From Squalus acanthias (taxonomy: Eukaryota), in the NCBI GenBank assembly GCA_030390025.1, contig JASTWF010000033.1, positions 1,428,001 to 1,492,000 on the forward strand: a DNA stretch of 64,000 nucleotides, given 5' to 3'. The notes below the pieces were generated by a model. The model did no database searches and was not told the DNA's origin. It saw only the letters and a list, made by a program, of their open reading frames with translations. The stretch's first letter is position 1. The number at the start of each line of letters is the position of its first letter. Position numbers and translations under genes: made by a program. Shown one piece after another: positions 1-64,000 of the stretch.

Positions 1-3000
1 TCAATCTCTCATCATAGGACAGCCCTCACATCCCAGGTATCAATCCAGTGAGTACAGGCCCAGCCTACTCAATCTCTCATTCATAGGACAGCCCGCTCAT
101 CCCAGGTATCAATCCAGTGAGTACAGGCCCAGCCTACTCAATCTCTCATCATAGGACAGCCCTCTCATCCCAGGTATCAATCCAGTGAGTACAGGCCCAG
201 CCTACTCAATCTCTCATCATAGGACAGCCCTCTCATCCCAGGTATCAATCCAGTGAGTACAGGCCCAGCCTACTCAATCTCTCATCATAGGACAGCCCTC
301 TCATCCCAGGTATCAATCCAGTGAGTACAGGCCCAGCCTACTCAATCTCTCATCATAGGACAGCCCGCTCATCCCAGGTATCAATCCAGTGAGTAGAGGC
401 CCAGCCTACTCAATCTCTCATCATAGGACAGCCCTCTCATCCCAGGTATCAATCCAGAGAGTACAGGCCCAGCCTACTCAATCTCTCATCATAGGACAAG
501 CCCTCTCATCCCAGGTATCAATCCAGTGAGTACAGGCCCAGCCTACTCAATCTCTCATCATAGGACAGCCCGCTCATCCCAGGTATCAATCCAGTGAGTA
601 CAGGCCCAGCCTACTCAATCTCTCATCATAGGACAGCCCTCTCATCCCAGGTATCAATCCAGTGAGTACAGGCCCAGCCTACTCAATCTCTCATCATAGG
701 ACAGCCCGCTCATCCCAGGTATCAATCCAGTGAGTACAGGCCCAGCCTACTCAATCTCTCATCATAGGACAGCCCGCTCATCCCAGGTATCAATCCAGTG
801 AGTACAGGCCCAGCCTACTCAATCTCTCATCATAGGACAGCCCGCTCATCCCAGGTATCAATCCAGTGAGTACAGGCCCAGCCTACTCAATCTCTCATCA
901 TAGGACAGCCCTCTCATCCCAGGTATCAATCCAGTGAGTACAGGCCCAGCCTACTCAATCTCTCATCATAGGACAGCCCTCTCATCCCAGGTATCAATCC
1001 AGTGAGTACAGGCCCAGCCTACTCAATCACTCATCATAGGACAGCCCTCTCATCCCAGGTATCAATCCAGTGAGTACAGGCCCAGCCTACTCAATCTCTC
1101 ATCATAGGACAGCCCTCTCATCCCAGGTATCAATCCAGTGAGTACAGGCCCAGCCTACTCAATCTCTCATCATAGGACAGCCCTCTCATCCCAGGTATCA
1201 ATCCAGTGAGTACAGGCCCAGCCTACTCAATCTCTCATCAAAGGACAGCCCTCTCATCCCAGGTATCAATCCAGTGAGTACAGGCCCAGCCTACTCAATC
1301 TCTCATCATAGGACAGCCCTCTCATCCCAGGTATCAATCCAGTGAGTACAGGCCCAGCCTACTCAATCTCTCATCATAGGACAGCCCGCTCATCCCAGGT
1401 ATCAATCCAGTGAGTAGAGGCCCAGCCTACTCAATCTCTCATCATAGACAGCTCCTCTCATCCCAGGTATCAATCCAGTGAGTACAGGCCCAGCCTACTC
1501 AATCTCTCATCATAGACAGCCCTCTCATCCCAGGTATCAATCCAGTGAGTACAGGCCCAGCCACTCAATCTCTCATCATAGGACAGCCCTCTCATCCCAG
1601 GTATCAATCCAGTGAGTACAGGCCCAGCCTACTCAATCTCTCATCATAGGACAGCCGCTCATCCCAGGTATCAATCCAGTGAGTACAGGCCCAGCCTACT
1701 CAATCTCTCATCATAGGACAGCCCTCTCATCCCAGGTATCAATCCAGTGAGTACAGGCCCAGCCTACTCAATCTCTCATCATAGGACAGCCCTCTCATCC
1801 CAGGTATCAATCCAGTGAGTACAGGCCCAGCCTACTCAATCTCTCATCATAGGACAGCCCTCTCATCCCAGGTATCAATCCAGAGAGTACAGGCCCAGCC
1901 TACTCAATCTCTCATCATAGGACAGCCCTCTCATCCCAGGTATCAATCCAGAGAGTACAGGGCCCAGCCTACTCAATCTCTCATCATAGGACAGCCCTCT
2001 CATCCCAGGTATCAATCCAGTGAGTACAGGCCCAGCCTACTCAATCTCTCATCATAGGACAGCCCGCTCATCCCAGGTATCAATCCAGTGAGTACAGGCC
2101 CAGCCTACTCAATCTCTCATCATAGGACAGCCCGCTCATCCCAGGTATCAATCCAGTGAGTACAGGCCAGCCTACTCAATCTCTCATCATAGGACAGCCC
2201 TCTCATCCAGGTATCATCCAGTGAGTACAGAGCCCAGCCTACTCCAATCTCTCATCATAGACAGCCCTCTCATCCCAGGGTATCAATCCAGTGAGTACAG
2301 GCCCAGCCTACTCAATCTCTCATCATAGGACAGCCGCTCATCCCAGGTTATCAATCCATGTGAGTAGCAGGCCCAGCCTACTCAATCTCACATTCATAGG
2401 ACAGCCCTCTCATCCAGGTATCAATCCAGTGAGTACAGGCCCCAGCCTATCAATCTCTCATCATAGGACAGGCCCGCTCATCCCAGGTATCAATCCAGTG
2501 AGTACAGGCCCAGCCTACTCAATCTCTCATCATAGGACAGCCCTCTCATCCAGGTATCAATCCAGTGAGTACAGGCCCAGCCTACTCAATCTCTCATCAT
2601 AGGACAGCCCTCTCATCCCAGGTATCAATCCAGTGAGTACAGGCCCAGCCTACTCAATCTCTCATCATAGACAGCCCTCTCATCCCAGGTATCAATCCAG
2701 TGAGTACAGGCCCAGCCTACTCAATCTCTCATCATAGGACAGCCCTCTCATCCCAGGTATCAATCCAGTGAGTACAGGCCCAGCCTACTCAATCTCTCAT
2801 CATAGGACAGCCCGCTCATCCAGGTATCAATCCAGTGAGTACAGGCCCAGCCTACTCAATCTCTCATCATAGGACAGCCTCTCATCCCAGGTATCAATCC
2901 AGAGAGTACAGGCCCAGCCTACTCAATCTCTCATCATAGGACAGCCCGCTCATCCCAGGTATCAATCCAGTGAGTAGAGGCCCAGCCTACTCAATCTCTC

Positions 3001-6000
3001 ATCATAGGACAGCCCTCTCATCCCAGGTATCAATCCAGAGAGTACAGGCCCAGCCTACTCAATCTCTCATCATAGGACAGCCCTCATCCCAGGTATCAAT
3101 CCAGTGAGTAACAGGCCCAGCCTACTCAATCTCTCATCATAGGACAGCCCGCTCATCCCAGGATCAATCCAGTGAGTACAGGCCCAGCCTACTCAATCTC
3201 TCTCATAGGACAGCCCGCTCATCCCAGGTATCAATCCAGAGAGTACAGGCCCAGCCTACTCATCTCTCATCATAGGACAGCCCGCTCATCCCAGGTATCA
3301 ATCAGTGAGTACAGGCCCAGCCTACTCAATCTCTCATACATAGGACAGCCCGCTCATCCCAGGTATCAATCGCAGTGAGTCAGGCCCAGCCTACTCAATC
3401 TCTCATCAATAGGACAGCCCTCTCATCCCAGGTATCAATCCAGTGAGTACAGGCCCCAGCCTACTCAATCTCTCATCATAGGACAGCCCTCTCATCCCAG
3501 GTATCAATCCAGAGAGTACAGGCCCCAGCCTACTCATCTCTCATCATAGGACAGCCCTCTCATCCCAGGTATCAATCCAGGAGGAGTACAGGCCCAGCCT
3601 ACTCAATCTCTCATCATAGGACAGCCCTCTCATCCCAGGTATCAATCCAGAGAGTACAGGCCCAGCCTACTCAATCTCTCATCATAGGACAGCCCTCTCA
3701 TCCCAGGTATCAATCCAGAGAGTACAGGCCCAGCCTACTCAATCTCTCATCATAGGACAGCCCTCTCATCCCAGGTATCAATCCAGAGAGTACAGGCCCA
3801 GCCTACTCAATTCTCTCATCATAGGCCAGCCCTCTCATCCAGTATCAATCCAGTGAGTACAGGCCCAGCCTACTCAATCTCTCATCATAGGACAGCCCTC
3901 TCACCCAGGTATCAATCCAGTGAGTAGAGGCCCAGCCTACATCAATCTCTCATCATAAGGACAGCCCTCTCATCCCAGGTATCAATCCAGTGAGTACAGG
4001 CCCAGCCATACTCAATCTCTCATCATAGGACAGCCCGCTCATCCCAGGTATCAATCCAGTGAGTACAGGCCCAGCCTACTCAATCTCTCATCATAGGACA
4101 GCCCTCTCATCCCAGGTATCAATCCTGTGAGTACAGGCCCAGCCTACTCAATCTCTCATCATAGGACAGCCCGCTCATCCCAGGTATCAATCCAGTGGAG
4201 TACAGGCCCAGCCTACTCAATCTCTCATCATAGGACAGCCCTCTCATCCCAGGTATCAATCCAGTGAGTAGCAGGCCCAGCCTACTCAATCTCTCATCAT
4301 AGGACCGCCCTCTCATCCCAGGTATCAATCCAGTGAGTACAGGCCCAGCCTACTCAATCTCTCATCATAGGACAGCCCTCTCATCCCAGGTATCAATCCA
4401 GAGAGTACAGGCCCAGCCTACTCAATCTCTCATCATAGGACAGCCACTCATCCCAGGTATCAATCCAGAGAGTACAGGCCCAGCCTACTCAATCTCTCAT
4501 CATAGGACAGGCCCGCTCATCCAGGTATCAATCCAGTGAGTACAGGCCCAGCCTACTCAATCTCTCTCATAGGACAGCCCTCTCATCCCAGGTATCAATC
4601 CAGTGAGTACAGGCCAGCCTACTCAATCTCTCATCATAGGACAGCCCTCTCATCCCAGGTATCAATCCAGTGAGTACAGGCCCAGCCTACTCAATCTCTC
4701 ATCATAGGGACAGCCCTCTCATCCCAGGTATCAATCCAGTGAGTACAGGCCCAGCCTACTCAATCTCTCATCATAGGACAGCCCTCTCATCCCAGGTATC
4801 AATCCAGAGAGTACAGGCCCAGCCTACTCAATCTCTCATCATAGGACAGCCCTCTCATCCCAGGTATCAATCCAGAGAGTACAGGCCCAGCCTACTCAAT
4901 CTCTCATCATAGGACAGCCCTCTCATCCAGGTATCAATCCAGTGAGTAGAGGCCCAGCCTACTCAATCTCTCATCATAGGACAGCCTCTCATCCCAGGTA
5001 TCAATCCGAGTGAGTAGAGGCCCAGCCTACTCAATCTCTCATCATAGGACAGCCCTCTCATCCCAGGTATCAATCCAGTGAGTACAGGCCCAGCCTACTC
5101 AATCTCTCATCATAGGACAGCCCGCTCATCCCAGGTATCAATCCAGTGAGTACAGGCCCAGCCTACTCAATCTCTCATCATAGGACAGCCCGCTCATCCC
5201 AGGTATCAATCCAGTGAGTACAGGCCCAGCCTACTCAATCTCTCATCATAGGACAGCCCGCTCATCCCAGGTATCAATCCAGTGAGTACAGGCCCAGCCT
5301 ACTCAATCTCTCATCATAGGACAGCCCTCTCATCCCAGGTATCAATCCAGAGAGTACAGGCCCAGCCTACTCAATCTCTCATCATAGGACAGCCCTCTCA
5401 TCCCAGGTATCAATCCAGTGAGTACAGGCCCAGCCTACTCAATCTCTATCATAGGACAGCCCTCTCATCCCAGGTATCAATCCAGTGAGTACAGGCCCAG
5501 CCTACTCAATCTCTCATCATAGGACAGCCCTCTCATCCCAGGTATCAATCCAGTGAGTACAGGCCCAGCCTACTCAATCTCTCATCATAGGACAGCCCTC
5601 TCATCCCAGGTATCAATCCAGTGAGTACAGGCCCAGCCTACTCAATCTCTCATCATAGGACAGCCCTCTCATCCCAGGTATCAATCCAGTGAGTACAGGC
5701 CCAGCCTACTCAATCTCTCATCATAGGACAGCCCTCTCATCCCAGGTATCAATCCAGTGAGTACAGGCCCAGCCTACTCAATCTCTCATCATAGGACAGC
5801 CCGCTCATCCCAGGTATCAATCCAGAGAGTACAGGCCCAGCCTACTCAATCTCTCATCATAGGACAGCCCTCTCATCCCAGGTATCAATCCAGAGAGTAC
5901 AGGCCCAGCCTACTCAATCTCTCATCATAGGACAGCCCGCTCATCCCAGGTATCAATCCAGTGAGTACAGGCCCAGCCTACTCAATCTCTCATCATAGGA

Positions 6001-9000
6001 CAGCCCGCTCATCCCAGGTATCAATCCAGTGAGTACAGGCCCAGCCTACTCAATCTCTCATCATAGGACAGCCCGCTCATCCCAGGTATCAATCCAGAGA
6101 GTAGAGGCCCAGCCTACTCAATCTCTCATCATAGGACAGCCCGCTCATCCCAGGTATCAATCCAGTGAGTACAGGCCCAGCCTACTCAATCTCTCATCAT
6201 AGGACAGCCCGCTCATCCCAGGTATCAATCCAGTGAGTACAGGCCCAGCCTACTCAATCTCTCATCATAGGACAGCCCGCTCATCCCAGGTATCAATCCA
6301 GTGAGTACAGGCCCAGCCTACTCAATCTCTCATCATAGGACAGCCCGCTCATCCCAGGTATCAATCCAGTGAGTACAGGCCCAGCCTACTCAATCTCTCA
6401 TCATAGGACAGCCCTCTCATCCCAGGTATCAATCCAGAGAGTACAGGCCCAGCCTACTCAATCTCTCATCATAGGACAGCCCTCTCATCCCAGGTATCAA
6501 TCCAGAGAGTACAGGCCCAGCCTACTCAATCTCTCATCATAGGACAGCCCCTCTCATCCCAGGTATCAATCCAGTGAGTACAGGCCCCAGCCTACTCAAT
6601 CTCTCATCATAGGACAGCCCTCTCATCCCAGGTATCAATCCAGTGAGTACAGGCCCAGCCTACTCAATCTCTCATCATAGGACAGCCCTCTCATCCCAGG
6701 TATCAATCCAGAGAGTACAGGCCCAGCCTACTCAATCTCTCATCATAGGACAGCCCTCTCATCCCAGGTATCAATCCAGTGAGTACAGGCCCAGCCTACT
6801 CAATCTCTCATCATAGGACAGCCCTCTCATCCAGGTATCAATCCAGTGAGTACAGGCCCAGCCTACTCAATCTCTCATCATAGGACAGCCCTCTCATCCC
6901 AGGTATCAATCCAGTGAGTACAGGCCCAGCCTACTCAATCTCTCATCATAGGACAGCCCTCTCATCCCAGGTATCAATCCAGTGAGTACAGGCCCAGCCT
7001 ACTCAATCTCTCATCAAGGACAGCCCTCTCATCCCAGGTATCAATCCAGTGAGTACAGGCCCAGCCTACTCAATCTCTCATCATAGGACAGCCCTCTCAT
7101 CCCAGGTATCAATCCAGTGAGTACAGGCCCAGCCTACTCAATCTCTCATCATAGGACAGCCCTCTCATCCCAGGTATCTCAATCCAGTGAGTACAGGCCC
7201 AGCCTACTCAATCTCTCATCATAGGACAGCCCGCTCATCCCAGGTATCAATCCAGTGAGTACAGGCCCAGCCTACTCAATCTCTCATCATAGGACAGCCC
7301 TCTCATCCCAGGTATCAATCAGTGAGTAGAGGCCCAGCCTACTCAATCTCTCATCATAGGACAGCCCTCTCATCCCAGGTATCAATCAGAGAGTACCAGG
7401 CCCAGCCTACTCAATCTCTCATCATAGGACAGCCCTCTCATCCCAGGTATCAATCCAGAGAGTACAGGCCCAGCCTACTCAATCTCATCATAGGACAGCC
7501 CTCTCATCCCAGGTATCAATCCAGTGAGTACAGGCCCAGCCTACTCAATCTCTCATCATAGGACAGCCCGCTCATCCCAGGTATCAATCCAGTGATTACA
7601 GGCCCAGCCTACTCAATCTCTCATCATAGGACAGCCCTCTCATCCCAGGTATCAATCCAGTGAGTACAGGCCCAGCCTACTCAATCTCTCATCATAGGAC
7701 AGCCCTCTCATCCCAGGTATCAATCCAGTGAGTACAGGCCCAGCCTACTCAATCTCTCATCATAGGACAGCCCTCTCATCCCAGGTATCAATCCAGAGAG
7801 TACAGGCCCAGCCTACTCAATCTCTCATCATAGGACAGCCCTCTCATCCCAGGTATCAATCCAGAGAGTACAGGCCCAGCCTACTCAATCTCTCATCATA
7901 GGACAGCCCTCTCATCCCAGGTATCAATCCAGAGAGTAGAGGCCCAGCCTACTCAATCTCTCATCATAGGACAGCCCTCTCATCCCAGGTATCAATCCAG
8001 AGAGTAGAGGCCCAGCCTACTCAATCTCTCATCATAGGACAGCCCTCTCATCCCAGGTATCAATCCAGTGAGTACAGGCCCAGCCTACTCAATCTCTCAT
8101 CATAGGACAGCCCGCTCATCCCAGGTATCAATCCAGTGAGTACAGGCCCAGCCTACTCAATCTCTCATCATAGGACAGCCCGCTCATCCCAGGTATCAAT
8201 CCAGTGAGTACAGGCCCAGCCTACTCAATCTCTCATCATAGGACAGCCCGCTCATCCCAGGTATCAATCCAGTGAGTACAGGCCCAGCCTACTCAATCTC
8301 TCATCATAGGACAGCCCTCTCATCCCAGGTATCAATCCAGAGAGTACAGGCCCAGCCTACTCAATCTCTTATCATAGGACAGCCCTCTCATCCCAGGTAT
8401 CAATCCAGTGAGTACAGGCCCAGCCTACTCAATCTCTTATCATAGGACAGCCCTCTCATCCCAGGTATCAATCCAGTGAGTACAGGCCCAACCTACTCAA
8501 TCTCTCATCATAGGACAGCCCTCTCATCCCAGGTATCAATCCAGAGAGTACAGGCCCAGCCTACTCAATCTCTCATCATAGGACAGCCCTCTCATCCCAG
8601 GTATCAATCCAGAGAGTACAGGCCCAGCCTACTCAATCTCTCATCATAGGACAGCCCTCTCATCCCAGTATCAATCCAGTGAGTACAGGCCCAGCCTACT
8701 CAATCTCTCATCATAGGACAGCCCGCTCATCCCAGGTATCAATCCAGTGAGTACAGGCCCAGCCTACTCAATCTCTCATCATAGGACAGCCCGCTCATCC
8801 CAGGGTATCAATCCAGAGAGTACAGGCCCAGCCTACTCAATCTCTCATCATAGGACAGCCCGCTCATCCCAGGTATCAATCCAGAGAGTACAGGCCCAGC
8901 CTACTCAATCTCTCATCATAGGACAGCCCGCTCATCCCAGGTATCAATCCAGTGAGTAGAGGCCCAGCCTACTCAATCTCTCATCATAGGACAGCCCGCT

Positions 9001-12000
9001 CATCCCAGGTATCAATCCAGAGAGTACAGGCCCAGCCTACTCAATCTCTCATCATAGGACAGCCCGCTCATCCCAGGTATCAATCCAGAGAGTAGAGGCC
9101 CAGCCTACTCAATCTCTCATCATAGGACAGCCCGCTCATCCCAGGTATCAATCCAGTGAGTACAGGCCCAGCCTACTCAATCTCTCATCATAGGACAGCC
9201 CGCTCATCCCAGGTATCAATCCAGAGAGTACAGGCCCAGCCTACTCAATCTCTCATCATAGGACAGCCCGCTCATCCCAGGTATCAATCCAGTGAGTAGA
9301 GGCCCAGCCTACTCAATCTCTCATCATAGGACAGCCCGCTCATCCCAGGTATCAATCCCGTGAGTACAGGCCCAGCCTACTCAATCTCTCATCATAGGAC
9401 AGCCCTCTCATCCCAGGTATCAATCCAGTGAGTACAGGCCCAGCCTACTCAATCTCTCATCATAGGACAGCCCTCTCATCCCAGGTATCAATCCAGAGAG
9501 TACAGGCCCAGCCTACTCAATCTCTCATCATAGGACAGCCCTCTCATCCCAGGTATCAATCCAGTGAGTACAGGCCCAGCCTACTCAATCTCTCATCATA
9601 GGACAGCCCTCTCATCCCAGGTATCAATCCGTGAGTACAGGCCCAGCCTACTCAATCTCTCATCATAGGACAGCCCTCTCATCCCAGGTATCAATCCAGA
9701 GAGTACAGGCCCAGCCTACTCAATCTCTCATCATAGGACAGCCCTCTCATCCCAGGTATCAATCCAGTGAGTACAGGCCCAGCCTACTCAATCTCTCATC
9801 ATAGGACAGCCCTCTCATCCCAGGTATCAATCCAGTGAGTACAGGGCCCAGCCTACTCAATCTCTCATCATAGGACAGCCCGCTCATCCCAGGTATCAAT
9901 CCAGTGAGTAGAGGCCCAGCCTACTCAATCTCTCATCATAGGACAGCCCTCTCATCCCAGGTATCAATCCAGAGAGTACAGGCCCAGCCTACTCAATCTC
10001 TCATCATAGGACAGCCCCGCTCATCCCAGGTATCAATCCAGTGAGTACAGGCCCAGCCTACTCAATCTCTCATCATAGGACAGCCCGCTCATCCCAGGTA
10101 TCAATCCAGAGAGTAGAGGCCCAGCCTACTCAATCTCTCATCATAGTACAGCCCTCTCATCCCAGGTATCAATCCAGTGAGTACAGGCCCAGCCTACTCA
10201 ATCTCTCATCATAGGACAGCCCGCTCATCCCAGGTATCAATCCAGTGAGTAGAGGCCCAGCCTACTCAATCTCTCATCATAGGACAGCCCGCTCATCCCA
10301 GGTATCAATCCAGTGAGTAGAGGCCCAGCCTACTCAATCTCTCATCATAGGACAGCCCGCTCATCCCAGGTATCAATCCAGAGAGTACAGGCGCAGCCTA
10401 CTCAATCTCTCATCATAGGACAGCCCGCTCATCCCAGGTATCAATCCAGTGAGTAGAGGCCCAGCCTACTCAATCTCTCATCATAGGACAGCCCGCTCAT
10501 CCCAGGTATCAATCCAGTGAGTAGAGGCCCAGCCTACTCAATCTCTCATCATAGGACAGCCCTCTCATCCCAGGTATCAATCCAGAGAGTAGAGGCCCAG
10601 CCTACTCAATCTCTCATCATAGGACAGCCCTCTCATCCCAGGTATCAATCCAGTGAGTACAGGCCCAGCCTACTCAATCTCTCATCATAGGACAGCCCGC
10701 TCATCCCAGGTATCAATCCAGTGAGTACAGGCCCAGCCTACTCAATCTCTCATCATAGGACAGCCCTCTCATCCCAGGTATCAATCCAGAGAGTAGAGGC
10801 CCAGCCTACTCAATCTCTCATCATAGGACAGCCCTCTCATCCCAGGTATCAATCCAGTGAGTACAGGCCCAGCCTACTCAATCTCTCATCATAGGACAGC
10901 CCGCTCATCCCAGGTATCAATCCAGTGAGTACAGGCCCAGCCTACTCAATCTCTCATCATAGGACAGCCCTCTCATCCCAGGTATCAATCCAGAGAGTAC
11001 AGGCCCAGCCTACTCAATCTCTCATCATAGGACAGCCCGCTCATCCCAGGTATCAATCCAGTGAGTACAGGCCCAGCCTACTCAATCTCTCATCATAGGA
11101 CAGCCCGCTCATCCCAGGTATCAATCCAGAGAGTAGAGGCCCAGCCTACTCAATCTCTCATCATAGGACAGCCCTCTCATCCCAGGTATCAATCCAGTGA
11201 GTACAGGCCCAACCTACTCAATCTCTCATCATAGGACAGCCCGCTCATCCCAGGTATCAATCCAGTGAGTAGAGGCCCAGCCTACTCAATCTCTCATCAT
11301 AGGACAGCCCGCTCATCCCAGGTATCAATCCAGTGAGTAGAGGCCCAGCCTACTCAATCTCTCATCATAGGACAGCCCGCTCATCCCAGGTATCAATCCA
11401 GAGAGTACAGGCGCAGCCTACTCAATCTCTCATCATAGGACAGCCCGCTCATCCCAGGTATCAATCCAGTGAGTAGAGGCCCAGCCTACTCAATCTCTCA
11501 TCATAGGACAGCCCGCTCATCCCAGGTATCAATCCAGTGAGTAGAGGCCCAGCCTACTCAATCTCTCATCATAGGACAGCCCTCTCATCCCAGGTATCAA
11601 TCCAGAGAGTAGAGGCCCAGCCTACTCAATCTCTCATCATAGGACAGCCCTCTCATCCCAGGTATCAATCCAGTGAGTACAGGCCCAGCCTACTCAATCT
11701 CTCATCATAGGACAGCCCGCTCATCCCAGGTATCAATCCAGTGAGTACAGGCCCAGCCTACTCAATCTCTCATCATAGGACAGCCCTCTCATCCCAGGTA
11801 TCAATCCAGAGAGTAGAGGCCCAGCCTACTCAATCTCTCATCATAGGACAGCCCTCTCATCCCAGGTATCAATCCAGTGAGTACAGGCCCAGCCTACTCA
11901 ATCTCTCATCATAGGACAGCCCGCTCATCCCAGGTATCAATCCAGTGAGTACAGGCCCAGCCTACTCAATCTCTCATCATAGGACAGCCCTCTCATCCCA

Positions 12001-13172
12001 GGTATCAATCCAGAGAGTAGAGGCCCAGCCTACTCAATCTCTCATCATAGGACAGCCCTCTCATCCCAGGTATCAATCCAGTGAGTACAGGCCCAGCCTA
12101 CTCAATCTCTCATCATAGGACAGCCCGCTCATCCCAGGTATCAATCCAGTGAGTAGAGGCCCAGCCTACTCAATCTCTCATCATAGGACAGCCCTCTCAT
12201 CCCAGGTATCAATCCAGTGAGTACAGGCCCAGCCTACTCAATCTCTCATCATAGGACAGCCCTCTCATCCCAGGTATCAATCCAGTGAGTACAGGCCCAG
12301 CCTACTCAATCTCTCATCATAGGACAGCCCTCTCATCCCAGGTATCAATCCAGAGAGTAGAGGCCCAGCCTACTCAATCTCTCATCATAGGACAGCCCTC
12401 TCATCCCAGGTATCAATCCAGAGAGTACAGGCCCAGCCTACTCAATCTCTCATCATAGGACAGCCCTCTCATCCCAGGTATCAATCCAGTGAGTACAGGC
12501 CCAGCCTACTCAATCTCTTATCATAGGACAGCCCTCTCATCCCAGGTATCAATCCAGAGAGTAGAGGCCCAGCCTACTCAATCTCTCATCATAGGACAGC
12601 CCTCTCATCCCAGGTATCAATCCAGAGAGTACAGGCCCAGCCTACTCAATCTCTCATCATAGGACAGCCCTCTCATCCCAGGTATCAATCCAGAGAGTAG
12701 AGGCCCAGCCTACTCAATCTCTCATCATAGGACAGCCCTCTCATCCCAGGTATCAATCCAGAGAGTACAGGCCCAGCCTACTCAATCTCTCATCATAGGA
12801 CAGCCCTCTCATCCCAGGTATCAATCCAGAGAGTAGAGGCCCAGCCTACTCAATCTCTCATCATAGGACAGCCCTCTCATCCCAGGTATCAATCCAGAGA
12901 GTAGAGGCCCAGCCTACTCAATCTCTCATCATAGGACAGCCCTCTCATCCCAGGTATCAATCCAGAGAGTACAGGCCCAGCCTACTCAATCTCTCATCAT
13001 AGGACAGCCCTCTCATCCCAGGTATCAATCCAGAGAGTAGAGGCCCAGCCTACTCAATCTCTCATCATAGGACAGCCCTCTCATCCCAGGTATCAATCCA
13101 GTGAGTACAGGCGCAGCCTACTCAATCTCTTATCATAGGACAGCCCTCTCATCCCAGGTATCAATCCAGTGA
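1..13172. repeat. 68-bp tandem satellite (~190+ copies) derived from the CR1 ORF2 3' region
   Basis: Monomer GAGTACAGGCCCAGCCTACTCAATCTCTCATCATAGGACAGCCCTCTCATCCCAGGTATCAATCCAGT, period 68 (e.g. starts at 1681 and 1749). The minus strand translates to TGLIPGMRGLSYDERLSRLGLYS, matching the CR1 C-terminal motif seen elsewhere in the window. Confidence 0.97.
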
Positions 13173-14340
13173 ACCTTCGTTGCACAACCTCTAAGGCAAG
13201 CATGTCCTTCCTCAGATAAGGAGACCAAAACTGTGCACAGTACTCCAGGTGTGGTGTCACTAAAGCCTTTTATTATTCAGGTAGCTCGTCACTACTCTTG
13301 GACTCCAACCCCGCTGCAATAAAGGCCAACATGCCATTTTCCTTCCAAAATGCTTGCTGTACCTGCATGCTAGCGTTCTGTGTTTCCTGTACGAGGACAC
13401 CTAAATCTCTCTAAACACCAATATGTAATAGTTGGTCACCAGTTAAAAAAAATCTGTTTTTCTATTGTTCCTACCAAAGTGAAAAACCTCACGTTTCCCT
13501 ACATTATACTCCATCTGCCATCTTATTTCCCACTCACTTAGTCTATCTATATCCCTTTGCAGATTCCTTGTGTCCTCCTCACAGCTTACTGTCCCACTTA
13601 GATTTGTATCATCAGCAAACTTGGATAGATTGCACTCGGTCCCTTCATCTATGTCATTAATATAGATTGGAAATAGCTGAGTCCCCAGATCTGATCCTTG
13701 CGGCACCCCACCAGTTACAGCCTACCAACCTGAAAAAGATCAGTTAATCCAGACTCTCTGCTTTCTGTTCATTAACCAATCCTCCATCCATGCTAATATT
13801 TTGTCCCCAACCCCATGAGCACTTATCTTGTGTAATAACCTTATATGTGGCACCTTATCAAATGCCGTTTGGAAATCCAGATATGCTGCATCCACTGGTT
13901 CCCCCATATCTACCCTGTTAGGTTCATCCTCAGAAAACTCTAATACATTTGTTGAACACGATTTCCCTTTCATACAAACATGTTCACTCTGCCTAATCAT
14001 GTTATGATTTACTAAGTGCTCTGTTACCATTTCCTTAACAATGGATTCCAGCACTTTCCCGACGACTGATGTCAGGCTAACTGACCGGCAGTTCACTGTT
14101 TTCTCTCTCGCCTTTCTTGAATAGCGGTGTTACATTTGCGACCTTCCAATCCATTGGGACCGTTCCTGAACTTAGGTAATTTTGGAAGATCAAAACCCAT
14201 TCAGATACCTCTTTTAGAACCCTAGGATATAGGACATCAGGTCCAGGGGATTTGTCGGCTTTTAGTTCCATTAGTTTCTCAATTACTTTTGCTCTGCTGA
14301 TATTAGTCACTTTAAGTTTCACACACTTATTAAACCCTTG
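13173..14340 (-). mobile_element. CR1-clade LINE, 5'-truncated ORF2 (RT) remnant and parent of the 68-bp satellite
   Basis: Broken ORFs carry KSPGPD, YLDFQTAFDKVPH, PQGS-LG-LF-IYIND and KFADDT. The sequence runs without a junction into the satellite at ...CAACGAAGGTTC|ACTGGATTGATACC (minus strand). Confidence 0.93.
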
Positions 14341-14342
14341 GT

Positions 14343-14660
14343 TCTGTCTATCTGTCCCTGGCTCTGTCTACCTGCCTGTCCCTTTGTCCGTTTGCGTCTG
14401 TCTGTATCTGTCTCTCGCTGGCTTTCGCTGTCTGTCTGTATATTTGTCTGTTCCTGTATGTCTGTATGTCTGCCTGTGTCTCTGCCTGCCTTTCTGATTG
14501 TCTCGGTCTGCCTGTCTATATGTCTCAGCCTGATTTTATCTGTCTGTCTGTCTGTGTCTCTGTCAGTCTTTCTTAGTCTGTGTCACTGTCTTACTGTCTC
14601 TGTCTGCCGGTCTACCTTGTTTGTCTGTCTGTCTGTCCGTCTCTGTCTGTCTGCCCGTAT
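14343..14660. repeat. Degenerate (TCTG)n-type microsatellite / low-complexity tract
   Basis: Run of TCTG/TGTC units between two head-to-head CR1 copies. Confidence 0.9.
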
Positions 14661-14669
14661 CTTTCTGGC

Positions 14670-17600
14670 GGTCTGCACAGAGCGGGATTAAACGGAGTGG
14701 ACTTGAACAGAGTGCGTTGTTTGGGAATTTGGAAAGAGTGGGAATTTGGAAAGAGAGGGAAGGAGTTGTTGCTTTTTGCCTAAAATACTTGTAGTGTGTG
14801 TGTTACAGGTAGATGGCTAATTGCAGAACACATAACTTAATCTAGATCAAGTAAGTATTCAGGAAACTAAACTATAAACTAAGTTACCTAAATACAAATT
14901 TAATTCAATTTAATTAAATAAATCAAGGTCATATAGGGATGGCAGTGCAGGCGGTGTACCGCAACTGCAGCTTGTGGGAGTTTGTGGAGAGCATTGTGAT
15001 CACGGACAACCACGTTTGCAGTAAGTGCCTGCATCTTGAGGAACTTCAACTCAGAGTTTTTGAGCTGGAGTCTGAGGTGCAGACATTGCGGGGCATCAGG
15101 GATGGGGAGAGTTACCTGGACAATTGGATCCGGGAGGCAGTCACACCCCTTAGGTTAGGTAGTGGTACAGGTCTGGTTAGTGGTCAGGACCAGGGAGGTG
15201 TGACTGCAACTCAGCCAGGTAAGGGGACCACAGGTGCAGTGCTGGAGGAGCCTCAGTCTTTCTACTGTCCAATAGGTATGAGGTTGTTGCTGCCTGTGTG
15301 GATGAGGGAACAGCCTGCAGGATGGGTGAGCAAGCTGACCATGGCACCATGGTGCAGGAGGCCATTCAAGTCGGGGAGTGAAAGGGAATGTAGTTGTGGT
15401 AGGGGTCAGTAAAGTGTGGGTGATAGATACAGTTCTCTGCAGCCGCGACCAAGAGTTCCTAAGTTGTGTTGCCTGTGCGCTATCAGGGTTAAAGACGTCT
15501 CCTCGCGACTGGAGGAGAACTTTTAGTGGGAGGGGAAGGATCCCGTTGTCGTGGTCCAGTTAGGAATCAATGACATAGGTAGAACTAGGAATGAGGTTCT
15601 GCTGAGGGAGTTTGAGGAGCTAGGACCAATTTAAAAATCAGAACCTCAAAGGTAATGATCTCTGGAATTTTACCTGAGCTGTGCGCAAATTGACATAGGG
15701 ACACACAGATCACAGGTTAAAATACGTGGCTCAAAGTGTGGTGTGGGAGGAAGGGGTTTCAGTTCATGGGGCACTGGCACCAGTACTGGGGAAAGGAGGA
15801 GCTGTTCTGTTGGCGAACCAAATAACTGGGGCAGTAGACAGGGCTTTAAACTAATGAAGGGGGCGGGAAGATTCAGGAAAGAGTAAATTTAAAATCAGCG
15901 AGAGAAATGTCAAGGCTCTCGTGCAGAGCAGAGTTTTGGGTAAACTAAGCAGAATGGGTCAGGAAGGGACAGAGAGAGTAACAAACGTAATAAGGCATCA
16001 GAGACTAAGGTGGCATCAGGGAAACATAGAAATAAGTCAAAGCTAAAGGCACTATATCTGAATGAGTGAAGCATTTGCAACAAAATAGATGAATTAATAG
16101 CGCATATAGACATTAAAAGGTTTGACCTAATAGCCATAACGGAGACGTGGTTGAAAAGTGGCCACAGTTGGGAACGAAATATTCCAGGATACATAACTGT
16201 TAGAAGTGATAGGCAAAATGGAAAAGGAGGAGGGCAAGCCCTGATAATAAAGGATGGGATAAAAACAGGAGAGACAAAGGATCTTAGCTACAAAATCAAG
16301 AAGTAGAATCAGTTTCGGTGGAGCTGAGAAAACGCAAGTGGCAGAACATGTTGGTGGGAGTTGTTTATAGGCTCCCAAAAAGTAATTATTATGTAGGGCA
16401 GAGTATTAATCAAGAAATTAGAGATGCATGTAACAAGGATAATATAGTAATCATGGGGGACATTAATCTACATATAGACTGGGCAAACCAAATTTACAGT
16501 AATAGTGTGGAGGACGAATTTATGCAATGTATGCCAGATATATTTCTAGATCAGTATGCTGAGGAACCAACTAGGGAACAGGCTATTTTGGATCTAGTAT
16601 TGTGCAATCAGAAAAGATTAATTAATAACTTTGTAGTAAAGGGTCCTTTAGGGAAGAGTGGCCATGATATGATAGAATTTTAGATTAAGTTTGAAAGTGA
16701 CTTGGCAAACTACGTAGGTATGAGGGACGAGTAGGCTAACGTAGATTGGAAAACTACATTAAAAGGTATGTCAGTGGACGAGCAATGGCCAGCATTTAAA
16801 TAATTAATACAACATTTACAACGAATATACATTCCTTTAAGGCACACAAACCCCACAGGAAAAGTGGTCCAACCCTGGCTAACAAGAGAAGTTAAATATA
16901 GTATTAGATCAAAGAAAGAGGCTTATAATGCTGCCAAAAATGTAGTGATACTGAGGATTGGGAGGATTTTAGAATTCAGCAAAGGAGGACCAAGAAATTG
17001 ATAAAGAAAGGGAAAATAGAATATGATGGTAAACTAGCAGAAGACATAAAACAAACTGTTAAAGCTTCCATAGGTATGTAAAAAGGAAAAGATTAGCAAA
17101 AGCAAATGTGGCTCAATTACAGGCTGAGACAGCAGAAATTATAATGGGAAATCAGGAAATGGCAAAAGAAATTGAACAAATTATTTCTGTCTGTCTTCAT
17201 GGAATAAGATAAAAGACTTCCTGGAAATAATGGACAATCAAGGGCTAGCAAGAATGAGGAACTGAAATATATTAATATTAGTAAAAAGGTAGTACTGGAG
17301 ATCTTAATGGGACTGAGAGCCGATAAATCCCCTGGACCAGATGGCCTGCATCCGAGGGTTTTCAAAGATTTGGCTATAGCGACAGTAGATGAATTGGTTA
17401 TCAGTTTCCAAAATTGCAGATTGTAGAATGATTCCCGAGGATTGGAAGTTAGTAAATGTAACCACATTATTTAAGAAAGGAGGGAGAGAGAAAACAGGGA
17501 AATGCAAATCAGTTAGCCTGACATCAGTAGCAGGGAAAATGCTAGAATCTGTTATTAGGAAAGTGGGAACAGGGCACTTAGCAAATAATAATAGGATCAG

Positions 17601-18106
17601 GCAGAGTCATAACTGATTTATGAAAGGGAAATCGTGTTTAACAAACTTTTAGACTTTTTTGAGATTGTAATAGATATGGGGAACCAGTGGATGTGGTGTA
17701 TTTGGATTTTCAGAATGCATTCGATAAAGTGCCACAGAAGAGTTTTTAAACAAAATTAGGGCTTATGGGATTCGGGGTAATATAGTAGCATGGATTGAGG
17801 ATTGGTTAACGGAGAGAAAACAGAGAGTAGGAATAAATGGGTCATTTTCGGTTTGGCACTAGTGTGGTAATGCGAGGATCAGTGCTTGGGCCTCAGCTAT
17901 TCACAATCTCCATCAATGATTTGGATGAGGGGACCAAATTTAATATATCCAAGTTTCCTGATGATACAAAGCTCGGTGGGAATGTAAGTTGTGAGAAGGA
18001 TGCAGGGAGGCTTCAAGGGAATATAGATAGGTTAAATGAATCGGCAAGAACATGGCAAATAGAGAATAATGTGGAGAAATGTGAAGTTATCCACTTTGGT
18101 AGGAAA
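14670..18106 (+). mobile_element. CR1 LINE with 5' UTR, ORF1 (Zn-finger/leucine zipper + SGNH esterase) and disrupted ORF2 (APE endonuclease + RT); 3' end missing
   Basis: ORF1 at 14939 (NCSLWEF...HVCSKCLHLEELQLRVFELE), then an esterase-like segment. EN motifs ITETW, GVVYR and PTREQAILDLVL; RT motifs [16 protein letters not shown] and KFPDDTK. Many stops and frameshifts. Confidence 0.9.
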
Positions 18107-18700
18107 TATAGAAACATACAAAATAGGAGCAGGAGTAGGCCATTCGGCCCTTCGATTCTGCTCCGTCATTCAATATAATCATGGCTGATCCTCTATCTCA
18201 ATATCACATTCCCGCTCTTTCCCCATACCCCTTGATGCCTTTTGTGTCTCGAAATCTATCTATCTCCTTCTTAAATATATTCAGTGACTTGGCCTCACAG
18301 CCTTCTGTGGGAGAGAATTCTAAAGGTTCACCACCCTCTGAGTGAAGAGATTTCTCCTCATCTCAGTCCTAAATGTCCTACCCCGTATCCTGAGAATGTG
18401 ACAACTCGTCCGAGAGCCCCCAGCCAGGTGAAACATCCTCTCTTCATTCAGTCTGTCTAGCCCTGTCAGAATTTTATACGTTTCACTGAGATCCGCTCTG
18501 ATTCTTCTAAACTCGAGAGAATGCAGGCCTAGTCGACCCAATCTCTCCTCAAACGACAGTCCTGCCATTTCAGGAATCAGTCGAGTGAACCTTAGCTGCA
18601 CTCCCTCGATGGCAAGTATATCCTTTCTGAGGTAAGGAGACCAAAACAGCACACAGTACTCCAGGTGTGGTCTCACCAAGGCCCTGTATAACTGTAGTAA
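18107..18700 (-). mobile_element. CR1 LINE 3' fragment with (TAGAAACA)-type tail
   Basis: ORF 18320-18679 reads RPHLEYCVLFWSPYLRKD...RFTRLIPEMAGLSFEERLGRLGLHSLEFRR. The 3' UTR and tail resemble those at 39548. Confidence 0.92.
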
Positions 18701-20340
18701 GCCAAATATAGAGGAAAAAACAAGTCAGCCTCGAAGGCAGAGCAAATATGTAACGGCACAAGGGAGTATGGCAAGGCTGGATGGCATTTATTTTAATGCA
18801 AGGAGTCTTGCGAGTAAGGCAGATGAATTGAAGGTGTTGATGAACACATGGGAGTATGATATTGTTGCTATCACAGAGACATGGCTGAGGGAGGGGCAGG
18901 ACTGGCAGCTCAATATTCAGGTGTATAGAATCTTCAGGCGAGACAGACGGGGTGTAAAAGAGGAGGGGGTTTCGCAATATTAATCAAGGAGTAAATTACT
19001 GCTGTCAGGAGGGATGATATCTTAGCAGGTTCCTCTAATGAGGCCATATGGGTAGAACTTAAAAACGAAAAGGGTGCAAGCACTTTGCTGGGAGTGTACT
19101 ATAGGCCCCCAAACAGTCACCGGGAGATAGAGGAACAGATATGTAGGCAAATCTCAGAGAAGTGTAGAAATAATAGGCTAATAATATTGGGAGATTGCAA
19201 CTTCCCCAATATTAACTGGGATAGTCAGAGTGTGAAAGGCTGAGAGGGTGCAAAATTCTTAAAGTGCATCCAGGAGAGCTTTTTGAGCCAGCATGTAGAA
19301 AGTCCTACAAGAGAGCGGGCGGTACTGGACCTAATTCTAGGGAACGTAGCCGGGCTAGTGGTAGAAGTGTCAGTAGGAGAGCATTTTGGTGAGAGTGACC
19401 ATAATTCGGTGAGATTTAAGGTAGTCATGAAAAGGACAAAGATGGCCCGGAAATAAAGGTTCCAAATTGAGGGAAGGCAGATTTTAATATGATAAGGCAG
19501 GATCTGGCCAACGTGTACTGGGATCAGCTCCTTGTAGGAAAATCCACATCAGAGCAGTGGGAGTCTTTCAGAAAGGAAATAGAGAGAGTACAATGCCAAC
19601 ATGTTCCCATAAAGGGCAAGGGTGGGACCTACAATCTCAGGGAGCCCTGGATGCAAGGGATATACAAGGATGGATTAGGAAAAAAAGTAAAGCTTTTGGC
19701 AGGTACAAAGGACTAAAAACAGTGGAAGCCCTAGAGGAGTATAGAAAATGCAGTGGGGTACATAAAAAAAGAAATTATGAGAGCAAAGAGGGGGCATGAA
19801 AAAACATTGGCGGGCAAAATAAAGGAAAATCCCAAGGTGTTTTATATATATATTAAGGGCAAGAGGTAATCAGGGAAAGAGTGGGGCCCATAAGGGACCA
19901 AAGTGTGTGGAGCCAGAAGATGTAGGTGAGGTTTTAAATGAATATTTTGCATCTGTGTTCACTATGGAGAAGGACGATGCAGGCATAGAAATCAGGCAGG
20001 GGTTTGGGATATACTTGACCAAATTAGTATTGAGAGGGAGGAGGTACTAGCGGTTTTAGCGTGGTAAAAAGTCGTTAAATCCCCAGGCCCAGACGAGATG
20101 TATCCCAGGTTGCTGTCTGAGGCAAGGAAGGAGATTGCAGGGGCTCTGACACAAATTTTCAGAACAGCTCTGGCCAAAGGGGAGGTGGCAGAAGACTAGA
20201 GAACAGCTAACGTAGTACAATTATTCAAGTAGTGTATTAGGGATAAACCAGGGAATTACAGGCCAGTGATCCTTACATCAGTGGTAGGGAAATTATTGGA
20301 AAAAATTCTGAAGGACAGAATTAGTCTCAACTTGGAGAAA
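18701..20340 (+). mobile_element. CR1 LINE ORF2 fragment (endonuclease to start of RT), different subfamily
   Basis: YFNARSL, YDIVAITETWL, GVYYRPP, SDHN, KSPGPDEMYPR and NYRPV motifs, with stops. Confidence 0.88.
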
Positions 20341-21175
20341 TGTGAGAAGTCGCACAACACCAGGTGATAGTCCAACAGCTTTATTTGAAATCACAAGCTT
20401 TCGGAGCGCTGTTCCTTCGTCAGGTGAATTGAAGAGATACAGATAGGCACAGCATTTATAGTCAGAGAACACAGCCAGATGATTACAGTTAATCTTTCCA
20501 ACTGCCCTTTATCACACCTCGGCAGAGAGATAATCACGGCAATCAAAGGTTTGGATGGTGTCCAAACAGGTCAGTCAGCAAAACATTACATCAAAGACAA
20601 TGTGGCAGATGCTGGGGTCTGTATGGAAAAGAAATAACGTTTTTTGCTGGAAATCACAGCAGGTCCGGCCGCATCTGTGTAGTGAGAACAAGCCAACGAC
20701 GACTCGAGTCTGGATGACACTCCGTCAGGTGGGGTTACATGTAGCGTGACATGAACCCAAGATCCCGGTTGAGGCCGCCCTCATGGGTGTACAACTTGGC
20801 TATCAGTTTCTGCTCGACGATTTTGCGTTGTCATGTATCTCGAAGGCCGCCTTGGAGAACGCTTACCCGAAGATCGGAGGCTGACTCTCCTTGACTGCTG
20901 AAGTGTTCCCCGACTGGGAGCGAACACTCCTGCCTGGCGATTGTTGCGATGTGTCCGTTCATACGTTGTCGCAGTGTCTGCATGGTCTCGCCGATGTACC
21001 ATGCTCCGGGGCATCCTTTCCTGCAATGTATGAGGTAGACAGCGTTGGCCGAGTCACATGAGTATGTACCATGTACCTGGTGGGTGGTGTCATCACGTGT
21101 GATGAAGATGTCTGTGTTGATGATCTGGCATGTCTTGCAGAGGTTGCCGTGGCAGGGTTGTGTGGTATCGTGGTC
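20341..21175 (-). mobile_element. Penelope-like retroelement 3' part (GIY-YIG endonuclease + pseudo-LTR)
   Basis: The minus strand reads PCHGNLCKTCQII...GTYSCDSANAVYLIHCRKGCPGAWYIGETMQTLRQRMNGH...GGLNRD, a Penelope-type GIY-YIG with Cys-rich linker. Confidence 0.88.
20391..20427 (-). ncRNA. Minimal type I hammerhead ribozyme motif in the Penelope pseudo-LTR
   Basis: UCAC-CUGACGA-A-GGAAC AGC GCUCC-GAAA-GC-UU-GUGA: stem I UCAC/GUGA, intact core, stem II with one mismatch, palindromic AAGCUU stem III. Confidence 0.75.
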
Positions 21176-21699
21176 TCAATCCTCAATAAACTCTTTTAAA
21201 AGATGAACAATTGTTCTAACTGATTCATCAACTCTCTGTTTCAGACTGAAGGAAATCCTAACATGGTTTCCGAGTGACAGGCAAACTTTCATCAGTCTTT
21301 TGTCTTTTGTTTGTGATGCATTTTCATCAGTTCTCATTTTACAGACGGTATTTGAGGAGTAGGTTAAAACTATACAGTCTTTATCACAAAAGGAATCTGG
21401 AGCGTGATAATTGCTGCAGTCCCGAACCCTCCGCTCAGTTTGTCAGCCGTGAGTCAGAAGGATGTGTTAAGGGAGAAGGTGAACTGCTGACTCACCTCTC
21501 TCTGCACTGATTGAGGTTGTGTTTCTTCACCGTCAAACAACTATGACGTGTGACCAAGACTCCTCAAAGCTTACGGCTTTAAGGATCGTCTTAAAGGAGG
21601 ACACGGAAGGTTTTGGGCAGGACATTCCAGAGAGTGAGGCACAGGTTATGGCAGACTATTTGTAGTGTGCAGAGAATGGCGGATGCACAAGAGGTCGGA

Positions 21700-21980
21700 G
21701 TCATAGTATCATAGAATCTTAGGAAAATTGAATCAGACAGAACAGAAGGAGGCACTTCGGTCGACCCTGCCTGTGCCGGCTCTTTGAAAGAACTGTCAAT
21801 GTTGTCCCACACCCCAGTTGATCCCCCCATAACCCTGCAAATTAGATCTCTTCAAACACATGTCCAATTGCCTTTTGAAAGTTGCCATGGAATCTGATTC
21901 CACCATCCTTTCCGGCAGTGCATTCCAGATCACAGCAACACTCTGTGTAAAGAATATGTTACCGCAGATCGCCACTGGTT
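21700..21980 (-). mobile_element. CR1 3'-end fragment
   Basis: NIFFTQSVAVIWNALPERMVESDS...FKRQLD, followed by CR1 3' UTR and a CATAG-type tail. Confidence 0.8.
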
Positions 21981-22650
21981 CTTTTTTGACCAGGATCAGA
22001 CACCATCGGTCCCCAGGGCATGGCCGTCCTAATTCTGGGACGCCAGCTATTTTTGTTCGTACAGGGTTTTGACTGCAACGCCGCAGAGGGAAATGAAGAA
22101 GTGGCGGTTGTAATCTCTGACAAAATTCACCTCGGTTTGAAATGTTTAAGTATCTGACCGTTTCTGTTCCATTCAATGTTTTACCATTCATTGTACAATA
22201 CTTGAAGGGAAAACATTGCAGGGCTCTGGGGAAAGAGCAGGGGAGTGGGAATAATTAGATAGCTCTTTCTCTTTTTGAAATTGGAAGTAGAACAGAATAG
22301 ACTAGGAAAACACAGGGTCAGCGATAGGATTCAAATTGCAATTTCAATCGGTCTGTCTGGGTGCCCTTTTAAAAGAAACCGCGCCTCCAAACATGTCCTC
22401 GACCATGTTCTGATAGTGGAAACTGAGACAGGGACATAGAAAGAGAAATAGAAGTACAGTATAATATACAAGAGGAAGAGAGATGAGAAACAAAACCTGT
22501 TTCTACTCAGAACTAATGCAGAAACTCCTCTGCTGCGCTCGGGGTGGCCTCCTGCAGCCTGAATACATTAATGTGCTAACAGCTCATTCACTGTAGGAGA
22601 GGAACCGTCCGGCGCTTTAAACGGTAGCTGGAAAAGGCAAAATCAATATT

Positions 22651-23414
22651 GGGCAAGAAATTCGGGTCCCCACGGGTGAGTACGCGCTGTGTACTCACCC
22701 TTAAGGCCAACGAAAGTGCCAGTTTCGCGCATGCACTGCGCATGCGCTGGAAACCGGAACTTCAGTTCCCTTGAAGGAAGGGGTTAACAGGTCAAACGCG
22801 TGCCCCGGAGAGGCAGTGGGTAGACCTGGAACTTCCGCTTTTTTTACAGGTTTCTCCGTGCAGGTATGTCCCTAGCAGCTGCGCGTGGAAAAAGTAGGTG
22901 CAAGGCTTGCTTTTAACAAGGTGAGAGGTGAATTAAGTAAAATGTAATCATTTTTTCCACAGGTTTATCATTTTAAAATACTTTAACGAAAGGTAAGTTT
23001 ATTTTTAGCCCCGTTAAAAACTTTAATTAATTTCTTTAAAAATTAAAATTTTTGTTTAAAATGGTTAATTTATGTAATTTATAGTTAGTTTAAAAAAGTG
23101 ATGATTTTTTTAAATTTATTTGAAGTTTTACTTAGGTTTTAGTGCCGATCTCTATTCATAGATTTGACAGGTCTTCCTGGCAAATCGATGAATGGAGATT
23201 CCCTGCTCCGATTGGCTCCCCATGGCCCACGTGATCCCAGAAGACGATTCGAACTGGTTGCGCCCCTGGGATACGCAAGCACTGCACACGGGCAGCTGAA
23301 GGAGGCCCAGGATCGGAATCCCACGCGGGGCTGCAGCACAACGGCAGGCGCGCTACGTAAGTGCAGTTCGTGGGTTTGTGCTCGCGGGAAGCCTCCAACC
23401 CGAATTTCTGGGCC
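22651..23414 (+). mobile_element. Harbinger-family MITE (764 bp)
   Basis: TIRs GGGCAAGAAATTCGGG / CCCGAATTTCTGGGCC. The first ~110 bp closely match the left end of the 34568-38682 element. No coding capacity; TSD imperfect (ATT / AAA). Confidence 0.82.
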
Positions 23415-23514
23415 AAAATTGACTCGGTCTCAAGTGCGCTGCTTATCAAGAATAGCCACGCTTTTAACATGGGTTTACAATGGTTATGTCTAACTCAGTT
23501 AATCTTAAACAGTC

Positions 23515-23603
23515 GGTTCGTTGCTCTAGGGGTATGATTCTCGCTTAGGACTTTGTGGGTTAAATTTGCTACAGTTACCGGGTTCAAATTCTGGAATGAG
23601 CTC
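23515..23603 (+). pseudogene. tRNA-Pro(AGG) relic with a 16-nt insertion 3' of the anticodon
   Basis: GGTTCGTTGCTCTAGGGGTATGATTCTCGCTTAGG matches the vertebrate tRNA-Pro 5' half. B-box CCGGGTTCAAATTCTGG; TTTT at 23607. Confidence 0.8.
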
Positions 23604-23646
23604 TCATTTTGCCCGCGACTTTTGAACTTGCATTTGAAATTCTTGT

Positions 23647-23790
23647 AAGGAAAGACTTACATCGATATCGCGCCTTTCACGACCCCAGGATGTCCCAAAG
23701 CGCTTTATAGACATTAAAGTACATTTGAAGTGTAGTCACTGTTGTAATGTGGGAAAAGATGTGGCTAAATAACCCCACAAGAATCTCCAC
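23647..23790 (-). mobile_element. DeuSINE/L2-type 3' tail fragment
   Basis: Reverse complement of the AAAGCGCTTTGGGACATCC...GTGAAAGGCGC tail also present at 31945-32000. Confidence 0.7.
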
Positions 23791-24309
23791 TCTTTGAGAA
23801 GCATTTCGGTGCCAAAAATCAGGCGCCTCAAAAACTTGGATTTTCTTTGAATGAGCTCTGCGAGCAATTGCACTCGATCTTGAAACAGCACCTGGGATTT
23901 CATCTCGCGGGAGCAGAGTGTGGTCGCTCTATAGCGCTCAGCATGTAGGTGACGAGGATGGGGTGGACGTGCCTCTTTATTAATCTTTGAAATTTCACCA
24001 GGGGCCAGAGAAAAGAAACGGTGAATCGAACTGTCCCTGTGAGCGATGGGTTGAAGGGAACGGCGCTCCATCACAGCTGGAAAACTTTCAGTAATAGAGT
24101 TCGCAGCATTAAATGACAGATTTATTACCTTGTGCGGTTTTGCCGAAGAATTGAAAGACTATACATTCCGAACTCGATATACAAGTTCATCAGACCTTAC
24201 TCGGATTGTGATGTATCTGTTCCAAATATCACTTTTTATACCTTTTTTTACACCATCTACGTGACAGTTTGCAGTTTCATATTATTACCTAATACAACTG
24301 CCCAACTTG

Positions 24310-24410
24310 GTTCTAATGGAAGATCATTGACCTGAAACGTTAACATCGCTTCTCTCTCCACATATGCTGCCTGAACTGTTGAGTGTTTCCAGCATTTTCT
24401 ATTTTTATTC
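24310..24410 (+). mobile_element. Penelope-type pseudo-LTR fragment with a decayed hammerhead motif
   Basis: GTTCTAATGGAAGATCATTGACCTGAAACGTTAAC...GCTGCCTGAACTGTTGAGTGTTTCCAGC is homologous to 30842-30938. Confidence 0.6.
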
Positions 24411-24599
24411 CCCAACCTGGTTACCAGAGTATCACTTCCCTTATCACCTAACTACAGTCCTTCCTCATATGTAGCCTTGTCCGACAAGCTCCTTTCGCAC
24501 AACGGCAGGATCTGCTTCAGACTTTAATTGGAACTGTGACTTTTTGTCTTGGTAACAATAACAAATTGTAACATCGCAAACTGATATAGTTTATCACAC

Positions 24600-25115
24600 C
24601 AACACAGCACCGCAAACTGATACAGAATCTAAAAGCAATATAGTACCTAAAACTAATACAGCACTTCAAACTAATACAGCCCCTCAAACTAATACAGCCC
24701 CTCAAACTAATACAGCCCCTCACACCAATACAGCCCCTCAAACTAATACAGCCCCTCAACCTAATACAGCCCCTCAAACTAATATAGCCCCTCACACCAA
24801 TACAGCCCATCAAACTAATACAGCATCTCAAACTAATACAGCCCCTCAAACTAATACAGCCCCTCAAACTAATACAGCCCCTCAAACTAATACAGCACCT
24901 CAAACTAATACCGCCCCTCAATCTAATACAGCACCTCAAACTAATACAGCACCTCAACCTAATACCGCCCCTCAACCTAATACAGCACCTCAAACTAATA
25001 CAGCCCCTCAAACTAATACAGCATCTCAAGCTAATACAGCCACTTAAACTAATACAGCCCCTCAAACTAATACAGCCGCTTAAACTAATACAGCCCCTCA
25101 AACTGATATAGAATC
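24600..25115. repeat. 18-bp minisatellite (CTCAAACTAATACAGCCC)n, ~26 copies
   Basis: Clear 18-bp period with degenerate edges; it explains the CISLRG ORF at 24517-25182. Confidence 0.95.
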
Positions 25116-25149
25116 TGAAACATGGTAAACGCTGAACCAGTTTCCCCTT

Positions 25150-25495
25150 AATTCTCAGGTTTATGAGTGAACCGAGCATCAAAAGACTGAGAGAACCTTC
25201 TTACTGATTCTTTTGCTAATTAATTTAATATGTGTTATCTGCTGAGCAAAACTTCTGCCACTGCAATAGGCTTTCCTATTGACTTTATTTATACTCTTCA
25301 TGAAGTTGAACACATCTGCACAATCTCTCTCCAACCTTCTCTTGTCTAAGGAGAACAACCCCTTTTTCTCAACAACTCCACGTAACTGAAGTCTCGCATC
25401 CTTTCTGAAGCGTAGTACCCGAATTGGACACAATGCTCCAAAGGTGCAGCATAACGTCCTTGCTTTGGCTCTCAAGGGTCCCTTTTGCTTTCCTA
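25150..25495 (-). mobile_element. Old CR1 ORF2 C-terminal fragment
   Basis: GLFSLDKRRLERD...VFNFMK motif. Confidence 0.6.
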
Positions 25496-25650
25496 ACACA
25501 AGCCAAAATGCAGCGGCTGCTGGAAGTTTGAATTAAAAGAGAAATTGCTGGAAGTACTCAGCCGCTGTATTCTTTATTTTGTTCATAAAATGAATTCATT
25601 TGTAAAATATTTATTCAATTTTAATGGGGAAGGTTTTAAAAAAAAAAATT

Positions 25651-25704
25651 CCGGTTTCGAAGCGTTAATTATATCGCGTCCTCGGCGAACGTGATAACGG
25701 AAAC
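25651..25704 (-). pseudogene. Heavily decayed tRNA-Val relic
   Basis: Minus strand GTTTCC..GTTATCACGTTCGCC....ACGCGA...TTCGAAACCGG, followed by a long T run. Confidence 0.6.
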
Positions 25705-25806
25705 TCTGCGCGACGAACAAGGTAAGAACATCGCAGAAGAGAACCGCGGTCAAGAGATTCAGGTCCGAGATTAACTTTTGCATTAAAACAGTTATAATTT
25801 ATGCAG

Positions 25807-25868
25807 ACCCGGCTAGCTCAGTCGGTAGAACTATAAGAGTGTCATGGGTTCAAGCCCTAGGTTGGGCG
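25807..25868 (+). pseudogene. tRNA-Lys(CTT) relic with anticodon arm replaced
   Basis: CCCGGCTAGCTCAGTCGGTAGA ... GTCATGGGTTCAAGCCCTAGGTTGGGCG, then TTTTT. Confidence 0.82.
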
Positions 25869-25964
25869 AGTATCTTTTTGGTAAACTTTTATGTTGCTTT
25901 CTCACACACTCTCTCTGGAGCTGGGGAAGAGCGAATTCCCGAAGTGTTTGTTTCCGTGTGTGAT

Positions 25965-26432
25965 TTACAAGGATGATACCACAATGCCAGGGTATACCTT
26001 TCAGGAAAGGATGAACAGGCTGGGTCTCCTTTCGTTTGAAAATAAGAAGGCTGAGGGGTGTCCTAATAGAGGGCTTTAACATTATGAAAGGTTTGATAGA
26101 GTATATAGAGAGAATGTTTCCATTGTGGGGAAGAGCTAAACTAGAGGCCATCAATATAAGATAGTCAGCAAGAAATCCATTAGGAAATTCAGAAGAAACT
26201 TCTATACCCAGAGAGTGGTGAAAATGTAGAACTCACTACCACAGGGAGTGGTTGAGGTTAATAGTATAGATGCATTTAAGGGGAGGTTTGATAAGCATAT
26301 GAGGGAGAAGGGAATAGAGGGTTCTGCTGATAGAGTAAGATGAGGAAAGACGGGAGGAGGCTTGAGCCGAGCATAAACGCCGGCATGGACTCGTTGGGCA
26401 GAATGGCCTGTTTCTGTGCCGTATATACTGTG
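25965..26432 (+). mobile_element. CR1 3'-end fragment
   Basis: MPGYTFQERMNRLGLLSFE, then RNFYTQRVV-like sequence and 3' UTR TGGGCAGAATGGCCTGTTTCTGTG. Confidence 0.82.
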
Positions 26433-26774
26433 TAAACGCGCTTATATCTGCTGTTGCTATCCGAGGCATTGTGCCTGTGCCGGCTCTTTGAAAGAGCTAT
26501 CTACTCAGTCCCACTCCCCTCCACAACATTATTGGAACAGGGGCTGGAGCCTCTGCAGTGTCGATGCACAGTGTGTGGGAATTGAGGGCGTTTCCCCGAT
26601 CCAATGACACTGAGAGTTAAACTCGGATTCTTACACAGTTTTGAAAACAAAAACTATTTATGGACGGAATTGATTTCAAACGGAAATTTGTTAAGAGTTT
26701 ATTCCGATCAAACGAGTCGTTTCTTCAGCCCAGTCGGGTTACACAATCTAATGACACCAGCTGTATAATCTGTA

Positions 26775-27066
26775 AACCATAGATAAAAATCCTACAGTGA
26801 CACAGCACAGAGGGAGACCATTCGGCCCATCGTGCGTGTGCCGGCTTTTTAAAGAGGGATCCAATTAGTTCTGCTCCCCTACTCTCTCCCCATAGCCCTG
26901 CACATTTTTCCCTCCCAATATTTATCCAATTCCCTTTTGAGAGTTACTACTGAATCCGCAGAATAACCTTAGATATGCGGTTCTCTATCCCTTCATCTAA
27001 GTCATTTATAAATATAGTGAAAAGCTGAGGCCCCAGTACGGATCCCAAGGGGACTCCACTAGTCAC
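26775..27066 (-). mobile_element. Short CR1 3'-tail and RT fragments
   Basis: CCATTCGGCCCATCG...CCCCATAGCCCTGC tail, plus [23 protein letters not shown] on the minus strand at ~26990-27066. Confidence 0.72.
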
Positions 27067-27500
27067 AGCAGTAACCCGCTGACTGAGGCTGCATTCGCCG
27101 CTTTCCGCCGGCAGCAGCTGATTGGAGAGTGCGGGGCCGGAATGTTGCTGCTTGTCCCGGCCTCACTCACACTGGAGCTGGGGAAGAGCGAATAATCGAG
27201 GGGTTTCTTTCCGATTCTGAAAGGCGGCTTAAATCTGCTGTTTGAACCGAGGCGGTGCTACATGATCCTTTAATAACCTCTCGCATATCAACTGAAAGCA
27301 GCCGGAATGTGTAGCTTGGAGAGGGCCTTTCTGCACCGTCAGGGCTGGAAACGGGAGCGAGTGAGAGACACGGTGTAGAGTTTGATTGTGTACAGAACTG
27401 TACTGAGCATTAGCAAATATATCAGGGCCGTGATTTACTGTACGTTGTTAATTTTAAGCCATTCCATTTTTCTAACATTTAATTGAAAAAGTTTTCAAGA

Positions 27501-27547
27501 TGTTTCCACCCAGTTTCGAACAGGGGACGTGTCGCGTGTTACGTGAA
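27501..27547 (-). pseudogene. tRNA-Val(AAC) 3'-half relic
   Basis: Minus strand TTCACGTAACACGCGACACGTCCCCTGTTCGAAACTGGGTGGAAACA, with a downstream TTTTT. Confidence 0.72.
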
Positions 27548-27664
27548 TTAATTAAACACCAGATGACGTAAACGCTGCTGTAGGAACTATGTTAGGAACA
27601 TAACCAGAGCTGTAACCTGCACAGCTGGCTTATACATCAGGAGCTTATTTTATAAGAATACAAT

Positions 27665-30095
27665 TGGCAGGATGTGACTAGATGTCTCCCCCTGGGATCT
27701 GTACTGGGGCCTCAGCTTTTCACTATATTTATAATTGACTTAGATGAAGAAATAGAGAACCATATAACCAACTTAAACCAAACTTTGGCGGGCCAGATCG
27801 ACCAAGTGTATGTGGGAGAACACTTGGGGATGAGTGATAATCGTATCACAAGATTTAGATTAGCAGTGGAGAGGAGCAAGAAACAATCTAGAGTGGAACT
27901 TCTAAACTGGAATAGGGCCAATTTCAATGGGATAGGAAAGTATCTAGCCAGAGTAAAATTGAACCAAAGACTAAAAGGAAAAACTGTAATGGAACAATGG
28001 GTGATCTTTAAGGCGGAGATGTTCCAAAGTACTGGCTAGGTACATTCCAACAAGGTGCAAGGGTAAGGGAACCAAAGGAAGGGATCCTTGGATGACAAGG
28101 GTGAAAGAGAAGATGATGAAACAAAAAAAAGAGGTTGTATGATGAATGTCAGGTTAATTATTCAAGGGAGAACCAGACCAAATACAATAAGTTGAGAGGG
28201 GGAGTGAAGATGAAATTAAGATTGGCAAAGAAAGATTATGAGAGTAGAATGGTGGTTAACATAAAAGGGAACCCAATAATCTTCTACCGGCATGTAAACA
28301 GTAAGCAGGTAGTAAGAGGCGGTTCGGGCCTATTAGGGAAAAATAAGTTGATATATGCTTAGAGGCGCAGTGCAAGTCTCGAATACTCAATGAGTACTTT
28401 GTATCGGTGTTTACTAAGAAGGTGGATGCTGACAAAATATCAGTGGAAGTGGAAAATGTAGAAGCAATGGAAGGCGTGAACATTGAGCGAAAGGATGTAT
28501 TAGAAAGGCTGGGTATGCTTAGAGTGGATAAGTCGCCTGGTCCAGTTGGCTTGCATTCCAGGTTGCTAAGGGAATTGGGGTAGGAGATAGCGGAAGGGCT
28601 TGCCATAATTTTCCAAACTTCCCTAGATGCGGGGGAGGTGCCTGAGGATTGGAGAGTGGCAAATGTGACGACATTGTTCAAGAAAGTGTGTCAGGACAAT
28701 CCAAATAACTACAGGCCAGTCAGTTTAACATAAGTGGAAGGTAAAGTTTTAGAAACAAAAATCAAAGAGAAACTAACGGCCACTTGGAGAGGTTTAAGCT
28801 AATTAAGGTGACACAACACGGATTTTTAAAAGGCAGATCGTGTTGGACTAATCCAATTGAATTTTTTGATGAATTAACAGGGAGGATTGATGAAGAGAAT
28901 GCAATGGATGTTGTCTACATGAATTTTCGGAAGGCTTTTGAAAAGTACCACAGAGAAGGCTAGTTAAAACATTTGAGGCTCAGGGAACAGGTGGGTTAGT
29001 GGCAGCTTGGATAGGAACTGGCTTAAGGACAGAAAACAGCGAGTTGTGGTAAATGGCTGTTTTTCACAATGGAGTATGGTAGAGAGTGGTGTTCCCCAAA
29101 TGTCACTGCTGGGGCCACTGCTTTCTTTGATATATATAAAAGATCTGGATATTGGAATACAAAGTAGAATTTCTAAATTTGCCGATGACACCAAAATTGG
29201 GAGGTGTGGGAAACAATGATGATGATACCAATCGACTGCAACAGGACATAGAAGGGCTTGCAGAATGGGCAGACAAATGGCAGATGGAATTTAATACAGA
29301 GAAGTGTGAGGTGATGTATTTTGTCAGAAGGAACAGGGAGAGGCAATATACAATTAATGGCACAGTTTTAAAGAGTATGCAGGGACAGAGGGACCTGGGA
29401 GTTAATATGCATAGGTCCCTGAAGGTGGTAAGACATATTGAGAGAGTAGTTAGCAAAGCATATGGGATCTTGGGCTTCATAAATAGAGTTATTGAGTCCA
29501 AAATCAGTGAAGTTATGCTGAACTTTTATAAAGCGCTGGTTAGGCCACAACTGGAGTATTGCGTCCAGTTCTGGTCACGACACTATAGAAAGGATATGAA
29601 GGCCCTTGAGAGGATGCAGTGCATATTTACCAGAATGGTTCCTGAGGATGTGGGATCTTAGCTTCAAGGACAGCTTGGAGAATCTGGATTTGTTTTCATT
29701 AGAGCAAAGGAAGTTGTGGGGTGATTTGATAGAGGTGTATAAGATTATGTCGGGTTTGATCAGGCAAGACGGGGAAAGGCTGTTCCCAGTAGTGTAATGG
29801 TACAAATACTAGGGGACACAGATTTAAGGTTTTGGGCAAGAGATACAGGGGGGACGTGAGGAAAAACTTTTTTACGCAGCGAGTGGTGAGGCCCTGGAAC
29901 TCGCTGCCGACGGAAGTGGTGGAAGTGGACACACTCAATGTTTTCAAGGGTAGACTGGATAGGCACTTGAGGGGAATAAACTTGCAGGGCTATGGGGATA
30001 GAGCGGGGGAATGGGACTGACTGGATTGCTCTACAGAGAGCTGGCACGGATTCGATGGGCCGAAGGGCCTCCTTCTGAGCCATTATAACTATATG
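27665..30095 (+). mobile_element. CR1 LINE ORF2 (end of EN through RT and 3' UTR), preceded by a ~100-bp separate RT fragment
   Basis: HLGMSDN, KSPGPVG, NYRPVSL, SGVPQ, KFADDTK, RPQLEYCVQFWS and KNFFTQRVV motifs; 3' UTR ATGGGCCGAAGGGCCTCCTTCTG. Confidence 0.92.
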
Positions 30096-30364
30096 ACTCC
30101 AAGACTCTAAGTTATTCGCACAGGAAGTAGTGTCGATGGAAGCAGAAAATTGCAAACGGTCATTGAGGGGGCCACACTAGAGGCATCTGAATGAGAAGAT
30201 TCGGGAGCGGAAATTCAGGAGTTTATTTACTTTGAAAGGAATATTTCTGTCTTGTGCGATTTTGGTCAGATAAATGTGAGTGAAAGAAAGTTCTTGCAGA
30301 AAGAAGCAGTCAGCATTTCAAATTCTCCCTAAATAATTATTTCTGTATTTTACACTCAGCAGCC

Positions 30365-30437
30365 AGTTCCGTAGTGTAGCGGTTATCACGTTTGCCTTGC
30401 ACGCGAAGCGTCCCTTGTTCGTGTCTGGGTGGGAGCA
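30365..30437 (+). pseudogene. tRNA-Val-body relic (anticodon now reads TGC)
   Basis: GTTCCGTAGTGTAGCGGTTATCACGTTTGCCTTGCACGCGAA...GTTCG...GGGTGGGAGCA; T run at 30455. Confidence 0.8.
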
Positions 30438-30487
30438 TCATGTTGGAAAATAGGTTTTTTTTCGAGAACGAAATGAAAGATCTCGCA

Positions 30488-30975
30488 ATAACAACAGAAA
30501 ACGCTGGAAAAACTCAGCAGACCAGGCAACATCCGTGGAGAGAGAAACAGAGTTAACGTTCTTGGTCGAAACCCTTCGTCGGAACTGAGAACAGAGCAGG
30601 AAATTAAACAGATAAAAATGCAAGGGGGAGGCTGGGGGGAGGAATAAAAGAACAAAAGGGGTGGTCTATGGTAAGTAGAGACATTAAGCGATGCTCAAGG
30701 CAAGACGAGATGGTAATAGGACAGGTTAAGAAACAAAAGGTGAGGTGTGAAATACTGGCAGAATGAGAGACAGCTGCCGTAGGGGAAGAGAGAGAAAAAA
30801 AATGGAAAAAGCTTATCTGTTTAATTTCCTGCTCTGTTCTCAGTTCCGAGGAAGGGTTTCGACCTGAAACGTTAACTCTGTTTCTCTCTCCACGGATGCT
30901 GCCTGGCCTGCTGAGTTTTTCCAGCGTTTTCTGTTGTTTTTTTCGGATTTCCACCATCCGCCGTATTTTGCTATC
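30488..30975. mobile_element. Non-coding Penelope-type insertion with 126-bp inverted arms and a 13-bp TSD
   Basis: Arms 30490-30615 and 30813-30938 are reverse complements. Direct repeat GAAAGATCTCGCA at 30475-30487 and 30976-30988. Each arm holds a hammerhead-like motif. Confidence 0.8.
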
Positions 30976-31164
30976 GAAAGATCTCGCAGTCCCGGCCTTG
31001 GTTAATACCAGCGAGTCTAAGCCGCATTTGAGACGCGGAAACAACCCCATTAATAATTTTCTCTTCCCCAGACAGAGATACCAGGCACCCGTGCCAAACC
31101 TTCTCATACACCGAGCACAGGCTCAGGAAAACCCCGGGGAGATGACATCCCGGATCTCCTCAGG

Positions 31165-31545
31165 GCAGAGAACGTTAAGGGGAGATTTCCTAAAGGTGTT
31201 CAAAATCAAGAATGGATTTGATAGAGTAAATAAGGAGAAACTGTTTCCAGGGGCTGAAGGGTCGGTAACTAGAGGATACAGACTGACAAAAGATAAAGCG
31301 TTGACATGAGGGCGATGGGTGAGGGGAATGAAGCAGCGATGTGTTATGATCTGCACTGCACTGCCTGAAAGGGTGGTGGAAGCAGATTCATTAGTAGCTT
31401 TAAATTGGAATTGGTTAATTACTTGAAGCGTAAAAAATTGCAGGGTTTTGAGGAAAGACAAGTGAATGAGACTAATTGGATAGCTCTGTCAAAGAGCCGG
31501 CACAGGCACAATGGGCCAAATGGCCTCTTTCTCTGCTGTTTCAAT
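31165..31545 (+). mobile_element. CR1 3'-end fragment
   Basis: QRTLRGDFLKVFKIKNGFDRVNKEKLFP...SVTRGYR and CR1 3' UTR. Confidence 0.8.
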
Positions 31546-31551
31546 ATTGTC

Positions 31552-32012
31552 AGCTGTGACTCTTTTGGTAGCATTCTCGCCTCTGAGTCAGAAGGTTGTG
31601 GGAGCATGTCCACCTCCAAAGACTTGAGCACAACAATCTAGGCTGACAATCTAGTGCAGTGCTGAGGGAGCGCTGCACTGTCGGAGGTGCCGTGTTTCCG
31701 ATGAGACATTAAACCGAGGACCCGTCTACTCTCTCAGAAGGACGTTAAAGATTCCATGGCGCTATTTCGAAGAAGAATAGGGGAGTTATCCCCTGTGTGC
31801 TGGCCAACATTTATCTATCAAATCAACGTCACTAAAACAGATAATCTGGTCATTACCACATTGTTGTTTGTGGGAGCTTGTAAAATGGCTGCCGCGTTTC
31901 CTACAGTACTATGGTGGCTGCACTCCAAAATTACTTCATTGTCTGTAAAGCTCTTTGAGACGCCCAGTGGTGGTGAAAGGCGCTATAGAAATGCCAGTTT
32001 TTCTTTTCTTCT
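31552..32012 (+). mobile_element. Near full-length DeuSINE (SacSINE1-like): tRNA-derived head, Deu core, L2-like tail
   Basis: Head TGGTAGCATTCTCGCCTCTGAGTCAGAAGGTTGTGGG; core TGTCGGAGGTGCCGTGTTTCCGATGAGACATTAAACCGAGG; tail GTGAAAGGCGCTATAGAAATG. Confidence 0.8.
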
Positions 32013-32268
32013 TTTTCTGTAATTCTATGATCTCACAATTCCCTATTTCTGTCATCTTCAGCAGCGCTAAATTGCCCCATCAAAATTTATAGGCAGCAAG
32101 TGATGAAAGCGGACATGAGATGGTGACTGACAGGCGACTTCTGATGCTGTCTGACACCCGGTGGGAGTGGGCGGTGATTTTAAAGCCCGTTTATTACACC
32201 AATGTAGGATAAATAAAACGGTGTTTGCGGAAAGTTCGTATATACAATCAACTCGCCTTGGCGTTGTA

Positions 32269-32340
32269 GGCCTCGTGGCACATTGGTAGTGCTTCTAACT
32301 CCCCATCAGAAAGCTATATGTTCAAATCACGTCGGGGTCA
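32269..32340 (+). pseudogene. tRNA-Trp relic
   Basis: GGCCTCGTGGCACATTGGTAGTGCTTCTAACTCCCCATCAGAAAGCTATATGTTCAAATCACGTCGGGGTCA is colinear with vertebrate tRNA-Trp(CCA), with many CpG-type changes. Confidence 0.82.
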
Positions 32341-32427
32341 CAACTCTTCCAGATAATTCCAGAATTAATATTTTCTCTACTGTTTCACTATAACCAGATC
32401 CTTGCTCTAAAGTCGGCCTACATCATT

Positions 32428-32499
32428 GACTTTGGGGCGGTCAGTAAACGCGTTCGGCTGTTAACCGAAAGGTTGCTGGTTTGAGCCCACCCAGGGATG
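32428..32499 (+). pseudogene. tRNA-Asn(GTT) relic
   Basis: CGCGTTCGGCTGTTAACCGAAAGGTTGCTGGTTTGAGCCCACCCAGGGATG; 5' end and D arm damaged. Confidence 0.85.
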
Positions 32500-35333
32500 A
32501 ATCATTAAATTGTTTTTACCCCTGAGGATTCAGTCCCACACAAGTCCAGGTTGTCAATGTGCGCCAGCAGTGCTGCTATCCAGTGAGATTGACAATCTGT
32601 GATTGACTGTGGAACATGGGGGCCATCCAAGTGGGGGGAGAAGGAAGGAATGTGGTAGTAGTAGGAGACAGTATAGTCAGGTGGATAGATACTGTTCTCT
32701 GCAGCAGCGAAAGAGAGTTCCGGAGGCTGTGTTGCCTGCCCGGTGCCAGGGTTAAGGATATCAACTCGTGGCTGGAGAAGAACTTGTGTGGCAGGGGGAG
32801 GATCCAGTTGTCGTGTTTCATGTAGGAACCAACGACATAGGTAGAAATACGAATGAGGTTCTGCTGAGAGACTTTGAGGAGTTCGGGTCTAAATTAATAA
32901 GCAAAACTACAAGGGTAATAATCTTTAGATTACTAACTGAGCCACACGCAAATTGGTATAGGGTCAAGCAGAACAGAGAGTTAAATGCGTGACTCAAATA
33001 TTGATGTGGGACAAAGGGGTTTCAATTCATGGGGCACTGACGTCAGTACTGGGGAAAGAGGGAAATCATCCGTTGGGACGGGCTCCACTTAAACCGGGCT
33101 GGGAAAAGCGTCCTGGCGAATCGAATAACTGGGGCTGTAGATAGGGCTTTAAACTAAAAAAAAGTGGGGTAGGGGTCAGATGAGGGGAAATTTAGAAATC
33201 TACAGCAGTATCGCGATTTGGGGAAAAATAAGCAGAGTGTGACAAGAAGGCACAGAGAGTTTAATGGTAGCAGTGCAGCAGAGAACAAGGTCAAAGCAGG
33301 GAATAATGGTAAAATAATTAAATTAAAGGCTCTTTATCTGAATGCAGGAAGCATTCGTAACAAGAGAGACGAACTAGTGGTCCAAATAGAGATAAATGGA
33401 TTTGATCCAATAGCCATGACAGTGAAATGGTTGCAAGGTGGTCAAGGTTGAGTAGTAAATGTTCCAGGGTACTTGACGTTTCGAAAAGATAGGCAGAATG
33501 GAAGAGGGCGGAGTAGCCCTTATAATAAAGGATGACATAAGGTCAGTAGAGAAAAAGGATCTCGGCTCGGAAGATCAGAAAGTAGAATCAGTATGGGTGG
33601 AGATAAGGAATAACAAGGGGCGGAACATACTGGTAGGAATAGTATATAGGCCCCCTAACAGGAGCTATATCGTTGGACAGAGTATTCATCAAGGAATAGT
33701 AGGAGCTTGCAACAAAGTTAATGCAATAATCTTGGGGGTCTTTAATCTTCATATAGACTGGACAAAACAAATTGGCAAAGTAGTCTGGAGGATGAGTTCA
33801 TGGAACGCATTCGGGACAGTTTCCAAGAACAGTATTTCATGGAACCAAGCAGGAAACAGGCTATTTTAGATCTTGTATTGTGCAATGAGACAGGGTTCAT
33901 TAGCAATCTCATAGTAAATGTTCCTCTGGGGCAGAGTGGTCATAATATGATAGAATTTTACAGGAATTTTGAGAGTGATTTGCCTAAGTCCCAAACTAGA
34001 GTCTAAAACTTAAATAAATTAAATTACTTAGGTATGAGGGGCGTGTTGGCTAAGGTAGATTGGAAAAATAGATTAAAAGGTATGGCGGTAGATAAGCAGT
34101 GGCTAGCATTTAAAGAAATATTTCATAATTTTCAACAAAATAAATTCTATTGAGAAACAAAAAGTGCACTCGAAAAGTGATCCAACCGTGGCTAACTAAA
34201 GAAGTTATGGATAGCATTAAATTGGAAGAAGCAGCTTATAATGTTGCAATGAAAAATAGTAGGCCTGAGGATTGGGAAAGTTTCAGAAACCAGCAAAGGT
34301 TGACCAAAAAATTGCTAAAAAGGGAAAAAATAGAATATGAGAGAAAACTAGCAAGAAATATAAAAGCAGATTGTAAGAGTTTCTACAAGTATGAAAAAGG
34401 AAAATTTGGTCCCTTAGACGCTGAGACAGGAGAAATTATTATGGGGAATAAAGAGTTAGCAGAAACGTTAAACAAATATTTTGTTTTGTCTTCACAGTAG
34501 AAGACACAAAAAGCATACAAAAAATGGGGGAGTGAACCAAGGGTCTAATGAGGATGATGAACTTAATGGGGCAGAAATTCGGCCCTTCCCGGGTGAGTAC
34601 GCGATGTGTACTCATCCGTAAGGCGTTTCGAAATGCCGGTTTCCTGCATACACTGCGCATGCGCGGGAAACCGGAACATCTGGTGGCCTGAAGGAAAGGT
34701 TTCGTCGGTGAATCGCGTGCACCGGAGATTCAGCGCGTACGCATTGAACTTCGCTATTTTTAAGAATGCGTTTAGTGGGTGTAAGATCGCGGCAACTACA
34801 CTTCTAAAAAGCTTGAGTAAACCATCTAGGAAAGCTCCGTAAGGAGCAGGAAGAAGAAATCTTTCAGCAGTGGGGCTACTAAAGTGACATTTTTTAAATC
34901 TGAAAGGCAGCAAACTTTATTTCATAAAGTCTGAGGTAAGTTTGCAATTGTAAAAAAAAAATTAAAACGGGTTTTGACCATTTGGAGTACTCTAGCAACT
35001 CTCGGTGTGTACAAGGCCTATTGAATTAGGTTTCTTTCTTAAATGTGTAAATGACTGTTTAAAAATGAATTATTTACATTTCCAAAAGTTTTAAAAAAGA
35101 AAATGATCATCAATTATATTCCTTTAAGTAAGTATGTATGTATGTATGACTTTGTGAAAATGTTACAGTTTTGGAAAACTGTACATGTTCCCAATCCGAT
35201 ACCGCACGTTTCCCACCATAGCCCGACGTGATTTTCTAGCCACTCACTTTATTAAAATTACTTTAACAACTTTTTCCATTTTTTCCTTACAACTACTTAA
35301 TCTGTTTAAAGAGGAAGCCTGTGAGGGAGAACC

Positions 35334-36033
35334 ATGCCCTTTGAGAATGCTGTCCTGGTCCTCTGTGCGATTTTGTATCAGAGAATTTTGGACGCCAGGC
35401 GACAAGATAGACGGAGCAACCAAAACCGTCTCCTCCTGAGAAGGAGAAACTACTACCCAGCCCAGAGAGTGTACAGGGAGATTGAATGTCATGATACTCT
35501 GTGATGCACATCTCAGGATCCTAAATGTGAATGCAAGTAACCGGGGAAGTAATCATGACTCCTTCGTCCTCCGTAACTCAAACTTATTTGGCGCCCTCAA
35601 CGCATTGCCTCCAGGATCAGCATGGATATCAGGCGACAAGGGCTACCCGCTAAGACCATGGCTGATGACTCCCTACCGCAAGACCAATAATAAGGCTCAG
35701 GAGAGATACAAACTGGCACACGTGTCCACACGGCAAGTGGTGGAGAGGACAATCGGAGTTCTGAAATCACGCTTCCGCTGCCTGGACAGGTCAGGGGGGA
35801 CCTTGCAGTATTCTCCTCAGAAAGTGGAAAGGATTGTGGTGGCCTGTTGTGCTTTGCATAACTTTGCCCTGCGGGAAGGACTGACCCTTAACGCTGCAGA
35901 GGAACTAATGCTGAAATGGAGGACGTGGACAATGCCAATGTGCCTGTGGGAAGGCCTGATGGGGACGAGCCAAGTGCTGCTGAAAGTAAGGCTGCTCGGG
36001 AGCAGCTGGTAGCCAACACCTTCACGAGGTAGT
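35334..36033 (+). pseudogene. Harbinger (HARBI1-like) DDE transposase, internally deleted and frameshifted
   Basis: N-terminus MPFENAVL...RRRNYYPAQRVYRE is joined out of frame to LNVMILCDA...GSNHDSF...GDKGYPLRPWLMTPY...VERTIGVLKSRFRCLD...ACCALHNFA. The terminal AREQLVANTF lies in another frame. Confidence 0.9.
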
Positions 36034-36582
36034 GTCGCATTGTACCTCCCCCTCCCCCTCCCCCTCCCTCTCCCCCTCCCCCAGCAAGGCAAAGAAAGGA
36101 ACAGACACAATTTAAAGTGAAACAGTGAACTTTTATTGCAGCATCAAATACTTTTGAGGTTCAGTTTTGATGTACATAGTTCATAACTTTTAAATGTTAA
36201 CTAGCTATTTTCTACTTTTCAAACATTCGTAAACATAAATAGTTTAGCTTAAAATTTGTAAACAGTTTACAGTGACGTTTTTGGTTTCTTAGTGCAATAA
36301 AGACATTCAAGATGGAAACTAGCTATTTTCTAAATTTAAAACAGTTGTCATGTTAATTTTTTTTGCAAATAAAAAAGTTGAATTTTTTCAAAGTGACTAG
36401 AGGCTGTACTTATTAAATGATAAGGTTACATACACTTTCAGTCACAAATATATATTTCAATAAAAAAAGCAATGAAAATATTTAACATTTAAAAAAAACG
36501 AAAAATTAAACAATTGAACGATTTGCCCCCTCGCATCTGTGCCTGAGGGTCAATGGATGTGCATTGTGGAAAAGGTGACACC

Positions 36583-38193
36583 CTACCGTCTTCTGCGCTT
36601 TCCCGCTCCCCGTGACCGGAGCCCTGTGCTGCGAATTGAAAGGGCCCTGTGTGCCATCTCTTGCCCTTCAGCAATTGCCTCCTGACAGGGATGCTGCTGC
36701 TGCTGCTGCTGCAAGGCAACGTTTGCTTGCATCACAACTGGTGTAGCAGCTGGCTCTTGGGCCCGCACTGTTTCTGTGCTGGGAGCCGGTTAGGGCGGTT
36801 CTGCGGGAGTCAAAGTAATAGTAGCAGAAAGTGGTTTAAGCATATCCAAGAGTCCAACGAGAGACTCATTTATTTGATTAAGCTCCATTCCCACATCTGG
36901 TTTGTGCAAGAGTCCAATGACAGACTCATTTATTTGATTAAGTGAAATGCCAATAGAATCCATTCCCTGCCTGATCGAGGCAAGAGAGTCAACTTTCTTC
37001 TCAGTAAGAGAACACATCGATTGCCTCAAACCTTCAAGATGCTGCATCTGACCTTGTAACTCATTCTGTTCTGTTGCATGGATATCTGCTTCTCCCACAT
37101 GCACTGCAGTATCAAGCTGGTGTCTGTCTGGCACAGAGCCAGAGGGGCCAGGAGATGGAGAGGACCTCTCCAGCAACCCAGATTCCATACCCTCCTCTTC
37201 CACAACATCAACAAGTTGCTCCTGCTCCTCCACCACCAACACCTCACTCACTGCTCCCATTGCATCAGCAACCCCTTCACCAATGCCCTCTGCGGCTGCA
37301 GACTCAAAGCACAGCTCATCCCGTGTGTGAGAAGTCTGCTGTGCACCTGTGGAAAGGAAACAGTAAACATTTGCAAAGGTAAAGCATGATGTGCTACATC
37401 ACGGAAGCTGATATTCAACACACATCTAACATTTTTAAACATATAGCAGGCCAGAGCAACTCACGGTTATGCATACCAGTGTCGGTTCGTACACCTTCAA
37501 AGGGGCAGCCGCTACTAAATCCAAACAGATGCACGACCCTTTCCTCATGTTCGGATAAAGCCCTTAACGTGACAACACCACCGCCTGTCAGTGCACGTTC
37601 TCTGGTGTTGTGAGCAGTTTTACTCTAAAATGAAAACAGGAAATATGAAATGTCATGAAATGTCAGCTTTTTCTGCAGACTACACCCAAAGTGCATTGGG
37701 ACACAACTTTGCAGACAGTGGTTTTGTTTTACTCACTAAACAACTCAAAGCAGTGGAATCAAGATAAGAGCACAATGGATGACTCTGAGCTGGCCCCAAA
37801 AGCCATAAAAATTTATTGGAAGCTCATGTGCCTGCAATGAAGTCACTTGAGTAAACAAACACCTACATATATATTTTAAAAACTAGTTCAGTTAAATTGA
37901 AAGACATTTTACAGTTGACTTTTGTAATAACTATACAAATCTTGACAGTTCACAATAAATCACTGAAGTTCTTGCGGCATTGTTCCGCTGTCCGTGGAAT
38001 GGTGGAGTTCGCGCTGACAGCCTGGGCAACCTCTTTCCAAGCTAACATCTGGCCTTTTCGCGGCGCCTTCGACTTCTCAGTTCCAATAAACGGCAGCCAG
38101 CTTCGCCTCAACCTCGTTGAGGAGTGTGCTGAGATCATCGTCACTGAAATTGTGAGTTCTTTTGATAATGTGAATTGTGCTCATTCCAGCCAT
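36583..38193 (-). pseudogene. Harbinger Myb/SANT-like (trihelix) DNA-binding protein gene, three coding exons (~38193-37940, 37624-37477, 37346-36583)
   Basis: Exon 1 KRTHNFSDDDLSTLLNEVE...AWKEVAQAVSA...RTAEQCRKNFSDL. Exon 2 KTAHNTRERALTGGG with TTTTAG/GTATGC splice sites. Exon 3 splices in frame into the acidic ORF 37260-36790 and ends RSRGAGKRRRR. One frameshift and two premature stops. Confidence 0.8.
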
Positions 38194-39075
38194 TTAACTT
38201 TGCTGATTAAATAAAATAAAATGAATGAAAAAAATGCTTGCAGGGCTTTTAAAACTATTTAAATTACTTCAAATCTCTTCAAAACTGTTTAAAATTCTTC
38301 CAATTCATGTAAAAGTCTTTAAAAGTTTGTAAAAGTTAGCAAAACATGCATTTAACTACAAAGAGAAAACTTACTGTTGATAGCAATGTACTGCAGATGC
38401 TGGAAATCCTTTGTTTCTATTTCCAAAGCTTGCCATTTCGTAAAAAAAATTGGGGGCGTGGCCTATGCAAATGCGACTTCGGAGGGCGTGTCTTCACTGC
38501 CCTCCGCTCGGGCGGCTCCGCGCACGTTGCGCTCCAGGGCGGTGTGACGTCAGACGCTGCCCAGGAGTGCTCTTCAAAAAATCAGAAGTTCCTGTGGGGG
38601 CAAAGCAGACGGCAGACGTGGTAGGTGATATCGCGCGCGATCCTTACCCCCGCGGCAAGATGGAGAGGCGAATTTCTGGGCCAATGTAATTAATATAAAG
38701 AGAGAAAAACTACTAGAGAAACTTATGGGACTGAAAACCGATAAATCCCCTGGACCTGACGGCCTACATCCTAGGGTTCTAAAAGAAGTGGCTGCAGAGA
38801 TAGTGGATGCATTTGTTGTGGTCTTCCAAAAATCCCTAGATTCTGAAACAGTCCCAGCGAATTGGAAGGTCGCAAATGGATGGAACACCTCTATTCAAGA
38901 AAGGAGGGAGAGAAAACACAGGGAAGTACAGGCCAGTTAGCCTGACATCAGTCATCGCGAAAATGCTGGAATCCATTTTTCAGGAAGTGGTATCAAGTCA
39001 TTTAGAAAATCAAAACATGATTAGGCAAAGTCAGCATGGTTTTATGAAAGGGAAATCGTGTATTACAAATTTATT

Positions 39076-42000
39076 TGCAGCCACACAGAAAATTAGTTCT
39101 CAGGTGACTGATGAGCCCAGTGCGGGACCTACAGTCTCTGTCACAGGTGGGGCAGACGTTGTTTGAAGGGGCGGGTGGGTGGGGTGCTTGGGTTGACGTG
39201 CGCTCCTTCCGCCGTTTGCGCTTCACTTTCGCTTGCTCCCGGCGAAGAGACTCGAGATGTTCGGTGCTTTCCCGGATGCTTCTCCTCGACTTTGTGCAGT
39301 CTTGGGCCAGGGATCCCCATGTGTCGGTGGGGATATTGCACTTTTTCAAGGAGGCGTTAAAGCGTTTCCTCAGCCCACCAATGCTCTCTTGACGGGTCGG
39401 AGGTCCGAGTACTGCGCTTGTTTTGGGAGTCTCGTATCGGGCATGAGGATATTGTGGCCCGTCCATCGGAGCTGATCGAGCGTGGTCAAAGCTTCGATGC
39501 TGGGAATGTTGGCCTGAGCGAGAACACTGACGTTGGTGCGCCTATCCTAGAAACATAGAAACATAGAAGATAGGAGCAGGAGTAGGACATTCGGCCCGTC
39601 GAGCCTGCTCCACCATTCAATGCGACCATGGCTGTATATTCAAATTCAGTACCCTGTCCCTGCTTTCTTCCCGTATCGCTTGATCACCTTAGCCTTAAGA
39701 AATATATCTAACTCCTTCTTGAATATATTTAATGAATTGGACTCAACTGTCTTCTGTGGTAGAGAATTCCACAGGTTCACCACTCTCTGGATGAAGAAAT
39801 TCCTCCTCATCTCAGTCCTAAATGGCTTACCCCTTATCCTTAGACTGTGACTCTTGGATCTGGACTCCCCCACCATCGGGAACATCCTTCCTGCATCTAG
39901 TCTGTCTAGTCCTGTTAGAATTTTATAAGTTTCAATGAGATCCCCTCTCATTCTTCTAAACTCTAGCGAACACAAGCCCAATCGACCCAATCTCTCTTTA
40001 ATCGTCATTCCTGCCATCCCAGGTGTCAGTCTGGTGAATCAATGCTGCACTCTCTCCATGGCAAGAACATCCTTCCTCAGATAAGGCGACCAAAACTGCA
40101 CACAATTCTCAAAGTGTGCTCTTACCAAGGCCCTGTACAACTGCAGCAAGACATCCTTGTTCCTGTACTCGAATCCTTTCGCTATGAAGGTCAACATATC
40201 ATTTGCCTTCTTAACCGCCTGCTGCACCTGCATGCTTACCTTCAGCGACTGGTGCACAAGGACACCCAGATCTCGTTGCACTTACCCTTTTCCCACTCTA
40301 TTGCCGTTAAGATAATAATCTGCCTTCCTGTTTTTGCCACCAAAGTGGATAACCTCGCATTTATCCTCATTATACTGCATCTGCCATGCATCTGCCCTAT
40401 CACCCAACCTGTCCAAATCATCCTGGAGTATATCTGCATCCTTCTCACAGCAGACACGCGCACCCAGCTTTGTGTCGTCTGCAAACTTCGAGATATTACA
40501 TCTAGTTCCCTCGTCTATATTATTAATATATAGCGTGAATAACTCGGGTCCTAACACTGATCCCTGCGGTACCCCACTAGTCAATGCCACTCGGAAATAG
40601 ACCCCTTTATTCCAACTCTTTTCTTCCGGTCTGCCAACCAGTTTTCTATCCAAGACAGTACCTTACCGCCAATCCCGTGAGCTTTAACTTTGCACGCTAT
40701 CTCTTATGCGGGACCTTATCGAAAGCCTTCTGAAAGTCCAAATACACCACATCCACTGGTTCTCCCTTATCTATTCTACCAGTTACATCCTCAAAAAATT
40801 CCAGTAGATTAGTCAAGCATGATTTTGTAAATGCATTTTGACTTTGTGCGATCCTGTCACTGTTTTCCAAGTGCTCTGCTATTACATCTTTTATAATGGA
40901 CTCTAGCATTTTCCCCACTGCCGATGTCAGGCTTACAGGTCTATAATTCCCTATTTTCTCTCTACCACCATTTTTAAATAGTGGGATTACTTTAGCTACC
41001 CTCCAATCCATGGGAACTGTTCCAGAGTCTATAGAATTTTGGAAGATGACCAGCAATGCATCTACTATTTCTAGGGCCACTTCCTTAAGTACACTAGGAT
41101 GTAGATTATCAGGCCCTGGGGATTTATCGATCTTCAGTCCGGTCAATTTCCCTGACACCATTACCCTACAAAAACTGATTTCATTCAGTTCCTCCCTCTC
41201 ATTAGACCCTATGTTCCCCGATATCAATGGGAGGTTACTTGTGTCCTCATTTTTGAAGACAGAATCAAAGTATGTATTTAATTGTTCTCCCATTACTTTG
41301 TTCCCCACTATAAATTCTCCTGATTCTGACCGCAAGGGACGTACGCTTGACTTCACCAATCTTTTTCCCTTCAGATATGTATAAACGCTTTTATAATCAG
41401 TTTATTTGTTCCCTGGAAGCTTCCTCTCATACTCTATTTCCCCCCTCTTAATTAAGCCCTTTATCGTCCTTTGCTGAATCCTAAACTGTTCCAATGCTCA
41501 GGTTTGTTGCTTTTCTGGCCTATTTTATGTCCTCTCTCTGGATCTTATGGTATCCCTAATCTCCCTTGTTAGCTACGGTTTAGTCACCTTATTTTTAATT
41601 TTTATGCCAAACAGGAATGAACAAATTCTGTAGTTCATCCATGCAATCTTTAAATGATTGCCATTGCCTATCCACCGTCAACCATTTAAGTAACGTTCGA
41701 TAAACCATCCTAGCTAACTCGCGCCTCATACCATCGTAGTTTCCTTTATTTAAATTCAGGGCCCTAGACTCTGAGTCAACTGCTTCACTCTTCATCTTAA
41801 ACAAGAATTCTATCATATGATGATCGCTCCTCCCCAAATGGCCTCGCACAGCATGATTGCTAATTAATCCTTTCTCATTATATAATACCCAGTCTAAGAT
41901 GACCTGGTCTCTAGTTGGCTTCTCGACATATTGGTCCAGGAAACCATCCCGTATACACTCTAGGAATTCCTCCTCCACAGTATTGTTACTAATTTGGTTA

Positions 42001-45000
42001 GCCAAATCTATATGCAGATTAAAGTCATCAATGATAACTGCTGTGCCCTTATTGCACGCGTCTCTAATTTCCCATTTAATGCCATCCCCAACCTTAGCTT
42101 TACTGTTTGGGTGTCTGTATACAACTCCCACAAACGTTTTCTGCCCCTTGTTATTTCTCATCTCTACCCAGACAGATTCCACATCATCACAGCTAATATC
42201 CTTCCTTACAATTGTATTAATCTCCTCTTTAACCAGCAATGCTACCCCACCTCCTTTTCCTTTTTGCCTGTCCTTCCTGAATATTGAGTAACCCTGGATG
42301 TTGAATTCCCAGCCTTGGTCACCCTGGAGCCATGTCTCCGTAATCCCAATTATATCATATCCGTTTACATCCATTTGCACAGCTAATTCATCCAACTTAT
42401 TACGAATGCTCCTCGCATTAAGACACAAAGCTTTCAGGATTATTTTTTAACACTCTTAGATCATTTAGAAATATTGTTTACTGTGTCCATGTTTGATTTG
42501 CACCCTTTGTTCTCTGCCTTCCACTTTTGCTTTTCTCCTTCCTGTCTTGTGTTTCTATCCTGGCTTCCCTTTCCTCTGTCTCCCTGCACAGGTTCCCAAG
42601 CCCCTGCCATTTTAGTTTAAACACTCCACAACAGCACTAGCAAACACTCCCCCCAGGACATGTGTCCCGGTCCTGCCCAATGCCAAACCGTCCAGTTTGT
42701 ACTAGTCCGACCTCCCCCAGAACCCGTTCCAATGTCCCAGGAATTTGAATCCCTCCCCCTTGCACTATTCTTCTAGCCACGTGTTCATCTGAATTAACCT
42801 TCTATTTCTACTGTGACTCGTACGTGGCACTGGTAGCAATCCTGAGATTACTACCTTTGACGTCCTTTTTTTAAATTTACGTCCTAACTCCCTATATTCA
42901 CCTTTTAGGACCTCATCCCGTTTTTTACCTATATCGTTGGTACCTATATGCACCACGACAACTGGCTGTTCCCCCTCCCCCTCCAGAATGCCGTGCAGCC
43001 GCTCCGAGACATCCTTGACCCTTGCACCAGGGAGGCAACATACCATCCCGGAGTCTCGTTTGCGGCCGCAGAAACGCCTATCTATTCCCCTTACAATATA
43101 ATCCCCTATCACTATAGCTCTCCGGCTCTTTTTCCTCCCCTCCTGTGCAGCAGAACCACCCTGCCAATGGATTTGCAGGCTCTTGCGGAGGCAGCGTTGG
43201 TGGTACCTCTCCATTGCTTTTAGGTGCCTGCTGTACATAGTCCATGTCTCTGAAGCATACAGGAGGGCGGGTATCACTACTGCTCTGCATACCATGAACT
43301 TGGTGCTGTGTTTGAGGTCCTGGTCTTCATGCACTCTCTTCCTCAGTAGACCGGTGCCTTCACTGGCACACAGAAGGCGGTGTTGGTCTTCGTCATCGAC
43401 GTCTGCCCTTGTTCACAATAGGCTCCCAAGGTATGGAAAGTGGTCCACGTTGTCCAAGGCCTCGTCATGGAATTTGATAATCGCGGGGCAGTACTGTGTG
43501 GTGTGGGCAGGTTGGTAGAGGAACTTTGTCTTACGCATGTTGAGTGTAAGGCCCATGCTCTATCTAGTAAGCTTCAGTAAAGGTGTTGATGATGGTTTGG
43601 AGTTCGACCTCAGAGTGTCTGCAGACGAATGCATCTTCTGCATAATGTAATTCGACGACAGAGGATGGGACCACCTTGTATCTGGACTGCAGGCGACGGA
43701 GGTTGAACAGTTTCTCGCTTGTTCTGTAGATTAGCTGTACTCCAGCGGGGAGCTTACCGAGGGTGAGAATGAACATTGCAGCAAGGAAGATCGAGAAGAG
43801 CGTTGGTGCGATGACACAGCCTTGGTTGACCCCGCTCCGTATGTGAATTAGGTCTGTGGTGTATCCGTTGGTCAGGATCATGGCTTGCATGTCGTCGTGA
43901 AGCAGGCGGAGGATGGTGACAAACTTCTGATGGCAGCCGAATTTGAGGTGGACACTCCATAATCCATCAAGGTTGACAGTGTCGATGGCCGTTTTGAGCT
44001 CAAAGAATGCCATGTTCAGCGGTTGGTGCTGTTCCCCGCATTTCTCTTGTAGTTGACACGCGGTGAATATCATGTCCATTGTGCCCCTTAGTGGGCGGAA
44101 TCCGCATTGCGACTCCTGGAGGAGTTCTTCAGCCACTGGGAGAAGGCGATTGAGGAGAATTCTTGCGAAGCCTTTCCCTGTGGCAGAAAGTAGACAGACT
44201 CCTCTGTAATTACCTTAATCGGACTTGTCACCTTTATTGAAGATGGTCACAATTACGGCGTCTCTGAGATCCCTTGGCATGCTCAGCTCATTCGAAATAA
44301 GAGAAATGAGTTCATGTATTCGCGCCAATACTGCTTCTCCGCCATGCTTTAGTCCCTCGGCAGGGATCCCATCAGCTCCTGAAGCCTTGTTGTTCTTCAG
44401 TTGTTGGATGGCCTTTTCAACCTCATGCCGGGCTTGGATTGTGCTGAGATGGTGGCGGGTAGCATGCTGCGGGATGGAGTTGAGGACAGTTGCGTCAATG
44501 ACAGAGCCTCGGTTAAGGAAATCCTCGAAGTGCTGCTTCCAGCGGGCACTGATTGCCTCTCTGTCCTTGATGAGTACCTCTCCATTCTTGGCCAGCAGTG
44601 GGGTTTAACCTCGGGTGCTTTGGCCATAGTTTGCCTTGACTGCGCTAAAGAATCCACGCACGTCGTGGTTGTCGGCTAGCTGTTGGATCTCCTGCGCTTT
44701 CTCCACCCAGCATCTGTTCTTTAGGTCGTGAGCTTTTTGTTGGACCTCAGCCTTCAGGCGTCTGTAGAGCTCCTTTCTTGCTCTCGAGTTCTGCTGCTGT
44801 TTCCAGATCAGGAATGCCTTGCGCTTGTGGCTTACCAGCTCCTGGATCTCCCGGTCGTTCTCGTCGATCCAGACTTGGTGTTCCCTGGTCGAGTGAATGA
44901 GCGTCTCTTCACAGCTGCTGATTATGGTGGCCTTGAGTGCAAACCAGGCTCTGTGGACTCTCTGTGTCTCTGAATCACTGGGAGTCGTCAGGCTGGATGT

Positions 45001-46015
45001 GAGGCTGAGGCTGAATAGGGCTTTCTTAGCGGGATATTTGAATGCTCCAGTATTGATTTTCCTGCGGCATTGCTTCTGTTGCCGCGCTGTTTTGGGGCTA
45101 CGTTGATGGAGATGGCAGAGCGGATTAAGCGGTGATCTGTCCAGCAGCCGTCAGCTCCTGTCATGGCGCAGATGATGCGGACATCCTTGCGGTCCCTCGC
45201 TCGGACGATGACGTAGCCCAGCAGATATCAGTGCTTAGAGCGAGGGTGTTGCCATGAAGCCTTGTACTTGTCTCTCTGACGGAACAATGTGTTGGTTATG
45301 ACAAGGCAAAGTTCTAAACATTTCGACAGGAGGAGGGTACCGATGGAGTTGGCTTTCCCTACCCCCTCTCTGCCGATCACACCACCCAGAGTTCTGTGTC
45401 CTTTCAACTCTGTCGTTAAAATCGCCAAGGAGGATCAGCTTGTCGCCCGTTGGGACTCGGGACAGGGATTGTACGAGGCTGCAGTATAATTCCTCTTTGG
45501 TCTCGTCTGTAGCTTCCAGTGTTGGGCGTATAAACTGATGACTTTAGCACACTGGTTCCGGGTTAGGTTGAGCCGAAGAGTCACGAGGGGAGTCTCTGAG
45601 ACGTCCAAGTAGTTATTTTTTTAAGTCGAAGACTACCCCATGGAGGCGGCGTTCTACTTCAGGTTTGCCTTTCCAGAAGAGGGTGTAACCACCACCTTGC
45701 TCCTTGAGCTGGCCTTCCCCTGCCTGCCAGGTCTCGCTTTGGGCAACGATGTCTATGTCAAAACGTCTGCGCTCCCGGGCAACGATAGCAGTACGGCGTT
45801 CCGGTCTGTCACTGTTGAGCTTGTACATGAGGGTCCTGATGTTCCAGATCCTAAACTTAATTTTAAAGGGTGGAAGGTGCCTGTGCGCGAATTCTTTTAA
45901 CGTGGGGTGGCCGTTGCATATCAGCTACCACAAGGGCTTGACAGACCAAAGTCTTGGTCCAATGCCAAGGGGATCCAGACGATTGGAGACCAGGCTCTGC
46001 TACATCGGCCTAGCA
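39076..46015 (-). mobile_element. RTE-clade LINE, near full length, split by a CR1; RTE parts are 46015-43161 and 39547-39076
   Basis: EN WNIRTL...ERRTAIVARE...DIDIVAQSET; RT ESQCGFRPLRGTMDMIF, GVNQGCVIAPTLFSI, LHYAED and LLYASETWT; C-terminal CPTCDRDCRSRTGLISHLRT. Confidence 0.9.
39548..43160 (-). mobile_element. CR1 LINE (esterase, EN, RT, 3' UTR, (TAGAAACA)n tail) inserted in the RTE
   Basis: Long ORFs 41595-42428 (EN), 40697-41359 and 40282-40653 (RT); tail TAGAAACATAGAAACATAGAA at 39548. Confidence 0.94.
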
Positions 46016-46159
46016 CACACACACACTCACATACTCCTACTGTCCTCCTCCCTCCTTCCCGCAGGTCCTCTCTGCCTTGGTTTCATAGGCTGTAGTATGG
46101 AACTCCCGAACCCGCTGCTGGTCCACGTTGCGCCACTCCTGGACCTCGAACTCGCTGCA

Positions 46160-49100
46160 GGGCTCGTCCTCGCTCCTGGGCCTCGTCCTCGCCCCAGCAC
46201 CTCGTCCTCGGTCCTGTGTCCCCTCCTCGCCCTTGGGCCTCGTCCTCGCTCATGGGTCTCGTCCTCACTCCTGGGTCCTGTGCTCGCTCCTGGGTCTCGT
46301 CCTCGCTCCTGGGTCTCGTCCTCGCTCATGGGTCTCGTCCTCACTCCTGGGTCTCGTCCTCGCTCATAGGTCTCGTCCTCACTCCTGGGTCCTGTCCTCG
46401 CTCCTGGGCTTCGTCCTCGCTCCTGGGTCCCATCCTCGCTCGAGGGTCCCGTCATCGCTCCTGGGCCTCGTCCTCGCTCCTGGGTCCTGTCCTCGCTCCT
46501 GGGCCTCGTCCTCGCTCCTGGGTCTCGTCCTCGCTCCTGGGTCCCGTCCTCGCTCCAGGGTCCCGTCATCGCTCCTGGGCCTCGTCCTCGCTCCTGGGTC
46601 CTGTCCTCGCTCCTGGGCCTCGTCCTCGCTCCTGGGTCTCGTCCTCGCTCCTGGGTCCCGTCCTCGCTCCAGGGTCCCGTCATCGCTCCTGGGTCTCGTC
46701 CTCGCTCCTGAGCTATGCCAATGCTCCAGGGCCTCGTCCTCGCTCCTGGGTCCTGTCCTCGCTCCAGGGTCCCGTCATCGCTCCAGGGCCTCGTGCTCGC
46801 TCCTGGGTCCTGTCCTCGCTCCTGGGCCTCGTCCTCGCTCCTGGGTCCCGTCCTCGCTCCTGGGTCTCGTCCTCGCTCCTGGGCCTCGTCCTCGCTCCTG
46901 GGTCCCGTCCTCGCTCCTGGGTCTCGTCCTCGCTCCTGGGTTCTGTCCTCGCTCCTGGGCCTCGTCCTCGCTCCTGGGTCCCATGCTCGCTCCTGGGTCC
47001 CGTCCTCGCTCCTGGTTCCCGTGCTCGCTCCTGGGTCCTGTCATCGCTCCTGGGCCTCGTCCTCACTCCTGGGTCCTGTCATCGCTCCTGGGTCCCGTGC
47101 TCGCTCCTGGGTCCTGTCATCGCTCCTGGGCCTCGTCCTCGCTCCTGGGTCCTGTCATCGCTCCTGGGCCTCGTCCTCGCTCCTGGGTCCTGTCCTCGCT
47201 CCTGGGTCCTGTCCTCGCTCCTGGGTCCTGTCATCGCTCCTGGGCCTCGTCCTCGCTCCTGGGTCCTGTCCTCGCTCCTGGGTCCTGTCATCGCTCCTGG
47301 GTCCCGTGCTCGCTCCTGGGTCCTGTCATCGCTCCTGGGCCTCGTCCTCGATCCTGGGTCCTATCATCGCTCCTGGGCCTCGTCCTCGCTCCTGGGTCCT
47401 GTCCTCGCTCCTGGGTCCTTTCCTCGCTCCTGGGCCTCGTCCTCGCTCCTGGGTCCCGTCCTCGCTCCTGGGTCCCGTGCTCGCTCCTGGGTCCTGTCAT
47501 CGCTCCTGGGCCTCGTCCTCGCTCCTGGGTCCTGTCATCGCTCCTGGGTCCCGTGCTCGCTCCTGGGACCTGTCATCGCTCCTGGGCCTCGTCCTCGCTC
47601 CTGGGTCCTGTCATCGCTCCTGGGCCTCGTCCTCGCTCCTGGGTCTCGTCCTCGCTCCTGGGTCCTGTCATCGCTCCTGGGTCCTGACCTCGCTCCTGGG
47701 TCCCGTCATCGCTCCTGGGTCCTGTCCTCGCTCTGGGTTCTGTCCTCGCTCCTGTGTCCCGTCCTCGCTCCTGGGTCCTGTCATCGCTCCTGGGCCTCTT
47801 CCTTGCTCCTGGGCCTCGTTATCACTCCTGGGCCTCGTCCTCGTTCCTGGGCCTCGTCCTCGCTCCTGGGCCTCGTCTTCGCTCCTTGGTCTCGTCCTCG
47901 CTCCTGGGCCTCGTCTTCGCTCCTGGGTCCCATGCTCGCTCCTGGGTCCCGTCCTCGCTCCTGGGCCCCGTCCTTGCTCCTGGGCTTCATCCTCGCTCCT
48001 GGGACCCGTCGACGCTCGTGGGCTTCGTCCCTGTTCCTGGGCCTCGTCCTCGCTCCTGGGTCTCGTCCTCGCTCCTGGGTCCCCTCCTCGCTCCTGGGTC
48101 CCGTCCTCGCTCCTGGGTCTCGTCCTCGCTCCTGGGTCCCGTCCTCGCTCCTGGGTCTCGTCCTCACTCCTGGGTCCCGTCCTCGCTCCTGGGTCCCGTG
48201 CTCGCTCCTGGGTCCCGTCATCGCTCCTGGGCCTCGTCCTCGCTCCTCGGTCCTGTCATTGCTCCTGGGTCTCGTCCTCGCTCCTGGGTCCTGTCCTCGC
48301 TTCTGGGTCTCGTCCTCGCTCCTGGGTCCTGTCCTCGCTCCTGGGTCCCTTCCTCGCTCCTGGGTCCTGTCCTCGCTCCTGGGTCCTGTCCTCGCTCCTG
48401 GGTCCCTTCCTCGCTCCTGGGTCCTGTCCTCGCTCCTGGGTCCCGTCCACGCTCCTGGGCTTCTTCCTCGCTCCTGGGACCCGTCCAGTCTCGTGGGCTT
48501 CGTCCCTGCTCCTGGGCCTCGTCCTCGCTCCTGGGTCTCGTCCTCGCTCCTGGGTCCCGTCCTCGCTCCTGGGTCTCGTCCTCGCTCCTGGGTCTCGTCC
48601 TCGCTCCTGGGTCCTGTGCTCGCTCCTGGGTCCCGTCCTCGCTCCTGGGTCTCGTCCTCGCTCCTGGGTCCCGTCCTCGCTCCTGGGTCCTGTCCTCGCT
48701 CCTGGGTCTCGTCCTCGCTCCTGGGTCTCGGCCTCGCTCCTGGGTCCCGTCCACGCTCGTGGGCTTCGTCCTTGCTCCTGGGCCTCGTCCTCGCTCCTGG
48801 GTCTCGTCCTTGCTCCTGGGACTCGTCCTAACTCCTGGGTACTGTCATCGCTCCTGGGCCTCGTCCTCGCTCCTGGGCCTCGTCCTCGCTCCTGGGTCTC
48901 ATCCTCGCTCCTGGGTCCCGTCCTCGCTCCTGGGTCCCGTCCTCGCTCCTGGGTCCCGTCCATGCTCCTGGGCCTCGTCCTCGCTCCAGGGTCTCGTCCT
49001 CGCTCCTGGGTCCCGTCTTCGCTCCTGGGCCTCGTCCTCGCCCCTGGGCCTCGTCATCACTCCTGGGCCTCGTCCTCGCTCCTGGGCCTCGGCCTCGCTC

Positions 49101-52100
49101 CCGGGTCCTGTCCTCGCTCCTGGGTCCCGTGCTCGCTCCTGGGTCTCATCCTTGCTCCTGGGTCCCGTCTTCGCTCCTGGGCCTCGTCCTCGCTCCTGGG
49201 CTTCGTCATCACTCCTGGGCCTCGTCCTCGCTCCTGGGCCTCGGCCTCGCTCCCGGGTCCTGTCCTCGCTCCTGGGTCCCGTGCTCGCTCCTGGGTCTCA
49301 TCCTTGCTCCTGGGTCCCGTCTTCGCTCCTGGGCCTCGTCCTCGCTCCTGGGCCTCGTCATCACTCCTGGGCCTCGTCCTCGCTCCTGGGCCTCGGCCTC
49401 GCTCCCGGGTCCTGTCCTCGCTCCTGGGTCCCGTGCTCGCTCCTGGGTCTCATCCTTGCTCCTGGGTCCCGTCCTCGCTCATGGGTCCCGTGCTCGCTCC
49501 TGGTTCCCGTCCTCGCTCCTGGGCTACGTCCTCGCTCCTGGGTCCCGTCCTCGCTCCTGGGTCCCGTGCTCGCTCCTGAGTCTCATCCTTGCTCCTGTGT
49601 CTCGTCCTCGCTCCTGGGCTACGTCCTCGCTCCTGGGTCCCGTCCTCGCTCCTGGGTCCCGTCCTCGCTCCTGGATCCCTTCCTAGCTCCTGGGTCCCGT
49701 CCTCGCTCCTGGGTCTCGTCCTCGCTCCTGTGTCCCGTCCTCGCTCCTGGGTCCCGTCCTCGCTCCTGGGTCCTGTCCTCGCACCTTGGTCTCGTCCTCG
49801 CTCCTGGGTCCCGTCCTCGCTCCTGGGTCCCGTGCTTGCTCCTGGGTCTCGTCCTCGCTCCTGGGTCCCGTCCTTGCTCCTGGGCCTCGGCCTCGCTCCC
49901 GGGTCCTGTCCTCGCTCCAGGGTCCCGTCCTCGCTCCTGGGTCTCGTCCTTGCTCCTGGGTCCTGTCCTCGCTCCTGGGTCTCGTCCTGGCTCCTGGGTC
50001 CCGTCCTCGGTCCTGGGTCCCGTGCTTGCTCCTGGGTCTCGTCCTCGCTCCTGTGTCCCGTCCTCGCTCCTGGGTCTCGTCCTCGCTCCTGGGTCCTGTC
50101 CTCGCACCTTGGTCTCGTCCTCGCTCCTGGGTCCCGTCCTCGCTCCTGGGTCCCGTGCTTGCTCCTGGGTCTCGTCCTCGCTCCTGGGTCCCGTCCTTGC
50201 TCCTGGGCCTCGGCCTCGCTCCCGGGTCCTGTCCTCGCTCCAGGGTCCCGTCCTCGCTCCTGGGTCTCGTCCTCGCTCCTGGGTCCTGTCCTCGCTCCTG
50301 GGTCTCGTCCTGGCTCCTGGGTCCCGTCCTCGGTCCTGGGTCCCGTGCTTGCTCCTGTGTCCCGTCATCGCTCCTGGCCCTCGTCTTCGCTCCTGGGCCT
50401 CGTCCTCACTCCTGGGTCCCGTCCTCGCTCCTGGGTCCCGTCCTCGCTCCTGGGTCCTGTGCTCACTCCTGGGTCCTGTGCTCGCTCCTGGCCCTCGTCT
50501 TCGCTCCTGGGCCTCGTCCTCAGTCCTGGGTCCCGTCCTCGCTCCTGGGTGCCGTCCTCGCTCCTGGGTCCCGTCCTCGCTCCTGGGTCCTGTGCTCGCT
50601 CCTGGGTCTCGTCGGACCTCCTGGGCCCCGTCCTTGCTCCTGCGTCCAGTCCTCACTCCTGGGTCCCGCCCTCACTCCTGGGTCCCGTCCTCGCTCCTGG
50701 GTCTCATCCTTGCTCCTGTGTCTCGTCCTCGCTCCTGGGTCCCGTCCTCGCTCCTGGGTCCCGTCCTAGCTCCTGGGTCCCGTCCTCGCTCATGGGTCCC
50801 GTGCTCGCTCCTGGTTCCCGTCCTCGCTCCTGGGCTACGTCCTCGCTCCTGGGTCCCGTCCTCGCTCCTGGGTCCCGTGCTCGCTCCTGAGTCTCATCCT
50901 TGCCCCTGTGTCTCGTCCTCGCTCCTGGGCTACGTCCTCGCTCCTGGGTACCGTCCTCGCTCCTGGGTCCCGTCCTCGCTCCTGGGACCCGTCCTCGCTC
51001 CTGGGTCCCGTCCTCGCTCCTGTGTACTGTCCTCGCTCCTGGGTCTCGTCCTCGCTCCTGGGTCTCGTCCTTGCTCCTGGGACTCGTCCTCGCTCCTGGG
51101 TACTGTCATCGCTCCTGGGCCTCGTCCTCGCTCCTAGGCCTCGTCCTCGCTCCTGGGTCTCATCCTCGCTCCTGGGTCCCGTCCTCGCTCCTGGGTCCCG
51201 TCCTCGCTCCTGGGTCCCGTCCATGCTCCTGGGTCCCCGTCCTCGCTCCTGGGTCCCGTCCATGCTCCTGGGCCTCGTCCTCGCTCCAGGGTCTCGTCCT
51301 CACTCCTGGGTCCCGTCCTCGCTCCTGGGCCTCGTCCTCGCTCCTGGGTCCTGTCCTCGCTCATGGGTCCCGTGCTCGCTCCTGGGTCTCATCCTTGCTC
51401 CTGTGTCTCGTCCTCGCTCCTGGGTCCCGTGCTCGCTCCTGGGTCTCATCCTTGCTCCTGGGTCCCGTCCTCGCTCATGGGTCCCGTGCTCGCTCCTGGT
51501 TCCCGTCCTCGCTCCTGGGTGTCGTCCTCGCTCGTGGGTTCCGTCCTCGCTCCTGGGTCTCGTCCGACCTCCTGGGCCCTGTCCTTGCTCCTGGGTCCAG
51601 TCCTCACTCCTGGGTCCCGCCCTCACTCCTGGGTCCCGCCCTCACTCCTGGGTCCCGCCCTCACTCCTGGGTCCCGCCCTCACTCCTGGTTTCCGCCCTC
51701 GCTCCTGGGTCCCATGCTCGCTCCTGGGTCCTGTCCTCGCTCCTGGGCCTCGTCATCACTCCTGGGCCTCGTCCTCGCTCCTGGGCCTCGGCCTCGCTCC
51801 CGGGTCCTGTCCTCGCTCCTGGGTCCCGTCCTAGCTCCTGGGTCCCGTCCTCGCTCATGGGTCCCGTGCTCGCTCCTGGTTCCCGTCCTCGCTCCTGGGC
51901 TACGTCCTCGCTCCTGGGTCCCGTCCTCGCTCCTGGGTCCCGTCCTCGCTCCTGGGTCCCGTCCTCGCTCCTGGGTCCCTTCCTAGCTCCTGGGTCCCGT
52001 CCTCGCTCCTGGGTCTCGTCCTCGCTCCTGGTCCCGTCCTCGCTCCTGGGTCTCGTCCTCGCTCCTGGGTCCCGTCCTCGCTCCTGGGTCCCGTCCTCGC

Positions 52101-55100
52101 TCCTGGGTCTCGTCCTCGCTCCTGGGTCTCGTCCTCGCTCCTGGGTCCTGTGCTCGCTCCTAGGTCCCGTCCTCGCTCCTGGGTCTCGTCCTCGCTCCTG
52201 GGTCCCGTCCTCGCTCCTGGGTCCCGTCCTCGCTCCTGGGTCCTGTCCTCGCTCCTGGGTCTCGTCCTCGCTCCTGGGTCTCGGCCTCGCTCCTGGGTCC
52301 CGTCCACGCTCGTGGGCTTCGTCCTTGCTCCTGGGCCTCGTCCTCGCTCCTGGGTCTCGTCCTTGCTCCTGGGACTCGTCCTCGCTCCTGGGTACTGTCA
52401 TCGCTCCTGGGCCTCGTCCTCGCTCCTGGGTCTCGTCCTTGCTCCTGGGACTCGTCCTCGCTCCTGGGTACTGTCATCGCTCCTGGGCCTCGTCCTCGCT
52501 CCTGGGCCTCGTCCTCGCTCCTGGGTCTCATCCTCGCTCCTGGGTCCCATCCTCGCTCCTGGGTCCCGTCCTCGCTCCTGGGTCCCGTCCATGCTCCTGG
52601 GCCTCGTCCTCGCTCCTGGGTCCCGTCTTCGCTCCTGGGCCTCGTCCTCGCTCCTGGGCCTCGTCATCACTCCTGGGCCTCGTCCTCGCTCCTGGGCCTC
52701 GGCCTCGCTCCCGGGTCCTGTCCTCGCTCCTGGGTCCCGTGCTCGCTCCTGGGTCTCATCCTTGCTCCTGTGTCTCGTCCTCGCTCCTGGGTCCCGTCCT
52801 CGCTCATGGGTCCCGTGCTCGCTCCTGGTTCCCGTCCTCGCTCCTGGGCTAAGTTCTCGCTCCTGGGTCCCGTCCTCGCTCCTGGGTCCCGTCCTCGCTC
52901 CTGGGTCCCTTCCTAGCTCCTGGGTCCCGTCCTCGCTCCTGGGTCTCGTCCTCGCTCTGTGTCCCGTCCTCGCTCCTGGGTCTCGTCCTCGCTCCTGGGT
53001 CCTGTCATCACACCTGGGTCTCGTCCTCGCTCCTGGGTCCCGTCCTCGCTCCTGGGTCCCGTCCTCGCTCCTGGGTCCTGTCCTCGCACCTTGGTCTCGT
53101 CCTCGCTCCTGGGTCCCGTCCTCGCTCCTGGGTCCCGTGCTCGCTCCTGGGTCTCGTCCTCGCTCCTGGGTCCCGTCCTTGCTCCTGGGCCTCGGCCTCG
53201 CTCCCGGGTCCTGTCCTCGCTCCAGGGTCCCGTCCTCGCTCCTGGGTCTCGTCCTCGCTCCTGGGTCCTGTCCTCGCTCCAGGGTCCCGTCCTCGCTCCT
53301 GGGTCTCGTCCTCGCTCCTGGGTCCTGTCCTCGCTCCTGGGTCTTGTCCTGGCTCCTGGGTCCCGTCCTCGGTCCTGGGTCCCGTGCTTGCTCCTGGGTC
53401 CCGTCATCGCTCCTGGCCCTCGTCTTCGCTCCTGGGCCTCGTCCTCACTCCTGGGTCCCGTCCTCGCTCCTGGGTGCCGTCCTCGCTCCTGGGTACCGTC
53501 CTCGCTCCTGGGTGCCGTCCTCGCTCCTGGGTCCCGTCCTCGCTCCTGGGTGTCGTCCTCGCTCGTGGGTTCCGTCCTCGCTCGTGGGTCCCGTCCTCGC
53601 TCCTGGGTCTCGTCCGACCTCCTGGGTGTCGTCCTCGCTCGTGGGTTCCGTCCTCGCTCCTGGGTCCCGTCCTCGCTCCTGGGTCTCGTCCGACCTCCTG
53701 GGCCCCGTCCTTGCTCCTGGGTCCAGTCCTCACTCCTGGGTCCCGCCCTCACTCCTGGGTCCCGCCCTCACTCCTGGGTCCCGCCCTCACTCCTGGGTCC
53801 CGCCCTCACTCCTGGTTTCCGCCCTCGCTCCTGGGTCCCGTGCTCGCTCCTGGGTACTGTCCTCGCTCCTGGGCCTCGTTATCACTCCTGGGCCTCGTCC
53901 TCGCTCCTGGGACTCGTCCTCGCTCCTGGGTACTGTCATCGCTCCTGGGCCTCGTCCTCGCTCCTGGGTCTCGTCCTTGCTCCTGGGACTCGTCCTCGCT
54001 CCTGGGTACTGTCATCGCTCCTGGGCCTCGTCCTCGCTCCTGGGCCTCGTCCTCGCTCCTGGGTCTCATCCTCGCTCCTGGGTCCCATCCTCGCTCCTGG
54101 GTCCCGTCCTCGCTCCTGGGTCCCGTCCATGCTCCTGGGCCTCGTCCTCGCTCCTGGGTCCCGTCTTCGCTCCTGGGCCTCGTCCTCGCTCCTGGGCCTC
54201 GTCATCACTCCTGGGCCTCGTCCTCGCTCCTGGGCCTCGGCCTCGCTCCCGGGTCCTGTCCTCGCTCCTGGGTCCCGTGCTCGCTCCTGGGTCTCATCCT
54301 TGCTCCTGTGTCTCGTCCTCGCTCCTGGGTCCCGTCCTCGCTCATGGGTCCCGTGCTCGCTCCTGGTTCCCGTCCTCGCTCCTGGGCTAAGTTCTCGCTC
54401 CTGGGTCCCGTCCTCGCTCCTGGGTCCCGTCCTCGCTCCTGGGTCCCTTCCTAGCTCCTGGGTCCCGTCCTCGCTCCTGGGTCTCGTCCTCGCTCTGTGT
54501 CCCGTCCTCGCTCCTGGGTCTCGTCCTCGCTCCTGGGTCCTGTCATCACACCTGGGTCTCGTCCTCGCTCCTGGGTCCCGTCCTCGCTCCTGGGTCCCGT
54601 CCTCGCTCCTGGGTCCTGTCCTCGCACCTTGGTCTCGTCCTCGCTCCTGGGTCCCGTCCTCGCTCCTGGGTCCCGTGCTCGCTCCTGGGTCTCGTCCTCG
54701 CTCCTGGGTCCCGTCCTTGCTCCTGGGCCTCGGCCTCGCTCCCGGGTCCTGTCCTCGCTCCAGGGTCCCGTCCTCGCTCCTGGGTCTCGTCCTCGCTCCT
54801 GGGTCCTGTCCTCGCTCCAGGGTCCCGTCCTCGCTCCTGGGTCTCGTCCTCGCTCCTGGGTCCTGTCCTCGCTCCTGGGTCTTGTCCTGGCTCCTGGGTC
54901 CCGTCCTCGGTCCTGGGTCCCGTGCTTGCTCCTGGGTCCCGTCATCGCTCCTGGCCCTCGTCTTCGCTCCTGGGCCTCGTCCTCACTCCTGGGTCCCGTC
55001 CTCGCTCCTGGGTGCCGTCCTCGCTCCTGGGTACCGTCCTCGCTCCTGGGTGCCGTCCTCGCTCCTGGGTCCCGTCCTCGCTCCTGGGTGTCGTCCTCGC

Positions 55101-58100
55101 TCGTGGGTTCCGTCCTCGCTCGTGGGTCCCGTCCTCGCTCCTGGGTCTCGTCCGACCTCCTGGGTGTCGTCCTCGCTCGTGGGTTCCGTCCTCGCTCCTG
55201 GGTCCCGTCCTCGCTCCTGGGTCTCGTCCGACCTCCTGGGCCCCGTCCTTGCTCCTGGGTCCAGTCCTCACTCCTGGGTCCCGCCCTCACTCCTGGGTCC
55301 CGCCCTCACTCCTGGGTCCCGCCCTCACTCCTGGGTCCCGCCCTCACTCCTGGTTTCCGCCCTCGCTCCTGGGTCCCGTGCTCGCTCCTGGGTACTGTCC
55401 TCGCTCCTGGGCCTCGTTATCACTCCTGGGCCTCGTCCTCGCTCCTGGGCCTCGGCCTCGCTCCCGGGTCCTGTCCTCGCTCTTGGGTCCCGTGCTCGCT
55501 CCTGGGTCTCATCCTTGCTCCTGTGTCTCGTCCTCGCTCCTGGGTCCGGTCCTCGCTCCTGGGTCCCGTCCTCGCTCCTGGGTCCCGTCCTCGCTCATGG
55601 GTCCCGTGCTCGCTCCTGGTTCCCGTCCTCGCTCCTGGGCTACGGTCTCGCTCCTGGGTCCCGTCCTCGCTCCTGGGTCCCGTGCTCGCTCCTGAGTCTC
55701 ATCCTTGCCCCTGTGTCTCGTCCTCGCTCCTGGGCTACGTCCTCGCTCCTGGGTCCAGTGCTCGCTCCTGGTTCCGTCCTCGCTCCTGGGTCCCGTCCTC
55801 GCTCCTGGCTCCCCTCCTCGCTCCTGGGTCCCGTCCTCGCTCCTGGGCTACGTACTCGCTCCTGGGTCCCGTCCTCGCTCCTGGGTCCCGTCCTCGCTCC
55901 TGGGTCCCTTCCTAGCTCCTGGGTCTCGTCCTCGCTCCTGTGTCCCGTCCTCGCTCCTGGGTCTCGTCCTCGCTCCTGGGTCCTGTCATCACACCTGGGT
56001 CTCGTCCTCGCTCCTGGGTCCTGTCCTCGCACCTTGGTCTCGTCCTTGCTCCTGGGTCCCGTCCTCGGTCCTGGGTCCCGTCCTCGCTCCTGGGTCCCTT
56101 CCTAGCTCCTGGGTCCCGTCCTCACTCCTGGGCCTCGTCCTCGCTCCTGGGTCCTGTCCTCGCTCCTGGGCCTTGGCCTCGCTCCTGGGTCCTGTCCTCG
56201 CTCCTGGGTCTCGTCCTCGCTCCTGGGACCCGTCCTCGCTCCTGCGCCTCGTCCTCGCTCCTGGGTCCCGTCCTCGCTCCTGGGTCCCTTCCTCGCTCCT
56301 GGGTCCCGTCCTCGCTCCTGGGTCTCGTCCTCGCTCCTGGGCCTCGTCCTCGCTCCTGGCTCCCGTCCTCGCTCCTGGGTCTTGTCCTCGCTCCTGTGTC
56401 CCGTCCTCGCTCCTGGGTCTCGTCCTCGCTCCTGGGTCCTGTCATCACACCTGGGTCTCGTCCTCGCTCCTGGGTCCTGTCCTCGCACCTTGGTCTCGTC
56501 CTCGCTCCTGGGTCCCGTCCTCGCTCCTGGGTCCCGTGCTCACTCCTGGGTCTCGTCCTCGCTCCTGGGTCCCGTCCTTGCTCCTGGGCCTCGGCCTCGC
56601 TCCCGGGTCCTGTCCTCGCTTCAGGGTCCCGTCCTCGCTCCTGGGTCTCGTCCTCGCTCCTGGGTCTCGTCCTCGCTCCTGGGTCCTGTCCTCGCTCCTG
56701 GGTCTCGTCCTGGCTCCTGGGCCCCGTCCTCGGTCCTGGGTCCCGTGCTTGCTCCAGGGTCCCGTCATCGCTCCTGGCCCTCGTCTTCGCTCCTGGGCCT
56801 CATCCTCACTCCTGTGCCTGTCCTCGCTCCTGGGTCCCGTCCTCGCTCCTGGGTCCTGTGCTCGCTCCTGGGTCCTGTGCTCGCTCCTGGCCCTCGTCTT
56901 CGCTCCTGGGTCTCGTCCTCACTCCTGGGTCCCGTCCTCGCTCCTGGGTCCCGTCCTCGCTCCTGGGTCCTGTCCTCGCACCTTGGTCTCGTCCTCGCTC
57001 CTGGGTCCCGTCCTCGCTCCTGGGTCCCGTGCTCGCTCCTGGGTCTCGTCCTCGCTCCTGGGTCCCGTCCTTGCTCCTGGGCCTCGGCCTCGCTCCCGGG
57101 TCCTGTCCTCGCTCCAGGGTCCCGTCCTCGCTCCTGGGTCTCGTCCTCGCTCCTGGGTCCTGTCCTCGCTCCAGGGTCCCGTCCTCGCTCCTGGGTCTCG
57201 TCCTCGCTCCTGGGTCCTGTCCTCGCTCCTGGGTCTTGTCCTGGCTCCTGGGTCCCGTCCTCGGTCCTGGGTCCCGTGCTTGCTCCTGGGTCCCGTCATC
57301 GCTCCTGGCCCTCGTCTTCGCTCCTGGGCCTCGTCCTCACTCCTGGGTCCCGTCCTCGCTCCTGGGTGCCGTCCTCGCTCCTGGGTACCGTCCTCGCTCC
57401 TGGGTGCCGTCCTCGCTCCTGGGTCCCGTCCTCGCTCCTGGGTGTCGTCCTCGCTCGTGGGTTCCGTCCTCGCTCGTGGGTCCCGTCCTCGCTCCTGGGT
57501 CTCGTCCGACCTCCTGGGTGTCGTCCTCGCTCGTGGGTTCCGTCCTCGCTCCTGGGTCCCGTCCTCGCTCCTGGGTCTCGTCCGACCTCCTGGGCCCCGT
57601 CCTTGCTCCTGGGTCCAGTCCTCACTCCTGGGTCCCGCCCTCACTCCTGGGTCCCGCCCTCACTCCTGGGTCCCGCCCTCACTCCTGGGTCCCGCCCTCA
57701 CTCCTGGTTTCCGCCCTCGCTCCTGGGTCCCGTGCTCGCTCCTGGGTACTGTCCTCGCTCCTGGGCCTCGTTATCACTCCTGGGCCTCGTCCTCGCTCCT
57801 GGGCCTCGGCCTCGCTCCCGGGTCCTGTCCTCGCTCTTGGGTCCCGTGCTCGCTCCTGGGTCTCATCCTTGCTCCTGTGTCTCGTCCTCGCTCCTGGGTC
57901 CGGTCCTCGCTCCTGGGTCCCGTCCTCGCTCCTGGGTCCCGTCCTCGCTCATGGGTCCCGTGCTCGCTCCTGGTTCCCGTCCTCGCTCCTGGGCTACGGT
58001 CTCGCTCCTGGGTCCCGTCCTCGCTCCTGGGTCCCGTGCTCGCTCCTGAGTCTCATCCTTGCCCCTGTGTCTCGTCCTCGCTCCTGGGCTACGTCCTCGC

Positions 58101-61100
58101 TCCTGGGTCCAGTGCTCGCTCCTGGTTCCCGTCCTCGCTCCTGGGTCCCGTCCTCGCTCCTGGCTCCCCTCCTTGCTCCTGGGTCCCGTCCTCGCTCCAG
58201 GGTCCCGTCCTCGCTCCTGGGTCTCGTCCTCGCTCCTGGGTCCTGTCCTCGCTCCTGGGTCTCGTCCTGGCTCCTGGGTCCCGTCCTCGGTCCTGGGTCC
58301 CGTGCTTGCTCCTGTGTCCCGTCATCGCTCCTGGCCCTCGTCTTCGCTCCTGGGCCTCGTCCTCACTCCTGGGTCCCGTCCTCGCTCCTGGGTCCCGTCC
58401 TCGCTCCTGGGTCCTGTGCTCACTCCTGGGTCTTGTGCTCGCTCCTGGCCCTCGTCTTCGCTCCTGGGCCTCGTCCTCAGTCCTGGGTCCCGTCCTCGCT
58501 CCTGGGTGCCGTCCTCGCTCCTGGGTCCCGTCCTCGCTCCTGGGTCCTGTGCTCGCTCCTGGGTCTCGTCGGACCTCCTGGGCCCCGTCCTTGCTCCTGC
58601 GTCCAGTCCTCACTCCTGGGTCCCGCCCTCACTCCTGGGTCCCGCCCTCACTCCTGGGTCCCGCCCTCACTCCTGGTTTCCGCCCTCGCTCCTGGGTCCC
58701 GTGCTCGCTCCTGGGTCCTGTCCTCGCTCCTGGGCCTCGTCATCACTCCTGGGCCTCGTCCTCGCTCCTGGGCCTCGGCCTCGCTCCCGGGTCCTGTCCT
58801 CGCTCCCGGGTCCTGTCCTCGCTCCTGGGTCTCATCCTTGCTCCTGTGTCTCGTCCTCGCTCCTGGGTCCCGTCCTCGCTCCTGGGTCCCGTCCTAGCTC
58901 CTGGGTCCCGTCCTCGCTCATGGGTCCCGTGCTCTCTCCTGGTTCCCGTCCTCGCTCCTGGGCTACGTCCTCGCTCCTGGGTCCCGTCCTCGCTCCTGGG
59001 TCCCGTGCTCGCTCCTGAGTCTCATCCTTGCCCCTGTGTCTCGTCCTCGCTCCTGGGCTACGTCCTCGCTCCTGGGTCCCGTCCTCGCTCCTGGGTCCCG
59101 TCCTCGCTCCTGGGACCCGTCCTCGCTCCTGGGTCCCGTCCTCGCTCCTGTGTACTGTCCTCGCTCCTGGGTCTCGTCCTCGCTCCTGGGTCTCGTCCTT
59201 GCTCCTGGGACTCGTCCTCGCTCCTGGGTACTGTCATCGCTCCTGGGCCTCGTCCTCGCTCCTGGGCCTCGTCCTCGCTCCTGGGTCTCATCCTCGCTCC
59301 TGGGTCCCGTCCTCGCTCCTGGGTCCCGTCCTCGCTCCTGGGTCCCGTCCATGCTCCTGGGTCCCCGTCCTCGCTCCTGGGTCCCGTCCATGCTCCTGGG
59401 CCTCGTCCTCGCTCCAGGGTCTCGTCCTCACTCCTGGGTCCCGTCCTCGCTCCTGGGCCTCGTCCTCGCTCCTGGGTCCTGTCCTCGCTCATGGGTCCCG
59501 TGCTCGCTCCTGGGTCTCATCCTTGCTCCTGTGTCTCGTCCTCGCTCCTGGGTCCCGTGCTCGCTCCTGGGTCTCATCCTTGCTCCTGGGTCCCGTCCTC
59601 GCTCATGGGTCCCGTGCTCGCTCCTGGTTCCCGTCCTCGCTCCTGGGTGTCGTCCTCGCTCGTGGGTTCCGTCCTCGCTCCTGGGTCTCGTCCGACCTCC
59701 TGGGCCCTGTCCTTGCTCCTGGGTCCAGTCCTCACTCCTGGGTCCCGCCCTCACTCCTGGGTCCCGCCCTCACTCCTGGCTCCCGCCCTCACTCCTGGGT
59801 CCCGCCCTCACTCCTGGTTTCCGCCCTCGCTCCTGCGTCCCGTGCTCGCTCCTGGGTCCTGTCCTCGCTCCTGGGCCTCGTCATCACTCCTGGGCCTCGT
59901 CCTCGCTCCTGGGCCTCGGCCTCGCTCCCGGGTCCTGTCCTCGCTCCTGGGTCCCGTCCTAGCTCCTGGGTCCCGTTCTCGCTCATGGGTCCCGTGCTCG
60001 CTCCTGGTTCCCGTCCTCGCTCCTGGGCTACGTCCTCGCTCCTGGGTCCCGTCCTCGCTCCTGGGTCCCGTCCTCGCTCCTGGGTCCCGTCCTCGCTCCT
60101 GGGTCCCTTCCTAGCTCCTGGGTCCCGTCCTCGCTCCTGGGTCTCGTCCTCGCTCCTCTGTCCCGTCCTCGCTCCTGGGTCTCGTCCTCGCTCCTGGGCT
60201 ACGTCCTCGCTCCTGGATCCCGTCCTCGCTCTTGGGTCTCGTCCTCGCTCCTGGGTCTCGTCCTCGCTCCTGGGTCCTGTGCTCGCTCCTGGGTCCCGTC
60301 CTCGCTCCTGGGTCTCGTCCTCGCTCCTGGGTCCCGTCCTCGCTCCTGGGTCCCGTCCTCGCTCCTGGGTCCTGTCCTCGCTCCTGGGTCTCGTCCTCGC
60401 TCCTGGGTCTCGGCCTCGCTCCTGGGTCCCGTCCACGCTCGTGGGCTTCGTCCTTGCTCCTGGGCCTCGTCCTCGCTCCTGGGTCTCGTCTTGCTCCTGG
60501 GACTCGTCCTCGCTCCTGGGTACTGTCATCGCTCCTGGGCCTCGTCCTCGCTCCTGGGCCTCGTCCTCGCTCCTGGGTCTCATCCTCGCTCCTGGGTCCC
60601 GTCCTCGCTCCTGGGTCCCGTCCTCGCTCTGGGTCCCGTCCATGCTCCTGGGCCTCGTCCTCGCTCCAGGGTCTCGTCTCGCTCCTGGGTCCCGTCCTCG
60701 CTCCTGGGCCTCGTCCTCGCTCCTGGGCCTCGTCATCACTCCTGGGCCTCGTCCTCGCTCCTGGGCCTCGTCCTCGCTCCCGGGTCCTGTCCTCGCTCCT
60801 GGGTCCCGTGCTCGCTCCTGGGTCTCATCCTTGCTCCTGTGTCTCGTCCTCGCTCCTGGGTCCCGTCCTCGCTCCTGGGTCCCGTGCTCGCTCCTGGGTC
60901 CCGTCCTCGCTCCTGGGTCACGTGCTCGCTCCTGGGTCCCGTCCTCGCTCCTGGGTCCCGTCCTCGCTCCTGGGTCCCGTCCTAGCTCCTGGGTCCCGTC
61001 TCGCTCCTGGTCTCGTCCTCGCTCTGTGTCCCGTCCTCGCTCCTGGGCTACGTCCTCGCTCCTGGGTCCGTCCTCGCTCCTGGGTCTCGTCCTCGCTCCT

Positions 61101-64000
61101 GGGTCCCGTCCTCGCTCCTGGGTCCCGTCCTCGCTCCTGGGTCCTGTCCTCGCACCTTGGTCTCGTCCTCGCTCCTGGGTCCCGTCCTCGCTCCTGGGTC
61201 CCGTGCTCGCTCCTGGGTCTCGTCCTCGCTCCTGGGTCCCGTCCTTGCTCCTGGGCCTCGGCCTCGCTCCCGGGTCCTGTCCTCGCTCCAGGGTCCCGTC
61301 CTCGCTCCTGGGTCTCGTCCTCGCTCCTGGGTCCTGTCCTCGCTCCAGGGTCCCGTCCTCGCTCCTGGGTCTCGTCCTCGCTCCTGGGTCCTGTCCTCGC
61401 TCCTGGGTCTTGTCCTGGCTCCTGGGTCCCGTCCTCGGTCCTGGGTCCCGTGCTTGCTCCTGGGTCCCGTCATCGCTCCTGGCCCTCGTCTTCGCTCCTG
61501 GGCCTCGTCCTCACTCCTGGGTCCCGTCCTCGCTCCTGGGTGCCGTCCTCGCTCCTGGGTACCGTCCTCGCTCCTGGGTGCCGTCCTCGCTCTTGGGTCC
61601 CGTCCTCGCTCCTGGGTGTCGTCCTCGCTCGTGGGTTCCGTCCTCGCTCGTGGGTCCCGTCCTCGCTCCTGGGTCTCGTCCGACCTCCTGGGTGTCGTCC
61701 TCGCTCGTGGGTTCCGTCCTCGCTCCTGGGTCCCGTCCTCGCTCCTGGGTCTCGTCCGACCTCCTGGGCCCCGTCCTTGCTCCTGGGTCCAGTCCTCACT
61801 CCTGGGTCCCGCCCTCACTCCTGGGTCCCGCCCTCACTCCTGGGTCCCGCCCTCACTCCTGGGTCCCGCCCTCACTCCTGGTTTCCGCCCTCGCTCCTGG
61901 GTCCCGTGCTCGCTCCTGGGTACTGTCCTCGCTCCTGGGCCTCGTTATCACTCCTGGGCCTCGTCCTCGCTCCTGGGCCTCGGCCTCGCTCCCGGGTCCT
62001 GTCCTCGCTCTTGGGTCCCGTGCTCGCTCCTGGGTCTCATCCTTGCTCCTGTGTCTCGTCCTCGCTCCTGGGTCCGGTCCTCGCTCCTGGGTCCCGTCCT
62101 CGCTCCTGGGTCCCGTCCTCGCTCATGGGTCCCGTGCTCGCTCCTGGTTCCCGTCCTCGCTCCTGGGCTACGGTCTCGCTCCTGGGTCCCGTCCTCGCTC
62201 CTGGGTCCCGTGCTCGCTCCTGAGTCTCATCCTTGCCCCTGTGTCTCGTCCTCGCTCCTGGGCTACGTCCTCGCTCCTGGGTCCAGTGCTCGCTCCTGGT
62301 TCCCGTCCTCGCTCCTGGGTCCCGTCCTCGCTCCTGGCTCCCCTCCTCGCTCCTGGGTCCCGTCCTCGCTCCTGGGCTACGTCCTCGCTCCTGGGTCCCG
62401 TCCTCGCTCCTGGGTCCCGTCCTCGCTCCTGGGTCCCTTCCTAGCTCCTGGGTCCCGTCCTCGCTCCTGGGTCTCGTCCTCGCTCCTGTGTCCCGTCCTC
62501 GCTCCTGGGTCTCGTCCTCGCTCCTGGGTCCTGTCATCACACCTGGGTCTCGTCCTCGCTCCTGGGTCCTGTCCTCGCACCTTGGTCTCGTCCTTGCTCC
62601 TGGGTCCCGTCCTCGGTCCTGGGTCCCGTCCTCGCTCCTGGGTCCCTTCCTAGCTCCTGGGTCCCGTCCTCACTCCTGGGCCTCGTCCTCGCTCCTGGGT
62701 CCTGTCCTCGCTCCTGGGCCTTGGCCTCGCTCCTGGGTCCTGTCCTCGCTCCTGGGTCTCGTCCTCGCTCCTGGGACCCGTCCTCGCTCCTGCGCCTCGT
62801 CCTCGCTCCTGGGTCCCGTCCTCGCTCCTGGGTCCCTTCCTCGCTCCTGGGTCCCGTCCTCGCTCCTGGGTCTCGTCCTCGCTCCTGGGCCTCGTCCTCG
62901 CTCCTGGCTCCCGTCCTCGCTCCTGGGTCTTGTCCTCGCTCCTGTGTCCCGTCCTCGCTCCTGGGTCTCGTCCTCGCTCCTGGGTCCTGTCATCACACCT
63001 GGGTCTCGTCCTCGCTCCTGGGTCCTGTCCTCGCACCTTGGTCTCGTCCTCGCTCCTGGGTCCCGTCCTCGCTCCTGGGTCCCGTGCTCGCTCCTGGGTC
63101 TCGTCCTCGCTCCTGGGTCCCGTCCTTGCTCCTGGGCCTCGGCCTCGCTCCCGGGTCCTGTCCTCGCTCCAGGGTCCCGTCCTCGCTCCTGGGTCTCGTC
63201 CTCGCTCCTGGGTCTCGTCCTCGCTCCTGGGTCCTGTCCTCGCTCCTGGGTCTCGTCCTGGCTCCTGGGTCCCGTCCTCGGTCCTGGGTCCCGTGCTTGC
63301 TCCAGGGTCCCGTCATCGCTCCTGGCCCTCGTCTTCGCTCCTGGGCCTCGTCCTCACTCCTGGGTCCTGTCCTCGCTCCTGGGTCCCGTCCTCGCTCCTG
63401 GGTCCTGTGCTCGCTCCTGGGTCCTGTGCTCGCTCCTGGGTCCCGTCCTCGCTCCTGGGCCTCGTCCTCACTCCTGGGTCCCGTCCTCGCTCCTGGGTGC
63501 CCGTCCTCGCTCCTGGGTCCCGTCCTCGCTCCTGGGTCCTGTGCTCGCTCCTGGGTCTCGTCCTCGCTCCTGGGTGTCGTCCTCGCTCCTGGGTCCCGTC
63601 CTCGCTCCTGGGTCTCATCCTCGCTCCTGGGCCCCGTCCTCGCTCCTGGGTCCAGTCCTCACTCCTGGGTCCCGCCCTCACTCCTGGGTCCCGCCCTCAC
63701 TCCTGGGTCCCGCCCTCACTCCTGGGTCCCGCCCTCACTCCTGGTTCTTGCCCTCGCTCCTGGGTCCCGTGCTCGCTCCTGGGTCCTGTCCTCGCTCCTG
63801 GGCCTCGTCCTCGCTCCTGAGTCCCGTCCTCGCTCATGGGTCCCGCCCTCGCTCCTGGGCTTCGTCCTCGCTCCTGGGTCCCGCCCTCACTCCTGGGTCC
63901 CGCCCTCGCTCCTGTGTGCCGTGCTCGCTCCTGGGTCCCGCCCTCGCTCCTGGGTCCCGCCCTCACTCCTGGGTCCCGCCCTCACTCCTTGGTCCCGTCC
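46160..64000. repeat. 19-bp GC-rich satellite (CGTCCTCGCTCCTGGGTCC)n, ~940 copies, with higher-order duplications
   Basis: 19-bp period throughout, with degenerate monomers from ~46110; continues past the window end. Confidence 0.97.

Follow-up and report, generated by a model that had tools for sequence, protein, structure and literature searches.

A 68-bp tandem array in the Squalus acanthias genome, most likely born in place from the ORF2 of a decayed CR1-type LINE

Among the tandem repeats that derive from retroposons, the SINE-derived satellites of squamates (sSats) mostly have their parent on one side only and reach 320 to more than 1,200 units, and the snake sSat3 has a 67-nt unit that is common to up to thousands of loci (accessible text of Vassetzky et al., 2023, PMC10702118). 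Other satellites are related to LINE ORF2, such as chicken HinfI/SCR1 (CR1), Phodopus PROsat (L1) and seal Pvc 20 (L1), and the chicken centromeric repeats Cen2,3,4,7,11 are related to CR1-C (accessible parts of PMC9659126 and PMC6947457). LINE untranslated regions are also named amongst the sources of satellites in the available part of a 2025 review (PMC12628747). Minisatellites can be seeded by flanking repeats of 5-10 bp (Haber and Louis, 1998, as cited in the accessible part of PMC6947457, where Alu-, B1- and MaLR-derived minisatellites are on record as well). In the available sections of two shark genome papers, one of them PMC10620051, simple tandem repeats are described as abundant and their origin is not traced; the latter paper assigns them a large share of the small chromosomes, again with the origin untraced there. 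The accessible portions of PMC8854603 and PMC9974502 yielded no CR1-derived arrays, and a literature search with incomplete coverage of subscription journals, supplements left out, returned no LINE-derived tandem array in cartilaginous fish.

Here we describe an array of 68-bp units in a stretch of 64,000 nucleotides of the Squalus acanthias genome, all of which was analysed (the window). As in sSat3, the unit, 68 bp against 67 nt in sSat3, comes from within a retroposon, and the array comprises hundreds of units; as in the sSats generally, the parent runs on from the terminal unit on one side, and the long array is homogeneous with alternating subvariants (compared with the accessible text of PMC10702118). 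Unlike in the sSats, the donor is LINE protein-coding sequence and not a SINE, and the host is a cartilaginous fish and not a reptile. Judged from its sequence, the array behaves like an sSat without belonging to that class, since its unit stems from LINE ORF2 rather than from a SINE. With HinfI, PROsat, Pvc 20 and Cen2,3,4,7,11, as described in the accessible parts of their sources, it has in common that a tandem repeat contains LINE ORF2 sequence, that of CR1 included; in HinfI and PROsat the LINE forms part of the repeat, whereas here the whole unit is ORF2, no foreign base is present and the donor is adjacent. It resembles the seeded minisatellites in having a short direct repeat at the unit ends and in its probable growth by slippage, conversion or unequal crossing-over, but differs from them in exceeding 13 kb and in that the arms of its imperfect repeat have seemingly been kept as alleles, a feature without match in the accessible part of PMC6947457. 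Satellites derived from LINE ORF2 are known, as is the route of repeat birth, and the locus is a clean example that involves no new mechanism. What appears to be new are breakpoints that lie in an 8-bp near-perfect repeat, both arms of which seemingly survive at unit position 2.

The array and its parent LINE

The tandem repeat finder TRF describes a 13-kb array at 1-13172 with a 68-bp period, 193.8 copies and 97% matches. Split on the minus strand, it yields 193 full units, with 50 nt left over at the left window edge; the unit count agrees with the amplification of about 190-fold or more proposed in an initial annotation of this DNA. The array and its immediate surroundings consist of the following features:

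1 to 13171, minus strand: tandem array of 193 full 68-bp units and a 50-nt part, continuing beyond the left window edge
13104 to 13171, minus strand: unit 1, the ORF2 segment at its native site, bearing the minor variants 41A (13131) and 59C (13113)
13172 to 14340, minus strand: parent CR1-type LINE, 5'-truncated and decayed, reverse-transcriptase region, ORF2 residues ~434-830, with 5 stops and 2 frame changes
14428 to 14667, no strand assigned: degenerate CTGT-type simple repeat near the truncated 5' end of the parent

Translated on the minus strand, the unit gives the very peptide named in the initial annotation, and it aligns to residues ~829-852 of P0003, a 958-aa ORF2 protein with endonuclease and reverse transcriptase. 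Both results bear out the earlier claim that the monomer is a segment of a CR1-type ORF2, and they support a derivation of the unit from the C-terminal part of ORF2 of a CR1-type LINE. Residues 434-~830 of P0003 are covered by the parent (13172-14340), which also matches the reverse-transcriptase profile PF00078 at 13740-14129 (6.8e-09). Its 5' truncation point lies near 14340, and it lacks the N-terminal APE endonuclease that is present in the close relatives P0003 and P0006 (PF14529, PF03372). The parent is ~60% identical to intact ORF2 proteins, and 24-28% of its conserved residues are changed. A protein search against representative proteins returned distant relatives only; the nearest named relatives of the parent protein come from shark, ray and chimaera, followed by bird and turtle (~47% to P0008). 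In view of the bird and turtle relatives we provisionally call the element CR1-type, rather than L2 or Jockey; none of the relatives is named CR1 by its source.

Parent and unit 1 form a single unbroken stretch in the tblastn alignment with P0003, and when the DNA is aligned with the two further CR1 copies in the window that span this segment, the join is likewise free of gaps and foreign bases. The array thus meets the minus-strand CR1 at 13172 in register, as had been claimed, with the parent LINE running on past the terminal unit on one side. A seamless one-sided join is insufficient to prove that the array was born here, because this is the usual form of SINE-derived satellites that occupy many loci (accessible text of PMC10702118).

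The region is LINE-dense, and tandem repeat makes up half of the window. Across the CTGT-type repeat, the truncated 5' end of the parent is faced by the 5' end of a plus-strand CR1-type LINE (14341-18114), the 3' end of which is cut short near 18114. A decayed LINE of another kind, which we take to be RTE-like, occupies 42765-45924 and carries a reverse transcriptase (PF00078); it adjoins the 5' part of a minus-strand CR1-type copy (39550-43100), with which it shares a fused reading frame at 42765-43412. A transposase fragment at 35440-36012 (DDE_Tnp_4, 6.3e-32) is presumably of the Harbinger/PIF type, a tRNA-like match at 32269-32340 (43 bits) is probably the head of a SINE, and an inverted pair at 30487-30941 (129 bp, 94.6% identity, ~200 bp apart) consists of two young facing copies of a short element. 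An 18-bp minisatellite with 25.7 copies and diverged edge units is located at 24646-25108. A second long array, built from at least 940 copies of a 19-bp unit with 85% matches, extends from 46136 to 64000 and past the right window edge; at 46136 its diverged first units pass gradually into unique sequence, as if it had likewise grown from its flank, and a 45-aa frame at this edge (46040-46174, minus strand) has no Pfam or convincing PDB match.

The 68-bp array has no evident function and resembles neutral repeat DNA in its LINE-dense, repeat-rich setting. Its longest stop-free frame, of 113 aa, falls into the noisy part of the array discussed below, there are no Rfam matches within it, and no gene model from its antisense frame was present among 120 candidates, which is weak evidence.

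Variation and growth of the array

Arranged head to tail over at least 13.2 kb, the units form a long and homogeneous array, which is one of the traits of satellite DNA, with 1.4% substitutions from the array consensus and 2.1% pairwise. Set against the stops, frame changes and altered residues of the parent, these values agree with the initial annotation, which had described the array as more homogeneous than its decayed parent, and they support its proposal that amplification or homogenisation came after insertion. Nearly all variation between units is accounted for by three sites, namely position 2 (A in 134/193, T in 58/193), position 25 (A in 121 and C in 67 of the 193 units) and position 64 (G in 157, C in 36 of 193), and all eight combinations of these common substitutions are present. 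C at position 64 declines from 28/74 indel-free units near the parent to 3/64 farther out (p 1e-6), which reflects either a polarised array or a distal consensus smoothed by polishing.

Between unit 1 and the array consensus there are differences at 2/68 sites. The variants 41A and 59C occur together in unit 1 only and singly in 3 and 2 other units, respectively, and at these positions the array majority keeps the residues of the family (Glu in 16/18 and Gly in 17/18 relatives). Because the two variants are joined at the edge and found singly elsewhere, unit 1 thus lags behind in homogenisation yet still exchanges with the interior. Two further features concern the interior:

10248 to 12015, minus strand: higher-order duplication, units 18-28 (11268-12015) equal to units 33-43 (10248-10995), period 15 units or 1020 bp
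1 to 10043, no strand assigned: distal array, units 47-193, with all 89 indel events and probably lower sequencing accuracy

At a lag of 15 units, 11 consecutive units are identical, compared with a maximum run of 6 in 200 shuffles, and units 1-60 show a 3-unit rhythm (lag-3 z 6.6). The identical block and the rhythm indicate that the array grew in steps of several units, presumably by unequal exchange or long slippage. Hairpin-driven instability was considered as well and rejected, as the dimer folds no better than its shuffles (z 0.01 and -0.59).

The 89 indel events, mostly private and of 53 kinds, are confined to units 47-193 and absent from units 1-46, and 55 of the 89 sit beside the same base. 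They look like read error in thin or unpolished long-read data, which makes the sequence and length of 1-10043 less reliable, and the true length may differ. Such data would also suit the view that the whole array is an artefact of assembly or reads, as would the fact that the tandem junction occurs in no contig listed. We consider this view highly improbable: the eight substitution combinations, the 3-unit rhythm and the exact 11-unit duplication are found in the indel-free part and are unlike read errors, and the patterned variation of units 1-46 would be hard to produce by error. An error is far more probable in the length of the array than in its existence.

The sequencing runs bear on the junctions as follows. 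Sequence words of 12900-14340 occur partly in 20 of the 23 runs listed, and half or more of them in none; shares of 0.05-0.16 in runs of other organisms are no proof of the array there, and RNA runs with such words are absent from those listed. Four of the 23 runs were compared with the stretch, all as contigs. Among the joints and pieces listed, no contig bridges the junction of parent and array or of two units, and the 15 joints listed, out of 84, contain no go-back joint at a unit boundary. In all four runs the summed depth of the bin with the first junction is 1-6% of that of the next bin, run X1 showing no excess, although this depth does not equal copy number. Metagenome contigs gave 0 matches to the junction motif, and in none of 80 CR1-like metagenome loci, with 34-55% protein identity to P0008, was a 68-bp tandem found.

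A short direct repeat at the breakpoints

The unit is bounded by a short direct repeat, the upstream arm of which is located in the parent:

13165 to 13172, minus strand: upstream arm of an 8-bp imperfect direct repeat, TCACTGGA, the second arm lying 68 bp away

The downstream arm, TCTCTGGA, was taken from sister copies and from the starts of 58/193 units. In runs X5 and X7, with loose ends at 13118, sister copies read past the last bases of the unit into the downstream arm and the continuation predicted by the initial annotation. TCACTGGA and TCTCTGGA agree in 7/8 bases; with the family base at 13167 there are 2 mismatches. In order to estimate how often such a match arises by chance, 200,000 random duplications of 20-200 bp were drawn in the parent, and the 8-mers at the breakpoints matched with at most 1 mismatch in 0.3% and with at most 2 mismatches in 2.7% of draws. 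With the downstream arm from the sister copies, the founder unit therefore has at its ends a repeat within the 5-10 bp range of minisatellite seeding.

The sole mismatch between the arms is unit position 2, and the A/T polymorphism of the array at this position matches the bases by which the arms differ. The downstream base, T, occurs more often near the parent (33/74 versus 16/64 indel-free units, p 0.02), a gradient that could in part be due to consensus polishing in the noisy distal part and to that extent weakens the argument for a birth in place. Both arms appear to persist in the array as A/T alleles, with plain point mutation as the alternative.

Position 5 of the unit (13167) is G in unit 1 and in 190/193 units and yields Gly, at a site that is Arg in 18/18 aligned ORF2 proteins; in the contigs of the four runs a base other than G makes up 79-94% of the depth at 13167. 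The simplest order of events is that A>G arose first in the dead copy and was then amplified. The G could instead stem from the downstream arm, without any prior mutation, in which case it would not speak for a birth in place.

Origin of the array and its meaning

We consider it most likely that the array was born in place, by a duplication seeded by the short repeat in a dead LINE copy, with subsequent expansion and homogenisation; this reading is built on the sequence of the locus and on comparison with its relatives. A CR1-type LINE would have inserted here in 5'-truncated form and started to decay, the decay being visible in the sequence. A>G at 13167, turning the invariant Arg codon into Gly, would have made the perfect core of the repeat 5 bp long instead of 2 bp, a change that may have made this copy prone to duplication. 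The near-identical 8-mers, 68 bp apart and close to the end of ORF2, would then have misaligned in replication or repair, presumably by slippage, so that 68 bp were duplicated. Through unequal exchange or slippage, several units at a time, the dimer would have reached 193 units or more, in line with the 3- and 15-unit steps that are seen, and the array would have been homogenised with its edge unit lagging behind.

A different origin is suggested by the snake sSat3: the first duplication would have taken place in another CR1 copy and spread along with the adjoining sequence, either through copying in trans or through exchange between the ends of chromosomes, each locus then expanding by itself. 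In the accessible text of PMC10702118 a single 67-nt unit is present at up to thousands of loci, the parent usually attached on one side, and one-sided attachment as observed here is consequently compatible with a dispersed family. We compared the conserved residues of unit and parent using 26 proteins, of which 16 cleared a 52% identity threshold for one parent segment and 18 for the other. The majority unit has 1/15 to 2/18 conserved residues changed, against 24-28% in the parent, a difference that is not significant (Fisher p 0.08-0.20). A less decayed majority unit, closer to the family than its parent, is what a younger donor from outside would give; at the DNA level, comparison with two distant copies from the window gives the opposite picture, with 12/52 differences in unit 1 and 12/80 in the adjacent parent. 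In addition, the array ends beyond the left window edge and the 3' part of the LINE lies outside the window, so that the attachment can be followed on one side.

Sequencing depth speaks to the same question. Three X1 contigs equal parts of the parent without a difference, one of them extending past 14340; their depth is 13-15, and of the five further X1 pieces listed, three are similar (10.8-13.6). This depth fits a single-copy parent, and X1 may be the source sample. A recent copying of parent and array together would hardly leave such single-copy-like depth, which is still compatible with an older spread. In X5, which has the same species label and comes from another study (55% of data), none of the 8 listed pieces is identical to the parent and the last bin is uncovered, a hole that proves nothing. 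Overall, we regard the dispersed origin as unlikely, though as the foremost rival to a birth in place.

Still less probable is that an array born elsewhere entered the present CR1 copy by ectopic recombination within the 68 bp common to both, an event that would also be seamless. Partners for it are plentiful (14,287-34,847 sister-copy contigs on the stretch per run), and two variants seldom seen in the array are present in unit 1. The longest listed sister pieces, on the other hand, are ~8-10% off the parent, so that a hybrid unit 1 would be expected to diverge further than it does; with 2/68 differences and the shared position 5, the crossover would have to lie in the first few bases unless homogenisation erased its traces.

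In itself the array is one more case of a known kind. Where satellites come from is usually deduced from a vague resemblance to transposons. At this locus one can read the donor, the precise breakpoints and, probably, both arms of the repeat, and the short-direct-repeat model therefore becomes testable at the level of single bases. It is conceivable, if somewhat doubtful, that shark-type genomes repeatedly turn LINE coding sequence into arrays of tens of kilobases, from different short segments of ORF2, bounded by short direct repeats and with the donor still attached. If such conversion were recurrent, satellite births would be available as a natural series, with seed, donor and age legible in every array, and the copy that expands would be predictable from private mutations improving its short repeat. 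Were such arrays common in the genome, they would form a dated series for array growth and homogenisation, and they would help to explain the share of tandem repeats in the small chromosomes of sharks (as described in the available sections of PMC10620051).

Follow-up and report, generated by a model that had tools for sequence, protein, structure and literature searches.

The left part of the analysed window (the whole stretch of 64,000 nucleotides) is occupied by a tandem array with a 68-bp unit (positions 1–13173, plus strand; TRF period 68, 193.8 copies), comprising 193 whole units and a part unit. The window starts inside this array, the left end of which lies outside it. Translation reveals that the unit corresponds in antisense to CR1 ORF2, spanning the codons of F-T-G to those of Y-S-L, and that the last unit reads in frame into a decayed, 5'-truncated CR1-like ORF2 fragment on the minus strand (13174–14340), identified by blastn and by its in-frame translation with stops. 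This fragment, hereafter the host copy, represents the reverse transcriptase part of the element (RVT_1, E = 3e-07 at 13446–13721), and its own 3' end is outside the window. The array unit originates in the CR1 ORF2 of a decayed CR1-like copy.

Another CR1-like copy, present as its unexpanded 3' end (602 bp; 18103–18704, minus strand; blastn and alignment), contains, as the earlier note had pointed out, two near-identical 9-mers, TCGAGAGAA (18513–18521, corresponding to sense-strand codons of H-S-L-E) and TCGAGTGAA (18581–18589, sense-strand codons of F-T-R), which lie 68 bp apart and agree in eight of nine letters. The correspondence of these 9-mers with the satellite monomer junction was confirmed, in that they align on the junction of the array unit and the segment is 72–77% identical to the unit. 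In the comparison of the unit with single-copy CR1 segments, identity was 72–78% for the 18513 copy and 71% for the copy at 39976. Aligned with the array end and its flank, the 18513 copy is 77–78% alike and has G in both motifs where the array has C; it is therefore a relative of the array and not its parent.

A longer CR1-like copy (39548–42446, minus strand) contains an endonuclease (Exo_endo_phos) and a reverse transcriptase (RVT_1) domain and has as its tail the octamer TAGAAACA, present twice at 39548–39563. In this copy the two sites (39962–39970 and 40030–40038) match at 7/9, again with a spacing of 68, and are unexpanded. The two-site match among the copies in the window is 8/9 at 18513, 7/9 at 39962 and 6/9 near 29600, the last by hand count. 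We take all these copies to be CR1 elements on account of their domains, the octamer tail and characteristic motifs. CR1 elements are described in PMC4316615 as having an ORF2 with endonuclease and reverse transcriptase and, at the end of the 3' UTR, an octamer repeat. At 18103–18114, the 3' tail of the minus-strand copy abuts the truncated end of a plus-strand CR1 copy (15357–18114).

Two more tandem arrays are present in the window. One has an 18-bp unit and about 26 copies (24577–25121), and both its ends are in the window, with decayed edge units. The other is a GC-rich 19-bp array with more than 940 copies (46136–64000), the plus strand of which is almost free of A; it begins just past the 5' part of a LINE (42765–45924, RVT_1), presumably RTE-like from its motifs. 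A Harbinger-like DDE_Tnp_4 nuclease fragment is located at 35440–36012 (E = 6e-32).

Variation within the 68-bp array

The array units differ from each other by 2.0% in the mean of all pairs (unit table). Three unit positions are commonly variable among the 193 units, namely 42 (T/G, 124/67), 65 (T/A, 134/58) and 3 (C/G, 157/36), with gaps or single letters making up the remaining counts; among the 46 units free of indels (10046–13173), the corresponding counts are 28/18, 26/20 and 24/22. The A/T variant at the junction, regarded in the earlier note as the main polymorphism of the satellite, is only one of these three. At 190 anchored junctions, the word TCCAGTGAG was found 121 times and TCCAGAGAG 57 times, with 12 junctions showing other words. 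Nor do the two junction types alternate along the array, as had been stated: 70 switches were counted against 81 ± 6 expected in random order, i.e. the types are slightly clustered if anything. The changes at positions 3, 42 and 65 are all transversions, and each affects the third position of a codon in the former ORF2 frame (by eye); this shared pattern is probably due to chance (about 1 in 27).

The letters at position 65 combine in all four ways with those at the following position 3, only 6 bp away (114, 19, 41 and 17), which shows fine-scale exchange within the array. The array edge takes part in exchange as well, because the two substitutions of the terminal unit (13106–13173, plus strand), at unit positions 8 and 26, recur, each separately, in interior units: the former is found at 10386, 11406 and 13106, the latter at 8345, 8413, 12494 and 13106. 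The chance that both would recur inside the array is at most 0.003. Junctions with A become more frequent toward the right edge: A is carried by 10 of the final 12 inner junctions, compared with 47 of the 167 others and 3 of the first 40 (the units are not independent, which inflates the significance). This excess weakly fits A as the first junction type. Position 62 is uniform in this respect: T, which is the family letter in the unexpanded relatives discussed below, is absent from the variant lists of the 193 units, and C is found in all 46 indel-free units.

Two further features of the array were observed. An exact repeat of 807 bp (10193–10999 and 11213–12019) has its two copies 15 units (1020 bp) apart and is accompanied by a weaker three-unit rhythm; it represents either a recent block duplication or an early higher-order structure of the array. 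In addition, indels crowd at 1415–5490, with 24, 27 and 12 per 20 units versus 0–3 beyond 8200, and this pile-up most likely consists of read errors in the assembly.

Family letters of the unexpanded relatives

Contigs from four of 23 public runs were aligned to the region 13085–13270, with 5,859–17,773 contigs per run and a cut-off of 85% likeness, which favours host-like copies. Organism A is represented by two runs from separate studies, organisms B and C by one run each. One of the runs, X1, is possibly the window's own sample. It should be noted that contig depth is no measure of copy number, and that contigs drop rare variants and show presence, not absence.

At the left site, the contigs of each of the four runs have loose ends to the left of 13118 that read CTTCTAAAC-TCCAGAGA(G/A)-TATAGG (82, 64, 141 and 106 contigs), with an agreement of 0.72–0.81 that refers to the whole stretch and not to each base. 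The lack of listed changes at 13102–13113 is uninformative here, considering that a certain change at 13113 is also unlisted. At the right site, the T at 13170 is kept, with no change reaching 5% among those listed for the four runs. The left letter of the relatives is thus A and the right one T, so that the pattern given in the earlier note as refuting its model was not observed.

At 13167, however, T makes up 94.5, 93.5, 79.2 and 90.3% of the summed depth of the relatives in the four runs, where the earlier note had expected TC(A/T)CTGGA, with C, at both ends of the consensus. The family pair, TCCAGAGA / TCTAGTGA, therefore matches at only 6/8, with an exact core of two bases, and the match rises to 7/8 when the family left site is paired with the host right site. 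The latter, TCCAGTGA (13165–13172, plus strand), has at 13167 the C that is a minority letter in the family and at 13170 the family letter T, as judged by comparison with the family letters. The exact TCCAG overlap is consequently the host copy's own. The earlier suggestion that the overlap is built into CR1 holds for the soft 6/8 match, which stems from the codons of F-T-R and S-L-E, 68 nt apart, and fails for the exact 5-bp core, which belongs to the host copy.

The other two common variants of the array have no such counterpart. At unit position 3 the family letter is T where the array has C or G, and since no change is listed at 13147, the G that the array has at unit position 42 does not belong to the family letters at the level of 5% or more. 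The variants at positions 3 and 42 are ordinary mutations.

More distant relatives were sought in metagenomes, where 315 matches gave 11 loci, all distant (32–63% identity). In the five loci with both sites aligned, the sites agree in 2, 2, 2, 4 and 2 of nine letters, two of the pairs being at other spacings; the soft match is therefore not general. A scan of viral contigs gave 17 pattern matches and no confirmed relative.

Origin of the array and of its junction letters

As a pair, the 9-mers are unremarkable, because pairs matching at 8/9 with a spacing of 20–200 bp are common by chance: they number 18–27 per kb in five CR1 stretches, near shuffled levels, and 11 in the 602-bp 18513 copy versus 9.0 in shuffles. 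The coincidence of the overlap with the array junction, in contrast, is not chance. A random duplication junction falls on a 7/8 match in 0.3–0.5% of cases, and on a 6/8 match in 2.7–3.8%. We consider it very probable that the array originated at the overlap. The earlier proposal that an origin between two direct repeats explains the array is supported to this extent by the letters of the relatives, A at the left site and T at the right one, with the reservation that the exact overlap belongs to the host copy.

The left boundary of the array lies outside the window, and the left motif of the host was for this reason deduced from the family loose ends. With the resulting host pair, TCCAGAGAG / TCCAGTGAA, single crossovers yield exactly the two observed junctions. 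Single crossovers in the family pair could also yield T at position 62, which is seen in no unit, as would be expected if the parent already had C.

Our preferred reading is that a duplication between short flanking repeats was followed by a second exchange at the edge, which supplied the other junction type; on balance, we regard this sequence of events as somewhat likely. The conserved F-T-R and S-L-E codons, 68 nt apart, would have offered the soft match of 6–7 bases that is seen in the CR1 lineage. The replacement of the family T by C at 13167 in the host right site, present in today's terminal unit, would then have produced the exact 5-bp TCCAG inside a 7/8 match with the left site, as the latter is read from the relatives. 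The first duplication may have taken place between the two sites by slippage, unequal exchange or microhomology-mediated repair, and the array may have grown by exchange over longer homology. A crossover to the left of the mismatch would give the A junction and a crossover to its right the T junction; one type would have come first, and the other would have been brought in by a later edge exchange while the array was short. In the minisatellites of Jurka and Gentles, substitutions are reportedly brought in from partly similar flanks. The variants at positions 3 and 42 would be later mutations, and fine-scale exchange would have shuffled all three variants. On the other side, the terminal unit could have received its C at 13167 from the array, and the 18513 copy matches better (8/9) yet did not expand. 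No function of the 68-bp array is implied.

Two other ideas were considered and rejected. A hairpin-driven slip was dropped, as neither the unit nor the 18513 segment folds unusually as a single strand (z -0.7 to -1.4). The idea that the array variants came by conversion from dispersed CR1 copies was discarded as well, the family letters at positions 27, 54 and 62 being absent among these variants.

If the origin at the overlap is accepted, the derivation of the A/T variant from the two ends appears likely. A toy model of array growth was run 2,000 times per setting, success being defined as both junction types at 15% or more. Both types were common in 5–10% of runs when edge crossovers were as easy as inner ones, and in 1–2% when they were five times harder, which is no better than chance mutation. 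An initial setting that allowed exchange of the whole array on the 8-bp overlap alone gave up to 38%; it was rejected, and the corrected run was used. For a chance mutation, the probability of exactly this change being among the three common variants is about 1.5%, so that, against 1–10% for the model, the likelihood ratio is only about 1 to 7. The survival of both junction types as alleles, proposed in the earlier note, is likely, but tempered by this ratio and by the two equally common variants for which there is no such source.

These two variants also speak for the strongest alternative, namely that the array was born between the short repeats with one junction type only, and that the A/T variant is a later transversion which matches the other end by chance. 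The transversions at positions 3 and 42 are equally common and arose without any overlap, and the G at 42 is absent from the family letters at 5% or more; mutation alone would therefore be enough for A/T, and the junction route itself is only 1–2% likely with penalised edges. On the other hand, the odds of exactly this change (about 1.5%) compare poorly with the 5–10% of the unpenalised edge route, and variants are common to the terminal unit and the array interior. We consider a chance transversion improbable, albeit with an appreciable chance of being correct.

It is also conceivable that another CR1 copy was the birthplace of the array, which would then have been brought here by ectopic recombination or conversion between CR1 copies, as part of a wider satellite family. 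The position of the left array end beyond the window would leave room for such a transfer. However, cover across the junction (13085–13091) reaches 837 in one run of organism A and 527 in the other, about 1,200–1,500 times below the unit cover, and is zero in organisms B and C. Moreover, unit and flank are about equally far from the family majority, differing at no fewer than 5 of 68 positions and 6 of 64, respectively (hand count, run X1). A transfer is therefore very unlikely. Slightly less probable still is a first duplication in which the CR1 reverse transcriptase jumped back on its template during insertion, at the family 6/8 match, with later homogenization of the unit: the plus strand being the cDNA strand, jumping back once past the right site would yield the T-type junction, which is indeed the majority type in the sequence, but a family-type template predicts the T at position 62 that no unit has, and no 68-base back-joint is present among the joints listed for the four runs, each with its 5,859–17,773 contigs.

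Possible recurrence in CR1 and comparison with known systems

The idea that this CR1 segment is a recurrent satellite seed with identical boundaries found no support in the four runs, the junction being covered in one of the three organisms. There is a hint, instead, that the segment duplicates repeatedly at other boundaries. In run X7 of organism C, one contig (depth 116) jumps from 13166 to 13123 with 29 intervening letters starting TAAACTCCAGA, which amounts to a 73-base unit; its junction fits a TCTA overlap in the family sequence (by eye), and this TCTA boundary is located 5 bases left of TCCAG. Furthermore, back-joints of 32–38 bases were found at 13215–13262 in runs X1, X3 and X6, some at a depth of 120–530, and possibly represent another CR1-derived repeat.

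The birth of repeats between short repeats in transposable elements is already established, and the 68-bp locus is an added, well-preserved example with the host attached. Minisatellite birth between flanking repeats of 5–10 bp was proposed by Haber and Louis (1998), and Alu-derived minisatellites were explained by the same model by Jurka and Gentles (2006), both as cited in PMC6947457 and PMC3389668. In PMC3389668, 300 of 7,276 human element-derived repeats had flanking repeats of 5–20 bp, most flanks being of about 7 bp, and hotspot regions for tandem repeats were reported in AluS and LTR12. As in these accounts of the Haber–Louis and Alu cases, a unit internal to a transposable element is flanked here by direct repeats of 5–10 bp, and would have been duplicated by slippage or unequal crossing-over and amplified: the unit matches a single-copy parent segment, and the short repeat, spaced by the period, lies at the segment ends. 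This repeat is directly visible at the right end of the array (13165–13172), the left end being outside the window. Unlike the Alu minisatellites as summarized there, the source is CR1 ORF2, the array extends over at least 13 kb, and the overlap includes one mismatch, both letters of which are common.

Tandem repeats holding CR1 sequence are known from chicken, where they include the HinfI (SCR1) satellite and the CR1-C-derived Cen2, 3, 4, 7 and 11 repeats (PMC9659126, PMC6947457). The resemblance includes part of ORF2; HinfI consists, however, of 3' UTR and part of ORF2, whereas the 68-bp unit is wholly ORF2 and has its host copy attached on one side. No centromere role is implied for the 68-bp array. 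The maize repeats CRM1TR and CRM4TR, which originated independently from similar retrotransposon regions (PMC3648361), are likewise wholly retrotransposon-derived, with short junction homologies and variation spread by conversion. They derive from LTR elements, have much longer units and two demonstrated origins, while independence is hinted at here by one contig. In the literature searched, which included few subscription journals, no paper was found on this satellite or on two junction alleles arising from a mismatched overlap.

A broader possibility, which we put forward as doubtful, is that the last few hundred bases of ORF2 in this CR1 lineage act as a repeated satellite cradle. Conserved codons would keep soft overlaps in every copy, a point mutation would complete one of them, allowing an old copy to expand, and the mismatch would record at least two crossover positions. 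If so, the 73-base contig and the back-joints of 32–38 bases would be further products of the same region. For the 68-bp array itself, an origin of its two junction letters from the two ends would mean that it records two crossover positions within 8 bases, a modest but clear check of the model of repeat birth. The finding would acquire greater weight if mutation-completed overlaps predicted, genome-wide, which CR1 copies expand.
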